Source: an uncultured Gammaproteobacteria bacterium (GTDB lineage: Bacteria > Pseudomonadota > Gammaproteobacteria > JABCZS01). From it: a DNA stretch of 64,000 bases. Positions 1 through 64,000 of this stretch are shown piece by piece; position 1 is the first letter of the stretch, and each line of letters begins with the position of its first letter. The position numbers and the translations under genes were made by a program. The notes beneath the pieces were generated by a model. It saw only the letters and a list, made by a program, of their open reading frames with translations, was not told the DNA's origin and searched no databases. The stretch spans positions 2,916 through 66,915 of the forward strand of contig CAYUEL010000002.1 in the NCBI GenBank assembly GCA_964443025.1, given 5' to 3'.

Positions 1-286
1 ACATCACCTGTCTGCGGAACATGATAGAGAGGAGGAGACATAAGTTCACCTTAAAATTTAGTCGCAGCCATAAATATTTCATATAAAACATCTAGTTAGT
101 GCTGGTAGCCCATTCTACAAGCAAAGACCCCCCAAAATCAAGGGAAATAACCTATAAAAACTTCCAGATTCATATATTTTCTCGCTTTGCCAGGCTATAT
201 TAAAGAGCATGTGAGATTAACTAATGCAGCAGAAAAAATTATTCTACAATTATTGCTAGGTTTACACTAAATTAGGTGTTTTGCTT

Positions 287-1495
287 ATGGTAAAAAAACA
301 AATAACTATTAACCAAGCCATACCTTCATTTGAAGAATACCGCCAAAAAGATATCTATTTAAAAAATGTTTTAAACGCTGAATTGCCAGTTTCATTTTAC
401 TGGATGGATCGTGAAGGTACCATTCTAGGATGTAATGAAACACAAGCTCATATGTATGGCTTTTCGTCCTACCAAGAGTTTATTGGCAAAAGCACATATC
501 ATCTTCGTGACAAATTCGGATGGTCAGATGAAATGTGCAATACTATTCGGCAAAATGATATTGTAGTGATGGAAACAGGAAAGCCTGTTGTTAGAGAGGA
601 GTACGTAGAGGTAAATACAGAACACAGGACTTACCTTTCTCATAAAAGTCCTTTAGTAAATGAGTCAGGCGATATTGTAGGAGTATTTGGCTTTTCAGTG
701 GACATTACTGATCGCAAAGAAGCTGAACAGTTAAAAATAGAAAAAACTGCTGCTGAAAAGCGTGAAGAAACTCTGCGTCTGTTATCTGCTAGTATCGCAC
801 ATGAATTACGAACACCGTTACGCGGTATTGATGCCAATCTCTCTGGTATAGAGGATTATTTACCAACTTTAATTGATGCTTATCATTTAGCAGAAGAAGC
901 TGGTCTAAATGTAAAAAAAATAGATGCAGAAAGTTTCAAACTATTAGAACAGGCTTTTCAATCTGCAAAAATAAAGACACAAGATGCCTTTAATGTGGTT
1001 GATATGTTATTGGTAAAAACAGGTCAATTAAATATTGATCCAACAAAATTTGTTACTTATAATATTTTAGAATGTCTTTACCGTTCGTTAAATAATTATC
1101 ACTTTGAAATCGATGAACGAGAGCTGGTCTGCGTCAATGAAAAGTGTCACTTTCATTTCTACGGCGATGATTTCTTAATGAGGCATGTATTTTTTAATTT
1201 AATAAAAAATGCGTTGTACTTTATAAGAGTTGCTGGCAAGGGTAATATTGAAATCTGGTGCGAAACTTTAGGGAAAACAAATAAACTCTATTTTAAAGAC
1301 ACAAGTACAGGAATAGCACCCGATGTTTTGTCTCACATCTTTGATATGTATTATAGTCAGGTTACACATGGTACTGGCATTGGTTTGGCATTTTGCAAAA
1401 TGGTTATGAATAAATTAGGTGGCGATATTACTTGTGATTCAAAAGAAGGTGAATATACTTGTTTTACTTTAACCTTCCCTGCCATTAATCAGTAG
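287..1495 (+). CDS. Cytoplasmic PAS-domain sensor histidine kinase
   Basis: ORF 281..1495 opens with TTG. The first ATG is at 287, with AGGTG 8 nt upstream. H-box AHELRTPLRGI, N-box FFNLIKNALYF and G-box GTGIGLAFCKMVMNKLGG are present, with an N-terminal PAS-like region. No obvious TM helices. Confidence 0.8.
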   Translation: MVKKQITINQAIPSFEEYRQKDIYLKNVLNAELPVSFYWMDREGTILGCNETQAHMYGFSSYQEFIGKSTYHLRDKFGWSDEMCNTIRQNDIVVMETGKPVVREEYVEVNTEHRTYLSHKSPLVNESGDIVGVFGFSVDITDRKEAEQLKIEKTAAEKREETLRLLSASIAHELRTPLRGIDANLSGIEDYLPTLIDAYHLAEEAGLNVKKIDAESFKLLEQAFQSAKIKTQDAFNVVDMLLVKTGQLNIDPTKFVTYNILECLYRSLNNYHFEIDERELVCVNEKCHFHFYGDDFLMRHVFFNLIKNALYFIRVAGKGNIEIWCETLGKTNKLYFKDTSTGIAPDVLSHIFDMYYSQVTHGTGIGLAFCKMVMNKLGGDITCDSKEGEYTCFTLTFPAINQ

Positions 1496-1640
1496 ATAAA
1501 TTGACGATCAAACTTCTTATCTAGTCTACTGATATTTTTTCACCATTACAAGTTTGTCAGCAATTTACTTCTACTGTTGCATCGCGAGCGTATTAAACTA
1601 TATTTATCTTTATAATGCGCGACTAATTAATGGGACATTT

Positions 1641-2441
1641 ATGCCCTACCCAGATAATAATTTTTCTCTAGACGCCTTAATTGATGCAAGCATGAAACAT
1701 CCTTTGTATTGGATGATTGATTCAGCCCGCAAAAAAAATGTTGCACAAATATTACCCGTTGATCACAACATTATCGATACTATTTGCTCCCCATCTATTA
1801 CTATCATTTTATGGAGTGTTGATTACCTTCACCGTATATTTATCCAACAGTACCCTGAATTGAATCCTTTGCCCTGCCCTACCATCCATGGCCAAGCCAT
1901 GTGCAACCCATCCAATGATAAAGCCAGTCAAACATTTGCTTTTATTGAATCATCGCTGGACCGCATGAAGCCAACCGAGCGCATTTACCTTGAGCTACCT
2001 TGTTCTCAACCCCTCTCAACTTATATTGAAGTAATCCGCACATTCAAAACAAAACCTTGCTATGAGCTTATCATGTACCCTGTATTGCAGCGTGAACTAC
2101 CTCAATCTTCTTGTGTTAAAAAAGTGTGTAGTCCTAATGCACATAAATGGACGCAAGCTAAATTAAGCGCTCTTTATCTTATTGAGGCAACATGGAAATT
2201 AGAAACAGAAGTTCTTATTGAGATGCTTGTACCCGAACCTTGGCGTTCCTTGTTAAACGATCCGACTACAGACGCACAAATTCAGCGCATTCGTCACCTG
2301 ATTGGCAATGCACAAGATAATATTACTCCAACCGATGATGAACGCGCCATTCTTACCGCAACCGTGCTTAACACATACATCGTCTTTCGTGAAAAAATCA
2401 AAGCGCAGCAAAAAACTAACAAAGATCTCATGTGGCACTAG
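1641..2441 (+). CDS. Hypothetical protein (start uncertain; ORF opens at TTG 1554, first ATG 1641)
   Basis: Long ORF with no recognisable motifs. It is convergent with the ABC transporter gene. Confidence 0.4.
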   Translation: MPYPDNNFSLDALIDASMKHPLYWMIDSARKKNVAQILPVDHNIIDTICSPSITIILWSVDYLHRIFIQQYPELNPLPCPTIHGQAMCNPSNDKASQTFAFIESSLDRMKPTERIYLELPCSQPLSTYIEVIRTFKTKPCYELIMYPVLQRELPQSSCVKKVCSPNAHKWTQAKLSALYLIEATWKLETEVLIEMLVPEPWRSLLNDPTTDAQIQRIRHLIGNAQDNITPTDDERAILTATVLNTYIVFREKIKAQQKTNKDLMWH

Positions 2442-2587
2442 CGTGCGGTGTTTTATGCTACACTTTCCAGCAATATCATTCATCATCTGGTATAGGTCGG
2501 TTAAGCCCGGTTTCTTAGGAAGTCGGGTTTAGTTTTGGCATCTCAATGTTTTCTCAAATTTTCATGAATCGCAGAAAAGTGTAAATA

Positions 2588-4585
2588 TTAATTAATAAAT
2601 TTACTTCTCTTCGATCCTAATAATGGCGAAAGAGAAGGACTGTTATGCGAACTAGACGATAAATCATCTTGCTCTTGCTCTTCCTCGTCTTCATCATCGC
2701 TTTCAGCTTCAGGAAATATATACGGAGCAATAGTGATTAAAGGAGCCACCGTCGAGCTGGTTGCATTTGAGTTATTCGCTTGGGTTTGCTGCAAATAAAG
2801 CTCATACAGCGCCTTAAATCGACCATTTGAGATATTCATTAAATCTTTATAGTTACCTTGCTCAATAATAACACCATTCTCAATAAATATAATGTTATCC
2901 GCATTGACAATTGTATTGAGCCGATGAGTAATCACAATCGTGGTTTTCCCTTTTGTGACTATAGCAAGATTCTCCTGTATTTCTTTTTCTTTTTCAATAT
3001 CAAGAGATGCAGTGACTTCATCTAAAATCATGATTGGAGCGCCTTTAATAAGAGCACGCGCAACCGCCACGCGCTGCAGCTGTCCCCCTGAAAGCTTAAC
3101 ACCATTATCTCCCACATCCGTGTTATAACCATCACTCAAATGCTCTGGTTTTAACCCAGCATACTGAAGCGCATTTTGTATAGTCTGTGAAGTTGCACTT
3201 TTATTACCATAGGCAACATTGTCATGAACCGATCCCTTAAAAAGCGCTGGATCTTGCTCTACCAACGCAATAGATTTGCGTAGTGAACGTAATTTAATAT
3301 GACGAATATCATGACCCCCAATTTTAATTTCACCCGCCTGAACCTCATAAAATCGGTTTAATAATTCCGTTATGGTTGATTTCCCTGATCCGCTTAATCC
3401 TACGATTGCAGTCGTTTTTCCTGCAGGAGCAACAAAACTGACATTGGTTAACACAGGCACCGGCTGAACACCCACCTCCGCCGGGTAGGCAAAACTCACA
3501 TTATTAAATTCAATGTTTGCAGTTTGAGGAGTCAAACTCAATGATTTGGCACCGGGCTGATCAAAAATAGTCGGTTGCTTTTCAAGAAAATCAACCACCT
3601 CTTTTAAATTGATATACGCATCGTAAACTTGATTTGTAGCTGTGGAAAGCTCCATCAACATATATGACATTTGCATCATATATAAACTGAACAGAACTAA
3701 ACCCCCTTCTTCGTAATCATCATTTTTTGATTCTTCATATGCAGTATAAGCAAGCATCCCTGCGAGTATAGAATTAGAAATCAGATTAGGAAGAATGGAT
3801 CCTGCATCAATGGCACTACTTTCTGTATCCCGAATGGCATTGTAATTTCTTCGAATTTGAGTAAAGTTTTTTAATTCTTTGGATTCGTTACCAAACAAAT
3901 GTGCATTTCGATAATTCGCTGTGGCAGCTACAACACCATAATAGATTGTATAATCGGCATTATTACGATCTTCCTTGGCTTTTACAACAGGGGCCGCATT
4001 GATAAAAGTTAATATATTATGCAACAACCATGTTCCTGTAAAAGTAAGCCCCACTGGACCATATTCACGGTAAATGACGACAGTCATTGCAATGGCATCA
4101 ATTCCACTAGGAATGGTTGTTGCCAAGAGGCCACGATATAATTTGTCCATGTTAAGATAAGCTTTGCCAACACTTTGCGGTACTGATTTTACAGCATTCA
4201 AATTATTTTTATTGAGGTCAAGCTCATAAACTTTTTCGACAATCTGACGCGCAATTGTACTTGACAGCTGCGTATTGACAGGGTCTAGTAGCATGCGGCG
4301 AAACACAGGCAAGGTTCGCATGAGACCAAATGCAATACCAAAAAGTCCAACCAATAGTACTGGATCCATTTGATCAGAACTACTTTCAGAGCTAGAAGCG
4401 GGGTCGCTTTTTTTATCGAGCTCTTCAAATGATTTTACCAATAAAATAGGGCCAATGATGTTTGATACGGTGGTCAACCCCGTCAGAAATAATGAGCTGG
4501 CTGTACGCACAATAGTTTCCTTTTTAAATAAAAAAGGAATGGTTACTTTTACAAAATTGATCATGGGCTCAAACATAATATACAC
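2588..4585 (-). CDS. ABC exporter (fused TMD-NBD half transporter) with acidic/Ser-rich C-terminal tail
   Basis: The N-terminal half is hydrophobic. The NBD has Walker A GLSGSGKST, ABC signature LSGGQLQRVAVARAL and Walker B ILDEVTASLD. The C-terminus is ESDDEDEEEQEQDDLSSSSHNSPSLS. GTG start at 4585, with in-frame ATGs at residues 4 and 8. It is the last gene of the minus-strand PKS operon. Confidence 0.85.
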   Translation of the reverse strand: MYIMFEPMINFVKVTIPFLFKKETIVRTASSLFLTGLTTVSNIIGPILLVKSFEELDKKSDPASSSESSSDQMDPVLLVGLFGIAFGLMRTLPVFRRMLLDPVNTQLSSTIARQIVEKVYELDLNKNNLNAVKSVPQSVGKAYLNMDKLYRGLLATTIPSGIDAIAMTVVIYREYGPVGLTFTGTWLLHNILTFINAAPVVKAKEDRNNADYTIYYGVVAATANYRNAHLFGNESKELKNFTQIRRNYNAIRDTESSAIDAGSILPNLISNSILAGMLAYTAYEESKNDDYEEGGLVLFSLYMMQMSYMLMELSTATNQVYDAYINLKEVVDFLEKQPTIFDQPGAKSLSLTPQTANIEFNNVSFAYPAEVGVQPVPVLTNVSFVAPAGKTTAIVGLSGSGKSTITELLNRFYEVQAGEIKIGGHDIRHIKLRSLRKSIALVEQDPALFKGSVHDNVAYGNKSATSQTIQNALQYAGLKPEHLSDGYNTDVGDNGVKLSGGQLQRVAVARALIKGAPIMILDEVTASLDIEKEKEIQENLAIVTKGKTTIVITHRLNTIVNADNIIFIENGVIIEQGNYKDLMNISNGRFKALYELYLQQTQANNSNATSSTVAPLITIAPYIFPEAESDDEDEEEQEQDDLSSSSHNSPSLSPLLGSKRSKFIN

Positions 4586-4591
4586 CTCTAT

Positions 4592-6823
4592 TTAATGTTG
4601 ATAAATTTTTGCAAACTGAATTTTTAATAAATGGGCTGTTTCATTCATTAACTTCTCACCAATGGTATCCACGTGACGATTGCGCCAATCACTTAGCTCA
4701 GTTTGCTCAACCCAGCGATTAAATGCACCCATTGCTGGGCCAGTATGAACTTGGTAGTTGATTTTTTCTTCAGCATTTCCAGCTCGCGCAAGTCGAATGG
4801 AATGCATGAAATACCACCTGAAAACCAAAGCCAATTTGTGTTTTGTGTTTTTTTCAGCTTTTTCTATTTGAGAGGGATTGGTACGCAAAAAATATTGCTT
4901 TGTTTCTTCGTAGACCTCTAAAAATGTCTTTCCAAAATATTTTTCTTCGATTTGTTGCCGAGTTGATAAATCAATTGACTCCCAGGATTCATGATGTTGC
5001 CATAAATCATATAACTTATTCGCTCTTCCAGGAAAAAATACGCCCCTTTTCAAGACCTGTACTTTGGCACCTATTTCAAACATATCACCTGCAGGTGCAT
5101 ATTCTGTATCTTGGACATCCATTTTAGAAAGCATTTCTTTAACAACATCACTAGTTCCAGCTTCCACAGTGCATTGGTTAATCGAACCGGTTAAGATGAA
5201 ATCAGCTCCCAGAATAAATGCTGCTGCCGCGGATTCGGGAGTACCAATACCCCCCGCTGCACCCACCCGGACAGATTCTAAATAATGATATTCACGACAA
5301 ATTTTATCTTTCAAACGAATAATTGATGGTAATAAAACCATCATATTTCCCATATCAGTATGGCCGCCAGAATCTGCTTCCACGCAAATATCATCAGCTA
5401 TGGGAACTTGTGCAGCAAGGATGGCTTGTTCTTGTGTAATGTGTCCAGATTGCAAAAGCTCATCAAGCAATTTTGCAGGCGCGGGCCTTAAGAAAACTTC
5501 AGCAACTTCAGGTCTTGAAATTTTAGCCAAAATACGATGCTTAATTAGAACATTGCCGTGGCTATCTTTACTGAGTCCGCTTGCACGGTATTTTACAATC
5601 GCTTGGTTTAATTGGATATATGCAGCTGCTTCTATTTTATCAATCCGATACTTTAGAAATAGATCAATTAATTCAAGTTCAGATTCAACATTATTTAGTT
5701 TACATAAAAGATTCATGCCGAACGAAGATCCTTTGGCGATATTATTCTGAATATATACAATATCCTTTTCAATCAGGTCGATGCTCACGCCACCCGTGCC
5801 ATAATAACTCATCATGGCTGAGTTCGCCATTTTGACAACCATTTCTCTTGATGCGATGCCTTTCGCCATCGCCCCAGCAATATAAGCATAGCGAACATTA
5901 TAGCATTTTTTAAATGATTCCGAACCGAGAGTTTCCCCAGTAATTTTATTTGAATTAGGGTTTTCTTTTTCAATAATTGGCGGCACACTTTGAATTGATT
6001 TCAGCAAATTTGTTAAGACTTTTCCGGGTCCAATTTCTTTAAATTCTACAACCCCCTCTCTTAATAAATACAGGATAGAATCTGTCCATTGCACACAAGA
6101 AGATATTTGTTGGCTCAATAATTGATAAAATGTATTGCCTTGATAAGGTTTCCCAGTCACATTGGAAATTACAGGTATTTTTGGGGTAGAAAATTCTATC
6201 TCTTTAATAAACTCAGCAAATTCTTTCGCCGCAGATTGCATATGCTTAGAGTGAAAAGCTGCACTTACTTTAAGAGGGATATAAATCGCTTTAGCCGCCT
6301 CAAATAAAGTTTTTGCTTGAAAGATTTCATCTTTTTGACCTGAAATCACAATTTGTTCATGGCTGTTATAATTAGCAATATCAATAGAGTTTAATTGATT
6401 ATCTTGTAAGATTTTTTGAATCATATTCATCGGGCATTTAATAACAGCTGCCATCGCACCATTTTGAACTGTACTCATCAGTTCTCCACGTTTCTGAACA
6501 ATTTTAAGAGCCGTTTTAAAATCAACAACATCTGCAAGATGTAGTGCATTATACTCACCCAAACTATGCCCAATAAGGTAATCAACTTTACCTGGGTGTG
6601 TATTGCTATATTCAAGATAATGTAAGTAATTCACTATAAATAAGGCAACCTGTGTATATTTTGTCAGATGAAGTTGGTCGTAAGGATCATTCAAACAAAG
6701 TTCTTTGATTGAGTATTTTAATACCTCATCAGCTTCTTTTGTGACCTCATTAAAAGAATCAAATAAATCCCCCCCCATACCCTTTTGTTGAGATCCTTGA
6801 CCTGGAAACATATAAGCTTTCAT
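4592..6823 (-). CDS. Trans-acting acyltransferase fused to trans-enoyl reductase (AT-ER didomain, PksE-like)
   Basis: N-terminal FabD-like AT (FPGQGSQ, GHSLGEY, AAFHS). C-terminal FMN-dependent FabK/nitronate-monooxygenase-like ER (GAMAKGIAS, GTGGVSIDL). ATG at 6821-6823 with GGAG 8 nt upstream. Confidence 0.85.
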   Translation of the reverse strand: MKAYMFPGQGSQQKGMGGDLFDSFNEVTKEADEVLKYSIKELCLNDPYDQLHLTKYTQVALFIVNYLHYLEYSNTHPGKVDYLIGHSLGEYNALHLADVVDFKTALKIVQKRGELMSTVQNGAMAAVIKCPMNMIQKILQDNQLNSIDIANYNSHEQIVISGQKDEIFQAKTLFEAAKAIYIPLKVSAAFHSKHMQSAAKEFAEFIKEIEFSTPKIPVISNVTGKPYQGNTFYQLLSQQISSCVQWTDSILYLLREGVVEFKEIGPGKVLTNLLKSIQSVPPIIEKENPNSNKITGETLGSESFKKCYNVRYAYIAGAMAKGIASREMVVKMANSAMMSYYGTGGVSIDLIEKDIVYIQNNIAKGSSFGMNLLCKLNNVESELELIDLFLKYRIDKIEAAAYIQLNQAIVKYRASGLSKDSHGNVLIKHRILAKISRPEVAEVFLRPAPAKLLDELLQSGHITQEQAILAAQVPIADDICVEADSGGHTDMGNMMVLLPSIIRLKDKICREYHYLESVRVGAAGGIGTPESAAAAFILGADFILTGSINQCTVEAGTSDVVKEMLSKMDVQDTEYAPAGDMFEIGAKVQVLKRGVFFPGRANKLYDLWQHHESWESIDLSTRQQIEEKYFGKTFLEVYEETKQYFLRTNPSQIEKAEKNTKHKLALVFRWYFMHSIRLARAGNAEEKINYQVHTGPAMGAFNRWVEQTELSDWRNRHVDTIGEKLMNETAHLLKIQFAKIYQH

Positions 6824-6839
6824 ATTCTACTCCAGCCAC

Positions 6840-9800
6840 TTAAACGTATTCAGTAGCAATTTTATATTTAACGGGTGATTCTTGCATATACAGTGCATGA
6901 CAAACCTGTGCAATTTGTGTTAGTATTTCTTCATTCTTAAAGAATGAAAAATGATCCTCTGCTTCTGTTTTATGAATATGCAGGTCTGGAATGACATTCT
7001 TCCATCTCTCTAAACAATTATTTCCTTTATAAAACTTATTTTGTAATGATACGTATTTATTCAAGAATAAACGATCTTGAAAATATTGATTTTTATGTTT
7101 TCTTCTAAAATAATGAAAAGATAAACAATCGGAATTTTCCAATGGTTTAATAATATGGTTTTCCATCGATCTGCTATTTGCGGAAAGAATTTCTTGGTGC
7201 ACACTCAAAATGCTTTTTAACTGTTTTTTTGAATAAGGTATTTTAAATTTGATACAAAAATCAACAAGAGTGTCTAAGTCAATTTCCAAATCCTCTGTCG
7301 CTAGCGGGGCCAGATCAATTTCAGCCAAATTAACGGTTTGAATTTGGCTTAGCATGTCGAATATGATAAGCAAGTAATACATATTTTTAGTCATATAAGT
7401 AGTAATTGGGGAAAATGGAGCATCTACCATTATAATACTTTGCACACGCCTTCCTGCTTTCATTAAATACCTTGCCACTTCATGCGCAATCACTCCCCCT
7501 TGCGAATATCCAGCTAAATGAAATGATGGGTCATCAAAATTATCCATTAATAGTGAGGCATAAATATGGGACATTTCTTCAATATTCGAGCAAGGGGTTA
7601 AATCCTCCTCCTTAACAAGGGAATGCATCGCGTAAAACGAAATTTCATCTTTCATTAACTGAGCTATTGGCTGATAGACTTGCGTGGTTCCAAACGCAGC
7701 ATGAAACCAAAATGTTTTAATATCCTTCGTTCCCTTTTTCAAAAGTTGGAAACTGTTTCTTTTAAATTTATTTTTTTTCATGCTAATTTTTTTATTTTTA
7801 TTTAAAAAAATAGCTTTGTATTTTTCAAACACAAATTGAGAGAGCTGATGAATTGTTGTGTGCTCTAAAAATACCGAGGGTTCTAAATGTATCAATGGAT
7901 ATTGGTTTAAAATTGCGTGTGCAAGTCCGGTGAGGGTAATGGAATCAAATCCATATTCACTTAGGTGTTTATAGATATCGATTTCTTCAGGCTCAATTTG
8001 AAGAATTTCCGCGACTATTTTCTCCAAACCTTCTTGGAATTTTACAAGATGATATTCATCCTGATCTGCAGTCAATGCCTTTAAATTCTTTTTAATATAT
8101 TGAGAATCCCAATCAAGAATTAAAGGATTGCTGCGATGCAATAAAGCTTGCTCGTATTCATTTTGATCAATTTCAGATGCAAGGAGTAAATTACTTAGCA
8201 CGTCATCGCTTAAAGCAGCTAATATCCTATATTTAACCAATTTTAGCTGGTCATCATTTGCATCCGTTTTAATATATGATTTTTTTGAAAATTCTTCCAG
8301 CATCGCTTCTGCCTGAGGATAAGTATGAAACCCCCTAAGGCGATGTATCATTGGAAACGCAGGATAATTTAATAATTTCCAGAATTTTTTGAATTCCTTT
8401 CTTGGATCGGGGAACAACCCAAGCCTGATGCCAAACAGCACACTCGATATGGGCGCCATAATCAAGTAATGTGCATCAGTAATTCGCGAATTTATTTCTT
8501 CATTGGTTAATAACAATTTTCCAGACAACATTTGCGAATACCATCTTGCAATCATTTCCATATAGTAAAATGATCCCGTATAAGCAATTGGGAGAACAGA
8601 TGTATTCACCAAAGTAAAATTATTTTTATAGAATATCCCCATTGAGAAATCATCTAGAACTTTTATGTTTTTTAGATAATTAAAGCGTGTATCATCATTT
8701 CCTATGTTTTTATAACCGGTGCAAAACACTATAATATCCACCTCATGCGCCTGTTGCAGCTCATCTTCAAACATGCACCCTGAAGAATAAAACGCTGCAA
8801 TGTCATTTTTAACTGTAATTTTCTTTTCAGCAACTTTTTTAACTACATGATCATTAATGTGCACTATTGGATTTAATGAAAACTCTTCAAATGTCGGCAG
8901 TATCCCGGAGTTTTCATATATTTTGAAATACTCGGGCATTGATTGGCGCAGTCTTTCGATGATATTGGTTCTATTTTCTTCAACCAATAAACTTGCCGGT
9001 GATTGGCAATCATTGGGCACAAAACCAACCATTCTGGGTAAAATTAACTTATTGGATCGCCTACTCCAAAATACTTCTTTTGCTACCTCACTCGCTTCAT
9101 CTGCAATATCCATTGCGCTCACGCCATTACCAATCACCAGAACACGCTTATTTTCAAATAATTTATTATTATAATATTCTCCTGAATGCATTATCTTGCC
9201 TTTAAATTCATTTAGACCTTGTTTTTCTGGAACATAAGGATCGGTAAAACTTCCTTGGCACATGGCCACACCATCATATATTTTTTTAATTTCTTGACCA
9301 TTGTGAGAAACAACCACTTCCCATTTTCTATTTTTTTCCTCTACCGAAATAACTTTACTGTTAAGCGTGATATGCGAGTTTAAATTATATTCTTTGGAAT
9401 ATAAGTTTAAATATTCCATCACCTCATTAACCGTATAAAAATTACTTTTAATTTTTTCAGGGTAAAAATCGGAGAATACGCTTGTAAAACGTGAGCTTTG
9501 AAATTTTGTATTTTGATAGGCGCCATTCTTTTTTTCTGCACTGTTATTAAGCGCCCACAGTCCACCGATGGTTCCTTTTTCTTCGTAGACATCTGGGCAA
9601 TGACCTTCTTCTAATAGTGATTTTGCCATGACCAAGCCTGCGGGACCAGCCCCAATGATGCAAATATTGAGTTTTTTATTTGACTCTTGTGAATTGTTCA
9701 CTCCTGGAAGCGCCCAATATTCTTTTAAATTAAATGGCATTTTTGGCAACGAAACCCGATAAGGTTTTTCACCTTGCTGATCCCTTACCCAACTTAGGTC

Positions 9801-11558
9801 TTGACCACCAACCCAAACCTTTGCTTTTTCTTCGATTGTTTGTGATAAAAATTGTGTTTTATGGATAGAATCCACGGCTTTGCCATGACCTTTTCCTTTG
9901 AAGATTTTAGGATTTTTTAATTCATGATTTAAATATTGGTTCATATTGCTGATTAATTCTTCAATGGTTTTCGCAATGAATGCAACTCTATATTCAAATG
10001 AATTTCTGCCCACCTGCAAAGTGAATTCTAAATCATCCATACGAACTGTATGATGTGGCAAATAATCAATCAGATCCTTCACCCAGCGATCAACCTGCTC
10101 TTCCGTGGGCGCCGATAATACAATAAGCCTATCTTTGGTTAGAGTCTGTACGCTTCGATCTCGACTTAAATATTCTTCTATCAATAAATGTGCATTATTA
10201 CCTCCTGAGCCATAGGAGTGTAAACCTGCTAATCGAGGTTCATTTTTTTTATTCCAGGCAAAAGAAGTTTTTAATAACTCACAAGGCATGCCTTCTACAT
10301 TGAGATGCGGATTGAGTTGATCAAGATTAATAATCGGATGGATGGTATTCGTGTGAAAACTTCTGATAATTTTTAATAATGCCCCGAGTGAAGATACACA
10401 CTCAATATGCACCATCATCGGCTTGAGTGTGCTGATTTTGCAATAACCAGGGGTGTAAGAAACCTCTGACTCCTGATACATTTGTTTCAGTGCAGTATTC
10501 AACGATTCCCACTCCACAAGATCTGCAACAGGGTTACCCATCCCCTGGGCCTCAATATATTCAATTTTTCGAATATCCGCGCCTGCATAACATTGCTTAA
10601 TCACCTCGACATGACTTTCTTTATGAGGTGCAGCAATTGAGCTTCCCCCTCGACCGTTATAGTTAATTGCAGCATTTTTTATGATGGCATAGATATGATT
10701 GTGATCACGTTCTGCCTCCGATCGTTTTTTTAACACGACAGTGATGACACCTTCGGCACGAACATACCCATCTGCATTTTCTCCAAATGAGAGTACCGTA
10801 TTTTTTGTACTAAGCACATTCAATTTTGATAAACCCACCAATACTTGAGGATTGAGAATGATTCGTGCCCCAGAAACCACTGCCATTTCAATTTCATTGC
10901 GATCTAAAGCTTGTTTAGCATAATAAATCGCTGTAGCAGTACTTGAGCACATGGTATTAATAATTTGTGAAGGGCCACGAAAATCAAAAAAATACGAAAT
11001 GCGATTAGCAGCCATGCTTGGGTGATGATTTAAACCGTTTAAACCTAAATCAATCTGGTGAGTTTTAAGCGCTTCTAAATATTCATTATCTTCTATGCCA
11101 ACGTATACACCAATTTTCTTTCCGCGTAAATTTTGAGAAGCATAACCGGCATCTTCTATCGCTTGATATGCAGACATTAGTAACAATTTGTGTTGAGGAT
11201 CCATAACCTTTGCTTCTGCAGGAAGAATTCCAAAAAACGCGGGGTCAAACATTTTGATAGAAGGAATAAACCCACCCCACTTGGTTCGCATTTTCGTCAA
11301 ATCATTTTTATCTGCGGAATAATACAAGGACCAATCAAAACGACTTTGGGGAATTTCTGTAATGACTGGTTTATCTAAATCTAAATGTTTCCAAAACTCT
11401 TCGACGTTCATCGCACCTGGTAAATAAGCACTGATGCCAACAATCGCAATACCGGTTTCATCCGATTTGACTGAACGGGTCTGTTTTTTTGCAACAAGAT
11501 CTTGCTGATAAGCCTCAAGTTTTTTTCTATAAATTTGTGCTAATTCATGTTGGTTCAC
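6840..11558 (-). CDS. Trans-AT PKS terminal module: KS0 - flavin monooxygenase (Ox) - ACP - thioesterase
   Basis: The KS keeps the active-site Cys (NTMCSST), but the HGTGT His is lost (EAQGMGN), so it is probably non-elongating. An FMO domain follows with GAGPAG and the FxGxxxHxxxY motif (FKGKIMHSGEYY), then a second Rossmann fold (VLVIGNGVSAMD). ACP (EYGFDSITLTG) and TE (GYSQGG) complete the module. GTG start is 4 nt after the LLM stop. Confidence 0.85.
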   Translation of the reverse strand: MNQHELAQIYRKKLEAYQQDLVAKKQTRSVKSDETGIAIVGISAYLPGAMNVEEFWKHLDLDKPVITEIPQSRFDWSLYYSADKNDLTKMRTKWGGFIPSIKMFDPAFFGILPAEAKVMDPQHKLLLMSAYQAIEDAGYASQNLRGKKIGVYVGIEDNEYLEALKTHQIDLGLNGLNHHPSMAANRISYFFDFRGPSQIINTMCSSTATAIYYAKQALDRNEIEMAVVSGARIILNPQVLVGLSKLNVLSTKNTVLSFGENADGYVRAEGVITVVLKKRSEAERDHNHIYAIIKNAAINYNGRGGSSIAAPHKESHVEVIKQCYAGADIRKIEYIEAQGMGNPVADLVEWESLNTALKQMYQESEVSYTPGYCKISTLKPMMVHIECVSSLGALLKIIRSFHTNTIHPIINLDQLNPHLNVEGMPCELLKTSFAWNKKNEPRLAGLHSYGSGGNNAHLLIEEYLSRDRSVQTLTKDRLIVLSAPTEEQVDRWVKDLIDYLPHHTVRMDDLEFTLQVGRNSFEYRVAFIAKTIEELISNMNQYLNHELKNPKIFKGKGHGKAVDSIHKTQFLSQTIEEKAKVWVGGQDLSWVRDQQGEKPYRVSLPKMPFNLKEYWALPGVNNSQESNKKLNICIIGAGPAGLVMAKSLLEEGHCPDVYEEKGTIGGLWALNNSAEKKNGAYQNTKFQSSRFTSVFSDFYPEKIKSNFYTVNEVMEYLNLYSKEYNLNSHITLNSKVISVEEKNRKWEVVVSHNGQEIKKIYDGVAMCQGSFTDPYVPEKQGLNEFKGKIMHSGEYYNNKLFENKRVLVIGNGVSAMDIADEASEVAKEVFWSRRSNKLILPRMVGFVPNDCQSPASLLVEENRTNIIERLRQSMPEYFKIYENSGILPTFEEFSLNPIVHINDHVVKKVAEKKITVKNDIAAFYSSGCMFEDELQQAHEVDIIVFCTGYKNIGNDDTRFNYLKNIKVLDDFSMGIFYKNNFTLVNTSVLPIAYTGSFYYMEMIARWYSQMLSGKLLLTNEEINSRITDAHYLIMAPISSVLFGIRLGLFPDPRKEFKKFWKLLNYPAFPMIHRLRGFHTYPQAEAMLEEFSKKSYIKTDANDDQLKLVKYRILAALSDDVLSNLLLASEIDQNEYEQALLHRSNPLILDWDSQYIKKNLKALTADQDEYHLVKFQEGLEKIVAEILQIEPEEIDIYKHLSEYGFDSITLTGLAHAILNQYPLIHLEPSVFLEHTTIHQLSQFVFEKYKAIFLNKNKKISMKKNKFKRNSFQLLKKGTKDIKTFWFHAAFGTTQVYQPIAQLMKDEISFYAMHSLVKEEDLTPCSNIEEMSHIYASLLMDNFDDPSFHLAGYSQGGVIAHEVARYLMKAGRRVQSIIMVDAPFSPITTYMTKNMYYLLIIFDMLSQIQTVNLAEIDLAPLATEDLEIDLDTLVDFCIKFKIPYSKKQLKSILSVHQEILSANSRSMENHIIKPLENSDCLSFHYFRRKHKNQYFQDRLFLNKYVSLQNKFYKGNNCLERWKNVIPDLHIHKTEAEDHFSFFKNEEILTQIAQVCHALYMQESPVKYKIATEYV
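7100..7830 (-). other. Thioesterase domain (approximate bounds)
   Basis: GYSQGG nucleophile elbow is encoded near 7495-7515 on the minus strand. The surrounding sequence fits an alpha/beta-hydrolase context. Confidence 0.5.
8700..9690 (-). other. In-line flavin-containing monooxygenase (BVMO-like Ox) domain of terminal PKS module (approximate bounds)
   Basis: Reverse-strand translation gives LNICIIGAGPAGL around 9600-9680, FKGKIMHSGEYY, and ends near IVFCTGYK around 8700. Confidence 0.6.
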
Positions 11559-11562
11559 GTGC

Positions 11563-12657
11563 TCACCTATATCTTTCTTTAAGCAATTGAAGATAAGATA
11601 ACGATTCTATAACTAATGAATAATCGACTCCAAAATCTAATAAGCATGCAATTTCATTAACGCCTACGCTGATAGCCTGATCAACCACCTGCTTGACCTC
11701 CGAAACAGGTCCAAATAAAGCACCGGTTTTTGAATAACGTTCAAATGAATATTCCACAATTTTATCAATTTCTTTTTCGCTGGGTTTTTCACCTTCTTTC
11801 ATCCCTTGAATATGGCCTGTTAATGCACTTTTAATGTATTGTGAAAAAGGTTCTCTGACGGCATGTTCAACCAACGATGCATTTTCATGAACTAAAGTGT
11901 GAAGCATTAAGGTGACAATGCCTGTTGCAGGATCAAAGCCGTGTTCAGCGCGCGCGTTGCGATAGATGGCAATTTTTCGACCAAGTTCTTGCAGATCAAT
12001 GCCTTGCAGCATCGTGAGCACATGATAACCACATTTACCAGCTTCATAAAAACTTTCGTCTAATTTTGTGACGACGAGCCAAATAGTGATTTCTGGTTGT
12101 AACGGCTCAGGGTAAGTGCGTACAGAAATCGATTTTTGATTCCCATTGATAAATGTGCAAGATTCACCACGCCACAATTGTTTTACCATTGCAATGCGTT
12201 CATGCCAGATTTCTCTTCTTTTAGAAAAATTTTCAGGGCAACTAATAAAATCGTTAGGATTCCACCCGCTCGCAAAACCTAAATCAACGCGACCATTTGA
12301 TAAATTATCTACTATAGACCACGTTTCCACTACTTCAGTGGGGTGATGCAAAGGCAATACAACAGAACCCGATCTCAAACGAATATGTTTAGTTTGCACC
12401 GCAAGCGCAGCGGCCAATGTGACAGGGCTTGGATAAATCCCCCCAAAAGGATGAAAATGTCTTTCAGGTAACCACACTGCTGTAAATTTATGCTGATCAG
12501 CAAATTGCGCAACGTCTAATACAAGTTGATATTTTTTCTTTGGATTTTGAGTTGCATCTGAAAAAAATATAAAACTAAAGTCAATACTGTTTTCCTTTTT
12601 ATTAAGTGATAACAAATCAGTTAATTTATTATTGCTTTCACTATATGACGTGTTCAT
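11563..12657 (-). CDS. Luciferase-like (flavin/F420-dependent) monooxygenase
   Basis: LLM fold starts at FSFIFFSD. The ORF opens at 12711, but the likely start is an internal ATG (MNTSYSE) near 12657. It overlaps the 3' end of the upstream PKS gene by a few codons. Confidence 0.75.
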   Translation of the reverse strand: MNTSYSESNNKLTDLLSLNKKENSIDFSFIFFSDATQNPKKKYQLVLDVAQFADQHKFTAVWLPERHFHPFGGIYPSPVTLAAALAVQTKHIRLRSGSVVLPLHHPTEVVETWSIVDNLSNGRVDLGFASGWNPNDFISCPENFSKRREIWHERIAMVKQLWRGESCTFINGNQKSISVRTYPEPLQPEITIWLVVTKLDESFYEAGKCGYHVLTMLQGIDLQELGRKIAIYRNARAEHGFDPATGIVTLMLHTLVHENASLVEHAVREPFSQYIKSALTGHIQGMKEGEKPSEKEIDKIVEYSFERYSKTGALFGPVSEVKQVVDQAISVGVNEIACLLDFGVDYSLVIESLSYLQLLKERYR

Positions 12658-15600
12658 TGTTTCTCCGTTTAGCAATGTATTTTGCAAACTTCTCAACAGT
12701 TGGATGTTCAATCAGCCAGCCGGGTTTAATTTCCATTCCGAGCAATCTCTCCAACGACAGACTTAATTGTGTTCCCGTAATAGAATCTAAACCATAATCC
12801 TGAAATGATTCATGAATCGATATATCCATTTCATTAATTTTAAGAACTTTTGCTAATTCAGTGGATATTTGATTGATCACATCACTATCATGAACGAAAT
12901 CCTGATGATGCACAACACTTTCTATTATATCTTTATTATTCAACTGCAATGAATCTCCTAACTTAATTATTTGATCATCACTTAAAGAAGGTATTTCAAG
13001 TTTGGCAATGAAAGAATCATAATCGTTAGGATGACTATTTTTCAAACCCTCAATTAGTTCATTAAAGGTTAATGATGAGTCATTTGTTTTAGGGCGAAGC
13101 TTGGATTTTCTGACGTGCATGATTTCAAATTTATTTTCATAAAAGTTTTTTATTTCGATAAAGGTGGGTAAAACGTTCGCTGCATTATACGTTATCGCTG
13201 CATTGAATAGCTGAAGACCTTCAGAGGTATTATTAAATATAAAACCTAAATTATGAGCATAAGCTTCAGAGTTGTTTTTTATAACTAAACTATGTGTATG
13301 ACTTCCCGCATCAGACCAGCCTGTCCAGTAAATATTATAATGTGATTTTTTGCCTCTCTTTCTTTCATACTCAGCAATATGCTCTAAATAAGCATTACCC
13401 ATACCATAATCACTCAAGCCTTTCATAAAACATGGAATCATTCCAGCTGTAGATGAAAAAGTAACAAAAAAGTCGAGATCATCTTTTTTAAACAGTCCCA
13501 TTAAAGTATCTAGCCCTTCTTGCTTGGGAGAAAGTACACGCGAAATGGTATCGATCGATTTTTTAACAAAAGCAACTTCACTTTCACGCATGGCAGCCAT
13601 TGCACCTGCGCTATGAATCACCCCTTTAATTGGAGGTCTTGTATTTCTGATTTGAGTAAAGAAATCATAAGCTGTATTCTGATTTTTAAGATCTCGGGTA
13701 TACAAATCAATTTGGGTTCCCAGGTTTTCAATTAAAATTAAATTTCTCAGCTTATGTTTCAGTTCATTGGGTAACCCTTCCTGATCGACAAGAGATGACC
13801 ATTCATTTCGAGGCGGCAACTCAGAAACGCCCATTAATATCAAATGTTTTGCGCCTAATCGAGCAAAATATTTAGCAAATTCCATTCCGATGCCACTAGT
13901 TCCGCCTGTTATCACATAAGTTGCATGCTGTGAAATAGATATATGGTTATTTAACTGCAAAGCAGTAATTTCCTGCTCTCGCAATATTGGAACATATCTT
14001 ACTTGATTGCGATAGATGATTTCAGACTCTTCTACTTCTTTGGCAACATCCTTTTGAATAATCTCCATGATTGAATTTATATTGATCAGATCGTCATCAA
14101 TATCAATGGTTTTGGCAAAAACATGTGAATATTCAACACTCAACATTTTTACCAGTCCTGTAAATTTTGCTCCAGCGAGATTTATTGAATTAGATTTAAA
14201 TGCTCTTAAATTTCGAGTCAGATGTATAATATAAATTTCAGTAAAATTCGCAATCAGTTTTTGATAGAACAACACTTTATTAATTTTATTTGTATCTGCA
14301 TCCTTATATTCTGAATATAAATCAGATAAATCAATCAAAATTGATGGATTGGTCAATTGCGCTTCTTTGTTTACTAAATCATGATAATGAATACAAGTCA
14401 CTTTCTTATTGAACCGCTTGACCAATTGATCCAGATCAATAATTTTTTCAGTCTGTTCATTAATTAATATAATCGCATCCTCATTCAAATACACGTTTGA
14501 GTTTTTGTTGATACTTTTTTCTACCCAGTCTATTGTTACAAATGACGCTTTGGCTTGGTTTTTCTCTTGTATTTGTCCATATTTAAACCGGCCGTGATCC
14601 TTATATTTGATAAGGTTCATATCCTTCTGCTTTTCTAAACCTTTTATCCATTCATTAAGTAGGATTTTTATTTTCACTTGAGGCGATGTTTCATTATCAA
14701 CTCCAACTACTTTTAACCTGATATTTGAATAAACTAGAGGATAAAAACTTTTCAAGGATGCATCTGATAATTCCGTCATCAAGTAAATATCCAATTTATC
14801 CAGCTGGGTCAATTGGTTCATTAATTGATGGGTTTCTTCCAAACTTACAGAGGATTGTTTCATGATAAAAACTGATCCTGCTGCTTCACCTTGACCCAAC
14901 AAAGACGTTGTCTCACTCCATAAACATGCTTTGAAAGAAAGCCGCACTTGAGCCGCATCAAAAAGCACTGAATTAATATCATTGATCAGGTCACTCAATA
15001 TATTAAATTCCGCGGCATCATAATAAATAAAAATAATATTAGTATTCTGTTTATTTTTTATTTGATTAATCCAATCATTTTCTTGTGGGAGCTCTGAGCT
15101 TATCCACTCTCCACTTATCTGATCGTGTGATACCTTTTGAGGCATGACCGGGACTTTACTGATTTCTATTGGCTTAGTCACCCAATATTTTCCTTTCGAA
15201 AATGGATAGGCAGGCAATGATATTCGTTTTGGTGTAGAAGAATTTTGATAAAGGTTATTCCAATTGATTCTCAACCCCTTGGTCCAAAAGCTAGCCAATT
15301 TATCAAAATTCCGGTTCATTTCCCATTTTTCAATCACCCCTTTCATTTCTGAATCATGATTCAGAAATTCAATATTATCGTCATGTTCATGAACTTGCCC
15401 ACAATAAAGAAATTTAGATTCATCTGCTTTATTTTCAATCCAGTGTTGCAAACCTTGCAGAAGTTGCGGCACTTCATCAATAATCAATGCCAATCGATGC
15501 TTATAAGCCTCTCGCCCTATTTGCAGCGTATATGCTAAATCACTTAATGAGACCGCTTGATTTTCCTTCACGAACTTTAATAATAGTTCTGCGTAGCTTT

Positions 15601-18600
15601 TTAAACTCTCTGGCGTTTTAGCAGATAACACCATCAAGTAAGGACCTTCCGTTATACTTTCTCCTCGCATGTCCACATACTCTTCAACAACTACATGCGC
15701 ATTCGAACCCCCAGCACCAAACGAACTCACACCCGCAACCCGCGGATACTCTATTCCGTTAATCACGGGCCGATTCCAAGATGTAAGCTCTCGTTGCACC
15801 TTAAATGGCGTTGCCGTAAAATCAATATGAGGATTTAATTCTTCAGCATGAATCGATGGCACCAGCTCTTGATGCTGCATTTGCAATAACACTTTAGTCA
15901 CACCCGCAATACCTGCAGCTGATTCGCAATGCCCAATATTCGATTTCGCTGAACCAATTGCACAATATTGCCTTTCCTGCGCCTCTTCATAAGCACGTGT
16001 TAATCCCGCAATTTCAATCGGGTCTCCCAATTGAGTGCCAGTCCCATGTGCTTCAACATAACTTACATGCCGTGGGTTAACTTTTGCTTCTGCTAACGCT
16101 TGTTGAACCACATGCGCTTGTGCGTTAGGATTAGGGACTGTATAACCGTTCGTTTTCCCGCCATGATTAATCGCACTGCCTTTAATCACCGCGTAAATGT
16201 GGTCTCTATCTTCGATCGCAGTAGCTAATGGCTTAAGTACAACACAACCCACCCCTTCACCAGGAATGTAACCATCCCCACCTTTACCAAAACTTTCACA
16301 TCGACCCTGGCTGGAAATAAAATTATTTTGACTGAGTAAAATATATTTATTCGGATGAATGCTAATATTCACACCACCTGCAATCGCCATTTGGCAATGC
16401 CCTGCTTTTAACGCTTGGCAAGCTAAGTGAATGGTCGTAAGTGATGATGAACACATGGTATCCAATGCCATACTAGGACCATTAAAGTCACAGACATAAG
16501 AAACTCGATTAGCAATGCTGGCCGGGTTACCACCCACACCTTGCAACATGGGTGCTCCATATAAAGGGTACTCTTCATACATAACGCCCACATAAACACC
16601 CACATTCCCAGCAATCTTCGAGTTTTTTAAACTCTCACGCGTATAACCACTGTCTTCTAATGCGTGCCAAGCACTTTGTAAAAACAGACGCTCTTGCGGG
16701 TCCATCAACTCCGCTTCACGTGGAGAAATATTAAAAAATAATGGATCAAACTCATCCACCCCTTCAATAAATCCACCCCATTTGCTTTTAATACTGGATT
16801 CATAATCATACATATTCCAATACGTAGGTGGAATCGTGGTAATGCAATTTTTTCCAGTTTTTAAATGATGCCAAAAATCAGATAAAGTCGGCGATTGAGG
16901 ATAGCGTCCACTCAAACCAATGATCGCAATATCCATCGTGGCTGACTTTGAAGCCATTGGAATAAAGCGCGAAGCCTGAGGCAATAATACAGAGTGCATG
17001 ACTTCAAGGCTTTTCACCGGTTGCTGAATATTTAAAATCTGAGTTAACTTAGCATGATGGTGCTTAATTAAATAATCAGAAAGCTCCAGCAAAGTCTGGT
17101 ACTCAAAAAATAATGTCTTGGGTAATACACCAAATTGCTCTTCTAGCACACTGGTTAATTCCAAAATCATCACTGAATCTATCCCATATTGATCTAAAGT
17201 CACATCAGATTTGAGACGATTGATTGGCATTTTTAAGATTACTGCCACTTTTCCTTTCAGGTATTGATCTGTTTTATCTAGCAATTGGGCATCAACGGTG
17301 TCTAGGTTAATCGGCGCATTATCCAGCACGGGCCCTTCATGGAACAACAATTGTTTACGTATTACTTCAGGATTTCCTTGCATTACTAAGCAATGAGAAT
17401 CACTCAATTGCATTACCTGCTCAAATGCAGATAAGCCTATTTCTGTTTCCATAGCGACTAAGCCTGTTTCACGCGTAATCCGCGCAAGACTCGCCGCATC
17501 GATTTGCATACCGCCAGATTTCCATAATGGCCAATCGATTGCAGCCATTCTACCTTGACGCAATCCCTGAGCGGCTAACTGATTATAATCATGTGCATAA
17601 GCGTCTAAAAATGCATTTGCTCCTGCATAATCAGCTTGCCCAAGGCTGCCAAACTGTCCTGCAAGAGAAGAGAATAAAACGATGAAATCAATATTTTCAT
17701 TTTGTAATGCTTTATCAAGATTTAAAACGCCTGTAATTTTAGGTCTTAGCACAGACTCAATTTCTTGATGTTTTTTCTTGAGGATAAATGCATCGCGAAT
17801 TACACCAGCACTATGAAAAACGCCATTGAGGTGACCATACTGTGTTTTAATCGTTTGTACAGTTTCTAAAACCGCAGATAAATCGCTTACATCGCAGCAT
17901 ACATATTCAACCGCCATGCCTTTATTACGCAACATGGATAATATTGTTTTCGCCGATTCATTTAAAGCAGAGCGACCAGATAGAATCAATGTAATATGTG
18001 AAAAAGTGGATAAATAATCAGCAAATATTAACCCCAAGCCGCCTAAACCACCGGTTAACCAATAGACTCCATGTTCTTTAATTACAGATCGTGCGCTCTT
18101 TCTAAAGTGTAATTCTTTAAATTGTTTGATAGAACGCTGACCTTTTGCATCATAGCGCACTTCCACCGCATTATCTGCAACTGTTTTTTCACGATTGATA
18201 ATCTCAACCATTTGCGTTTTATCAGCAATTGATATGAGCTTACCTATGAAATTTGGATTTTCCCGTCTAGCTGTTTTTAATAATCCTGCTAAAGAGGCAT
18301 AATAATGTTCTACTTGATTATCTAATACTAAAAACCAAATGTGCTTTTGGTGCGTCAGCTTTTCTTTTAATATTAATTGTACATGATCAAAAGCTGATAT
18401 AAAACATTGTTCAATCGATGAGCTCGCAATAGTATGTATTGATAATTCAGAGATTTTATCTTTCAATTCCCCAAGAGAATCAAAAAGGACAACCTCGATA
18501 TTGGTTAATGCGTCTTGTATCGCTGGCAATGAAGGTTGCCAAAGCGCTTGCGCAAGCACCAAATCTTCAGGCTCAAGCCTCGATTGAACTGCACGAATAC

Positions 18601-21600
18601 TCAACCCTTTAAGTGCGACACAAACTTGCCCCTGTTCATTGATTAAATCAAAATCATAACGCTGAGTTTCATTTTGACTGCCACTAGATTTTCGCTGTGC
18701 GTGAGCATAAACTTTGTTTGATAATGGGCTTAAGCATTGAATCTCTTCAATTGAATATGGCAAATAAAGTGTCGAATGATTTATTTTTTCAGATCTTAAT
18801 GCAAGAATTGAGTGTAAAGCGGCGTCAACTAAAACAGGATTAAACTCAAAATAACCATTATTTTCTGTGGTACTGATTTCTGATAGTGACTCTTGTTCAT
18901 TAAAAATGACCTTTTGAATTGTTTTAAAAGACTCTCCATAATGAATCCCCATTTTGTGGTATTGCGCATACAATGAATCTGGGGTCAAATTTTTTGTGCA
19001 GCGACTTTCAATCGCAGATAAATCAACAAATTTACTACTTTCAATTGAAGCGAGAATCACGTGGCCCTCGCTAAAAATGAGTCCGGTATTGTCTTTGATC
19101 TCATACACAATTTCATCACTGGATAGTGGATGTAGATGAATCATCACAGTTGTGGATTGAGTGACTCTAATCGGACGTGTCCAAGTAATATTTTTAAAAA
19201 CACCAATTAAGCCAGCAGTTGAGAGTGTCACTGCAGCACGCGCCATTTCGATATGACAGACACCCGGCAACACTGGAGTTGTGTTAATCACATGGTCACG
19301 CAAAAATAATTCATGACTGTAAAATGTAGTTTCAAAGGCTTGGCTAGCCAGTGTTGAAATATTTTTATCGATAAGAGGATGTAATTTTTGAACATCTTTT
19401 TCATGCTTGACGCCGTCAACCCAATAACGCTCTTTAGCAAATGGATAAGTTGGCAAAGAAATTCTCTTTGGCATTGGTGTTGATGTGTAAAGCTGCTTCC
19501 ATTCGATAGGATAACCTTGAACCCATAATTCTGATAATTTTTCAAACTTTCTTTTACCAACCCAGATATTTACCAATTGAGAAAAGTCTTCATCTTGACC
19601 TAATAAATCCATGGATGGATTAAATTGTAAAGTATTCCCAAAATAATAATGTTGTATTGAGGTATGCTGATCTTCTGCAATTTTTTGCAAATGATCGCAA
19701 AACGTTTTATGATCATAGGTGAGGAAAGCCATTCGATATTCCATGGCCTCTCGCCCTATTTGCAGCGTATATGCTAAATCACTTAATGAGACCGCTTGAT
19801 TTTCCTTCACGAACTTTAATAATAGTTCTGCGTAGCTTTTTAAACTCTCTGGCGTTTTAGCAGATAACACCATCAAGTAAGGACCTTCCGTTATACTTTC
19901 TCCTCGCATGTCCACATACTCTTCAACAACTACATGCGCATTCGAACCCCCAGCACCAAACGAACTCACACCCGCAACCCGCGGATACTCTATTCCGTTA
20001 ATCACGGGCCGATTCCAAGATGTAAGCTCTCGTTGCACCTTAAATGGCGTTGCCGTAAAATCAATATGAGGATTTAATTCTTCAGCATGAATCGATGGCA
20101 CCAGCTCTTGATGCTGCATTTGCAATAACACTTTAGTCACACCCGCAATACCTGCAGCTGATTCGCAATGCCCAATATTCGATTTCGCTGAACCAATTGC
20201 ACAATATTGCCTTTCCTGCGCCTCTTCATAAGCACGTGTTAATCCCGCAATTTCAATCGGGTCTCCCAATTGAGTGCCAGTCCCATGTGCTTCAACATAA
20301 CTTACATGCCGTGGGTTAACTTTTGCTTCTGCTAACGCTTGTTGAACCACATGCGCTTGTGCGTTAGGATTAGGGACTGTATAACCGTTCGTTTTCCCGC
20401 CATGATTAATCGCACTGCCTTTAATCACCGCGTAAATGTGGTCTCTATCTTCGATCGCAGTAGCTAATGGCTTAAGTACAACACAACCCACCCCTTCACC
20501 AGGAATGTAACCATCCCCACCTTTACCAAAACTTTCACATCGACCCTGGCTGGAAATAAAATTATTTTGACTGAGTAAAATATATTTATTCGGATGAATG
20601 CTAATATTCACACCACCTGCAATCGCCATTTGGCAATGCCCTGCTTTTAACGCTTGGCAAGCTAAGTGAATGGTCGTAAGTGATGATGAACACATGGTAT
20701 CCAATGCCATACTAGGACCATTAAAGTCACAGACATAAGAAACTCGATTAGCAATGCTGGCCGGGTTACCACCCACACCTTGCAACATGGGTGCTCCATA
20801 TAAAGGGTACTCTTCATACATAACGCCCACATAAACACCCACATTCCCAGCAATCTTCGAGTTTTTTAAACTCTCACGCGTATAACCACTGTCTTCTAAT
20901 GCGTGCCAAGCACTTTGTAAAAACAGACGCTCTTGCGGGTCCATCAACTCCGCTTCACGTGGAGAAATATTAAAAAATAATGGATCAAACTCATCCACCC
21001 CTTCAATAAATCCACCCCATTTGCTTTTAATACTGGATTCATAATCATACATATTCCAATACGTAGGTGGAATCGTGGTAATGCAATTTTTTCCAGTTTT
21101 TAAATGATGCCAAAAATCAGATAAAGTCGGCGATTGAGGATAGCGTCCACTCAAACCAATGATCGCAATATCCATCGTGGCTGACTTTGAAGCCATTGGA
21201 ATAAAGCGCGAAGCCTGAGGCAATAATACAGAGTGCATGACTTCAAGGCTTTTCACCGGTTGCTGAATATTTAAAATCTGAGTTAACTTAGCATGATGGT
21301 GCTTAATTAAATAATCAGAAAGCTCCAGCAAAGTCTGGTACTCAAAAAATAATGTCTTGGGTAATACACCAAATTGCTCTTCTAGCATGCCTGTCAACTT
21401 CAGAACCATAATAGAATCAATGCCAAGATTTTCCATCTTTGCATTTTCATTGATTTTTTCTAATTTAATTTTTAAGCTCTCTGCAAGACTCCTTTTTAAA
21501 TAACTCACTGTGTATTTTTTTAACTCAAAATCATTCGTTTGCGAATGTTGTTGAATAGGTTCAGATATCAAGTTTTGCACGGGGGGATGATGCTTGAATT

Positions 21601-24600
21601 CAGAAAGATTTGAAATCCAATACGATTCTTTTGCAAAAGCATAAGTGGGTAGGGACATCCTGTATGGCTTGTGCTCAGAATAAAATTGCTCCCAAGGAAT
21701 TGTATGGCCTTGGCACCACAGCTTTCCAATTTCTTGCTCAGATAAGGAAAACAAATCAGATTGAATTTGATTTGATTCATGTTCTATTTCATTAACAGCA
21801 GCTTTATTTAAATCAGCTATCAATCCATCAATATTTTTGGCATAAAATACGGCGCGATATTCATAATGATCCCTTCCCACCTGCAAGGTATAAGCAAGAT
21901 TTTTTAATTGAATTTCAGTTTTATGTTGACTTAAAAATTGTTGTAATTGATGAATCGATTCAATGGCTTGTTCTTTAGTTTTAGCCGAAACAGGAACAAT
22001 ATGTATTTTATCTTCTACTTTATTCTCTAAGGCTACATTTTCAATATATTCTTCAAGCACAATGTGTGCGTTAACTCCACCAAAACCAAAACTACTTACT
22101 CCAGCGCGCCGAGGCCATTCTTTGCCTTCTTTTGTTTTTATCCTCTTCCAAGGCTGGGTTTTCTGGATGAGGTAAAAAGGAGATTGCTCTAACTGAATAT
22201 ATTCATTTACCTGCTCGCTGTATAAACTTTTTGGCAATGTTTGATACTTCATTGCCAGCAACACTTTGATAAGACCCGCCACGCCTGCAGCCAATTCCAA
22301 ATGACCAATATTGGTTTTTACAGAACCCAAGCCACAATAAGGGTGAGATTCAACACTCTGTTGCTCTTGAGATAGTTCTGAAAACGCTTTTTTAAGACCA
22401 TTGATCTCGACCGGATCGCCAATTGGTGTTCCCGTTCCATGTGTTTCAATGTATGTAATGGAGTTGATAGGTACTTTAGCAGCTCGGTAAGCCTGTTTGA
22501 TTAATTCTGCTTGCGCATTGGCATTGGGCGCTGTGAGTGAATTTGCTCGACCTCCATGATTTTCAGCACTAGCCTTAATAACTGCATAAATATGATCATG
22601 GTCTTTTTCTGCTAAATCAAGGCGTTTCAGTAATAATATCCCGACACCCTCGCCCCTCACATATCCATCCGCATTGCTAGAAAATGTTTTACACTTTCCT
22701 TCTGGGCTTAACATGCCTGCTTTTGCAAAGCTTAGATGCGCTTCACTGGATAAAAGTGTATTGACACCACCTACAATCGCATATTGGCATAAACCACTTT
22801 TTATCGATTCAACACCTCGGTGAATAGCTACCAATGAACTTGAGCACGCTGTTTCGATGGGTTCACTTGGGCCATGCAGATTCAAAAAATAGGAAATTCG
22901 GCTACTGCCGATCGATGGAGTGATTGCAGAAGCAGTGTATCCTTCAACAGGCACATGATTAAAAACACGTTGTTGATAGCCTGTTGAAGCGGTTCCAATA
23001 AAAACGCTAGTTTGTGAGCCCCACAAAGATTTTAAAGCATAACCTGCATCATAAACTGCAGCACATGCAAACTGCATGAGTAATCGTTGCTGAGGGTCCA
23101 TGTATTCCGCCTCAGCGGGTGAAATACCGAAAAATGCCGGATCAAATTCATGAACACAGTCAATAAACCCGCCTTTTTTAAATTTTTCATCTATAGAAAT
23201 AAAATCAATTCGATCAGAAGGTGCCTTCGTGATGCAGTCAAATTCTTGTATTAAATTTTGCCAAAACTCAGCGACATTACTTGCGCGCGGGAATGTTCCA
23301 CTAATTCCGATAATAGCAACATCTGCTGGTGAGAAATCTTGTTCAATTTCAACTGGTAATTTTTCTACATCTACAACATGAGTTGGCAAACGATCGTCTT
23401 TAATTTGTGTCATCAAATAATCTCTAAAATTATTTAATGTGGGATATTCAAAGAAAATGGTCGGCATAATATTTAGTGAATACTGTTGATTAACCACATT
23501 CGCAAGTTCAGTCAGCGTAATTGAGTCCATGCCAAACGCACTAACTTCCTCATCAAAGAAAATATCCTTCTCAGAAACATTTAAAATTTTACACGTTGAA
23601 GTGGTTAGGAACTGTTGGATTGACTGCTTAGAATCAAGTGATGAAGTTTCAGCTCGCTTATTTACGAGTTCTCTTGTTGTAAATGACTGAATTACGCAAC
23701 ACACATTACCCTCTTGACCGCATATCAGAATATCATATTTTTTAACAGTCCCCGAAGATTCAGGGGATAATTTTGTATAAATAAATCCATGCTCTGGAAT
23801 TTTTGTTAATTGATGAATTTTAGTTACTGCAAAAGGCAAACTTGGACTAGGATTTTCTAGAGTCAATTTTGCATTTAAGCCTATGATGCTTTGAAACGCA
23901 GCATCCATCACACTAGGGTGGATTACAAAAGTATTTTGTGTCTCAGAGGGTGGTAAATGAAATTCAGCCAAACTTTCGTTTCCATTCACCCAAAATTCTG
24001 TAATACATTTGAAATGTTTACCATAATGAATCTGCTGATCAGAAAACATTTGATAGATTTTTTCGTGTGCCAGGGTAAAACGAGAGTCTTGCTTTAATTG
24101 ATTTATGTTGACCTTTTCTTCACCATGAGTTTGATTCAAAAACTCAATAAAACCTGTTGCATTGATTTTTTTCGGCGTATCGCGACAAGCGACTTCAAAG
24201 AAATATTTCCCTTCTTTAAGATGTAAACGAATATCCACCGCAACAGAATCATCCAAACAGACAATAGGCGCAAGAAACACTAAGTGGTTAATGCTAAAAG
24301 AAGAATCAGGTTGAATGCCACGTGCAGCATGGCTTGCAAGATCAATATAAGCTGCACCAGGCAGCATTTTTTTTTGATCAATAATATGCTCTGCCAAAAT
24401 AAATTCATTCTGATGAAAATAACCTTGGTAGTGATAACGATCCAGCTGTGACACGTGAGACGTCAAGGTAAACCTTTGTGGTTCATTTATTTCATCACTC
24501 ATCCAACAGCGCTCGCCTGCAAATGGATATACAGGTAATGAGATAAAGGTTGCGCCGTCATGTTTAATTTGGTTTTTCCAATCGACCGCCTTGCCATTGA

Positions 24601-27466
24601 CCCAAGATTGCGCGATATCCTGATGATCAGGCTCAATTTTGGGTAAGATGCAGTGCGATGAATTAATTTCTCCATTTAAATAGTGATTTATTGTTGTGAT
24701 GAGCTCGTGAATATCTTTGACTGAAAAAGCGACACGAGAATCCATCGCTTGCCGTCCCAATTGTAGTGTATATGCAATATTACGAATTAGTATTTGATCA
24801 TCTATTTTTAAATGGCAAAGGTATTCATTGAGTTTTGCTACGTATTCTTTTAACTGCTTCTCCGTTTTTGCAGAGAATGGGATAATATGAAATGGGCTAA
24901 AAGAGGCTGTGCCGTGGGGCAATTCAGGCGCAATGTATTCTTCAATAACGACATGGGCATTATTACCCGTCATTCCAAATGAGCTAATTCCTGCCATGCG
25001 TGGATTATCAGACTGTGTTTGCCATGATTTCAATTCGGTATTAACATAGAATGGAGAATCTTCAAGCTTAATATATGAATTTAATTCCTCGAAATTGGGC
25101 ATTTTAGGAATTTTTTTGTTTTTCATCATTAAAATGACTTTGATAAGAGACGCTAACCCTGCTGCGCCCTCGAGATGCCCTAAATGTGCTTTTGCAGATC
25201 CCAATGCACAAAAAGATTGCTTTTGCGTAAATGGTTTAAATGCTGCTTTTAGCGCATTGACTTCAATCGGATCCCCCAGTTTAGTGCCGGTACCATGCGC
25301 TTCAAGGTACGTGATCTGCTCAGGATTGATTTTTGCTTTCTTCCAGGTCTCTTGCAATAATTTAATTTGTAATTCTGGGCGTGGAGCATACGGATTATTA
25401 GAGCGTCCGACATGGTTAATTCCCGTTGATTTAATCACTGCGTGAATGGGATGACCTTCTTTTAATGCTTGCGCTAAAGGTTTTATTAAAACAGAAAGCA
25501 CTCCCTCACCGGGCACATAACCGTCTGCTTTTTGATCAAAGGTATGACAGCGCCCCGTGGGTGACAAGGCTTGTATTTTAGAGAAATAAACATAATGCAG
25601 TGGGCTTAATAAGAGATTGACTCCGCCAACAATTGCTTGATCCACTTCTTTGTTTTTTATCGCTTGACATGCTAAATGCAACGCAGTTAAAGAAGATGCA
25701 CAAGCATTGTCTAAGGGGATCGACGCTCCTTGCAAATCATAAATATAAGAAACCAAACCCGTTAATGAAGACATTGCAGCGCTGTGCGCCTGATAATCCA
25801 CAAATGATGTTTTCTTGCGGATAATTTCATCCCAATATTCCTGAAAGCAACATCCAACAAAGACGCCAGTGTTTGATCCTTTTATTTGATTAATAATTCC
25901 AGCGTCTTCCAATGTGTGCTGCACAGATTGTAGAAATAGCCGTAATTGTGGATCTATCCAATCCGCTTGACGTTTTGAAATACCAAAAAAAGAGTAGTCA
26001 AACTGATCGACACCTTCAATAAAACTACCCCATTTTGAATATGTTTTATTTATTTCATTTTTATCATCACTGAACCATGGCCTATAGTCCCAATGATGAG
26101 ATGGAATTTCTTGAATTAAATCAGTTGCATTCTCTAAATGTTTCCAGAAATCATCGATTGAATGGGATTGGGGTAAATAACCACCCATTCCTATAATTGC
26201 AATATCATCATCTTGGGTATGTTTTAGATGAATGCTAGATTTTGTTTGCTTTGTTGGAACCGTAAACGCACGCTCCAGAGTTGCTGGCTCTGGCAGGTTG
26301 AACAGTTTTACAAACGATTCCTGATTTTCACTCAAAAAATATTTCGACAGTGATAAGATATTTTGGTACTCAAAAAATAAGGTTGGATATAATTCAATGC
26401 TCAACTCTTGCTCTATCTCACGAACAGCGCCGATCATGTTATTAGAATCAAGCCCTAAATCCATAAAATTATTTTCGATGGATACTGAGTCTTTGTCTTT
26501 TTGTAAAGCTACAGCTATTTTTTGTTTAAGATAGTCAATGATATTATCCAATAAATCAGTCCCTATGGGCTTTAATGGCGTAAAAGTGGGTTTTTCCGTA
26601 TGCTCAATTGATTCTGAAGCGGAAGAAAATAGCGCCTCTTTATTTGGAACTTTTTTCGTGGTCAATCCCATCATTTTCACTAAAATCTGACCCTGCGTAT
26701 TGCACAAAAGCAAATCCATTTCAGCAATTTGATCATTCATTTTAATTTTATTAACTTTACAATAACAGTGGTTTAACTCATTCTTTTGAATATGCTGTGA
26801 AATCTCAACAGACTTAATCATAAATGGCACACGGTGCTGCAATGCGGGTTCATCGCCTAATGAAAACGATGAAATGACGTGGCAGGCATCAAAAATGGCT
26901 GGATGAATGTAATAATCCGATGATTGCTCGCTCATCTCAGGTGTTAATTTGACTTCGCCCAACACTTCACCTTCGTTTAAGATATAAACTTGCGAAACAC
27001 TGTGCAAACTAGGGCCATAACAATCATCAGCTGGGTGGCTGTAAAACTCATCTCCTGCTTTGCATACTTGTGCTTGTTCAATGAGATATTGAATTGATAA
27101 ATATTGATCTTGCCATTTGGCATTATCAACGCGTTCTCCTTTGGCTGAAACAACTTGGTCCTGATGAAGCTTTTGATAAACAGATTTAAATTTCATCGAA
27201 TCAGTTTCATCTAACTGAACAGAAACCTCCGCTTCTTCACTTTCTCTCAATAACAATGCATGAGTAAATAAAAATCTTTTTAAACTAATATTTTGGTCAG
27301 GAAATAAAGCTTTAAAATAGTCAATTACGATTGATAAATGTGCAACCCCCATCAACACAGGCTCACCATAAATTTTATGATCTTTTAATAAATCGGCACT
27401 ATAGGAAAATGTTTTTTTCGACTCTTGTTTAATGTTGCCCAGCCAGTATTTTTTCTTAGGTTTCAT
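12641..27466 (-). CDS. Trans-AT PKS megasynthase 2 (4941 aa): DH-ACP | KS-DH-ACP | KS-ACP | KS-DH-KR-ACP | KS-(~550 aa unassigned)-KR-ACP
   Basis: Four KS domains have Cys and HGTGT intact (DNACASSL, ETACSSSL, DTMCSSSL twice). DH motifs are HKIYGEPVLMGVAH, HQNEFILAEH..LPGAAY and HVINTTPVLPGVCH. KR Rossmann motifs are YWLTGGLGGLG and YVITGGTSGIG. ACPs carry GLDS/GIDS/GMDS serines. There are no AT domains. ATG at 27464-27466 has GGGGGA 5 nt upstream, and the preceding gene ends 1 nt before it. Confidence 0.9.
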   Translation of the reverse strand: MKPKKKYWLGNIKQESKKTFSYSADLLKDHKIYGEPVLMGVAHLSIVIDYFKALFPDQNISLKRFLFTHALLLRESEEAEVSVQLDETDSMKFKSVYQKLHQDQVVSAKGERVDNAKWQDQYLSIQYLIEQAQVCKAGDEFYSHPADDCYGPSLHSVSQVYILNEGEVLGEVKLTPEMSEQSSDYYIHPAIFDACHVISSFSLGDEPALQHRVPFMIKSVEISQHIQKNELNHCYCKVNKIKMNDQIAEMDLLLCNTQGQILVKMMGLTTKKVPNKEALFSSASESIEHTEKPTFTPLKPIGTDLLDNIIDYLKQKIAVALQKDKDSVSIENNFMDLGLDSNNMIGAVREIEQELSIELYPTLFFEYQNILSLSKYFLSENQESFVKLFNLPEPATLERAFTVPTKQTKSSIHLKHTQDDDIAIIGMGGYLPQSHSIDDFWKHLENATDLIQEIPSHHWDYRPWFSDDKNEINKTYSKWGSFIEGVDQFDYSFFGISKRQADWIDPQLRLFLQSVQHTLEDAGIINQIKGSNTGVFVGCCFQEYWDEIIRKKTSFVDYQAHSAAMSSLTGLVSYIYDLQGASIPLDNACASSLTALHLACQAIKNKEVDQAIVGGVNLLLSPLHYVYFSKIQALSPTGRCHTFDQKADGYVPGEGVLSVLIKPLAQALKEGHPIHAVIKSTGINHVGRSNNPYAPRPELQIKLLQETWKKAKINPEQITYLEAHGTGTKLGDPIEVNALKAAFKPFTQKQSFCALGSAKAHLGHLEGAAGLASLIKVILMMKNKKIPKMPNFEELNSYIKLEDSPFYVNTELKSWQTQSDNPRMAGISSFGMTGNNAHVVIEEYIAPELPHGTASFSPFHIIPFSAKTEKQLKEYVAKLNEYLCHLKIDDQILIRNIAYTLQLGRQAMDSRVAFSVKDIHELITTINHYLNGEINSSHCILPKIEPDHQDIAQSWVNGKAVDWKNQIKHDGATFISLPVYPFAGERCWMSDEINEPQRFTLTSHVSQLDRYHYQGYFHQNEFILAEHIIDQKKMLPGAAYIDLASHAARGIQPDSSFSINHLVFLAPIVCLDDSVAVDIRLHLKEGKYFFEVACRDTPKKINATGFIEFLNQTHGEEKVNINQLKQDSRFTLAHEKIYQMFSDQQIHYGKHFKCITEFWVNGNESLAEFHLPPSETQNTFVIHPSVMDAAFQSIIGLNAKLTLENPSPSLPFAVTKIHQLTKIPEHGFIYTKLSPESSGTVKKYDILICGQEGNVCCVIQSFTTRELVNKRAETSSLDSKQSIQQFLTTSTCKILNVSEKDIFFDEEVSAFGMDSITLTELANVVNQQYSLNIMPTIFFEYPTLNNFRDYLMTQIKDDRLPTHVVDVEKLPVEIEQDFSPADVAIIGISGTFPRASNVAEFWQNLIQEFDCITKAPSDRIDFISIDEKFKKGGFIDCVHEFDPAFFGISPAEAEYMDPQQRLLMQFACAAVYDAGYALKSLWGSQTSVFIGTASTGYQQRVFNHVPVEGYTASAITPSIGSSRISYFLNLHGPSEPIETACSSSLVAIHRGVESIKSGLCQYAIVGGVNTLLSSEAHLSFAKAGMLSPEGKCKTFSSNADGYVRGEGVGILLLKRLDLAEKDHDHIYAVIKASAENHGGRANSLTAPNANAQAELIKQAYRAAKVPINSITYIETHGTGTPIGDPVEINGLKKAFSELSQEQQSVESHPYCGLGSVKTNIGHLELAAGVAGLIKVLLAMKYQTLPKSLYSEQVNEYIQLEQSPFYLIQKTQPWKRIKTKEGKEWPRRAGVSSFGFGGVNAHIVLEEYIENVALENKVEDKIHIVPVSAKTKEQAIESIHQLQQFLSQHKTEIQLKNLAYTLQVGRDHYEYRAVFYAKNIDGLIADLNKAAVNEIEHESNQIQSDLFSLSEQEIGKLWCQGHTIPWEQFYSEHKPYRMSLPTYAFAKESYWISNLSEFKHHPPVQNLISEPIQQHSQTNDFELKKYTVSYLKRSLAESLKIKLEKINENAKMENLGIDSIMVLKLTGMLEEQFGVLPKTLFFEYQTLLELSDYLIKHHHAKLTQILNIQQPVKSLEVMHSVLLPQASRFIPMASKSATMDIAIIGLSGRYPQSPTLSDFWHHLKTGKNCITTIPPTYWNMYDYESSIKSKWGGFIEGVDEFDPLFFNISPREAELMDPQERLFLQSAWHALEDSGYTRESLKNSKIAGNVGVYVGVMYEEYPLYGAPMLQGVGGNPASIANRVSYVCDFNGPSMALDTMCSSSLTTIHLACQALKAGHCQMAIAGGVNISIHPNKYILLSQNNFISSQGRCESFGKGGDGYIPGEGVGCVVLKPLATAIEDRDHIYAVIKGSAINHGGKTNGYTVPNPNAQAHVVQQALAEAKVNPRHVSYVEAHGTGTQLGDPIEIAGLTRAYEEAQERQYCAIGSAKSNIGHCESAAGIAGVTKVLLQMQHQELVPSIHAEELNPHIDFTATPFKVQRELTSWNRPVINGIEYPRVAGVSSFGAGGSNAHVVVEEYVDMRGESITEGPYLMVLSAKTPESLKSYAELLLKFVKENQAVSLSDLAYTLQIGREAMEYRMAFLTYDHKTFCDHLQKIAEDQHTSIQHYYFGNTLQFNPSMDLLGQDEDFSQLVNIWVGKRKFEKLSELWVQGYPIEWKQLYTSTPMPKRISLPTYPFAKERYWVDGVKHEKDVQKLHPLIDKNISTLASQAFETTFYSHELFLRDHVINTTPVLPGVCHIEMARAAVTLSTAGLIGVFKNITWTRPIRVTQSTTVMIHLHPLSSDEIVYEIKDNTGLIFSEGHVILASIESSKFVDLSAIESRCTKNLTPDSLYAQYHKMGIHYGESFKTIQKVIFNEQESLSEISTTENNGYFEFNPVLVDAALHSILALRSEKINHSTLYLPYSIEEIQCLSPLSNKVYAHAQRKSSGSQNETQRYDFDLINEQGQVCVALKGLSIRAVQSRLEPEDLVLAQALWQPSLPAIQDALTNIEVVLFDSLGELKDKISELSIHTIASSSIEQCFISAFDHVQLILKEKLTHQKHIWFLVLDNQVEHYYASLAGLLKTARRENPNFIGKLISIADKTQMVEIINREKTVADNAVEVRYDAKGQRSIKQFKELHFRKSARSVIKEHGVYWLTGGLGGLGLIFADYLSTFSHITLILSGRSALNESAKTILSMLRNKGMAVEYVCCDVSDLSAVLETVQTIKTQYGHLNGVFHSAGVIRDAFILKKKHQEIESVLRPKITGVLNLDKALQNENIDFIVLFSSLAGQFGSLGQADYAGANAFLDAYAHDYNQLAAQGLRQGRMAAIDWPLWKSGGMQIDAASLARITRETGLVAMETEIGLSAFEQVMQLSDSHCLVMQGNPEVIRKQLLFHEGPVLDNAPINLDTVDAQLLDKTDQYLKGKVAVILKMPINRLKSDVTLDQYGIDSVMILELTSVLEEQFGVLPKTLFFEYQTLLELSDYLIKHHHAKLTQILNIQQPVKSLEVMHSVLLPQASRFIPMASKSATMDIAIIGLSGRYPQSPTLSDFWHHLKTGKNCITTIPPTYWNMYDYESSIKSKWGGFIEGVDEFDPLFFNISPREAELMDPQERLFLQSAWHALEDSGYTRESLKNSKIAGNVGVYVGVMYEEYPLYGAPMLQGVGGNPASIANRVSYVCDFNGPSMALDTMCSSSLTTIHLACQALKAGHCQMAIAGGVNISIHPNKYILLSQNNFISSQGRCESFGKGGDGYIPGEGVGCVVLKPLATAIEDRDHIYAVIKGSAINHGGKTNGYTVPNPNAQAHVVQQALAEAKVNPRHVSYVEAHGTGTQLGDPIEIAGLTRAYEEAQERQYCAIGSAKSNIGHCESAAGIAGVTKVLLQMQHQELVPSIHAEELNPHIDFTATPFKVQRELTSWNRPVINGIEYPRVAGVSSFGAGGSNAHVVVEEYVDMRGESITEGPYLMVLSAKTPESLKSYAELLLKFVKENQAVSLSDLAYTLQIGREAYKHRLALIIDEVPQLLQGLQHWIENKADESKFLYCGQVHEHDDNIEFLNHDSEMKGVIEKWEMNRNFDKLASFWTKGLRINWNNLYQNSSTPKRISLPAYPFSKGKYWVTKPIEISKVPVMPQKVSHDQISGEWISSELPQENDWINQIKNKQNTNIIFIYYDAAEFNILSDLINDINSVLFDAAQVRLSFKACLWSETTSLLGQGEAAGSVFIMKQSSVSLEETHQLMNQLTQLDKLDIYLMTELSDASLKSFYPLVYSNIRLKVVGVDNETSPQVKIKILLNEWIKGLEKQKDMNLIKYKDHGRFKYGQIQEKNQAKASFVTIDWVEKSINKNSNVYLNEDAIILINEQTEKIIDLDQLVKRFNKKVTCIHYHDLVNKEAQLTNPSILIDLSDLYSEYKDADTNKINKVLFYQKLIANFTEIYIIHLTRNLRAFKSNSINLAGAKFTGLVKMLSVEYSHVFAKTIDIDDDLININSIMEIIQKDVAKEVEESEIIYRNQVRYVPILREQEITALQLNNHISISQHATYVITGGTSGIGMEFAKYFARLGAKHLILMGVSELPPRNEWSSLVDQEGLPNELKHKLRNLILIENLGTQIDLYTRDLKNQNTAYDFFTQIRNTRPPIKGVIHSAGAMAAMRESEVAFVKKSIDTISRVLSPKQEGLDTLMGLFKKDDLDFFVTFSSTAGMIPCFMKGLSDYGMGNAYLEHIAEYERKRGKKSHYNIYWTGWSDAGSHTHSLVIKNNSEAYAHNLGFIFNNTSEGLQLFNAAITYNAANVLPTFIEIKNFYENKFEIMHVRKSKLRPKTNDSSLTFNELIEGLKNSHPNDYDSFIAKLEIPSLSDDQIIKLGDSLQLNNKDIIESVVHHQDFVHDSDVINQISTELAKVLKINEMDISIHESFQDYGLDSITGTQLSLSLERLLGMEIKPGWLIEHPTVEKFAKYIAKRRNNEHVI
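15507..17148 (-). repeat. Direct repeat copy B (1642 bp, apparently 100% identical to 19746..21387), covering the C-terminal half of an ACP plus a complete KS
   Basis: Offset is exactly 4239 bp. The encoded proteins are identical from LEEQFGVLPKTLFFEY through AYTLQIGREA. Several stretches of 200-300 nt were spot-checked and found nucleotide-identical. The identical antisense ORFs 16423..16614 and 20662..20853 are a by-product. Confidence 0.85.
19746..21387 (-). repeat. Direct repeat copy A (1642 bp), ACP C-terminal half plus KS of the preceding module
   Basis: See copy B. The flanks diverge at 19745/15506 and 21388/17149. Confidence 0.85.
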
Positions 27467-30400
27467 TTAATCCCCCATTTTTTCTAAGATCATATGGCTA
27501 TTGGTTCCACCAAAACCAAATGAAGAAACTGCTGCAATAGTGCGATTCACTCGCGATTTCCATTCTTCTGTCGAGACAATTGGATAAAATGGGCTTTTAT
27601 CAAAATTAAATCGTGGATGAGGGCTTTCACAATGAATCGTCGGAGGTATCATATTGTGCTCCATGCTCAGTAAAATTTTGATAATACTTGCAACCCCTGC
27701 AGCCATCATGGTATGTCCAATATTTGATTTCACTGAACCGATCGCACAAAACTGATTTTTTGATGTGTAATTGCGATAAACATCCGATGCTGCTTTGACC
27801 TCAATTGGATCGCCTAAAAGCGTACCTGTTCCATGTGCCTCATAATAACTAATTTGTTCAGGATTAATGTTTGCGAGAGACAACGCACGATGAATGACTT
27901 CTTTTTGACCTTCTTGATTTGGCACTGTTAAGCCCATTGTTTTACCATCATTGTTAATCGCAGAAGCCAATATCGTGGCAATAATCCGATCACCGTCGCG
28001 AATCGCTGCATTATAGTTTTTTAGCAAAACTAAACCCGCACCTTCTGAAAGTACAAATCCGTTTGCACGTTTATCAAAGACGTATGATTTCCCATCTGGA
28101 GAAAGTACATTGGCATTATTAAATCCAATATGCGCAAATGGATCAATCAACAAAAAGATACCGCCAGCAATGGCTAATTCACTTTCTCCATGCAAAATCG
28201 ATTGACATGCATCATGCATCGCAACTAATGAAGAGGAACATGCTGTATCAATAGTTTTTGACGCACCTCTTAAATTATAGAAATTTGAAATACGTGCAGC
28301 AATAATATTCCCAATATAGCTCACAATCGTATTTTTAATCACATTTTTTGGAATTTCCTTATAATTATTTCTAACATAATTATTTTCTTTTGCGCCAATA
28401 TAAACAACTGTATTAGTATCCTTTATTTTATCAATGTACCCTGCGCGCTTTAATAAATCATCTGCAAGCTCTAATAGGACACGTTGCTGCGGATCAAGGA
28501 TTAGCGCATTGGAATCATCAATAGCAAAACGTTCCGCATCAAAGCTTGAAATATCATTCAGATAACCACCGTAGGTAATATGTTTATCTTCCACACTAAA
28601 TTTTCCCCAACGATCTGTTGGCGGATTGGTAATCAGATCTCTCCCAGTAGTTAAATTTACCCAAAAATCTTCAAGGGTAGGTGATTGAGGCAGAATTCCG
28701 GTGTAGCCAATAATCGCAACTTTATTTTGCGATGCATGATTACTGGTTTTAACTGTAATCGATTCAAAATTATTTTCTGTTGTTTGCTCAACCCCTGCTG
28801 AATTAATTAAATATTCAGACAATTGATTGATCGTAGGATGCATGATAATAGAATTGGGATCCATAATGATCTGGTATTTCTTTTCTAGTTCATTTAATAA
28901 TCGCATCATTAAAATTGAATCAATTCCATATTCTGAAAAATTATCGTTAAAATCAAGTTGTGACGCATCTATTTTTAGCATGTGGGAAATGATTTCTAAT
29001 ACTTCGGTTCGAATTTTATTTTGATCGTTTTTGACGATTAAACCAGAAGTTTGATTGGCAGAAGGTTGTTTATCCACCGCAATATTAAAGTACTGAGCAA
29101 TTTTATCCATTACTCCATAAGCCACCATAATCTGACCTGATTGATTCAACGTCAATATTCCATGCAATATCTCCAAACCCAGCTTAGATCGCAGCACCGA
29201 CAGCCCCGTTCGACGTAGCTGCCAGTCTTCATGATGCGGCTCAAGCGTCATCCCACCTTCCGCCCATAATGGCCAATTAATTGCAATGGTTCTACCCGAA
29301 CGCTTTCCCTTTGCAACTAAATGATCTCGATATTCAACATACCCATCCAAATATGCATTTGCCGCAGCGTAATCGACCTGCCCAATGTTACCCTTGATAG
29401 AGGCTACAGAAGAAAAAAGAACAACAAAATTTAGAGCAATATCTTTAGTATAAGTATCAAGCCAATGAAGCCCTAGTAGTTTGGGTGAAAGAACATCTTC
29501 AAATTCAGAGACAGTTTTATTGATCAATAATGAATCCTTTAGCACACCCGCGCAATGAAATATTCCTGATAGAGAATCATGGTTTTTCATAATTGAGTCA
29601 ATTAAATTCTGAACCTCATCCGCTCGAGTGATATCACATTTCTCATAGATGACATGCGCGCCATGCAGAATTAAAGAGCTCATCCATTGTTGATCGTCGA
29701 TGGCGGGCGCTTTGCGTCCACATAAAATAATTTTTGTATTTTTAAACTGTGAAATGTATTCTGCAACCTTTTTCCCAAGGCCACCCAGCCCTCCCGTAAT
29801 CAAAAACACTCGATTTGAAAATAAATCAGTGCGCAAATGTGCACTTGCATACCGATTCAAAGTCTGAACCCAGCGTGCATGATTCTCATCATATCGTACA
29901 AATTGATGCTGAGAATTCTGTTGCATTTCATTACGAAGCGTTTCAGCTGCAATGCTGGGATTTGTTAAGATCGCCTGATCCAGCGCAATCAGCTTAGTTT
30001 TTATTTTAGGATTTTCAATCTGCATGCTTTTTATTAAGCCGGCTAAAGGTGCATAAAGATGAATATTTTGATTGGGAACGACAATCGCACACACCATCTG
30101 ATGAGTTTTTTGTGACAATTTTTCTTTCAAATAATTAAATATTGCGGTCACTATTTCTATGGGAGCCTTCGCCTGGTTTATGTTAAAGTAAAACTCTTTG
30201 CAGGAATTTTGAAGCTGATTTACAAGTGCAGCTAATGAATCCTGCTGAAAATTAATAAATAAATATTCGCTTGTTTCTTGTTGATTTTTAAGATCCGAAT
30301 TTGAAGGAATTTCCCTTTCCCACTTTGCCATTGCCAAAACGACATCGTAATGAGACTCATTATTTTTTTCATTTTGTTCATCTAGAAATTTTACCCCTAA

Positions 30401-33400
30401 AGAAACCGTATCAAAATCAGTCTTATTCAAAGACAACTGCGCAGACGGCTGAGGCTCGATTTGTTTTTGCGAAATCCAATATTTGTTCTTTGCAAAACAA
30501 TAAGTGGGCAAGCGGAATTTTTTAAAAGAGATCCCGGTGTCAAGGTGGCTTAATGACGCCTGCATGTTTATCTGTGAGCTCTCTTCGGGGGTATTCTCAA
30601 GAAATAATTGAATTCTATTAATTAACTCAGGTTTATCACTTGCCGTAAAAACAATTTTGTATTTCATCAAATCTCTACAGAACCTTAATGTGAGGGCAAT
30701 ATGTGGCAAATGTTCTTGCGCAATCTGCTCCTGGCTTTTGATGAATTTCAAAAATCTTTTCACATTTTTAATTAGCGAAGGAACGCTTTGTGCAGAAAAT
30801 AAAAATTCGATAGGTTTTTGAATCGATATTGAAGGTAACCCTTTTCTTTTCTCGGAATACTCTTCGATTACAATATGTGCGTTGGTACCGCTATAACCAA
30901 AAGCAGATAGTGCCGCTTTCCGGAGCCCTGAATGCGTAATCCAACTTTGATGCTGAGTACTTACATAAAATGGGCTATTTTTAAAATCAATATGTTCGTT
31001 TGCAGTTTGATAATTTATACTGGGCACCAATTCTTTATGCTGTAAACAAAGTAAAATTTTAACCAATGACGTTAAACCGGCTGCTGCCGAAGTGTGACCC
31101 ACATTGGTTTTTACTGAACCAATCGCACAACTGCTATCTTTCACACCTTCTTTTTGATAAACAGTAGTCAACGCTTCGAGTTCGATCGGATCTCCTAGTT
31201 TGGTGCCAGTTCCATGCGCTTCAATATAGGAAATCGAGTGAGGATCAATTTCATTTTTTTTATATACACTTTGGATTAATTCTATTTGCGATTGTGTGCT
31301 GGGCGCAGTAATCCCATTGGTTTTTCCATCTTGATTAATGCCAGAACCAGTAATTACACCATAAATGTGATCATGATCATGAATCGCATCGTCTAGTCGT
31401 TTTAAGACCACGGCAACTACGGCTTCACCGGGAACAAATCCATTTGCACGTCGATCAAACGTAAAGCATTGTCCGTCTTCTGAAAGCATACCCGCATCGC
31501 ACATTCTAAAATAATTACTCTCACCCAAATAAAGAGTTACACCTCCTGCAAGCGCCATATCAATTTCATTCAAACGAAGTGCTTGGCAAGCAAGATGAGT
31601 TGCGACTGCAGAAGAAGAGCATGCCGTATCCACTGCAATCGCCGGCCCTTTAAGATTAAGTAAATAAGCCATACGCGCAGCTAAAATAGCATTTGAGTTT
31701 CCCGTGGCCGTCTGCGCTAAGCCTGAATGTTCTTTGCTGGATAAAACGTTTTGCCAATAATCATTTTGCATGACCCCAATATAGGAACCGCATTGAATTT
31801 GACTCAGTTTTTCAGGGGTATAATTGGCATCTTCAAAAGCTTTCCAGGCTTCTTGTAAAAATAATCTTTGCTGGGGATCCATGCACTCTGCTTCTGCCGG
31901 GGAAAGATTAAAAAATAATGGATCAAATTCGTCAATATGAGATAACTCACCTATCCATTTGCAATATACCTTGTTTTTATTCTTTTTGTTTGCATCGTAA
32001 AATTGATTCACATCCCATCGAATATTTGAAACTTCAGTAATGCTGTTGACGCCATTTTTTAAATTATCCCAAAATTCATCAATCGATTCAGCGCCCGGGA
32101 ATCTTCCAGAAACACCAATAATAGCGATTTTATTGTGATTATTATGCGAGACTTCTGATTCCTGCTTAACGTCAGACACATGATTGATTTTATTTTTCGT
32201 TTCATTCAATAAAAATTGCGCAAGTTTTTCAATGGTTGGGTAATCATAAATTCGCGTTGCAGGAAAATGGATCCCAAAATTCGACTTAATTCGCTTTGAA
32301 AACTCGATGCCTACAATAGAATCCAAGCCAAGATTAATTAATTCCAGCTTTTCATCAATCTCTTCTTCATTAATAAAAAGCGATTTTGCAAGCTCAGTCT
32401 TTAGAAAGCATTTGATCGCTGCATAGGTTTGACTTTGATCAAAGAATTGATTTTGTTCCATCATAAGAGAATAATCAGTCGCTTGTGATTTTTTGCTTTC
32501 CAGAGGGGGGGCAATCTGCTCATTGTCTATTTTGATTTCAGAGAAAGTTGTACACTTTTGATGAGCACTCACTAAATTCTCAGAGAAATTTTCAGGATTA
32601 ATTAAAGATATTTTTTCCACAACAGCTCTCTTTTCATGTTTTGTACTCAACTCAATTAAATTTTTCTTAAATGGATACCCGGGCAGCGAAACGCTTTTCC
32701 CCGGTTTTTCTTCAAACAACGATCTCCAATCTACAACGCTACCATTCAACCATGCTGTTGACAATGGTGATAATTCCGTATGAGTCGTATAATCAACTTC
32801 CCCAGAAACATATTTTTTGAGCTTAGTTTCTAAGCTTTTTGCATTATTTGCATAGACTACTGCTCTATATTTTTGCGGAACACGGCAACAACACAATGTA
32901 TAGGCAATATCACGCATAGATAGGTGAATGTGATTGATGCGCATGAACTCCAGATGGGTTAACAGTGCTTGGGCATAATTTTTAAGTCCCTCCTCATAAC
33001 CGCATGAAAATATACATGGAAATTCTCTGCCATCATCTAAAACGTGATCATCTTTACTGCGGTATTCTTCCACAATCACATGGGCATTGACACCACCTGC
33101 ACCAAACGAGCTCACGCCAGCAATTCTTCGATTGTTTTTCACTATCCACGAGTCAAGGTGATGTTGCAAATAAAAAGGAGATTCCGCAAAATTAATGTTA
33201 GGATTAACGATTGCTGAATGAATCGAAGGAAATTTCTTTTTGAATTTTATTTGCAATAATATTTTTATTAATCCTGCAATCCCCGCAGCCGCCTCTAAAT
33301 GCCCAATGTTTGATTTAATGGAACCAATAGCACAATAGTTTTTTTGCTGAGTTGATTCTTGAAACGCTTGAGTCAGTGCTGTAATTTCAATCGGATCGCC

Positions 33401-36400
33401 CAAAAAGGTTCCAGTACCATGTGCCTCAATATAACTTATGGCATCCGCACTAATTTGTGCTTCTCCGATCGCTTTGGCTACTAAATCTCTTTGCGCATTA
33501 GGATTCGGTACCGTGTAGCCACTGGTTCTACCTCCATGGTTTACCGCACTGCTTTTGATGATGCCATAGATATGGTTACCATCTCGAATCGCAGCGCTAA
33601 GTGGTTTTAGTACTGCTATGCCCACGCCCTCTCCAGGAACAAAGCCATCAGCATTTCCACCAAAACTTCTGTTTTCAGCGGTGGTAGATAACATCCCCAT
33701 TTGACATAAATATTGATAATTAGAAGGATGTAAATAGAGATTTACACCTCCAGCCAAAGCTATTTCACAATCTCCCCTTAAAATGTTCTGACAGGCTTCA
33801 TGCACGGCAACTAAAGAGGATGAACACATAGTATCTATGGCTAAACTGGGCCCTTTCAAATTGAAAAAAAACGAAACACGATTTGCAACGGAACTAAATG
33901 AAGTTCTTGGATAAAAACCATCTGTTTCATTTTTAAGAAATTCAAATCCATTTTTTGTGATTCCAGCAAAAACGCCGACGTTTGTTCCACTTATTTTTTT
34001 TACATCGATTCCAGCATCTTCTAAAGCGTGCCATGCAGTCTCTAAAAACAAGCGTTCGTGTGGGTCAATTTGTAGCGCTTCCTTTGGAGAAATATTAAAA
34101 AATAAACTATCAAATTTATTAAAATTATCAATAAATCCGCCCCATTTTGAATAAATTTTATTTTGATTAATCGCCTCTTCTTTGTTAGGGGTAAAATGTT
34201 CATTAAAATTCCAACGTTCAAGCGGTATTTCCGTAATGCAGTCTTTTCCGTTCATAAGATTAACGCAAAACTCATCAATACTATTTGCCCCTGGGAATCG
34301 ACCCGCGATTCCCACAATGGCAATTTCAGTTGACCTAGGGTCTGAGCGTTCGGATTCTGTATCCTGAACTTGATCTGGGTGTTGATTATAGTTGTTAAAC
34401 AAATAATCCGCTAATTCGCGAATGGTTTTACACTCATACAATACCGTTTTAGAAAGATTGGGATAGATTTTTTCAAGTTCTCGATTAATGTTAATGACCA
34501 TAATCGAATCCATGCCAAATTCTGAGAACTCAATATCGCTGTGAATGTCCGATAGATTTACTTTAGAATATTTTGAGAATAATGATTGAATCTGATCTTC
34601 GATTTCAGAAAGGTTCTGTTTTTTATTCCTTGAATGTAGATGGCTTTGTACAGGCTGGGCCATTTCACATTGAAGACTTTCGTTTAACTTTTGACTAAAA
34701 ATGGATTGATTTCCGAATGCAACAATAACCTCATCATCTTCTATGCCAAGAGCTCCGTAAAGTGACTCCATGCCTTTTGAAAATTCTAGCGGCAGCATGC
34801 CTAAATTTTCTTTAAAATGCATTTCAACTTCAGGCGTGACGTTCATGCCTCCACTTTCCCACAAAGGCCAACTAATCGATGAAGTACGTCCAAAACGTTG
34901 ATTTTTTTTCACCTGTTCATTTCGATAATGTGCATATTGATTCATGAATGCATTGGCTGCTGCGTAATCAGACTGACCAGCATTCCCCATGCAACCCACA
35001 AAAGATGAAAAAAGGATTATAAAATCAAGCGGAAGATCTTTTGTAGCTTTATCAAGATAATAAAGACCCAACACTTTTGGATTTAGAACTTGAGGGAATT
35101 CATCACTGCTTTTATTATAAATATAATTATCTTTAATCATGCCTGCGCAGTGAATAATGCCAGATAATCCGTGATGCCTTGAAACAATATCAACAATCAT
35201 TTGGTTGATCGCAAATTGATCACTTATATCTAGTGAATAATAATTAATTTTGCAATTGTTCTTTTCAAGGGATTGTATTTTTTTCTGAATGTTTTCATTG
35301 AGAGCAGTTCGACCGCAAATAATTATTTTTCCATTTTGAATACAATTTGTTATCTCTGTTGCCAACGCGTAACCAAGGGCACCGAATCCCCCTGTAATCA
35401 AATAAACACCCTGATTTTTCCAAGGCATTTTTTTAAGCAAAGGCTTTTCCTTCCAGTGCGTAATGTATCTTTTTTCGGAGGAATACATAATTTCCACGTC
35501 CCTCATCAAGGCAGACTGGTCAAGTCGATGGCGCAATTCTTCAAGCTTCGTTTTACGGTCAAGACCTATGATTTGTACCTTAATGGCTGGAAACTCAATA
35601 TGAAGCGCTTTTAAGAACGCAGAAAACCCAATATAAACTTGATATTCATTAAAAAATGGAAAGACCACTTGGATGAGGATTGGACTGACTCTTCCTGACG
35701 ATTTGCTGATTTTTGATTTTAATCGATTAAAAATAGCAATGAGATGGTTTTGGTAGTTTAGTGCAATATTGTCTTCAGTAGTTCTTAACACAACACATTC
35801 AGCTGTTTTTATTTTAGATTGAAGATATGCTTGTACAGTTTCATAGGTCTCATCAAGTATTTGATTGGCTTCTATAATAAAAATCATTTTGGAATCAAAG
35901 TGAACTTTGTCATTAACAACTGGTTCAGTTTTCACCTCTACATGTGATTTTATATAAATTCTTAGTTCACTTTTTTCATTTAAACTTTGATTAAACCAAT
36001 ATTTGTCTGTCAAAAACGCATACCCTGGCAAACTAATCAGCTTGCCTTGCTGTCCATTGTAGAATTGCCTCCATTCAATTGACCCCCCTTTCATCCATGA
36101 TTCAATCGTTTCTTTAAAAGAAGAATTAATTGTGCCTAAGAGCTTCTGATCACTCAACATAGCTTCTTGCAATAAATGTTTTAACTCTTTTAAATCATTG
36201 GCAACAATGCAGAGCCGTTTTGGCATCGCTTCACGACCGATTTGCAAAGTATAAGTGATATCTTCTAGTTGAATGGTCTGGTTTTCTTTTGACAGCAGCT
36301 GAGATACAAATTGATAAAACTGATGAACGATGTTTCCAAGACTTTGATTATTTTTTGCAGACAAAATAAAAATATTTGAAACATGAGGAATAAATAATGA

Positions 36401-39400
36401 TTCATGCTGTGTCTGATGTTCTTCTAAAATAACATGTGCACCTACACCACCAAATCCAAAAGAACTGACACCGGCACGCCTTGGATATTGAACAGACCAT
36501 TTTTCATTATCTTGAACAAGGTGCATGTGTGTTGTTGATAAATCAATATATCGGTTGATTTGCGTTAAATTAGGATTACCGGGGATAGTGTGATGTTTAA
36601 AACTTAAAATAACCTTTAAAACACCCGCAAGTCCTGCTGCAGCTTCTAAATGTCCTAAATTTGCTTTTACGGTTCCGATCGCACATTTACTTTGTGCGTA
36701 ATTGTGTTTCAATCCTTCAATTTCAATAGGATCACCTAATGCAGTTCCTGTTCCATGCGCTTCAATGTAACTCACGGAGGTTGCATCAATATTTGAGCGT
36801 CGCAAAGCACTTGCAATAATATGAGCTTGCGAGGTTGCGCTTGGAGCGGTTAATGAATGACCGTGTCCGGTATGTCCCACAGCAGAGCCTTTAATTACAC
36901 CATATATTTGATTTTTTTCTTGAATTGCTTTATGCAGCGGTTTTAATAAAAGTGTAACAATTCCTTCTCCTCTCACATAACCATTGGCATGTTCATCAAA
37001 TGTGTAACAACGCGCATCAGGGCTTAACATCCCTGATTGCTGAAATGCATAAGACGTTCGGGGAGATAAGATCAGGTTGACCCCTCCAACTAAAGCCATT
37101 TCACATTCACCTTGATTTAAAGATAAAAGCGCTCGATGTAATGCAACTAAAGAGCTCGAGCATGCGGTATCAATAACTTCACTTGGCCCTTGTAGATTAA
37201 AGAAAAATGATATTTTATTGGCCAGCATAGAATGTGCTAAGCCCGTGGAAGTATAGGCTTCTCTTAATACACCTTCTTCTGCCAGAAGCTCCTGGTAATC
37301 ACTATGCATTGCACCGATGAAAACACCAACTGATCGATTTGATGCTTGATGAAGAGCAACTCCAGCTTCCTCAAAAGTATGCCAGGCGACTTGTAATAAC
37401 TTTCTTTGCTGTGGATCCATTAACTCTGCTTCTAAAGGGGAAATATTAAAAAATTTCGCATCAAACTCTTCTACACCTTCGATAAACCCAGCTTTTTGTA
37501 ACACTGGATCGAGTGCTAAAAATTGAGTGTGGCCCGGTCTTTCTTCTGAAATCTGCCGAATAGAAATCTTCTGGTTGCACAGATTCTCCCAAAATTGACT
37601 GAATGTCTCTGCATCTGGCAGCAATGCGCCAATTCCGATGATCGCAACCTCTGTTGAATGGTTATTAAGAGATGAATGAAGTAAGCGAGGCTTTTCTTGC
37701 GCCGAAAGTCGAGCAATAATATCTTCAATATTCTGCCTTTCAAAAAAAAGAACCGGGGTAGTATTTAGCTGAAATTTTTCATTAAGTTGATGGGACAATT
37801 CGCGATATTCAAGCGATGAAAACCCCATGTCAGATAAATATTCTTTCCGATCTATTTCGCTGGAAGGCACACCAAGGATATTGGCAATTATTTCAATCAC
37901 GTGCTTTGCAAAAGACTCTGCAGTGACTTCAGGTTTTTTTAAATGGGATTCCTGCTGATTCGCTTGCGAAACCCAATAGCGCGTATGACTGAACTGATAA
38001 GTCGGCAATTTGCATTTATTGATGGGTTGGTTTTTATATAATGATTCCCAATAAATCTCTTGACCTTGAACCCATAATTTTGCAATTTCACCTAGTTGTC
38101 TTTTTTGAATAAACTTATATATTTCAGTGGAGTCAGTTGTTTTGGTCGTGGCACTATTGATATAATAATCATACTTCTTAATTTCATTTCTCAATGTTTG
38201 ATCGATTTTGTGTTTTAATTCTTTAGCCGATCCGGCAAGATAAGCCACTCTTTCTTGCATTTCTTCACGGGTGGTTTGTAAACTATAAGCGATGCTTTCT
38301 AGGCAAGCAGCGTTAGCATCCTGTTTAACATCAAGAAAATGACTGAATGCTTTTAGGTAACGATTTAAATCTTCTTTACTTTTTGCAGAAAAAATAAATA
38401 ACTCTACTTTTTCTTTCCTTGAAGCGTTGTTTTTTTTCGGCGAATTTTTAAATTTTTCTAAAATTATATGAGCATTCACGCCACCCAATCCAAATGAACT
38501 CACGCCCGCTCTAAGCGGAGCTCTGCGGCTACTTGCATGCCAAGGTGTCCATTGATTGACAATATAAAATGGTGTGTCGGTCAGATCAATTTGTTGATTC
38601 AATTGCTTATGATTTGAAGTCATCGGCAATTCTTGATATTTAAAGGCCGCCAATATTTTTAAAATTCCCGCTAATCCCGAAGCAGATTCAAGATGACCTA
38701 GCTGTGACTTAATCGAACCCAAGCCACATTTCATTGTTTTAAAATGATTACCCGTTAATCGTTTAAATGCTTGAATCAGTGCTTGAGTTTCAATCGGATC
38801 CCCTACTCGAGTTCCACTGCCATGTGTTTCGATGTAACTCAGCGATTCTGCTTGAATACCACTACGTTGATAGACCTGTTCGATTAATCGTGCTTCTCCA
38901 TCTACGCTCGGCGTCGTTAATGAGTGTGTTTTACCGCCATGATTGTGTCCTGCGCCTTTGATTACGCCATAAATAAAATCTTTATCATGAATCGCATGTT
39001 TTAATGGTTTTAGAATCAGTAACCCGCCCCCTTCACTTCGCACATAGCCATTGGCTTCCTGATCGAAACTTTTGCACTGAGCATCTTTTGACAACATGCC
39101 TGCTGAATAATAAGCCAAACTTTGTTGCATAGAGCAAATAAGATTGATTCCACCGGCAATAGCAAGCGTGCAATGTCCTGCTTGAAGAGCTTGTACCGCT
39201 TGGCAAATCGCGACCAACGCAGAAGAAGACGCTGTATCGATCGATAAACTTGGGCCTACTAAATTAAAATAATGGGAAATTCGGTTTGAGGCTAAAAATA
39301 ACCCTTGGGTTTGTGCAAGATAACTGAGATCTAGGTTATTCTCCTGGGTAAACAACTGATGATAGCCAGATTGGCCGAGCCCAATATAAACCCCTGTGTT

Positions 39401-39799
39401 CGAATTTTTGAGTCTAGAAGGTTTATAGCCTGCATCTTCAAAACATTCCCAAGCCAGCTCCAGCAAAATCCGCTGCTGCGGGTCCATCATCTTGGCTTCT
39501 CTTGGGGAAATATCAAAAAAATACTCAGCAAATTGATCAATATCATTCAAGAAACCACCTTGATCAATACCTGGATATTGGTGTTGAATATCAAGCCCCT
39601 CAGGCCATTGCCACCGCTCTTTGGGCAGGGGTTGTATGGTCTGCTTATTTTCCTTTAATAGCGACCAGAGGCTTCCAAGCGTATGACAATTACCGGGCAA
39701 GCGAAACGAAGTGCCGATAATCGCGACATCGTTTTTTCTTATAAAATATTCTTTAATACTTCTCACAACTACGCCACCCCAACCTTCCGGATACGACAA
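27467..39799 (-). CDS. Trans-AT PKS megasynthase 1 (4110 aa): KS(Cys->Ser)-ACP | KS-KR-ACP | KS-ACP | KS-KR-ACP | KS
   Basis: The first KS reads DTASSSALV, with codon TCT at 39227-39229 where Cys is expected. It is followed by four canonical KS domains (DTACSSSL, DTMCSSSL, DTACSSSA, DTACSSSL), all with HGTGT. KR motifs are YLITGGFGALG and FLITGGLGGLG. ACP serines are DMGFSS, GMDS, GLDS and GIDS. The gene ends with a KS whose module continues in the next protein as a split module. The apparent start is TTG at 39797-39799, 8 nt after the map stop. Confidence 0.9.
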   Translation of the reverse strand: MSYPEGWGGVVVRSIKEYFIRKNDVAIIGTSFRLPGNCHTLGSLWSLLKENKQTIQPLPKERWQWPEGLDIQHQYPGIDQGGFLNDIDQFAEYFFDISPREAKMMDPQQRILLELAWECFEDAGYKPSRLKNSNTGVYIGLGQSGYHQLFTQENNLDLSYLAQTQGLFLASNRISHYFNLVGPSLSIDTASSSALVAICQAVQALQAGHCTLAIAGGINLICSMQQSLAYYSAGMLSKDAQCKSFDQEANGYVRSEGGGLLILKPLKHAIHDKDFIYGVIKGAGHNHGGKTHSLTTPSVDGEARLIEQVYQRSGIQAESLSYIETHGSGTRVGDPIETQALIQAFKRLTGNHFKTMKCGLGSIKSQLGHLESASGLAGILKILAAFKYQELPMTSNHKQLNQQIDLTDTPFYIVNQWTPWHASSRRAPLRAGVSSFGLGGVNAHIILEKFKNSPKKNNASRKEKVELFIFSAKSKEDLNRYLKAFSHFLDVKQDANAACLESIAYSLQTTREEMQERVAYLAGSAKELKHKIDQTLRNEIKKYDYYINSATTKTTDSTEIYKFIQKRQLGEIAKLWVQGQEIYWESLYKNQPINKCKLPTYQFSHTRYWVSQANQQESHLKKPEVTAESFAKHVIEIIANILGVPSSEIDRKEYLSDMGFSSLEYRELSHQLNEKFQLNTTPVLFFERQNIEDIIARLSAQEKPRLLHSSLNNHSTEVAIIGIGALLPDAETFSQFWENLCNQKISIRQISEERPGHTQFLALDPVLQKAGFIEGVEEFDAKFFNISPLEAELMDPQQRKLLQVAWHTFEEAGVALHQASNRSVGVFIGAMHSDYQELLAEEGVLREAYTSTGLAHSMLANKISFFFNLQGPSEVIDTACSSSLVALHRALLSLNQGECEMALVGGVNLILSPRTSYAFQQSGMLSPDARCYTFDEHANGYVRGEGIVTLLLKPLHKAIQEKNQIYGVIKGSAVGHTGHGHSLTAPSATSQAHIIASALRRSNIDATSVSYIEAHGTGTALGDPIEIEGLKHNYAQSKCAIGTVKANLGHLEAAAGLAGVLKVILSFKHHTIPGNPNLTQINRYIDLSTTHMHLVQDNEKWSVQYPRRAGVSSFGFGGVGAHVILEEHQTQHESLFIPHVSNIFILSAKNNQSLGNIVHQFYQFVSQLLSKENQTIQLEDITYTLQIGREAMPKRLCIVANDLKELKHLLQEAMLSDQKLLGTINSSFKETIESWMKGGSIEWRQFYNGQQGKLISLPGYAFLTDKYWFNQSLNEKSELRIYIKSHVEVKTEPVVNDKVHFDSKMIFIIEANQILDETYETVQAYLQSKIKTAECVVLRTTEDNIALNYQNHLIAIFNRLKSKISKSSGRVSPILIQVVFPFFNEYQVYIGFSAFLKALHIEFPAIKVQIIGLDRKTKLEELRHRLDQSALMRDVEIMYSSEKRYITHWKEKPLLKKMPWKNQGVYLITGGFGALGYALATEITNCIQNGKIIICGRTALNENIQKKIQSLEKNNCKINYYSLDISDQFAINQMIVDIVSRHHGLSGIIHCAGMIKDNYIYNKSSDEFPQVLNPKVLGLYYLDKATKDLPLDFIILFSSFVGCMGNAGQSDYAAANAFMNQYAHYRNEQVKKNQRFGRTSSISWPLWESGGMNVTPEVEMHFKENLGMLPLEFSKGMESLYGALGIEDDEVIVAFGNQSIFSQKLNESLQCEMAQPVQSHLHSRNKKQNLSEIEDQIQSLFSKYSKVNLSDIHSDIEFSEFGMDSIMVININRELEKIYPNLSKTVLYECKTIRELADYLFNNYNQHPDQVQDTESERSDPRSTEIAIVGIAGRFPGANSIDEFCVNLMNGKDCITEIPLERWNFNEHFTPNKEEAINQNKIYSKWGGFIDNFNKFDSLFFNISPKEALQIDPHERLFLETAWHALEDAGIDVKKISGTNVGVFAGITKNGFEFLKNETDGFYPRTSFSSVANRVSFFFNLKGPSLAIDTMCSSSLVAVHEACQNILRGDCEIALAGGVNLYLHPSNYQYLCQMGMLSTTAENRSFGGNADGFVPGEGVGIAVLKPLSAAIRDGNHIYGIIKSSAVNHGGRTSGYTVPNPNAQRDLVAKAIGEAQISADAISYIEAHGTGTFLGDPIEITALTQAFQESTQQKNYCAIGSIKSNIGHLEAAAGIAGLIKILLQIKFKKKFPSIHSAIVNPNINFAESPFYLQHHLDSWIVKNNRRIAGVSSFGAGGVNAHVIVEEYRSKDDHVLDDGREFPCIFSCGYEEGLKNYAQALLTHLEFMRINHIHLSMRDIAYTLCCCRVPQKYRAVVYANNAKSLETKLKKYVSGEVDYTTHTELSPLSTAWLNGSVVDWRSLFEEKPGKSVSLPGYPFKKNLIELSTKHEKRAVVEKISLINPENFSENLVSAHQKCTTFSEIKIDNEQIAPPLESKKSQATDYSLMMEQNQFFDQSQTYAAIKCFLKTELAKSLFINEEEIDEKLELINLGLDSIVGIEFSKRIKSNFGIHFPATRIYDYPTIEKLAQFLLNETKNKINHVSDVKQESEVSHNNHNKIAIIGVSGRFPGAESIDEFWDNLKNGVNSITEVSNIRWDVNQFYDANKKNKNKVYCKWIGELSHIDEFDPLFFNLSPAEAECMDPQQRLFLQEAWKAFEDANYTPEKLSQIQCGSYIGVMQNDYWQNVLSSKEHSGLAQTATGNSNAILAARMAYLLNLKGPAIAVDTACSSSAVATHLACQALRLNEIDMALAGGVTLYLGESNYFRMCDAGMLSEDGQCFTFDRRANGFVPGEAVVAVVLKRLDDAIHDHDHIYGVITGSGINQDGKTNGITAPSTQSQIELIQSVYKKNEIDPHSISYIEAHGTGTKLGDPIELEALTTVYQKEGVKDSSCAIGSVKTNVGHTSAAAGLTSLVKILLCLQHKELVPSINYQTANEHIDFKNSPFYVSTQHQSWITHSGLRKAALSAFGYSGTNAHIVIEEYSEKRKGLPSISIQKPIEFLFSAQSVPSLIKNVKRFLKFIKSQEQIAQEHLPHIALTLRFCRDLMKYKIVFTASDKPELINRIQLFLENTPEESSQINMQASLSHLDTGISFKKFRLPTYCFAKNKYWISQKQIEPQPSAQLSLNKTDFDTVSLGVKFLDEQNEKNNESHYDVVLAMAKWEREIPSNSDLKNQQETSEYLFINFQQDSLAALVNQLQNSCKEFYFNINQAKAPIEIVTAIFNYLKEKLSQKTHQMVCAIVVPNQNIHLYAPLAGLIKSMQIENPKIKTKLIALDQAILTNPSIAAETLRNEMQQNSQHQFVRYDENHARWVQTLNRYASAHLRTDLFSNRVFLITGGLGGLGKKVAEYISQFKNTKIILCGRKAPAIDDQQWMSSLILHGAHVIYEKCDITRADEVQNLIDSIMKNHDSLSGIFHCAGVLKDSLLINKTVSEFEDVLSPKLLGLHWLDTYTKDIALNFVVLFSSVASIKGNIGQVDYAAANAYLDGYVEYRDHLVAKGKRSGRTIAINWPLWAEGGMTLEPHHEDWQLRRTGLSVLRSKLGLEILHGILTLNQSGQIMVAYGVMDKIAQYFNIAVDKQPSANQTSGLIVKNDQNKIRTEVLEIISHMLKIDASQLDFNDNFSEYGIDSILMMRLLNELEKKYQIIMDPNSIIMHPTINQLSEYLINSAGVEQTTENNFESITVKTSNHASQNKVAIIGYTGILPQSPTLEDFWVNLTTGRDLITNPPTDRWGKFSVEDKHITYGGYLNDISSFDAERFAIDDSNALILDPQQRVLLELADDLLKRAGYIDKIKDTNTVVYIGAKENNYVRNNYKEIPKNVIKNTIVSYIGNIIAARISNFYNLRGASKTIDTACSSSLVAMHDACQSILHGESELAIAGGIFLLIDPFAHIGFNNANVLSPDGKSYVFDKRANGFVLSEGAGLVLLKNYNAAIRDGDRIIATILASAINNDGKTMGLTVPNQEGQKEVIHRALSLANINPEQISYYEAHGTGTLLGDPIEVKAASDVYRNYTSKNQFCAIGSVKSNIGHTMMAAGVASIIKILLSMEHNMIPPTIHCESPHPRFNFDKSPFYPIVSTEEWKSRVNRTIAAVSSFGFGGTNSHMILEKMGD

Positions 39800-39807
39800 C
39801 TCATCTC

Positions 39808-40653
39808 TTATTTGCGCAATGCACGCGCTGTCGTCAATAATTCTTGTACTTCCGTACTGTATTCTTTTTTAAATTGTTCAAACGCTTCTTTCTCTTCGTC
39901 CCTTAAAGTTAACACCTCAAAACAAGAGTCAGTCACTAAAATTGTGTGTTCCCATTGAGCTGAAAGTTGATTATCTTTTGTGACGACCGTCCATTGATCA
40001 TCTAGTACTTTGACATCAGGAGATCCCTGATTGATCATCGGTTCTATCGTAAAAGTCATCCCTGTTTTTAGTCTTTTACCAGTGCCTGCTTGGCCGACGT
40101 GAGGGACTCGGAGATCTTCATGCATTTTTTTACCTATGCCATGACCACAGTAATCTGTCACCACAGAATAACGGTACGCTTTTGCATGCTTGTCAATTGC
40201 AAAACCAATATCACCGATGGTCGCACCTGGTTTTACAGCAAGAATGCCTCGATATAAGCATTGCAAAGAAATATCCACCAGTTGTTTTGCCTGTGGAGAA
40301 ACGGAATCCACACAGACCATGACGCTACTGTCGCCATAATAGCCGTCTTTTCTCACTGTAATATCAAGATTAACAATATCGCCTTTGAGCAAAGGTTTTC
40401 GATTTGGCCAACCATGGCACACCACATGATTGACAGAAGTATTCACAGAATGCGGGAAACCATATTGACCTTTGCTTCCGGGTTCTGCTTTTAATGTGTT
40501 AACAATATAGTCTTCGCAAAATTCATCAATTTCAAGAGTGGTGATTCCAGGTTTTAAAATGCGTTTCGCAGCTTCTAATACTTTGGCCGTCAGCATCCCC
40601 GCAGCACGCATTTTCATAATCTCAGGAAGCATTTTAAACACTGTAAACTCCAT
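39808..40653 (-). CDS. map: Methionine aminopeptidase type I (paralog 1), first gene of the PKS operon
   Basis: It aligns end to end with E. coli Map. Metal ligands are conserved (DIVNLD-ITV D/D, HGIG His, FTIEP Glu, QWEHT Glu). ATG at 40651-40653 with GAGG 4 nt upstream. The stop TAA sits 8 nt before the PKS start. Confidence 0.9.
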   Translation of the reverse strand: MEFTVFKMLPEIMKMRAAGMLTAKVLEAAKRILKPGITTLEIDEFCEDYIVNTLKAEPGSKGQYGFPHSVNTSVNHVVCHGWPNRKPLLKGDIVNLDITVRKDGYYGDSSVMVCVDSVSPQAKQLVDISLQCLYRGILAVKPGATIGDIGFAIDKHAKAYRYSVVTDYCGHGIGKKMHEDLRVPHVGQAGTGKRLKTGMTFTIEPMINQGSPDVKVLDDQWTVVTKDNQLSAQWEHTILVTDSCFEVLTLRDEEKEAFEQFKKEYSTEVQELLTTARALRK

Positions 40654-40776
40654 TTACCTCGTGTCAATTACAAGATTATATTACCATGCAAAAATGTTAC
40701 AATAAAGCAAATTACTCTCTTAAATAAAAGAGCGATTGGCAAATATAATGTTAGATTAAAAACTAAGGAGGCTGTT

Positions 40777-41217
40777 ATGTTTTTACCTAGTCAGTATTTT
40801 ATAGGCACCCATGGAAATTCTACGGTTCAGTCTGAATTGCACCCACCGAAACAAAGCACTCCGCTTTGGAGAGCTTTTCGCGCCAATCAGGTTACACCCG
40901 AACAGACAATCACGACAAATAATGAGCAACTTGCCAAAAAACATACGCATATAAAAATACCCGAAGCGCTATTATGCAGCGTCACTCAGCAACTTATGGA
41001 TACACCGGTTGCCATTAAAAAAAATAATTATGAGGTTGAGTTTGTAGATCAACTGGTGATCACAAAAAATAATAATATTAATCCATTTACTAATTTGGAG
41101 CTCACAGCAGAAGAAATTTCAAAAGAGCAGAGTGTAGAAAAATTAAACGAGATTAATGAATTTAAAGCGCAGCATTTTAGATCCTGCATAAATATGAGAA
41201 AAATGTTTTGTTTATGA
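40777..41217 (+). CDS. Hypothetical protein (146 aa), first gene of the hyp-PPTase-AT operon
   Basis: Strong SD AAGGAGG lies 7 nt upstream of ATG 40777. The gene overlaps the PPTase start by 10 nt. No recognisable motifs. Confidence 0.5.
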   Translation: MFLPSQYFIGTHGNSTVQSELHPPKQSTPLWRAFRANQVTPEQTITTNNEQLAKKHTHIKIPEALLCSVTQQLMDTPVAIKKNNYEVEFVDQLVITKNNNINPFTNLELTAEEISKEQSVEKLNEINEFKAQHFRSCINMRKMFCL

Positions 41218-41933
41218 ACAAATATCAAACCTCCTTATCTTTGCGGCGTACAGAAGTTCACCTTCATTCTACATTATTTATTGATTCACCCGGGCAGGAA
41301 TATTTATTTGGTCATTACACAGACTTTCTCAGCACTGAAGAAGAACTATATTTTAGAAAATTAAAATACGAGAAAAGACAATACAGTTATCTGCTAGGAC
41401 GATATTGTGCTAAAAAAGCACTTTCTATGTGGCCATTTCACCAAAATCCCAAAACATGCACTATTTCATCCGGTATATTTTCTCAACCCATCCTGACAAC
41501 ACCCGATGTGAGAAATATCCAAACTTGTATAACACATTCTTCATTTCTAGGGGGCGCTATTGCATTTCCAGAGCAACATCCGATGGGACTTGATCTAGAG
41601 CCTATTAATCCTGACAAAGAAGAAATTTTAAATAGTCAAATGACAACACACGAGGTGGAGAAATTTTCTGAATTGCCTTTGGTCAGCATCGATCGGATGA
41701 CTTTGCTTTGGGTCATGAAAGAAGCATTATCAAAAGTGCTTCGCACTGGATTAACTATTCCATTTGAACTTTTAGAAATAGAATCCATAACAATAGATGG
41801 AGATTATATTTACAGTACATATAAAAATTTTCCGCAATATCAAGCGTGTTCTTTTCAAATACGAGATCATTTTTGTGCGCTAGCATATCCAAGAAAAACC
41901 ACTTTAATGTTTGACCAAAAACATCATGAATAA
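41208..41933 (+). CDS. Sfp-type 4'-phosphopantetheinyl transferase
   Basis: GLDLEPI (the GxD(L/I)E motif) and WVMKEALSKVLRTGL (the W..KEA..K motif). It overlaps both neighbouring genes. Confidence 0.75.
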   Translation: MFMNKYQTSLSLRRTEVHLHSTLFIDSPGQEYLFGHYTDFLSTEEELYFRKLKYEKRQYSYLLGRYCAKKALSMWPFHQNPKTCTISSGIFSQPILTTPDVRNIQTCITHSSFLGGAIAFPEQHPMGLDLEPINPDKEEILNSQMTTHEVEKFSELPLVSIDRMTLLWVMKEALSKVLRTGLTIPFELLEIESITIDGDYIYSTYKNFPQYQACSFQIRDHFCALAYPRKTTLMFDQKHHE

Positions 41934-42873
41934 AATATTTTTATTTCCAGGTCAAGGCTGTCAATATTATCACATGGGCAAACAACTCTATCAGGATTCT
42001 TCTGTATTTAAGGAATGGATTGATTATGGTGATCGTTTATGTCTGCAATTTATAAAAAAATCAGTCTGGGATACGGTCTGCCATCCACAATTTAAACCCA
42101 GCGATCCGCTATTGTGCATTCTTACAACACATCCCGCTATTTTTATCTTTGAATATGCAATGGTGCAATTTTTAGAAAGTAAAGGCATCACCCCAGATAG
42201 TGTTCTCGGTTCAAGCTTGGGAGAATTTGCAGCATCCGTGTGCGCAGAAAGAATAAGCTATCAACACGCATTAGAAGGCATTATTCATCAAGCACAAACC
42301 ATTTCGCATCTATGCGAACAAGGTGGAATGCTCGCAATACTTTCTCAGGTGGAACTGTACGAGACTGAAAAAACACTGTTTGAAAACAGCGAGATTGCAT
42401 CAGTAAATTTTAATGATGGTTTTGTCGTATCTGGTATACATTCGCGGTTACAACACATTCAAAATGAACTAAAGTCAAAAAAAATTCCATGTCAGTTATT
42501 GCCTGTTTTATATGCATTTCACTCAAGACATATTGAATACGCCAAAGATTTGCATCTTAATTTTTTAACTCAAATCCCGATGAAAAGGGCGCAGATCCCC
42601 TATATTTCAACTCTTGATCACCCTAAAGATCATCATCCAGAAAATGCATCTTATTTCTGGAGGGTTGCGCGCGAGGCGATGAACATTAAAAAAACCATTG
42701 CTGATTTAGAGAAAAACATGAGTTCACTATATATTGATTTAGGACCATCAGGGACATTTGCTAATATCGTTAAATATAATTTACAACCCCATTCTCAATC
42801 CAAAACTGTGTGCACCATCAATCCCTATGAAAACAACCTTAAAAGTATTGAAAAATTATTGGCGCTCTTTTAA
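41911..42873 (+). CDS. Free-standing FabD-like acyltransferase / acyl hydrolase (second trans-AT)
   Basis: FPGQGCQ, nucleophile elbow GSSLGEF (Ser replaces the usual His of GHSxG), distal YAFHSRHI. Confidence 0.75.
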   Translation: MTKNIMNKIFLFPGQGCQYYHMGKQLYQDSSVFKEWIDYGDRLCLQFIKKSVWDTVCHPQFKPSDPLLCILTTHPAIFIFEYAMVQFLESKGITPDSVLGSSLGEFAASVCAERISYQHALEGIIHQAQTISHLCEQGGMLAILSQVELYETEKTLFENSEIASVNFNDGFVVSGIHSRLQHIQNELKSKKIPCQLLPVLYAFHSRHIEYAKDLHLNFLTQIPMKRAQIPYISTLDHPKDHHPENASYFWRVAREAMNIKKTIADLEKNMSSLYIDLGPSGTFANIVKYNLQPHSQSKTVCTINPYENNLKSIEKLLALF

Positions 42874-43608
42874 GCGTTCAATATTTTTTAGCACTTCATC
42901 TTGAAAAAAAGTTACTTCATGCATGGACAGTTCTCGCTCAATATATTGCTGTAAAGTGGGTAAAACCATTAAGCGAAAATGTTCTTTGAGTTTTAAGAGT
43001 GAAATACGTGGCTTATCTGCCATTTGATGTGCAACAGACATAGCCGACTCTACCACATCCGCTCGATCTAGCACTTCAATACCCAACTGTCTTGTTTTTA
43101 ATTCCTCACCATAAAAATTTTTTGCGGTATATAACATTTCCCGGCCAAGCGTTTCACCAAATACTTTTGGAATAATATAAGTAGAACCAAATCCTGGAGT
43201 AAATCCATAACTCATAAAGTTTGCACTATAAATGGATTGTCTCGCTAAAATAATCACATCGGCAAAACATCCCATGGCTAAACCACCGCCTAAAGCATGG
43301 CCCTGCATGGCGCTAATCACAGGAACAGCACAGTTGAGCAAAATATCATGAATTTTTAAATCAGTAAAATTGCATTTTTTTTCATAAATACTCAACAATT
43401 CTTCTTGTGTTCCACCGCAACAGAAATAGTTATCATATCCGTGCAGTACCACCACTTTAATCTGTTCATCTTGATTGATGTGCTGAAAAGCCAAAATAAG
43501 TCCTTTTCTAAGATCTAAAGAAAACATATTGTGATTTTCTCGATCTTCCATAGAGACTCGGGCAATATGCTTGTTCACATAGAGCTTAACAACATGATTT
43601 ATGTCCAT
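42856..43608 (-). CDS. Enoyl-CoA hydratase/crotonase family, beta-branching ECH (PksI-like decarboxylase)
   Basis: Crotonase fold (VVLHGYDNYFCCGGTQEEL, GHALGGGLAM). Last gene of the accessory minus-strand operon. Confidence 0.7.
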   Translation of the reverse strand: MDINHVVKLYVNKHIARVSMEDRENHNMFSLDLRKGLILAFQHINQDEQIKVVVLHGYDNYFCCGGTQEELLSIYEKKCNFTDLKIHDILLNCAVPVISAMQGHALGGGLAMGCFADVIILARQSIYSANFMSYGFTPGFGSTYIIPKVFGETLGREMLYTAKNFYGEELKTRQLGIEVLDRADVVESAMSVAHQMADKPRISLLKLKEHFRLMVLPTLQQYIERELSMHEVTFFQDEVLKNIERLKERQ

Positions 43609-44378
43609 GGTAATTTATCTTCTCGAATGTATTGAAGAATGGCAGATTGAACTTGCTTGTCTTTAATTATTTCACTGGCGGTATTAATTGCGATATTCTC
43701 CATGGCTTCATTCACAATCCATATTTGTCTAAAATAATTTTTAAGGTTTTTAATCGTATTGAATTTTAATAAACGTAAGCGATGCAAGTATTTTTCAATT
43801 ACGCGTTGCGGATCTTCGGCAATTTCATCAATTAAACCAATTTGTTTTGCATCTGCAGAAGAAAATGTGTGACTCATCAACGCCATTTTATACGTGTTTT
43901 GAAAACCAATTTTTCTAATTAGATAAGGCGCAACGCATGCAGGTAATAACCCCCACAACGCTTCAGGTAAACCAAACCGTGACTTTGTCGATGCCACAAC
44001 CAAATCGCTTACAGCAATAATCCCCATTCCCCCGCCAAGCACCACTCCATTCACTTGGCTAACCACAATCTTGGGTAAACAAGACAGGGTTTTAATCAGT
44101 TCCATGTATTTTTTAGACAATAAGACATTTGAATCGGTTTCCTGATTGATGATTTTATTTGCTGCATCAGCCAAATCTAAGCCAGTGCAAAAATAAGATT
44201 CATTTCCTTTGATAAGAATCACTTTATATTGCTCATTTTCTTCGAGTTGGTTTAGAACAAATAAAAGCTCATCTATTAGCGTTTCATTCATGCTGTTTTG
44301 ATTTTCAGCACGATTCATTGTGATTTGGTAAACATCACCTTTCTCGTCACATTGAATTGTTTTAAAATTTTTAATCAT
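43599..44378 (-). CDS. Enoyl-CoA hydratase/crotonase family, beta-branching ECH (PksH-like dehydratase)
   Basis: Crotonase fold (ILIKGNESYFCTGLDL, GVVLGGGMGI). It overlaps both neighbours. Confidence 0.7.
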   Translation of the reverse strand: MIKNFKTIQCDEKGDVYQITMNRAENQNSMNETLIDELLFVLNQLEENEQYKVILIKGNESYFCTGLDLADAANKIINQETDSNVLLSKKYMELIKTLSCLPKIVVSQVNGVVLGGGMGIIAVSDLVVASTKSRFGLPEALWGLLPACVAPYLIRKIGFQNTYKMALMSHTFSSADAKQIGLIDEIAEDPQRVIEKYLHRLRLLKFNTIKNLKNYFRQIWIVNEAMENIAINTASEIIKDKQVQSAILQYIREDKLPWT

Positions 44379-45636
44379 ATTTTTTAACTAAAATTGACGA
44401 GTTGATTCCACCAAACCCAAATGAATTTGACAAAGCATAAGAAACATTTTCCTGATCATTGAGATTAAATTTCCATGAGCAATCCTGAGAAAGTGGATTA
44501 ACCAGGTTTTTATTTTCATGAATATACCCTCCTCGCATTTGTAAAATCGTCGCAATGATTTCAACAACACCTGCCGAAAATAAACAATGACCTGTCAGCG
44601 ATTTTGTAGAGTTAATAAAAAGATTATGGATATGATGAGAAAATACACTCTTAATTGCATCGATCTCAGCTTGATCGCCAATAGTTGAGGAAGTTCCGTG
44701 TGCGTTTACATAATTGATTTCTTCAGGTTGAATTTTTGCTTCAAACATACACTTTCGCATTACTCGTTCTTCGCCTTGCTGATCAGGCTGGGTAGATTTA
44801 TTGCCATCTAGCAGAATAATTCCATGCACTAGTTGAGCCAGTGCCACTCCCCCTCGTTTTTCCATGGATTGCTTTGATTCTAAAATAAGACACCCTGTAC
44901 CTTGACCATAAATAAAACCTTCGCGTTGCTGATCAAAAGGACGGCACGCAAGCTCGGGTGTTTGGTAAAAACTTTTTCCACCCATTGCGCCGATCTGATC
45001 CATCGCTTGGATGGCTAACGGCGAAAGTTCTGATAAGGCGCCAATGACTAAGCAAACCTCTAATTTTCCGAATTGGATCAATTCCATCGCTTTGATAATT
45101 GCCACATTGCCACTTGCTGATGCACCGTTTGCTGCAAATCCTTGACCATGGATTGTCAATAGTTCGCTGATCGTTCCCACGTGATCGGTTTCAAGTGCAT
45201 GAATAGGATATTTAGGTGAAACAAATTGTGGTTTGCTTTGAAATTTTAAGTTCGCCTGGTATTGAAAATGTTGTAAGGTTTGATCAGCAGCCACTACAAT
45301 ACCGATTTGATCACTTTCAGGTGTTAAAGTCTCCAGGCCTGCCATGATCCATGCCTCGAGTGCAGTTAAAACAGAAGTTTGGACGGGCAATGGAGCCCTT
45401 GCTGAATCTTGTGCACGGTTTTGTATTTGCTCTTGAATTTTTGCAAATTGCCCTAAACGCTCAAGATAGGAAAATTCTTGTAGCGGCGCATAAACGGTTT
45501 TGATTTCATGATGATTAACCACTTCATGGTATTGTTTAAAATGCGTGATACCTCGACGCAAGGATTGATCAAAATCAGGAATGGTATTGCCATTAGAGGA
45601 TTGCACACCCATACCTGTGACATAAACCTCCTTCAA
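44371..45636 (-). CDS. Free-standing decarboxylating ketosynthase (KS-S, PksF/MupG-like) of the beta-branching cassette
   Basis: FabF-like. The active-site Cys is replaced by Ser (ANGASASGNVAI versus TACASG). Both His motifs are retained (NAHGTSST, TGHCLFSAG). Confidence 0.8.
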   Translation of the reverse strand: MKEVYVTGMGVQSSNGNTIPDFDQSLRRGITHFKQYHEVVNHHEIKTVYAPLQEFSYLERLGQFAKIQEQIQNRAQDSARAPLPVQTSVLTALEAWIMAGLETLTPESDQIGIVVAADQTLQHFQYQANLKFQSKPQFVSPKYPIHALETDHVGTISELLTIHGQGFAANGASASGNVAIIKAMELIQFGKLEVCLVIGALSELSPLAIQAMDQIGAMGGKSFYQTPELACRPFDQQREGFIYGQGTGCLILESKQSMEKRGGVALAQLVHGIILLDGNKSTQPDQQGEERVMRKCMFEAKIQPEEINYVNAHGTSSTIGDQAEIDAIKSVFSHHIHNLFINSTKSLTGHCLFSAGVVEIIATILQMRGGYIHENKNLVNPLSQDCSWKFNLNDQENVSYALSNSFGFGGINSSILVKKYD

Positions 45637-45908
45637 TTATGGATTCCTTCTTGAGAAATAAGTGTCACAAGCTCTTGAATAGTGTTTGCCTTGGTTAATT
45701 TCACAAGGGGGATGTTGAGTTCTAATTTTTCAAGCGTCAACATGATAATTTCCAAACGATCAACTGAGTTTGCACCTAAGTCTTGCAATGGACGATTAAA
45801 CTCAATTTCTGTCAATTGAGGAAACACACTCAAAATACTGTTTTTCAGTGCCGCAAGTACAATAGACTTTTCCATGTTACCTCCACTCATAAATTCGATG
45901 GAATTCAT
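45633..45908 (-). CDS. Discrete donor acyl carrier protein (AcpK-like)
   Basis: 91 aa with DLGANSVDRLEI (Ser attachment site). It lies between the KS-S and the HMG-CoA synthase homolog. Confidence 0.7.
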   Translation of the reverse strand: MNSIEFMSGGNMEKSIVLAALKNSILSVFPQLTEIEFNRPLQDLGANSVDRLEIIMLTLEKLELNIPLVKLTKANTIQELVTLISQEGIHN

Positions 45909-47136
45909 TAATTTCTTTCAAATAAAGGCGCTTTTCATTTAGTTTTGATAAATAACTATAAGGAATAACGTCACTATGAATTTGGACATTGCGAGTGCCG
46001 AATTTAACCATTTGGCTGGTACGCAGAATTTTTTCATAATCACTGATACTTAATTTAAATCGCTTAGATAAATGAGGTTCAATCTGCATCTGTTTGAGCG
46101 TTTGATGTGACTGCAACGTCACAATACCGCTATAAAATTCTGAGCAACATCCAGAGCCATATGAAAATATTCCTATACGTTTGGGTTTGTTGTACTCCCC
46201 ATTTTCTATCGTGCTGGCTAAAGATAAAAATACCGTTGCCCCCATAATATTACCAACGCGTTGACAATAATTGACCCCCGCTTCTACCCGTTGCGTATAA
46301 TCTTGTTCAATATCTTCCAATGGCATTTTGTAAAGCTTTCTCATCATGCTGCGATGTGCGCCTTTGACCATACCGCCGAACGGTGTATGAAATGACAAAT
46401 AGCCAAAACTCTGTAAATAATCTGCTCCTGAAACTTTGCGTTGGTAAGCTAGAAAAGCTTGTTCACAACAATCTAGATAAGAGCTCAACGATAAATCAGA
46501 GTCTCCTGCTTCACTGTCTGGTACAGGCCTACAAGTATCCATGACTTCATAACCATAGTATCCGTTGGCGCCCACATCCACATGAAAGACTTTGGGTTTT
46601 TCACTGACCAATAATGCAACTGCGCCAGCACCAGAGCTAGGTTCTGCGAATGACCATTCCATATTAATTACATCGCTACCGTCGACAACCATAAATCGAG
46701 AAATATCTGTTGCCACCACCAGTGCTTTTGCTCCCGGCGAAGTCTGCGATAAAATAAAATGAATCGCCATTTGAAATCCAGCTGTACCAGAATAACAGGC
46801 TTGTTTTATTTCGAACATTCGGCAATGTTTGCTTAAGCCCAAATAATCATGAATATAAGTGCTCATAGACTTGCCAAAATCAATACCAGATTCTGTGCAA
46901 GTAATTAATAACTCAATCTGATTTTTTTCTTCTGCAGTTAATTGATCAATCAAAGGTTTTGCCGCATTGACTGCAAATGTCACAGGATCTTCAAATGGTA
47001 GCGAAACTGATTTCTCTTTCATTAATAAATTTGAAAAGCGACCCATATTGAGATTTCGATATTCCGCAAGTTCGGTGACATCTAAAACTGCCGTGCCACC
47101 AAACACATTCATTGATTCAATTCCAACTGCAGGCAT
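45877..47136 (-). CDS. HMG-CoA synthase homolog (HCS, PksG-like) for polyketide beta-branching
   Basis: HMGS family. Active-site Cys context KQACYSGTAGFQ, plus EPSSGAGAVALLVS. Confidence 0.85.
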   Translation of the reverse strand: MPAVGIESMNVFGGTAVLDVTELAEYRNLNMGRFSNLLMKEKSVSLPFEDPVTFAVNAAKPLIDQLTAEEKNQIELLITCTESGIDFGKSMSTYIHDYLGLSKHCRMFEIKQACYSGTAGFQMAIHFILSQTSPGAKALVVATDISRFMVVDGSDVINMEWSFAEPSSGAGAVALLVSEKPKVFHVDVGANGYYGYEVMDTCRPVPDSEAGDSDLSLSSYLDCCEQAFLAYQRKVSGADYLQSFGYLSFHTPFGGMVKGAHRSMMRKLYKMPLEDIEQDYTQRVEAGVNYCQRVGNIMGATVFLSLASTIENGEYNKPKRIGIFSYGSGCCSEFYSGIVTLQSHQTLKQMQIEPHLSKRFKLSISDYEKILRTSQMVKFGTRNVQIHSDVIPYSYLSKLNEKRLYLKEINEFHRIYEWR

Positions 47137-47144
47137 AATTAACC

Positions 47145-48383
47145 TTATAAATTCGGATAAACAATTACTGTCTCATACCCATTTAATGTAGGCACTGATT
47201 TTCTTTTAAGAGAAGAATGAGGGCAGAGAGTCATATTGGGAAATGCTTCAAGAATCTTTTTAAATGCAATTTCCGCTTCTAATCGTGCAAGCGGCGCTCC
47301 TAAACAAAGATGAATGCCTCCACCAAACGCATAATGCTTGCCCTCCTTTCTTTCAACATTAAACATATGAGGGCAAGAAAATACTTCAGGATCACGATTG
47401 GCAGCCGCAATCATCAAGGATAATGTCTCACCTTTGGGTATAGTGATTCCATCAATTTCAGTTGTTTCAGCACATACTCGAGGCACTTCCGTAGCAGGGC
47501 TATCATACCTAAGCATTTCTTCTATGGCTTGCGGCATTAAATTCAAATTGTTTTTTAGCTTTTCAAATTGATCTGGGTTTTGCAATAATGCTACCATACC
47601 ATTACCCAATAGGTCCGTGGTCGTCACATTGCCAGCAACAATAAATATCACACAGGTAGTGATAATCTCTTCGACAGTTAAGTCTCCCATTTCTTGTTCA
47701 TGCGCATTAATCAAATTAGTCATAAAATCATCTTGCGGATTTTTTCTGCGATCAGCTATCATTTGTTTGAAATACTCACCCACTGCTAAGTGAGCAGCAA
47801 AAACTTTTTTCATGCCTTCTTCATCAATAGCAGGATCAACGGATTGAACAAGCTGATCGGACCACTCTTTAAATTGCTTATGTTGACCTTCTTCAATACC
47901 TAATACATAAGCCATCACGCGCGTGGGAAGTAAATATGAAAACTCAGCAATAAAATCAAACTGTGTTTTATGTTTAACGTTAGCAATGATTTCATCCACA
48001 ATGCTTTCAATGCGTTGACGAAAACATTCTATTTCTCTTGGATTAAATGCTTTGTAAAGAAGACTGCGTTGCCGGTGATGTTCTTGGCCATCCATGTCTA
48101 GTAAACCTAACGATCCAATTTGTTGGCCCATTTTCCAAGCAAAAGTATCTTCATTGGCATATTTTTGCCAATTTCTGACACAAACGGTCTTGTTATGAAA
48201 GATTTCACGAATGTAATTTGCCTTAGTGACCACAAAACGTTTTAATTCATCATCGACTAAGATTGGCGCGTGCTCTCTAAGTTCATCAAAAATTTCATGC
48301 ATGCCATCTCTAAATCGCTCATTTTGAGGAAATAAAGCACTTCCTTTTGGCAAATTTTTAGTTTTTACGTCCTTGATACTCAT
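47145..48383 (-). CDS. Cytochrome P450
   Basis: Heme loop FGGGIHLCLGAPLA, EMLRYD (ExxR). ATG 48381-48383 with AGGGA upstream. Confidence 0.9.
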   Translation of the reverse strand: MSIKDVKTKNLPKGSALFPQNERFRDGMHEIFDELREHAPILVDDELKRFVVTKANYIREIFHNKTVCVRNWQKYANEDTFAWKMGQQIGSLGLLDMDGQEHHRQRSLLYKAFNPREIECFRQRIESIVDEIIANVKHKTQFDFIAEFSYLLPTRVMAYVLGIEEGQHKQFKEWSDQLVQSVDPAIDEEGMKKVFAAHLAVGEYFKQMIADRRKNPQDDFMTNLINAHEQEMGDLTVEEIITTCVIFIVAGNVTTTDLLGNGMVALLQNPDQFEKLKNNLNLMPQAIEEMLRYDSPATEVPRVCAETTEIDGITIPKGETLSLMIAAANRDPEVFSCPHMFNVERKEGKHYAFGGGIHLCLGAPLARLEAEIAFKKILEAFPNMTLCPHSSLKRKSVPTLNGYETVIVYPNL

Positions 48384-48391
48384 ATGTATCC

Positions 48392-49600
48392 CTATCGAGT
48401 TGATAGTATAATTTTTTTGTATCCACTAAATGTGGGTACGGATTTTCGCTCTAGCGGTTCTGCCAGTTTCAAAACTGGAAATGCTTTTAGAATCTTTCCA
48501 AATGTAATTTCTATTTCCATGCGCGCTAAATGGACGCCCAAACAAAAATGAGCGCCACCACCAAAAGCTAAATGCGTAGATTCTTGCCTTTCAATATTGA
48601 ACTGATGGGGGCATTGATAAGCTTTCGGATCACGATTTACGCCTGCAAGATTGAGCGTCAACGTTTGCCCTTTGTCAATAGGAACACCTTCCACATTGAC
48701 TTTATCGTAACAAAAACGAGGAATTTCAGTAACTGGAGGATCAAATCGTAGCATCTCTTCAACTGCCAGGGGCATCAAATGGGGATTCGCGCGCAATTTT
48801 TCGAGCTGGTCGGGATTTTGTAACAATGCCACCATGCCATTGCCAATAAGATCTGCAGAGGTTATATTTCCAGCAACAATCAGCTGCAAACAAATCGTCG
48901 CCACTTCTTCTGAAGATAATTTTTCAACACCATCGCCATCATGAATCAGACGTGACATTAAATCATCTCGCCTTTCTAAGGTGCGAGCTTGTACGGTTTT
49001 ATTAAAATATTCGTTTAAGTTTGCATTGGCTGCTTTTGCCAGTTCAAACTTTTCAGGGGATACATCAGGATCACAAATATAAACCCATTCATCAGACCAT
49101 TGCTTAAATTTTGCTTGATCTTGTTTATCAACTCCTAAAATTTCAGCCATAATCATGGTCGGTAAAGGTGCGGCAATAGCTCGTATAAAATCAAACTTTT
49201 CTTGATCTTTGACCTGGTCAATCAGCTCATCCGCAATCGCTTCAAGTTTAGCTCTTAACGGTTCAACGGCTTTGGGTGTAAACGTTTTTGACACTAAGCT
49301 GCGAAGATGATGATGTTTTTCACCATCTTCATCTACCATTCCAAATTTACCATTGCGCGGAGATACAGTTTTCCCCCAAGTGCCTTCAGCGGCCACTTCC
49401 CAATCGCGCCCACAATGAGCTAGATCTTTAAATACTTTACGTGCAGCATCGTATGAAGTCACAACCCAACGTTGAAACACATTATCTTTATACACTGGGG
49501 CCACTTCTCGTATTTCATCTAGGACATCGTGCATACGATTGCGATAACGCTCATCTTGAGCAGTAAGTTGATTTCCTTCGGGTAGCTTTTTGTGGCTCAT
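48392..49600 (-). CDS. Cytochrome P450 (tandem paralog)
   Basis: Heme loop FGGGAHFCLGVHLA, EMLRFD. Likely start is ATG 49598-49600 (MSHKKL) with GAGAGG 5 nt upstream. The ORF extends to 49654. Confidence 0.9.
   Translation of the reverse strand: MSHKKLPEGNQLTAQDERYRNRMHDVLDEIREVAPVYKDNVFQRWVVTSYDAARKVFKDLAHCGRDWEVAAEGTWGKTVSPRNGKFGMVDEDGEKHHHLRSLVSKTFTPKAVEPLRAKLEAIADELIDQVKDQEKFDFIRAIAAPLPTMIMAEILGVDKQDQAKFKQWSDEWVYICDPDVSPEKFELAKAANANLNEYFNKTVQARTLERRDDLMSRLIHDGDGVEKLSSEEVATICLQLIVAGNITSADLIGNGMVALLQNPDQLEKLRANPHLMPLAVEEMLRFDPPVTEIPRFCYDKVNVEGVPIDKGQTLTLNLAGVNRDPKAYQCPHQFNIERQESTHLAFGGGAHFCLGVHLARMEIEITFGKILKAFPVLKLAEPLERKSVPTFSGYKKIILSTR

Positions 49601-64000: not shown

Follow-up and report, generated by a model that had tools for sequence, protein, structure and literature searches.

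What does a flavin-dependent oxygenase do when it is built into the last module of a trans-AT polyketide synthase (PKS), immediately before chain release? Few parts of trans-AT PKSs are harder to predict than integrated oxygenase modules, and a wrong call between Baeyer-Villiger (BV) oxidation, oxime formation and epoxidation alters the predicted backbone. The question is raised by a 64,000-nucleotide stretch of a contig from an uncultured Gammaproteobacteria bacterium (the window), in which the terminal PKS gene occupies positions 6840..11558 on the reverse strand, as do all features given below. From the ORF list, the translation and Pfam, this gene starts at a GTG and encodes a protein of 1572 aa whose domains follow each other, in the order encoded, as KS0, linker, Ox (a class B FMO), ACP and thioesterase (TE). 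A public protein from a 74-kb NCBI contig (P0017) is identical to it at 1571 of 1572 residues, with the first residue as the sole difference.

The KS0 spans residues 36-412 (10323..11453; N- and C-terminal ketoacyl-synt matches in Pfam). Its first His is replaced by Gln in the motif EAQGMGN (residues 336-342, 10533-10553), while Cys204 (TMCSST, residues 202-207) and the second His (MMVH) are kept. When the ten KS domains of the window were aligned, the other nine had E[AT]HG[TS]GT, so that the EAQGMGN domain is singular among them, in agreement with the preliminary description of a KS0 at this position. A KS flanking/linker subdomain of RhiE-like/CurL-like type follows (residues 427-544, 9927..10280; Pfam PF22336, PF22621 and PF16197), and then the Ox domain (residues 629-1157, 8088..9674), which consists of a class B FMO core and a C-terminal helical extension. 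The ACP of the Ox module (residues 1176-1245, 7824..8033), located by Pfam (PP-binding, 1178-1243), phmmer and motif, carries its phosphopantetheine Ser1205 in GFDS. The TE (residues 1276-1572, 6843..7733; PF00975 at 1283-1381) has the nucleophile elbow GYSQGG (residues 1350-1355, 7494-7511) and a DHF near the C terminus. The earlier placement of the oxygenase, followed by an ACP and a GYSQGG thioesterase, immediately before release was therefore correct. Directly downstream lies a gene for a trans-acting AT fused to an enoyl-reductase-like domain (4592..6823; Pfam Acyl_transf_1, NMO and FabD_helical_ins).

The Ox domain matches the FMO-like family PF00743 over residues 631-1014 (E = 8e-53) and has the features of a class B flavoprotein monooxygenase: two dinucleotide-binding motifs, GAGPAG (residues 636-641, 9636-9653) and GNGVSA (residues 810-815, 9114-9131), an FxGxxxHxxxY motif with the sequence FKGKIMHSGEY (residues 785-795, 9174-9206), and a TGY within FCTGY (residues 945-949, 8712-8726). 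The FMO motif and two Rossmann folds had already been noted in the preliminary description, which had also held that a missing FAD/NADPH signature would speak against its reading; all cofactor motifs proved to be intact. The active-site loop, FQSSRFTSVFSDF, lies at 9465-9503 and includes the position equivalent to Asn61 of mammalian FMO.

To which family does this oxygenase belong? A profile search with the Ox domain over 1.84 billion representatives set apart a top group scoring 690-957 bits, the next scores being at most 432 bits. The comparison with characterized PKS Ox domains that had been suggested earlier was carried out as a tree, in which the top-scoring PKS Ox family, including PDB 8ODW, Fr9GH-Ox and the window Ox, was monophyletic with 100% bootstrap support. 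Identity to the window Ox was 48% for 8ODW and 47% for Fr9GH-Ox, compared with 33-37% for other PKS Ox groups and <31% for free FMOs. The closest solved homologue, 8ODW, is a Gynuella sunshinyii Ox-ACP didomain that we take to be LbmA-Ox; it aligns end to end across Ox and ACP, including the didomain ACP (E = 3e-183), and the best non-PKS structures were ancestral mammalian FMOs (E = 1e-44). Experimental proof of oxime formation is said to have been provided by Minas et al. in 2023. The window Ox is an assembly-line-integrated class B FMO of the LbmA-Ox/Fr9GH-Ox family, whose domains have about 525 aa, including the helical C terminus, and stand behind a KS.

Within this family, the window Ox (represented by P0017) falls into a subclade of its own together with P0022, P0023, P0029, P0001 and P0018 (99% bootstrap). 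Every member, where complete, has the order KS-Ox-ACP...TE, with a homologous TE in P0022, P0023, P0029 and P0018. The motif EAQGMGN was read in five of the six (P0017, P0001, P0018, P0022 and P0029), and that of P0023 escaped the search pattern. The Fr9 group was recovered at 71% bootstrap, and because the joint clade of pure-PKS Ox domains with Fr9GH-Ox reached only 36%, epoxidase chemistry is not inherited by phylogeny alone. The active-site loops differ in sequence: FQ-N-S-x-D and C-H-G-R in the oxime clade, FQ-S-S-R/K/M-F/Y and C-Q-G-S in the window subclade (FQSSRF and CQGS in the window), and FQ-T-S-K-Y/F/H and C-Q/H/N-G-M/L/A in the Fr9 and intermediate groups. Across 23 discriminating positions, the Fr9 group matches the state of the window subclade at 10 and that of the oxime clade at 4.

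Could the window Ox then act as an N-oxygenase and form an oxime or a hydroxylamine? Such a role is proposed for the LbmA KS0-Ox-ACP module of the lobatamide pathway, which follows an NRPS A-PCP module supplying glycine and whose described domain order is identical to that of the window (PMC7586987). Fold, length, C-terminal helical extension, a directly following ACP and all FAD/NADPH motifs are likewise shared with 8ODW, the best solved-structure match. However, the chain of the window begins at a loading KS with a Cys-to-Ser change, and no adenylation, condensation or aminotransferase domain was found in any window ORF. The oxime subclade, made up of Ox domains that follow an adenylation domain and including 8ODW, leaves out the window Ox at 93% bootstrap; adenylation-domain motifs were present in all seven of its members with visible N termini and in none of the window subclade. 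Moreover, the Asn, Asp, His and Arg of the oxime-clade loop are Ser, Phe, Gln and Ser in the window Ox. The modules also differ in their KS0 motif (EAQGMGN in the window versus EAHGTAS in the LbmA type) and in what comes after them, a TE in the window and further modules in the LbmA type. With no amine source in the window, oxime formation is largely refuted by context, and we consider it barely credible. The preliminary description had also counted clustering with N-hydroxylases other than BV monooxygenases (BVMOs) against its own reading. This is essentially what we observed, given that the nearest structure is 8ODW, although the Ox itself lies outside the oxime clade.

That reading was of a Baeyer-Villiger-type oxygenase. 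As a BVMO, the Ox would insert oxygen into the ACP-bound chain beside a beta-keto group, like enzymes of the OocK or LbmC-Ox type, or at the thioester to give a thiocarbonate, as was at one time suggested for FR901464, and the TE would then hydrolyze the product. Class B flavoproteins, with both dinucleotide folds intact as in the Ox, include the BVMOs, and homology of the Ox to type I BVMOs can be detected (PAMO, E = 1e-16). However, FxGxxxHxxxY is the motif of the FMO type, whereas a Trp-containing fingerprint characterizes type I BVMOs and is absent from the Ox. BV chemistry is indeed performed by PKS-associated oxygenases of the broad class (PMC6174933; PMC7586987), and a thiocarbonate-forming activity was once reported in vitro for the related Fr9 Ox (PMC6174933), but that proposal was later reinterpreted and replaced by epoxidation (PMC6174933; PMC7619045).

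The context differs as well. In the published BV-type arrangement, the enzyme acts in trans on the beta-keto thioester left by a preceding KS-pseudoDH-ACP module that has no KR (PMC6174933). OocK, PedG and TobD (clade I) and LbmC-Ox (clade II) are, like the window Ox, flavin/NADPH oxygenases on thioester-bound trans-AT intermediates, and the OocK and LbmC-Ox clades are distinct from those of LbmA-Ox and spliceostatin (PMC7586987). The OocK-type enzymes are free-standing and take beta-keto thioesters from KR-less modules, whereas the window Ox is integrated behind a KS0 that follows KS-KR-ACP with an apparently active KR. LbmC-Ox resides in an elongating, MT-containing module and works on an (alpha-methyl-)beta-keto thioester, whereas the window KS is non-elongating, its module has no MT, and no beta-keto group is predicted. 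The window contains no KR-less module to leave a beta-keto group for BV chemistry. Because the Ox is integrated and the motifs of the preceding KR are intact, we judge that the window does not offer the published BV context. The two characterized relatives placed with the Ox are an oxime former (8ODW) and an epoxidase (Fr9GH-Ox), and archangiumide, if it represents the product family, has an uninterrupted C1-C18 chain with no inserted ester (PMC10835656). These sequence comparisons suggest that the Ox is probably not a Baeyer-Villiger enzyme, and we regard such an activity as improbable; the BV part of the preliminary description was not supported. FMO motifs in combination with a KS0 are not diagnostic of a Baeyer-Villiger module.

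What, then, reaches the terminal module? The adjoining gene upstream (11563..12657; Pfam Bac_luciferase) encodes an FMN-dependent luciferase-like monooxygenase (LLM) of the MupA family, a predicted alpha-hydroxylase. It scores 430 bits against NCBIfam TIGR04020 (MupA family; cut-off, 244), and its best PDB match is 6KET. Its likely start is the ATG at 12657, which lies behind a GGAG and overlaps the stop of the preceding PKS gene, with the longest ORF extending to 12711; its TGA stop is separated by 4 nt from the GTG of the terminal gene, so that a second flavin oxygenase does adjoin the first, as described earlier. The upstream PKS of 4941 aa ends in its last elongating module (12662..16933; phmmer map and KS motifs), composed of KS9, ∼640 aa of linker and unassigned insert, KR9 and ACP9. 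An alignment of KR domains revealed an intact Rossmann motif, Ser and Tyr in KR9 but no LDD Asp. This module is predicted to leave a 3-hydroxy group, a platform for alpha-hydroxylation. The penultimate module, KS8-DH-KR-ACP (17069..21172; phmmer map), has the DH His and DxxxH and is the predicted source of a C4=C5 double bond, which we propose as the substrate of the Ox.

In published alpha-hydroxylation bimodules, KS-KR-ACP, LLM and KS0-ACP meet at a protein junction (PMC10952193). The window has the same elements: a MupA-family LLM, one protein ending in KR and ACP, and the next opening with a KS0. As with MupA and MmpD/MmpA, OocM and CalD, the LLM is encoded between the protein that ends in KS-KR-ACP and the one that starts with KS0. 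In the published bimodules, however, the KS0 is simply followed by an ACP and further extension, whereas here KS0 and ACP enclose a second oxygenase and lead to a TE. Two flavoenzymes of different classes thus share one non-elongating terminal module.

Is this arrangement peculiar to the window? The same layout, [KS-DH-KR-ACP][KS-KR-ACP], MupA-family LLM, KS0-Ox, was found in all four loci with a visible upstream region (the window, L003, L004 and L007). These are independent loci with GC contents of 37-66%, and in each the line terminates as KS0-Ox-ACP-(KS0-ACP)-TE, followed by an HMGS cassette, which adjoins the KS0-Ox gene in L003, L004 and L007. The LLM orthologues occupy the same position in these three loci with 56-63% identity, AT-ER orthologues are present in L004 and L007 (55-57%), and LLM, HMGS and AT-ER together show about 56-69% identity across loci. 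In the window, the beta-branching cassette (42856..47136; Pfam and a small ORF) comprises two ECH, KS(DC), ACP (45633-45908) and an HMG-CoA-synthase homologue. Extra type I methionine aminopeptidase genes were also observed in or beside clusters from three unrelated lineages.

This conservation bears on whether the Ox is catalytically active at all. It might be a silent relic that merely spaces KS0 and ACP while the LLM and P450s carry out all oxidations; inactive domains are common in trans-AT PKSs, with several in SdlR (PMC7619045), and the last elongating module of the window itself contains a degenerate, unassignable insert. Yet GAGPAG, FxGxxxHxxxY, GNGVSA and TGY are all intact, and six lineages with GC contents of 32-66% retain the Ox at 57-62% identity, which makes a silent domain very improbable.

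Epoxidation by integrated flavoenzymes has precedents in Fr9GH/Fr9I, MmpE (KS0-ACP-OR) and SdlR, which is a class B FMO (PMC7619045; PMC7586987). The Fr9GH Ox of spliceostatin is assigned as an epoxidase, not a BVMO (PMC7586987; PMC6174933; PMC7619045). Encoded on plasmid p1 of Burkholderia sp. FERM BP-3421, it resembles the window Ox in family (47% identity), in its pure polyketide context, in the presence of an HMGS cassette and in working on an ACP-bound chain. The two fall into different subclades, however. Fr9GH-Ox lies at the C-terminal end of its protein, preceded by an elongating KS (EAHGTGT), and the split module to which both belong, KS-Ox | KR-ACP-ACP, comes after a beta-branching module with three ACPs. 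It has no KS0, LLM partner or adjacent TE, all of which are present in the window. MmpE of mupirocin offers a parallel in logic, with a non-elongating KS, a dedicated ACP and integrated flavin epoxidation before cyclic-ether formation; its OR domain, however, is class A (PHBH-like), stands after the ACP and has no TE (PMC7619045), and it is an analogue rather than a homologue of the window's class B FMO. Olefins are available in the window from the DH-KR module two steps upstream and from the HMGS cassette.

On which chain would such an epoxidase act? The assembly line has a loading KS with the Cys-to-Ser change and eight extensions, and its one module of beta-branch type stands at position 3; module 2 has a KR, and the line ends DH-KR, KR, LLM. 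The predicted chain is C18, with a methyl at C15, hydroxyls at C17, C3 and C2, and C4=C5. Archangiumide from Archangium violaceum (C19H26O6) has a C18 chain with a 15-methyl, oxygens at C16 and C17, C6=C7 and a C2-O-C5 tetrahydrofuran (THF) bearing a 3,4-diol, with the lactone as its sole ester (PMC10835656). By this analogy, the product of the window is predicted to be a C18 macrolide of the archangiumide type that carries a single beta-branch methyl. L007 is located in an Archangium violaceum genome and, by species and layout, may be a candidate archangiumide-type (arc) cluster. Both ends of the window line match the archangiumide chain, whereas modules 5-7 have no obvious match: the middle modules (DH-ACP, DH-ACP and ACP only) do not obviously fit C6=C7, saturated C8-C10 and the allene. 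Therefore, the product may differ from archangiumide.

On the basis of these comparisons, we propose, with a probability of roughly 0.45, that the Ox is the later-acting half of a conserved unit for oxidative termination and epoxidizes C4=C5 on the way to the THF of an archangiumide-like macrolide. In this scheme, KS9-KR-ACP would build a 3-hydroxyacyl chain bearing the C4=C5 from module 8, and the MupA-family LLM would hydroxylate C2, as in the alpha-hydroxylation bimodule of mupirocin and oocydin. The KS0, which keeps its Cys and has lost the decarboxylation His, would hand the unextended chain to the ACP of the Ox module, where the Ox would epoxidize the C4=C5 olefin with FAD, NADPH and O2. 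The 2-hydroxyl could then attack the epoxide at C5 to give a 2,5-anhydro-3,4-diol tetrahydrofuran, and the TE would release the chain by macrolactonization. Closure at C5 would place both epoxide carbons in the new ring. Unless C5 is allylic, such a closure is normally disfavoured, and module 7 has neither the KR nor the DH needed to form C6=C7.

Alternatively, the Ox might be an epoxidase or oxygenase acting elsewhere on the chain (the C14=C15 olefin derived from the beta-branch, an exo-methylene like that of spliceostatin, or an allene precursor), unconnected with the alpha-hydroxyl or the THF. Fr9GH-Ox, as a precedent, epoxidizes the exo-methylene of a beta-branch (PMC7586987; PMC7619045), SdlR is a precedent for remote epoxidation (PMC7619045), the KS0-Ox gene is accompanied by an HMGS cassette in all four loci, and the discriminating positions place the Fr9 group nearer to the window subclade than to the oxime clade. 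In the loci compared, however, the LLM always accompanies the Ox and the two preceding modules (DH-KR, then KR) never vary, which points to chemistry near the thioester. The beta-branch module of the window lies six modules upstream, and the C4-OH/THF system is the only oxygen of archangiumide left unexplained by KR, LLM or P450 chemistry. We consider action at a remote site rather unlikely.

The subclades of the LbmA/Fr9 Ox family are defined by context, and one of them is accompanied by a MupA-type hydroxylase and a thioesterase (the LLM in the four loci with a visible upstream region). More tentatively, and with some doubt, we suggest that LLM | KS0-Ox-ACP-TE may be a previously unrecognised termination bimodule for alpha-hydroxylation, gamma,delta-epoxidation and on-line formation of a 2,5-THF before macrolactonization, with the two flavoenzymes working one after the other on the final ACP-bound intermediate. 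Bengamides carry a metal-binding polyol, which the proposed 2-O,3,4-dihydroxy-ene motif resembles; a product of this kind would explain the extra type I methionine aminopeptidase genes as self-resistance. If true, this would be a portable pair of enzymes able to place a hydroxylated tetrahydrofuran at a polyketide's carboxyl end and would give a biosynthetic origin for the chitaric-acid-like unit of archangiumide. It would also tie a family of clusters that extends over several phyla (GC, 32-66%) to methionine aminopeptidase as a testable target, and provide a target hypothesis for archangiumide, for which standard assays revealed no activity.

The window has a GC content of ∼37% and consists mostly of a trans-AT polyketide synthase (PKS) cluster on the minus strand. 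The terminal PKS gene of this cluster, pksC (6840 to 11558, minus strand), encodes a protein of 1,572 aa, in which Pfam placed a ketosynthase (KS; residues 36 to 412), a KS flanking linker (427 to 544), an FMO-like domain (PF00743; 631 to 1014; E = 8e-53), here called Ox, a PP-binding domain (1178 to 1243), and a thioesterase (TE; 1283 to 1381). The KS retains the active-site Cys (TMCSST) and the second His and carries Gln for the first His (EAQGMGN), a motif that reads E[AT]HG[TS]GT in the window's nine remaining KS domains. The FMO motifs GAGPAG, FKGKIMHSGEY (FxGxxxHxxxY), GNGVSA, and FCTGY are followed by the ACP motif GFDS and the TE motif GYSQGG. Directly upstream, the open reading frame of a luciferase-like monooxygenase (LLM) ends with a TGA stop 4 nt ahead of the GTG start of pksC. 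Thus, Pfam and motif reading bore out every detail of the preliminary description as to the KS0-FMO-ACP-TE order (KS0, non-elongating KS), the KS, FMO, and TE motifs, and the LLM junction. A contig scan with the whole pksC protein returned distant KS matches only, and a contig look-up for its public counterpart, P0017, gave no match.

The same description had placed a second flavin oxygenase at this stage of the pathway. The LLM scored 430 bits against TIGR04020, the MupA family (cut-off, 244), and it lies in a layout of the published type: KS-KR-ACP, LLM, and KS0-ACP at a protein junction form the alpha-hydroxylation bimodule of mupirocin, oocydin, and calyculin (PMC10952193). On the basis of this match and this layout, the remark was right. 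Judged from sequence, the KS0 and the LLM would constitute such a bimodule with the Ox domain inserted into it. Contig look-ups for members of the Ox subclade described below showed this arrangement again at three unrelated loci outside the window: L003 (GC, 39%), L004 (44%), and L007 (Archangium violaceum CP069396.1 at 7.16 to 7.19 Mb; 66%). In all three, a giant PKS ends in a KS-DH-KR-ACP module and a KS-long linker-KR-ACP module, followed by the LLM, KS0-Ox-ACP-TE, and an HMGS cassette; Archangium has an extra KS0(EAQGTGN)-ACP ahead of the TE. The LLM, HMGS, and AT-ER proteins are 56 to 69% identical across loci despite the GC range, and the hosts of the cluster family span GC contents from 32% to 66% (L003, L004, L005, and L007, versus 37% for the window). 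These data indicate a single cluster family that has spread widely by horizontal transfer.

We then asked about the Ox domain itself. A word-indexed protein search, whether queried by one sequence or by a profile, missed all long PKS proteins and found six short relatives only. A profile search that read every one of 1.84 billion representative proteins yielded, at 690 to 957 bits, a discrete top group of some two dozen domains embedded in PKSs, with the next scores at 432 bits or less; members of this group were mapped for architecture and A-domain motifs. The closest solved structure was 8ODW, the Ox-ACP didomain of Gynuella sunshinyii, which aligned over its full length, ACP included (E = 3e-183; 47 to 48% identity), followed by ancestral mammalian FMOs (E = 1e-44) and, more weakly, type I Baeyer-Villiger monooxygenases (E = 1e-16). 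A tblastn search of plasmids led to the spliceostatin producer Burkholderia sp. FERM BP-3421 and its annotated fr9 cluster, where the C-terminal end of Fr9GH is a homologous Ox domain with 46 to 47% identity to that of pksC. We also considered the FR901464 Ox as part of a termination module and rejected this, as the plasmid record places it in a split module, four KS domains before the end that bears the TE.

In a neighbor-joining tree with 300 bootstraps, in which 8ODW and Fr9GH-Ox were the characterized references, the top Ox group was monophyletic (100%). All Ox domains preceded by an A domain formed one clade with 8ODW (93%), and the pksC Ox formed another with those of the public proteins P0022, P0023, P0029, P0001, and P0018 (99%). 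Fr9GH-Ox grouped with P0036, P0035, P0019, and P0003 (71%); joint support for the pure-PKS Ox domains as a whole was 36% and not robust. We take 8ODW to be LbmA-Ox, which is consistent with its Ox-ACP order and its place in the clade of A-domain-preceded modules. The oxime formation assigned to this enzyme was reportedly shown biochemically later, in a 2023 paper. Among the cluster names of the second-tier Ox groups, no OocK, LbmC, or other named enzyme appeared. It is well supported that the pksC Ox is of the LbmA/Fr9 type, belongs to a subclade of its own, and is coupled to a MupA-type hydroxylase.

Two further observations concern other Ox and FMO-like proteins. One metagenomic trans-AT cluster (L009, a 43-kb JGI 3300071300 contig) encodes Ox domains of two types: that of P0028 (DH-KS-KR-ACP-KS-Ox) is a member of the LbmA/Fr9 family, and that of P0042 (KS-Ox) falls in a more distant PKS Ox group (35% identity). 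A free-standing FMO-like protein, ∼28% identical to the pksC Ox, is encoded next to a SemiSWEET transporter gene on >200 enterobacterial conjugative plasmids from E. coli, E. albertii, Klebsiella, and Salmonella (PLSDB H6-H25).

What chain reaches this terminal module? The domain map, built from phmmer seeds, inspection of KS motifs, KR alignment, and Pfam, comprises three PKS proteins. pksA (27467 to 39799) encodes KS1-ACP, KS2-KR-ACP, KS3-ACP, KS4-KR-ACP, and KS5, in which KS1 is of a loading type with Cys replaced by Ser; pksB (12641 to 27466) continues with DH-ACP, KS6-DH-ACP, KS7-ACP, KS8-DH-KR-ACP, and KS9-KR-ACP; and pksC ends the line with KS10(0)-Ox-ACP-TE. DH8 retains its His and DxxxH, and KR9 is divergent, yet its alignment shows the Rossmann motif, Ser, and Tyr. 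The accessory genes encode two ATs (one with a fused ER-like domain), a PPTase, an ABC transporter, an HMGS beta-branching cassette with two ECHs, two P450s, and two type I methionine aminopeptidases (MetAPs). No adenylation, condensation, or aminotransferase domain was found anywhere in the window, so the chain reaching the terminal module would be a pure polyketide. An acetate-type loading module and eight extensions predict a C18 chain, with a C17 hydroxyl from the KR of module 2 and a beta-branch at C15 from the reduction-free KS-ACP module 3, the ACP of which reads DSIVGIEF, resembling the beta-branch flag. The line ends with DH-KR, then KR, then the LLM. KR9 is predicted to leave a 3-hydroxyl on the incoming chain, and module 8 a C4=C5 double bond.

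Three features of the assembly line deserve separate mention. KS1 (38624 to 39730, minus strand) lies at the very N terminus of the 4,110-aa pksA protein, has retained its two His residues but reads Ser for the active-site Cys (DTASSSAL), and precedes an ACP with FSS in place of the usual DS motif; the arrangement resembles a loading module with decarboxylating activity, of an unusual "KS-S" form. The gene for the 4,941-aa pksB protein contains an exact direct repeat of 1,642 nt (15507 to 17148 and 19746 to 21387) within a wider repeat of 1,685 nt (98.9% identity). Over 447 aa, the regions of KS8 and KS9 therefore show 100% identity. The repeat reflects either an artifact of assembly or an exchange between the modules, by gene conversion or duplication, that happened very recently. 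The KS9-KR9 interval (13916 to 15844, minus strand) and its equivalents in L003, L004, and L007 span ∼620 to 840 aa, whereas this spacing is ∼400 aa in both of the remaining DH-less KS-KR modules of the window. The extra stretch (∼220 to 290 aa) has no Pfam match even at E ≤ 10 and shows little conservation from locus to locus; in Archangium it retains a Rossmann-like GTSALG motif, and it is probably a degenerate extra domain.

Which reaction would Ox catalyze on this chain? The KS0-Ox module of LbmA, which follows a glycine NRPS module, is the proposed maker of the lobatamide oxime (PMC7586987), and Fr9 Ox is an epoxidase (PMC7586987; PMC6174933; PMC7619045). An oxime requires a primary amine, and none is available in the window's line. 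The sequences diverge as well: 23 positions are conserved within the window's subclade and within the oxime clade but differ between them. The oxime clade reads FQ-N-S-x-D and C-H-G-R, the window's subclade FQ-S-S-(R/K/M)-(F/Y) and C-Q-G-S, and Fr9 with the intermediate groups FQ-T-S-K-(Y/F/H) and C-(Q/H/N)-G-(M/L/A). Hence, the charged Asp and Arg of the amine-oxidizing clade are replaced in the pksC Ox by Phe (F691) and Ser (S770). The loop with these residues holds the equivalent of the active-site Asn of mammalian FMOs, a position that is Gln687 in the pksC Ox and Gln in all these PKS domains. The Asn of the oxime clade was considered as the canonical FMO catalytic Asn and rejected, since a HMMER alignment to ancestral FMOs puts the variable residue one further.

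The preliminary description had read the domain as a Baeyer-Villiger-type oxygenase acting before release. Published Baeyer-Villiger action occurs either through a free-standing enzyme on the beta-keto thioester of a KR-less KS-pseudoDH-ACP module (PMC6174933) or through an Ox within an elongating MT-containing module (PMC7586987). In contrast, the pksC Ox is part of a protein in which it follows a non-elongating KS, and a KR is present in the preceding module. The Baeyer-Villiger enzymes OocK, PedG, TobD, and LbmC-Ox also fall in other clades (PMC7586987). With a proposed oxime former and an epoxidase as relatives and a different module context, the Baeyer-Villiger reading found no support, and we consider such action by the pksC Ox improbable.

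The best-supported hypothesis, to which we assign a probability of roughly 45%, is epoxidation followed by tetrahydrofuran (THF) formation. C2 hydroxylation and C3 reduction would place a 2,3-dihydroxy-4-enoyl thioester on the ACP of the Ox module; Ox would epoxidize C4=C5, the 2-hydroxyl would open the epoxide at C5 to give a 2,5-anhydro-3,4-diol THF, and the TE would release the THF-bearing chain by lactonization. Opening at C5 would be chemically easier if C5 were allylic, which is not assured by module 7 of the window. There are three precedents for PKS-integrated flavoenzymes that epoxidize on-line: Fr9GH/Fr9I, MmpE, and SdlR (PMC7586987; PMC7619045), of which MmpE is the mupirocin mini-module KS0-ACP-OR and SdlR a class B FMO (PMC7619045). 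Epoxidation elsewhere on the chain, the second-ranked alternative and ahead of Baeyer-Villiger oxidation, is unlikely. For every member of the subclade, the chemistry of Ox is a prediction.

The natural product archangiumide (C19H26O6), from Archangium violaceum SDU8, lends this hypothesis independent support. According to its total-synthesis fragments, it has a linear C18 chain, methylated on its trisubstituted C14=C15 alkene and oxygenated at C16 and C17. An allene spans C11 to C13, C6=C7 is a further alkene, and a D-chitaric-acid unit consists of the C1 carbonyl, a C2-O-C5 THF, C3-OH, and C4-OH (PMC10835656). Both ends of the molecule match the module prediction for the window, and the C4 hydroxyl/THF oxygen pattern is exactly the expected output of an LLM plus an epoxidase; the lack of an inserted ester argues further against Baeyer-Villiger action. 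However, the center is not obviously accounted for by modules 5 to 7 of the window (DH-ACP, DH-ACP, ACP), and the PKS proteins of Archangium and L004 are ∼1,500 aa longer than pksB. The window's product may therefore be an archangiumide congener, with L007 as the candidate arc cluster.

Other genes lie in and beside the cluster. A 146-aa U-box protein (eukaryote-type E3 ubiquitin ligase; 40777 to 41217, plus strand) is encoded inside it, adjoining the PPTase gene, and is typical for bacteria inside eukaryotic cells. A 1,070-aa protein (49682 to 52894, minus strand), encoded between the second MetAP gene and the two P450 genes, had no match over its first ∼580 aa; its C-terminal half matches the head domain of poly(A) polymerase/CCA-adding nucleotidyltransferases (PcnB-like) at a score under the family cut-off. 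Mobile-element genes at the right end of the window (55912 to 61275) encode ArdA and one more antirestriction protein, a PIN-domain protein, and a type IV coupling protein of the TraD/TrwB type that is ∼31% identical to TraD of Legionella and Vibrio plasmids. The plasmid collection held no close relative of the window's right end, searched as DNA and as TraD protein (best matches, ∼31% identical). The cluster may lie on or beside a conjugative element. The GC content of 37%, the U-box gene, and the weak TraD matches allow no more than a guess at a Legionellales-like host.

The two type I MetAP genes (39808 to 40653 and 52990 to 53844, minus strand; TIGR00500 above cut-off) encode proteins with 66% mutual identity. 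M24/MetAP genes also stand next to homologous KS0-Ox genes in L005 (5064 to 5867; a metagenome contig from JGI) and in L007 of Archangium violaceum (25053 to 25829). The copies share 40 to 49% identity between loci, which suggests that they were recruited independently, and their role may be self-resistance against an inhibitor of MetAP. If the termination bimodule and the link to methionine aminopeptidase are true, the interest of this cluster family for natural-product enzymologists would grow.

What the first reader, a model, noticed from the sequence alone, without database searches (positions are those of the whole stretch)
39200..39260. The first KS of the assembly line has Ser instead of the catalytic Cys (DTASSSALV), a probable loading or decarboxylating KS-S
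Residue 191 of megasynthase 1 is encoded by TCT (minus strand; plus 39227-39229) where all other KS domains have Cys. The HGTGT and GH motifs are intact. A Cys-to-Ser KS cannot condense, but it keeps the malonyl-ACP decarboxylase chemistry, as the discrete KS-S of beta-branch cassettes does. At the N-terminus of the first module, followed directly by an ACP, it looks like a KS-Q-style loading domain that makes an acetyl starter. TCT is one transversion from TGT, so a sequencing error or a recent inactivating mutation must be excluded.
Basis: partly seen in the sequence, partly recalled or inferred. Interest (0 to 1): 0.55.

Follow-up and report, generated by a model that had tools for sequence, protein, structure and literature searches.

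The report
Serine ketosynthase that starts a polyketide line
The first ketosynthase of this trans-AT polyketide assembly line really has serine in place of the catalytic cysteine; the change is conserved in distant relatives, so it is most likely a known kind of loading domain that makes the acetyl starter.

Summary
Codon TCT at 39227-39229 (minus strand) encodes Ser at the catalytic-Cys position of the first KS of megasynthase 1 (IDTASSSALV). Both catalytic His and the Lys are kept, although the motif reads HGSGT, not HGTGT. The other nine modular KS have Cys.

It is neither a sequencing error nor a recent knockout. Three colinear orthologues of megasynthase 1, 46-54% identical in this KS and from independent assemblies, carry the same Ser (TCT/TCC) and the same Thr-to-Ser change. 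These four KS form one clade. That clade sits among the first KS found downstream of GNAT-ACP loading modules.

Across 150 large trans-AT PKS proteins, Ser occupies this position in 7 of 48 N-terminal KS and in 1 of 680 internal KS. Such KS are followed almost only by an ACP.

The cluster has its own complete beta-branch cassette, with a discrete KS-S. It has one malonyl-type AT (AT-ER), and its second "AT" is an acyl hydrolase.

Best reading: a KS-S-ACP loading module that decarboxylates malonyl-ACP1 to the acetyl starter. The activity itself is inferred. KS-S loading domains are already reported (nystatin, rimocidin, pimaricin, alpiniamide, oocydin), so this is a new member of a known kind.

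The parts
27467..39799 (-). Megasynthase 1, the first trans-AT PKS subunit: KS1(Ser)-ACP1-KS2-KR-ACP2-KS3-ACP3-KS4-KR-ACP4-KS5. The likely true start is the GTG at 39766.
   Evidence: Colinear with the orthologues P0149, P0177 and P0213.
38444..39739 (-). KS1 domain (residues 21-452), the Cys-to-Ser ketosynthase.
   Evidence: Pfam ketoacyl-synt and Ketoacyl-synt_C. It is 47-54% identical to its orthologues, about the same as the Cys-bearing KS2 at 45-51%.
39227..39229 (-). TCT codon for Ser191 at the catalytic-Cys position.
39203..39205 (-). Cys199, at a position that is His in 82% of Cys-type KS. The four clade members have Cys or Ser here.
38810..38824 (-). HGSGT motif (residues 326-330): the first catalytic His is kept and Thr328 is replaced by Ser.
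38693..38710 (-). K364 to H369 (KSQLGH): the second catalytic His and the conserved Lys.
37697..37921 (-). ACP1 (residues about 627-701). The phosphopantetheine Ser662 sits in GFSSL (codon 37814-37816).
   Evidence: Pfam PP-binding has four stretches in megasynthase 1. An ACP follows the KS-S in all four orthologues.
36419..37651 (-). KS2 (Cys, HGTGT, GH), the first condensing KS and the presumed acceptor of the acetyl starter.
   Evidence: It branches at the base of the starter-accepting KS clade.
4592..6823 (-). AT-ER: the only malonyl-type acyltransferase (GHSLG, with Arg at the position equivalent to FabD R117), fused to an enoyl reductase.
41911..42873 (+). AT-like acyl hydrolase (GSSLG, with Gln in place of FabD Arg117). 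It is not a starter loader.
   Evidence: Criteria are from PMC11775670.
44371..45636 (-). Discrete KS-S of the beta-branch cassette (NGASASG, HGTSS, GH).
   Evidence: It is 23% identical to KS1.
45633..45908 (-). Discrete donor ACP of the beta-branch cassette.
   Evidence: 91-aa ORF containing DLGANSVD. The orthologous 78-aa PP-binding gene lies in L072.
45877..47136 (-). HMG-CoA-synthase-like enzyme of the cassette.
42856..44378 (-). Two enoyl-CoA hydratase genes (the ECH pair) of the cassette.

Best explanation
KS1-ACP1 is the loading module of a trans-AT polyketide synthase. The single malonyl-specific trans-AT (the AT-ER protein) malonylates ACP1. KS1 has Ser in place of the nucleophilic Cys, so it cannot form the acyl-thioester needed for condensation, but it keeps the His-His-Lys decarboxylation machinery. 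It decarboxylates malonyl-ACP1 to acetyl-ACP1. The acetyl group passes to the Cys of KS2, which performs the first condensation. Shown here: the residue, its conservation, the architecture, the phylogenetic position, and the absence of any other loading device. Inferred: malonylation of ACP1, the decarboxylation, and acetyl as the starter.
For: (1) Ser sits at the catalytic position, with both His and the Lys kept.
(2) Three colinear orthologues of megasynthase 1 have an N-terminal KS with IDTASSSSLVA and HGSGT or HASGT. They are 46-54% identical in this KS. They are P0149 (L069-L071), P0177 (L072) and P0213 (L073). The Ser codons are TCC, TCT and TCT, and the flanking codons differ synonymously. 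Seven near-identical variants of P0149 all have Ser.
(3) The loci belong to one BGC family. L072 has P450, HMGS, ACP, a discrete KS-S, two ECH, the acyl hydrolase and AT-ER. L073 has a MetAP and a P450.
(4) KS1 is as conserved among the orthologues as the active KS2: 47-54% against 45-51%. It is therefore not decaying.
(5) The four KS-S form a clade (78 of 100 neighbour-joining bootstraps). The clade is nested among KS that lie directly after (MT-)GNAT-ACP loaders. KS2 branches at the base of that starter clade.
(6) Ser occupies this position in 7 of 48 N-terminal KS against 1 of 680 internal KS (Fisher p = 2.7e-8).
(7) N-terminal Ser/His KS are followed by only 123-356 aa (linker plus ACP) before the next KS in 7 of 9 cases. 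The same is true of 1 of 37 N-terminal KS with Cys and the His intact. No beta-processing domains follow, as expected if no beta-keto group is made.
(8) Thr-to-Ser in HGTGT accompanies Ser KS in 6 of 8 cases against 22 of 716 Cys KS. Thirteen of those 22 are His-less KS0. This marks non-condensing KS.
(9) The cluster has its own complete cassette KS-S plus donor ACP. Its second AT is an acyl hydrolase by both diagnostic motifs (PMC11775670). There is no room for a GNAT upstream of KS1.
(10) Precedent: KS-S loading domains are reported in the alpiniamide, oocydin, nystatin, rimocidin and pimaricin synthases and are proposed to decarboxylate (PMC6113372).
Against: No biochemical evidence exists for this protein or its orthologues. 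In the nystatin loading module the Ser was reported not to be crucial for initiation (cited in PMC6113372). From my own memory of Witkowski et al. 1999, Cys-to-Ser in animal FAS, unlike Cys-to-Gln, did not raise uncoupled decarboxylation. The substitution alone therefore does not prove an efficient decarboxylase. The cluster's acyl hydrolase would be expected to hydrolyse acetyl-ACP, so acetyl-ACP1 must somehow be protected. The product and its starter unit are unknown. The statistics count sequences, not independent evolutionary events: the Ser KS fall in about three or four lineages.
Confidence: 0.7

Rival explanations
1. KS1 is a catalytically silent scaffold kept for dimerisation or for docking ACP1. 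ACP1 is primed some other way: by the discrete cassette KS-S acting in trans, by spontaneous decarboxylation, or by acetyl transfer from acetyl-CoA.
For: The nystatin KS-S serine was reported as not crucial (PMC6113372). A discrete KS-S decarboxylase is encoded in the cluster and in L072.
Against: Ser, both His, the Lys and the Thr-to-Ser change are invariant across about 50% sequence divergence. A pure scaffold need not keep these. No acetyl-loading AT or GNAT is present, and the extra AT is an acyl hydrolase.
Confidence: 0.17
2. Ser191 acts as a nucleophile. KS1 would take an acyl group as an oxygen ester and either transfer it to ACP1 or still condense it, giving acetoacetyl-ACP1.
For: Some KAS III-type priming enzymes use Ser, for example DpsC (from memory, not tested here). 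KS1 derives from a clade of genuine starter-accepting, condensing KS.
Against: Module 0 has no processing domains, and neither do 7 of 9 modules headed by a Ser or His KS. KS2's nearest relatives are mostly not KS that follow KS-ACP keto modules. The Thr-to-Ser signature is shared with non-elongating KS0.
Confidence: 0.05
3. KS1-ACP1 is a fused second donor pair for HMGS beta-branching. It would make acetyl-ACP as the HMGS nucleophile rather than as the chain starter.
For: The chemistry is the same as that of the cassette KS-S plus donor ACP. The line has at least one KS-ACP module without KR (KS3-ACP3) where branching could occur.
Against: A complete discrete KS-S plus ACP plus HMGS plus two ECH cassette is present here and in L072. 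KS1 is a modular-type KS, 23% identical to the cassette KS-S. Without KS1-ACP1 the line would have no loading module at all.
Confidence: 0.04
4. The Ser is a sequencing or assembly error, or a recent inactivating TGT-to-TCT mutation in a dying cluster.
For: It is a single transversion. The window's proteins are singletons from one 73,959-bp contig. Reads could not be examined.
Against: The same Ser is present in three divergent orthologues and in seven variants from independent metagenome assemblies, together with co-conserved changes at three other normally conserved sites. All ORFs of the cluster are intact.
Confidence: 0.02

Closest known systems
KS-S loading domains of polyene cis-AT PKSs (nystatin NysA, rimocidin, pimaricin)
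   Same: An N-terminal KS with Cys replaced by Ser and both His kept, heading a loading module for an acetate starter. They are proposed to decarboxylate (PMC6113372).
   Different: Those modules carry their own AT (KS-S-AT-...-ACP) and belong to cis-AT PKSs. Here there is no AT in the module, and the KS is of the trans-AT type (best solved match is bacillaene PksJ KS, 392 bits).
Loading KS-S of the alpiniamide (AlpA1 KS0) and oocydin trans-AT systems
   Same: A Ser-for-Cys KS at the start of a trans-AT or hybrid assembly line (PMC6113372).
   Different: AlpA1's loading module has its own methylmalonyl-type AT. OocJ starts with DH-MT-FkbH-ACP (PMC4552970).
KS-Q decarboxylating loading domains of cis-AT PKSs (e.g. 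GfsA KSQ, PikAI)
   Same: The same logic: an N-terminal non-condensing KS turns malonyl-ACP into the acyl starter (bioRxiv 10.64898/2026.04.24.720606; PMC8302727).
   Different: They have Gln, not Ser. KS1 scores lower to GfsA KSQ (about 304 bits) than to trans-AT KS. Two KS-Q seen in related loci are not its close relatives.
Discrete KS-S of HMGS beta-branch cassettes (PksF/CurC type)
   Same: Ser-His-His active site. Malonyl-ACP decarboxylation is the described function (SHH stated as the decarboxylating-KS signature in PMC9600693).
   Different: Those are free-standing proteins of about 420 aa encoded next to the HMGS. The cluster has one of its own (44371-45636), which is only 23% identical to KS1 and serves as the outgroup in the tree.
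GNAT-ACP loading modules of trans-AT PKSs (CurA/PedI/AprA type)
   Same: They perform the same job, on-line decarboxylation of a malonyl starter, and are regarded as the usual trans-AT solution (PMC8302727). KS1's nearest Cys-type relatives are the KS immediately after such modules.
   Different: No GNAT domain is present. The decarboxylase role appears to have moved into the KS itself.

Membership tests
Decarboxylative loading KS (KS-S/KS-Q type) | It is the first domain of the first subunit of the assembly line. | tested here: met
   The KS starts 10-20 residues after the start codon. The upstream gene (MetAP) ends 8 bp before the TTG. The three PKS genes are colinear, with the TE at the end of the third.
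Decarboxylative loading KS (KS-S/KS-Q type) | The catalytic Cys is replaced by a non-thiol residue (Ser or Gln). | tested here: met
   Ser191, codon TCT at 39227-39229.
Decarboxylative loading KS (KS-S/KS-Q type) | Both catalytic His and the Lys are retained. | tested here: met
   H326 (in HGSGT), K364 and H369. All are invariant in the four orthologues.
Decarboxylative loading KS (KS-S/KS-Q type) | It is followed by an ACP in a module with no beta-processing domains. | tested here: met
   265 aa (linker plus ACP1) separate KS1 from KS2.
Decarboxylative loading KS (KS-S/KS-Q type) | A malonyl-specific AT is available to load the ACP. | tested here: met
   The AT-ER protein has GHSLG and the Arg equivalent to FabD R117. 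Actual loading of ACP1 was not tested.
Decarboxylative loading KS (KS-S/KS-Q type) | The substitution is conserved in orthologues, so it is not an error or a fresh mutation. | tested here: met
   Ser is present in P0149, P0177, P0213 and the fragment P0326.
Decarboxylative loading KS (KS-S/KS-Q type) | Malonyl-ACP decarboxylase activity without condensation. | not testable with these tools
   This needs in vitro mass spectrometry of the KS1-ACP1 didomain.
Beta-branch cassette KS-S (PksF/CurC type) | A discrete protein of about 420 aa encoded with the HMGS and donor ACP, forming a separate KS lineage. | tested here: not met
   KS1 is an integrated modular KS, 23% identical to the cluster's discrete KS-S.
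KS0 (non-elongating, transacylating KS of trans-AT PKSs) | Cys is kept and the His of HGTGT is lost. | tested here: not met
   KS1 shows the opposite pattern: Ser in place of Cys, with the His kept. KS10 of the same cluster (NTMCSST, AQGMGN) is a true KS0.
GNAT-type loading module | A GNAT-like domain and an ACP lie upstream of the first KS. | tested here: not met
   There is no coding room upstream of KS1 and no GNAT hit in the cluster.

The most novel reading that the evidence does not exclude
KS-S-ACP, with no AT and no GNAT, is a distinct and recurrent trans-AT loading-module type. It arose by loss of a GNAT-ACP loader and conversion of the former first condensing KS into the decarboxylase. 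It can be recognised by a paired signature: catalytic Cys to Ser together with HGTGT to HGSGT. His and Thr variants at the catalytic position may be further forms of it. In this BGC family the module primes a polyketide whose target may be methionine aminopeptidase.
Probability: 0.4. Interest if true: 0.5.

Novelty: new member of a known kind. Interest (0 to 1): 0.38.

Why it matters
Correct structure prediction for this orphan cluster depends on knowing that module 0 adds no C2 unit and supplies an acetate starter. More broadly, recent papers give GNAT as the trans-AT solution and KS-Q as the cis-AT solution for on-line starter decarboxylation (PMC8302727). The census here shows that a Ser, or occasionally His or Thr, KS followed only by an ACP recurs at the N-terminus of trans-AT first subunits. 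It often carries an HGSGT signature that is also common in non-elongating KS0. This gives annotation tools a simple rule for calling such domains non-elongating loaders. It also gives engineers a compact, AT-free acetyl-loading didomain to test.

Tried and rejected
Searches that found no close relative of KS1:
- A word-indexed homologue search with KS1 gave a best hit of 50% identity; all 120 hits had Cys.
- Genome and metagenome contig scans gave a best hit of 47% identity; none of the 151 KS had Ser.
- A profile search with the four KS-S listed only proteins shorter than about 800 aa. It added one fragment with Ser (P0326) and one N-terminal KS with Thr (P0366).
- Megablast of 39100-64000 against plasmids found nothing.

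Source and identity of the window:
- An exact look-up of the HMGS protein in the contig index found nothing.
- The cluster look-up showed only that the window's proteins are singletons from one 73,959-bp NCBI contig.
- The TraD-like protein is only about 31% identical to Legionella TraD, so the organism stays unidentified.

What did work:
- The exhaustive representative search ranks hits by summed score over many KS, so it was useless as a ranking. Its 150 megasynthases, however, supplied the KS census and the orthologues.

Not attempted or inconclusive:
- dN/dS was not attempted because synonymous sites are saturated at about 50% protein identity. Per-domain identity was used instead.
- Nearest-neighbour analysis of KS2 gave only a weak, mixed signal about its substrate.
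- Literature searches for a described AT-less KS-S-ACP loader in trans-AT PKSs returned only the alpiniamide paper.
- Structure prediction was not run. The tool returns no coordinates, so active-site geometry could not be measured.
Full report
**The observation**

On the minus strand the window reads ATC GAT ACA GCG TCT TCT TCT GCG TTG GTC, which is IDTASSSALV. The first TCT lies at 39229-39227. It belongs to a 4110-aa ORF at 27467-39799. The Ser aligns with the catalytic Cys of a solved trans-AT KS (7zma, DTACSAS) and with the Cys of every other modular KS in the cluster.

- The first catalytic His is present, but the motif is HGSGT, not HGTGT.
- The second His (GH) and the preceding Lys are present.
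- The start codon is uncertain. The candidates are the TTG at 39799 and, more plausibly, the GTG at 39766, which has a G-rich run 8 nt upstream. Either way the KS is the first domain: the upstream gene ends at 39808.

**The setting: a trans-AT PKS cluster**

- Megasynthase 1 reads KS1(Ser)-ACP-KS2-KR-ACP-KS3-ACP-KS4-KR-ACP-KS5.
- Megasynthase 2 (12641-27466) has four KS, DH, KR and five ACP.
- A luciferase-like monooxygenase lies at 11563-12711.
- Megasynthase 3 (6840-11558) reads KS0-FMO-ACP-TE.
- An AT-ER lies at 4592-6823 and an ABC transporter at 2588-4585.
- Upstream of megasynthase 1 are a PPTase, an AT-like gene, a complete beta-branch cassette, two P450s and two methionine aminopeptidases.
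- The cassette comprises two ECH, a discrete 421-aa KS with NGASASG, a 91-aa ACP and an HMGS.
- Gene order and the terminal TE make megasynthase 1 the first subunit.

**Is the Ser real?**

Reads are not available. The window's proteins are singletons from one 73,959-bp NCBI contig. Direct searches with KS1 found nothing closer than 50% identity, and every hit had Cys or Gln.

The exhaustive representative search returned 150 large trans-AT megasynthases. I extracted about 730 KS domains from them with an HMM.

- KS1's best match among these is the N-terminal KS of P0149 (54% identity). P0213 and P0177 (47-49%) are also among its closest matches.
- All three read IDTASSSSLVA.
- These proteins (4061-4369 aa) are colinear with megasynthase 1 over their whole length.
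- Their loci carry the same accessory genes: P450 and acyl hydrolase in L069; P450, HMGS, ACP, discrete KS-S, two ECH, acyl hydrolase and AT-ER in L072; MetAP and P450 in L073.
- The Ser codons are TCC, TCT and TCT. The flanking invariant residues use different synonymous codons.
- Seven near-identical variants of P0149 all have Ser; the sequence was found on at least five metagenome contigs.
- A further fragment, P0326, has the same motif.

A sequencing error or a recent knockout is therefore excluded for all practical purposes.

**Is the domain decaying?**

No. Identity between orthologues is 47-54% for KS1 and 45-51% for the Cys-bearing KS2. KS3 to KS5 are more conserved, at 56-67%.

The four KS-S also share changes at positions that are otherwise highly conserved in 716 Cys-type KS:

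| Position | Usual residue (frequency) | In the four KS-S |
|---|---|---|
| 191 | Cys (100%) | Ser |
| 199 | His (82%) | Cys or Ser |
| 328 | Thr (93%) | Ser |
| 332 | Leu (91%) | Val |

- Thr-to-Ser in HGTGT accompanies 6 of 8 Ser KS, against 22 of 716 Cys KS.
- Thirteen of those 22 are His-less KS0.
- The change therefore tracks non-condensing KS.

**Where it comes from**

In a neighbour-joining tree the four KS-S are monophyletic (78 of 100 bootstraps). They are nested in a clade of KS that sit directly after loading regions. Pfam shows those regions to be AprA/CurA-type MT-GNAT-ACP or GNAT-ACP. KS2 branches at the base of the same starter clade.

KS1 is only 23% identical to the discrete cassette KS-S. 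It scores lower to the solved KS-Q of GfsA than to trans-AT KS. It is thus an independent Cys-to-Ser conversion of a starter-type trans-AT KS. It is not a relative of the cassette KS-S or of KS-Q.

**How general it is**

- Ser occupies the catalytic position in 7 of 48 N-terminal KS and in 1 of 680 internal KS (Fisher p = 2.7e-8).
- Two more N-terminal KS have His and one has Thr.
- N-terminal Ser/His KS are followed by only 123-356 aa before the next KS in 7 of 9 cases. By inspection this stretch is a linker plus an ACP.
- The same is true of only 1 of 37 N-terminal KS with Cys and the His intact.
- A module that never carries reductive domains is what one expects if it never makes a beta-keto group.
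- These counts are of sequences. The Ser KS fall in about three or four lineages, so the p-values overstate independence.

**What else could load ACP1?**

Nothing that can be seen.

- The 320-aa AT-like protein has GSSLG, and Gln in place of FabD Arg117. Its orthologues have GVSLG with Gln and GASLG with Asn.
- Only the AT-ER has GHSLG plus Arg.
- By the criteria of PMC11775670, the small protein is an acyl hydrolase, not an acyltransferase.
- There is no GNAT, no CoA ligase and no FkbH domain.
- The beta-branch cassette has its own KS-S and donor ACP, here and in L072. KS1-ACP1 is therefore not needed for branching.

**Mechanism proposed**

1. The AT-ER malonylates ACP1.
2. KS1 decarboxylates malonyl-ACP1 to acetyl-ACP1, using the retained His-His-Lys machinery.
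3. KS2 takes the acetyl group and starts elongation.

The decarboxylation and the identity of the starter are inferred, not shown.

Cautions:
- The nystatin KS-S serine was reported as dispensable (PMC6113372).
- From memory, Cys-to-Ser in animal FAS did not enhance decarboxylation.
- The cluster's acyl hydrolase should attack acetyl-ACPs.

The rival explanations are a silent scaffold with priming in trans, Ser acting as an acyl acceptor, a second HMGS donor pair, and a sequencing error. They are ranked in the report sections.

**Comparison with what is known**

KS-S loading domains are reported in the nystatin, rimocidin and pimaricin cis-AT PKSs, in alpiniamide AlpA1 (with its own AT) and in the oocydin synthase (PMC6113372). 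Recent papers still present KS-Q (cis-AT) and GNAT (trans-AT) as the two standard on-line decarboxylation devices (PMC8302727; bioRxiv 10.64898/2026.04.24.720606).

The present case is a new, uncharacterised member of the KS-S loading kind, in a minimal AT-less KS-S-ACP form. I did not find three points described in the papers I could search: its origin within the post-GNAT KS clade, the HGSGT co-signature, and the architectural census. They are modest refinements rather than a new principle.

**Verdict**

The finding is a new member of a known kind, of moderate-to-low interest.

Noticed in passing
window 39808-40653 (-) and 52990-53844 (-); L073:787-1542: Two methionine aminopeptidase (Peptidase_M24) paralogues lie inside the cluster. 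They are 66% identical, and one sits immediately upstream of megasynthase 1. A third MetAP (63-70% identical) lies next to the orthologous cluster in L073. This pattern is typical of self-resistance genes, so the product may target MetAP.
   Followed up: partly
window 15485-17173 and 19724-21412: A 1.69-kb direct repeat at 98.8% identity lies inside megasynthase 2, making KS8 and KS9 identical in sequence. It is either a very recent module duplication or gene conversion, or an assembly artefact.
   Followed up: partly
window 6840-11558 (-) and 11563-12711 (-): The last subunit reads KS0 (NTMCSST, AQGMGN)-FMO-like monooxygenase-ACP-TE and is preceded by a luciferase-like monooxygenase gene. This suggests in-line oxygenation (Baeyer-Villiger or hydroxylation type) just before chain release.
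   Followed up: no
window 41911-42873 (+); L069:8005-8958; L072:6635-7606: The stand-alone 'AT' is an acyl hydrolase by both diagnostic motifs (G[S/V/A]SLG, and Arg117 replaced by Gln or Asn). It is conserved in the BGC family. How the acetyl-ACP1 starter escapes it is an open question.
   Followed up: partly
P0132, P0251, P0366 (other trans-AT PKS first subunits): These N-terminal KS have His (VDAAHASS, IDAGHAAS) or Thr (IDTATSSS) at the catalytic position. In P0132 and P0251 an ACP and then a KS follow; what follows in P0366 was not examined. They may be further variants of non-condensing loading KS.
   Followed up: partly
P0160 vs P0162 (AGS77291.1, Myxococcus fulvus): An N-terminal KS-S (IEAASASS, HGSGT) is 71% identical to the N-terminal Cys KS (HGTGT) of a Myxococcus fulvus PKS. 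The Cys/Ser and Thr/Ser switch has therefore occurred between close relatives.
   Followed up: no
window 49682-52894 (-) and 53913-54821 (-): A 1070-aa protein has only a poly(A)-polymerase/CCA-adding head domain, at residues 600-811. A 302-aa protein has no Pfam match. Both sit between the P450 genes and the cluster edge; their function is unknown.
   Followed up: no
window 57122-57646 (-) and 59425-61275 (+): An ArdA antirestriction gene and a TraD/TrwB-type coupling protein (about 31% identical to Legionella plasmid TraD) flank the cluster. This suggests it lies on or beside a conjugative element. No plasmid in PLSDB matches at the DNA level.
   Followed up: partly
window 37814-37819 (-): ACP1 has GFSSL instead of the usual GxDSL around the phosphopantetheine serine. 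The three orthologues have DS.
   Followed up: no
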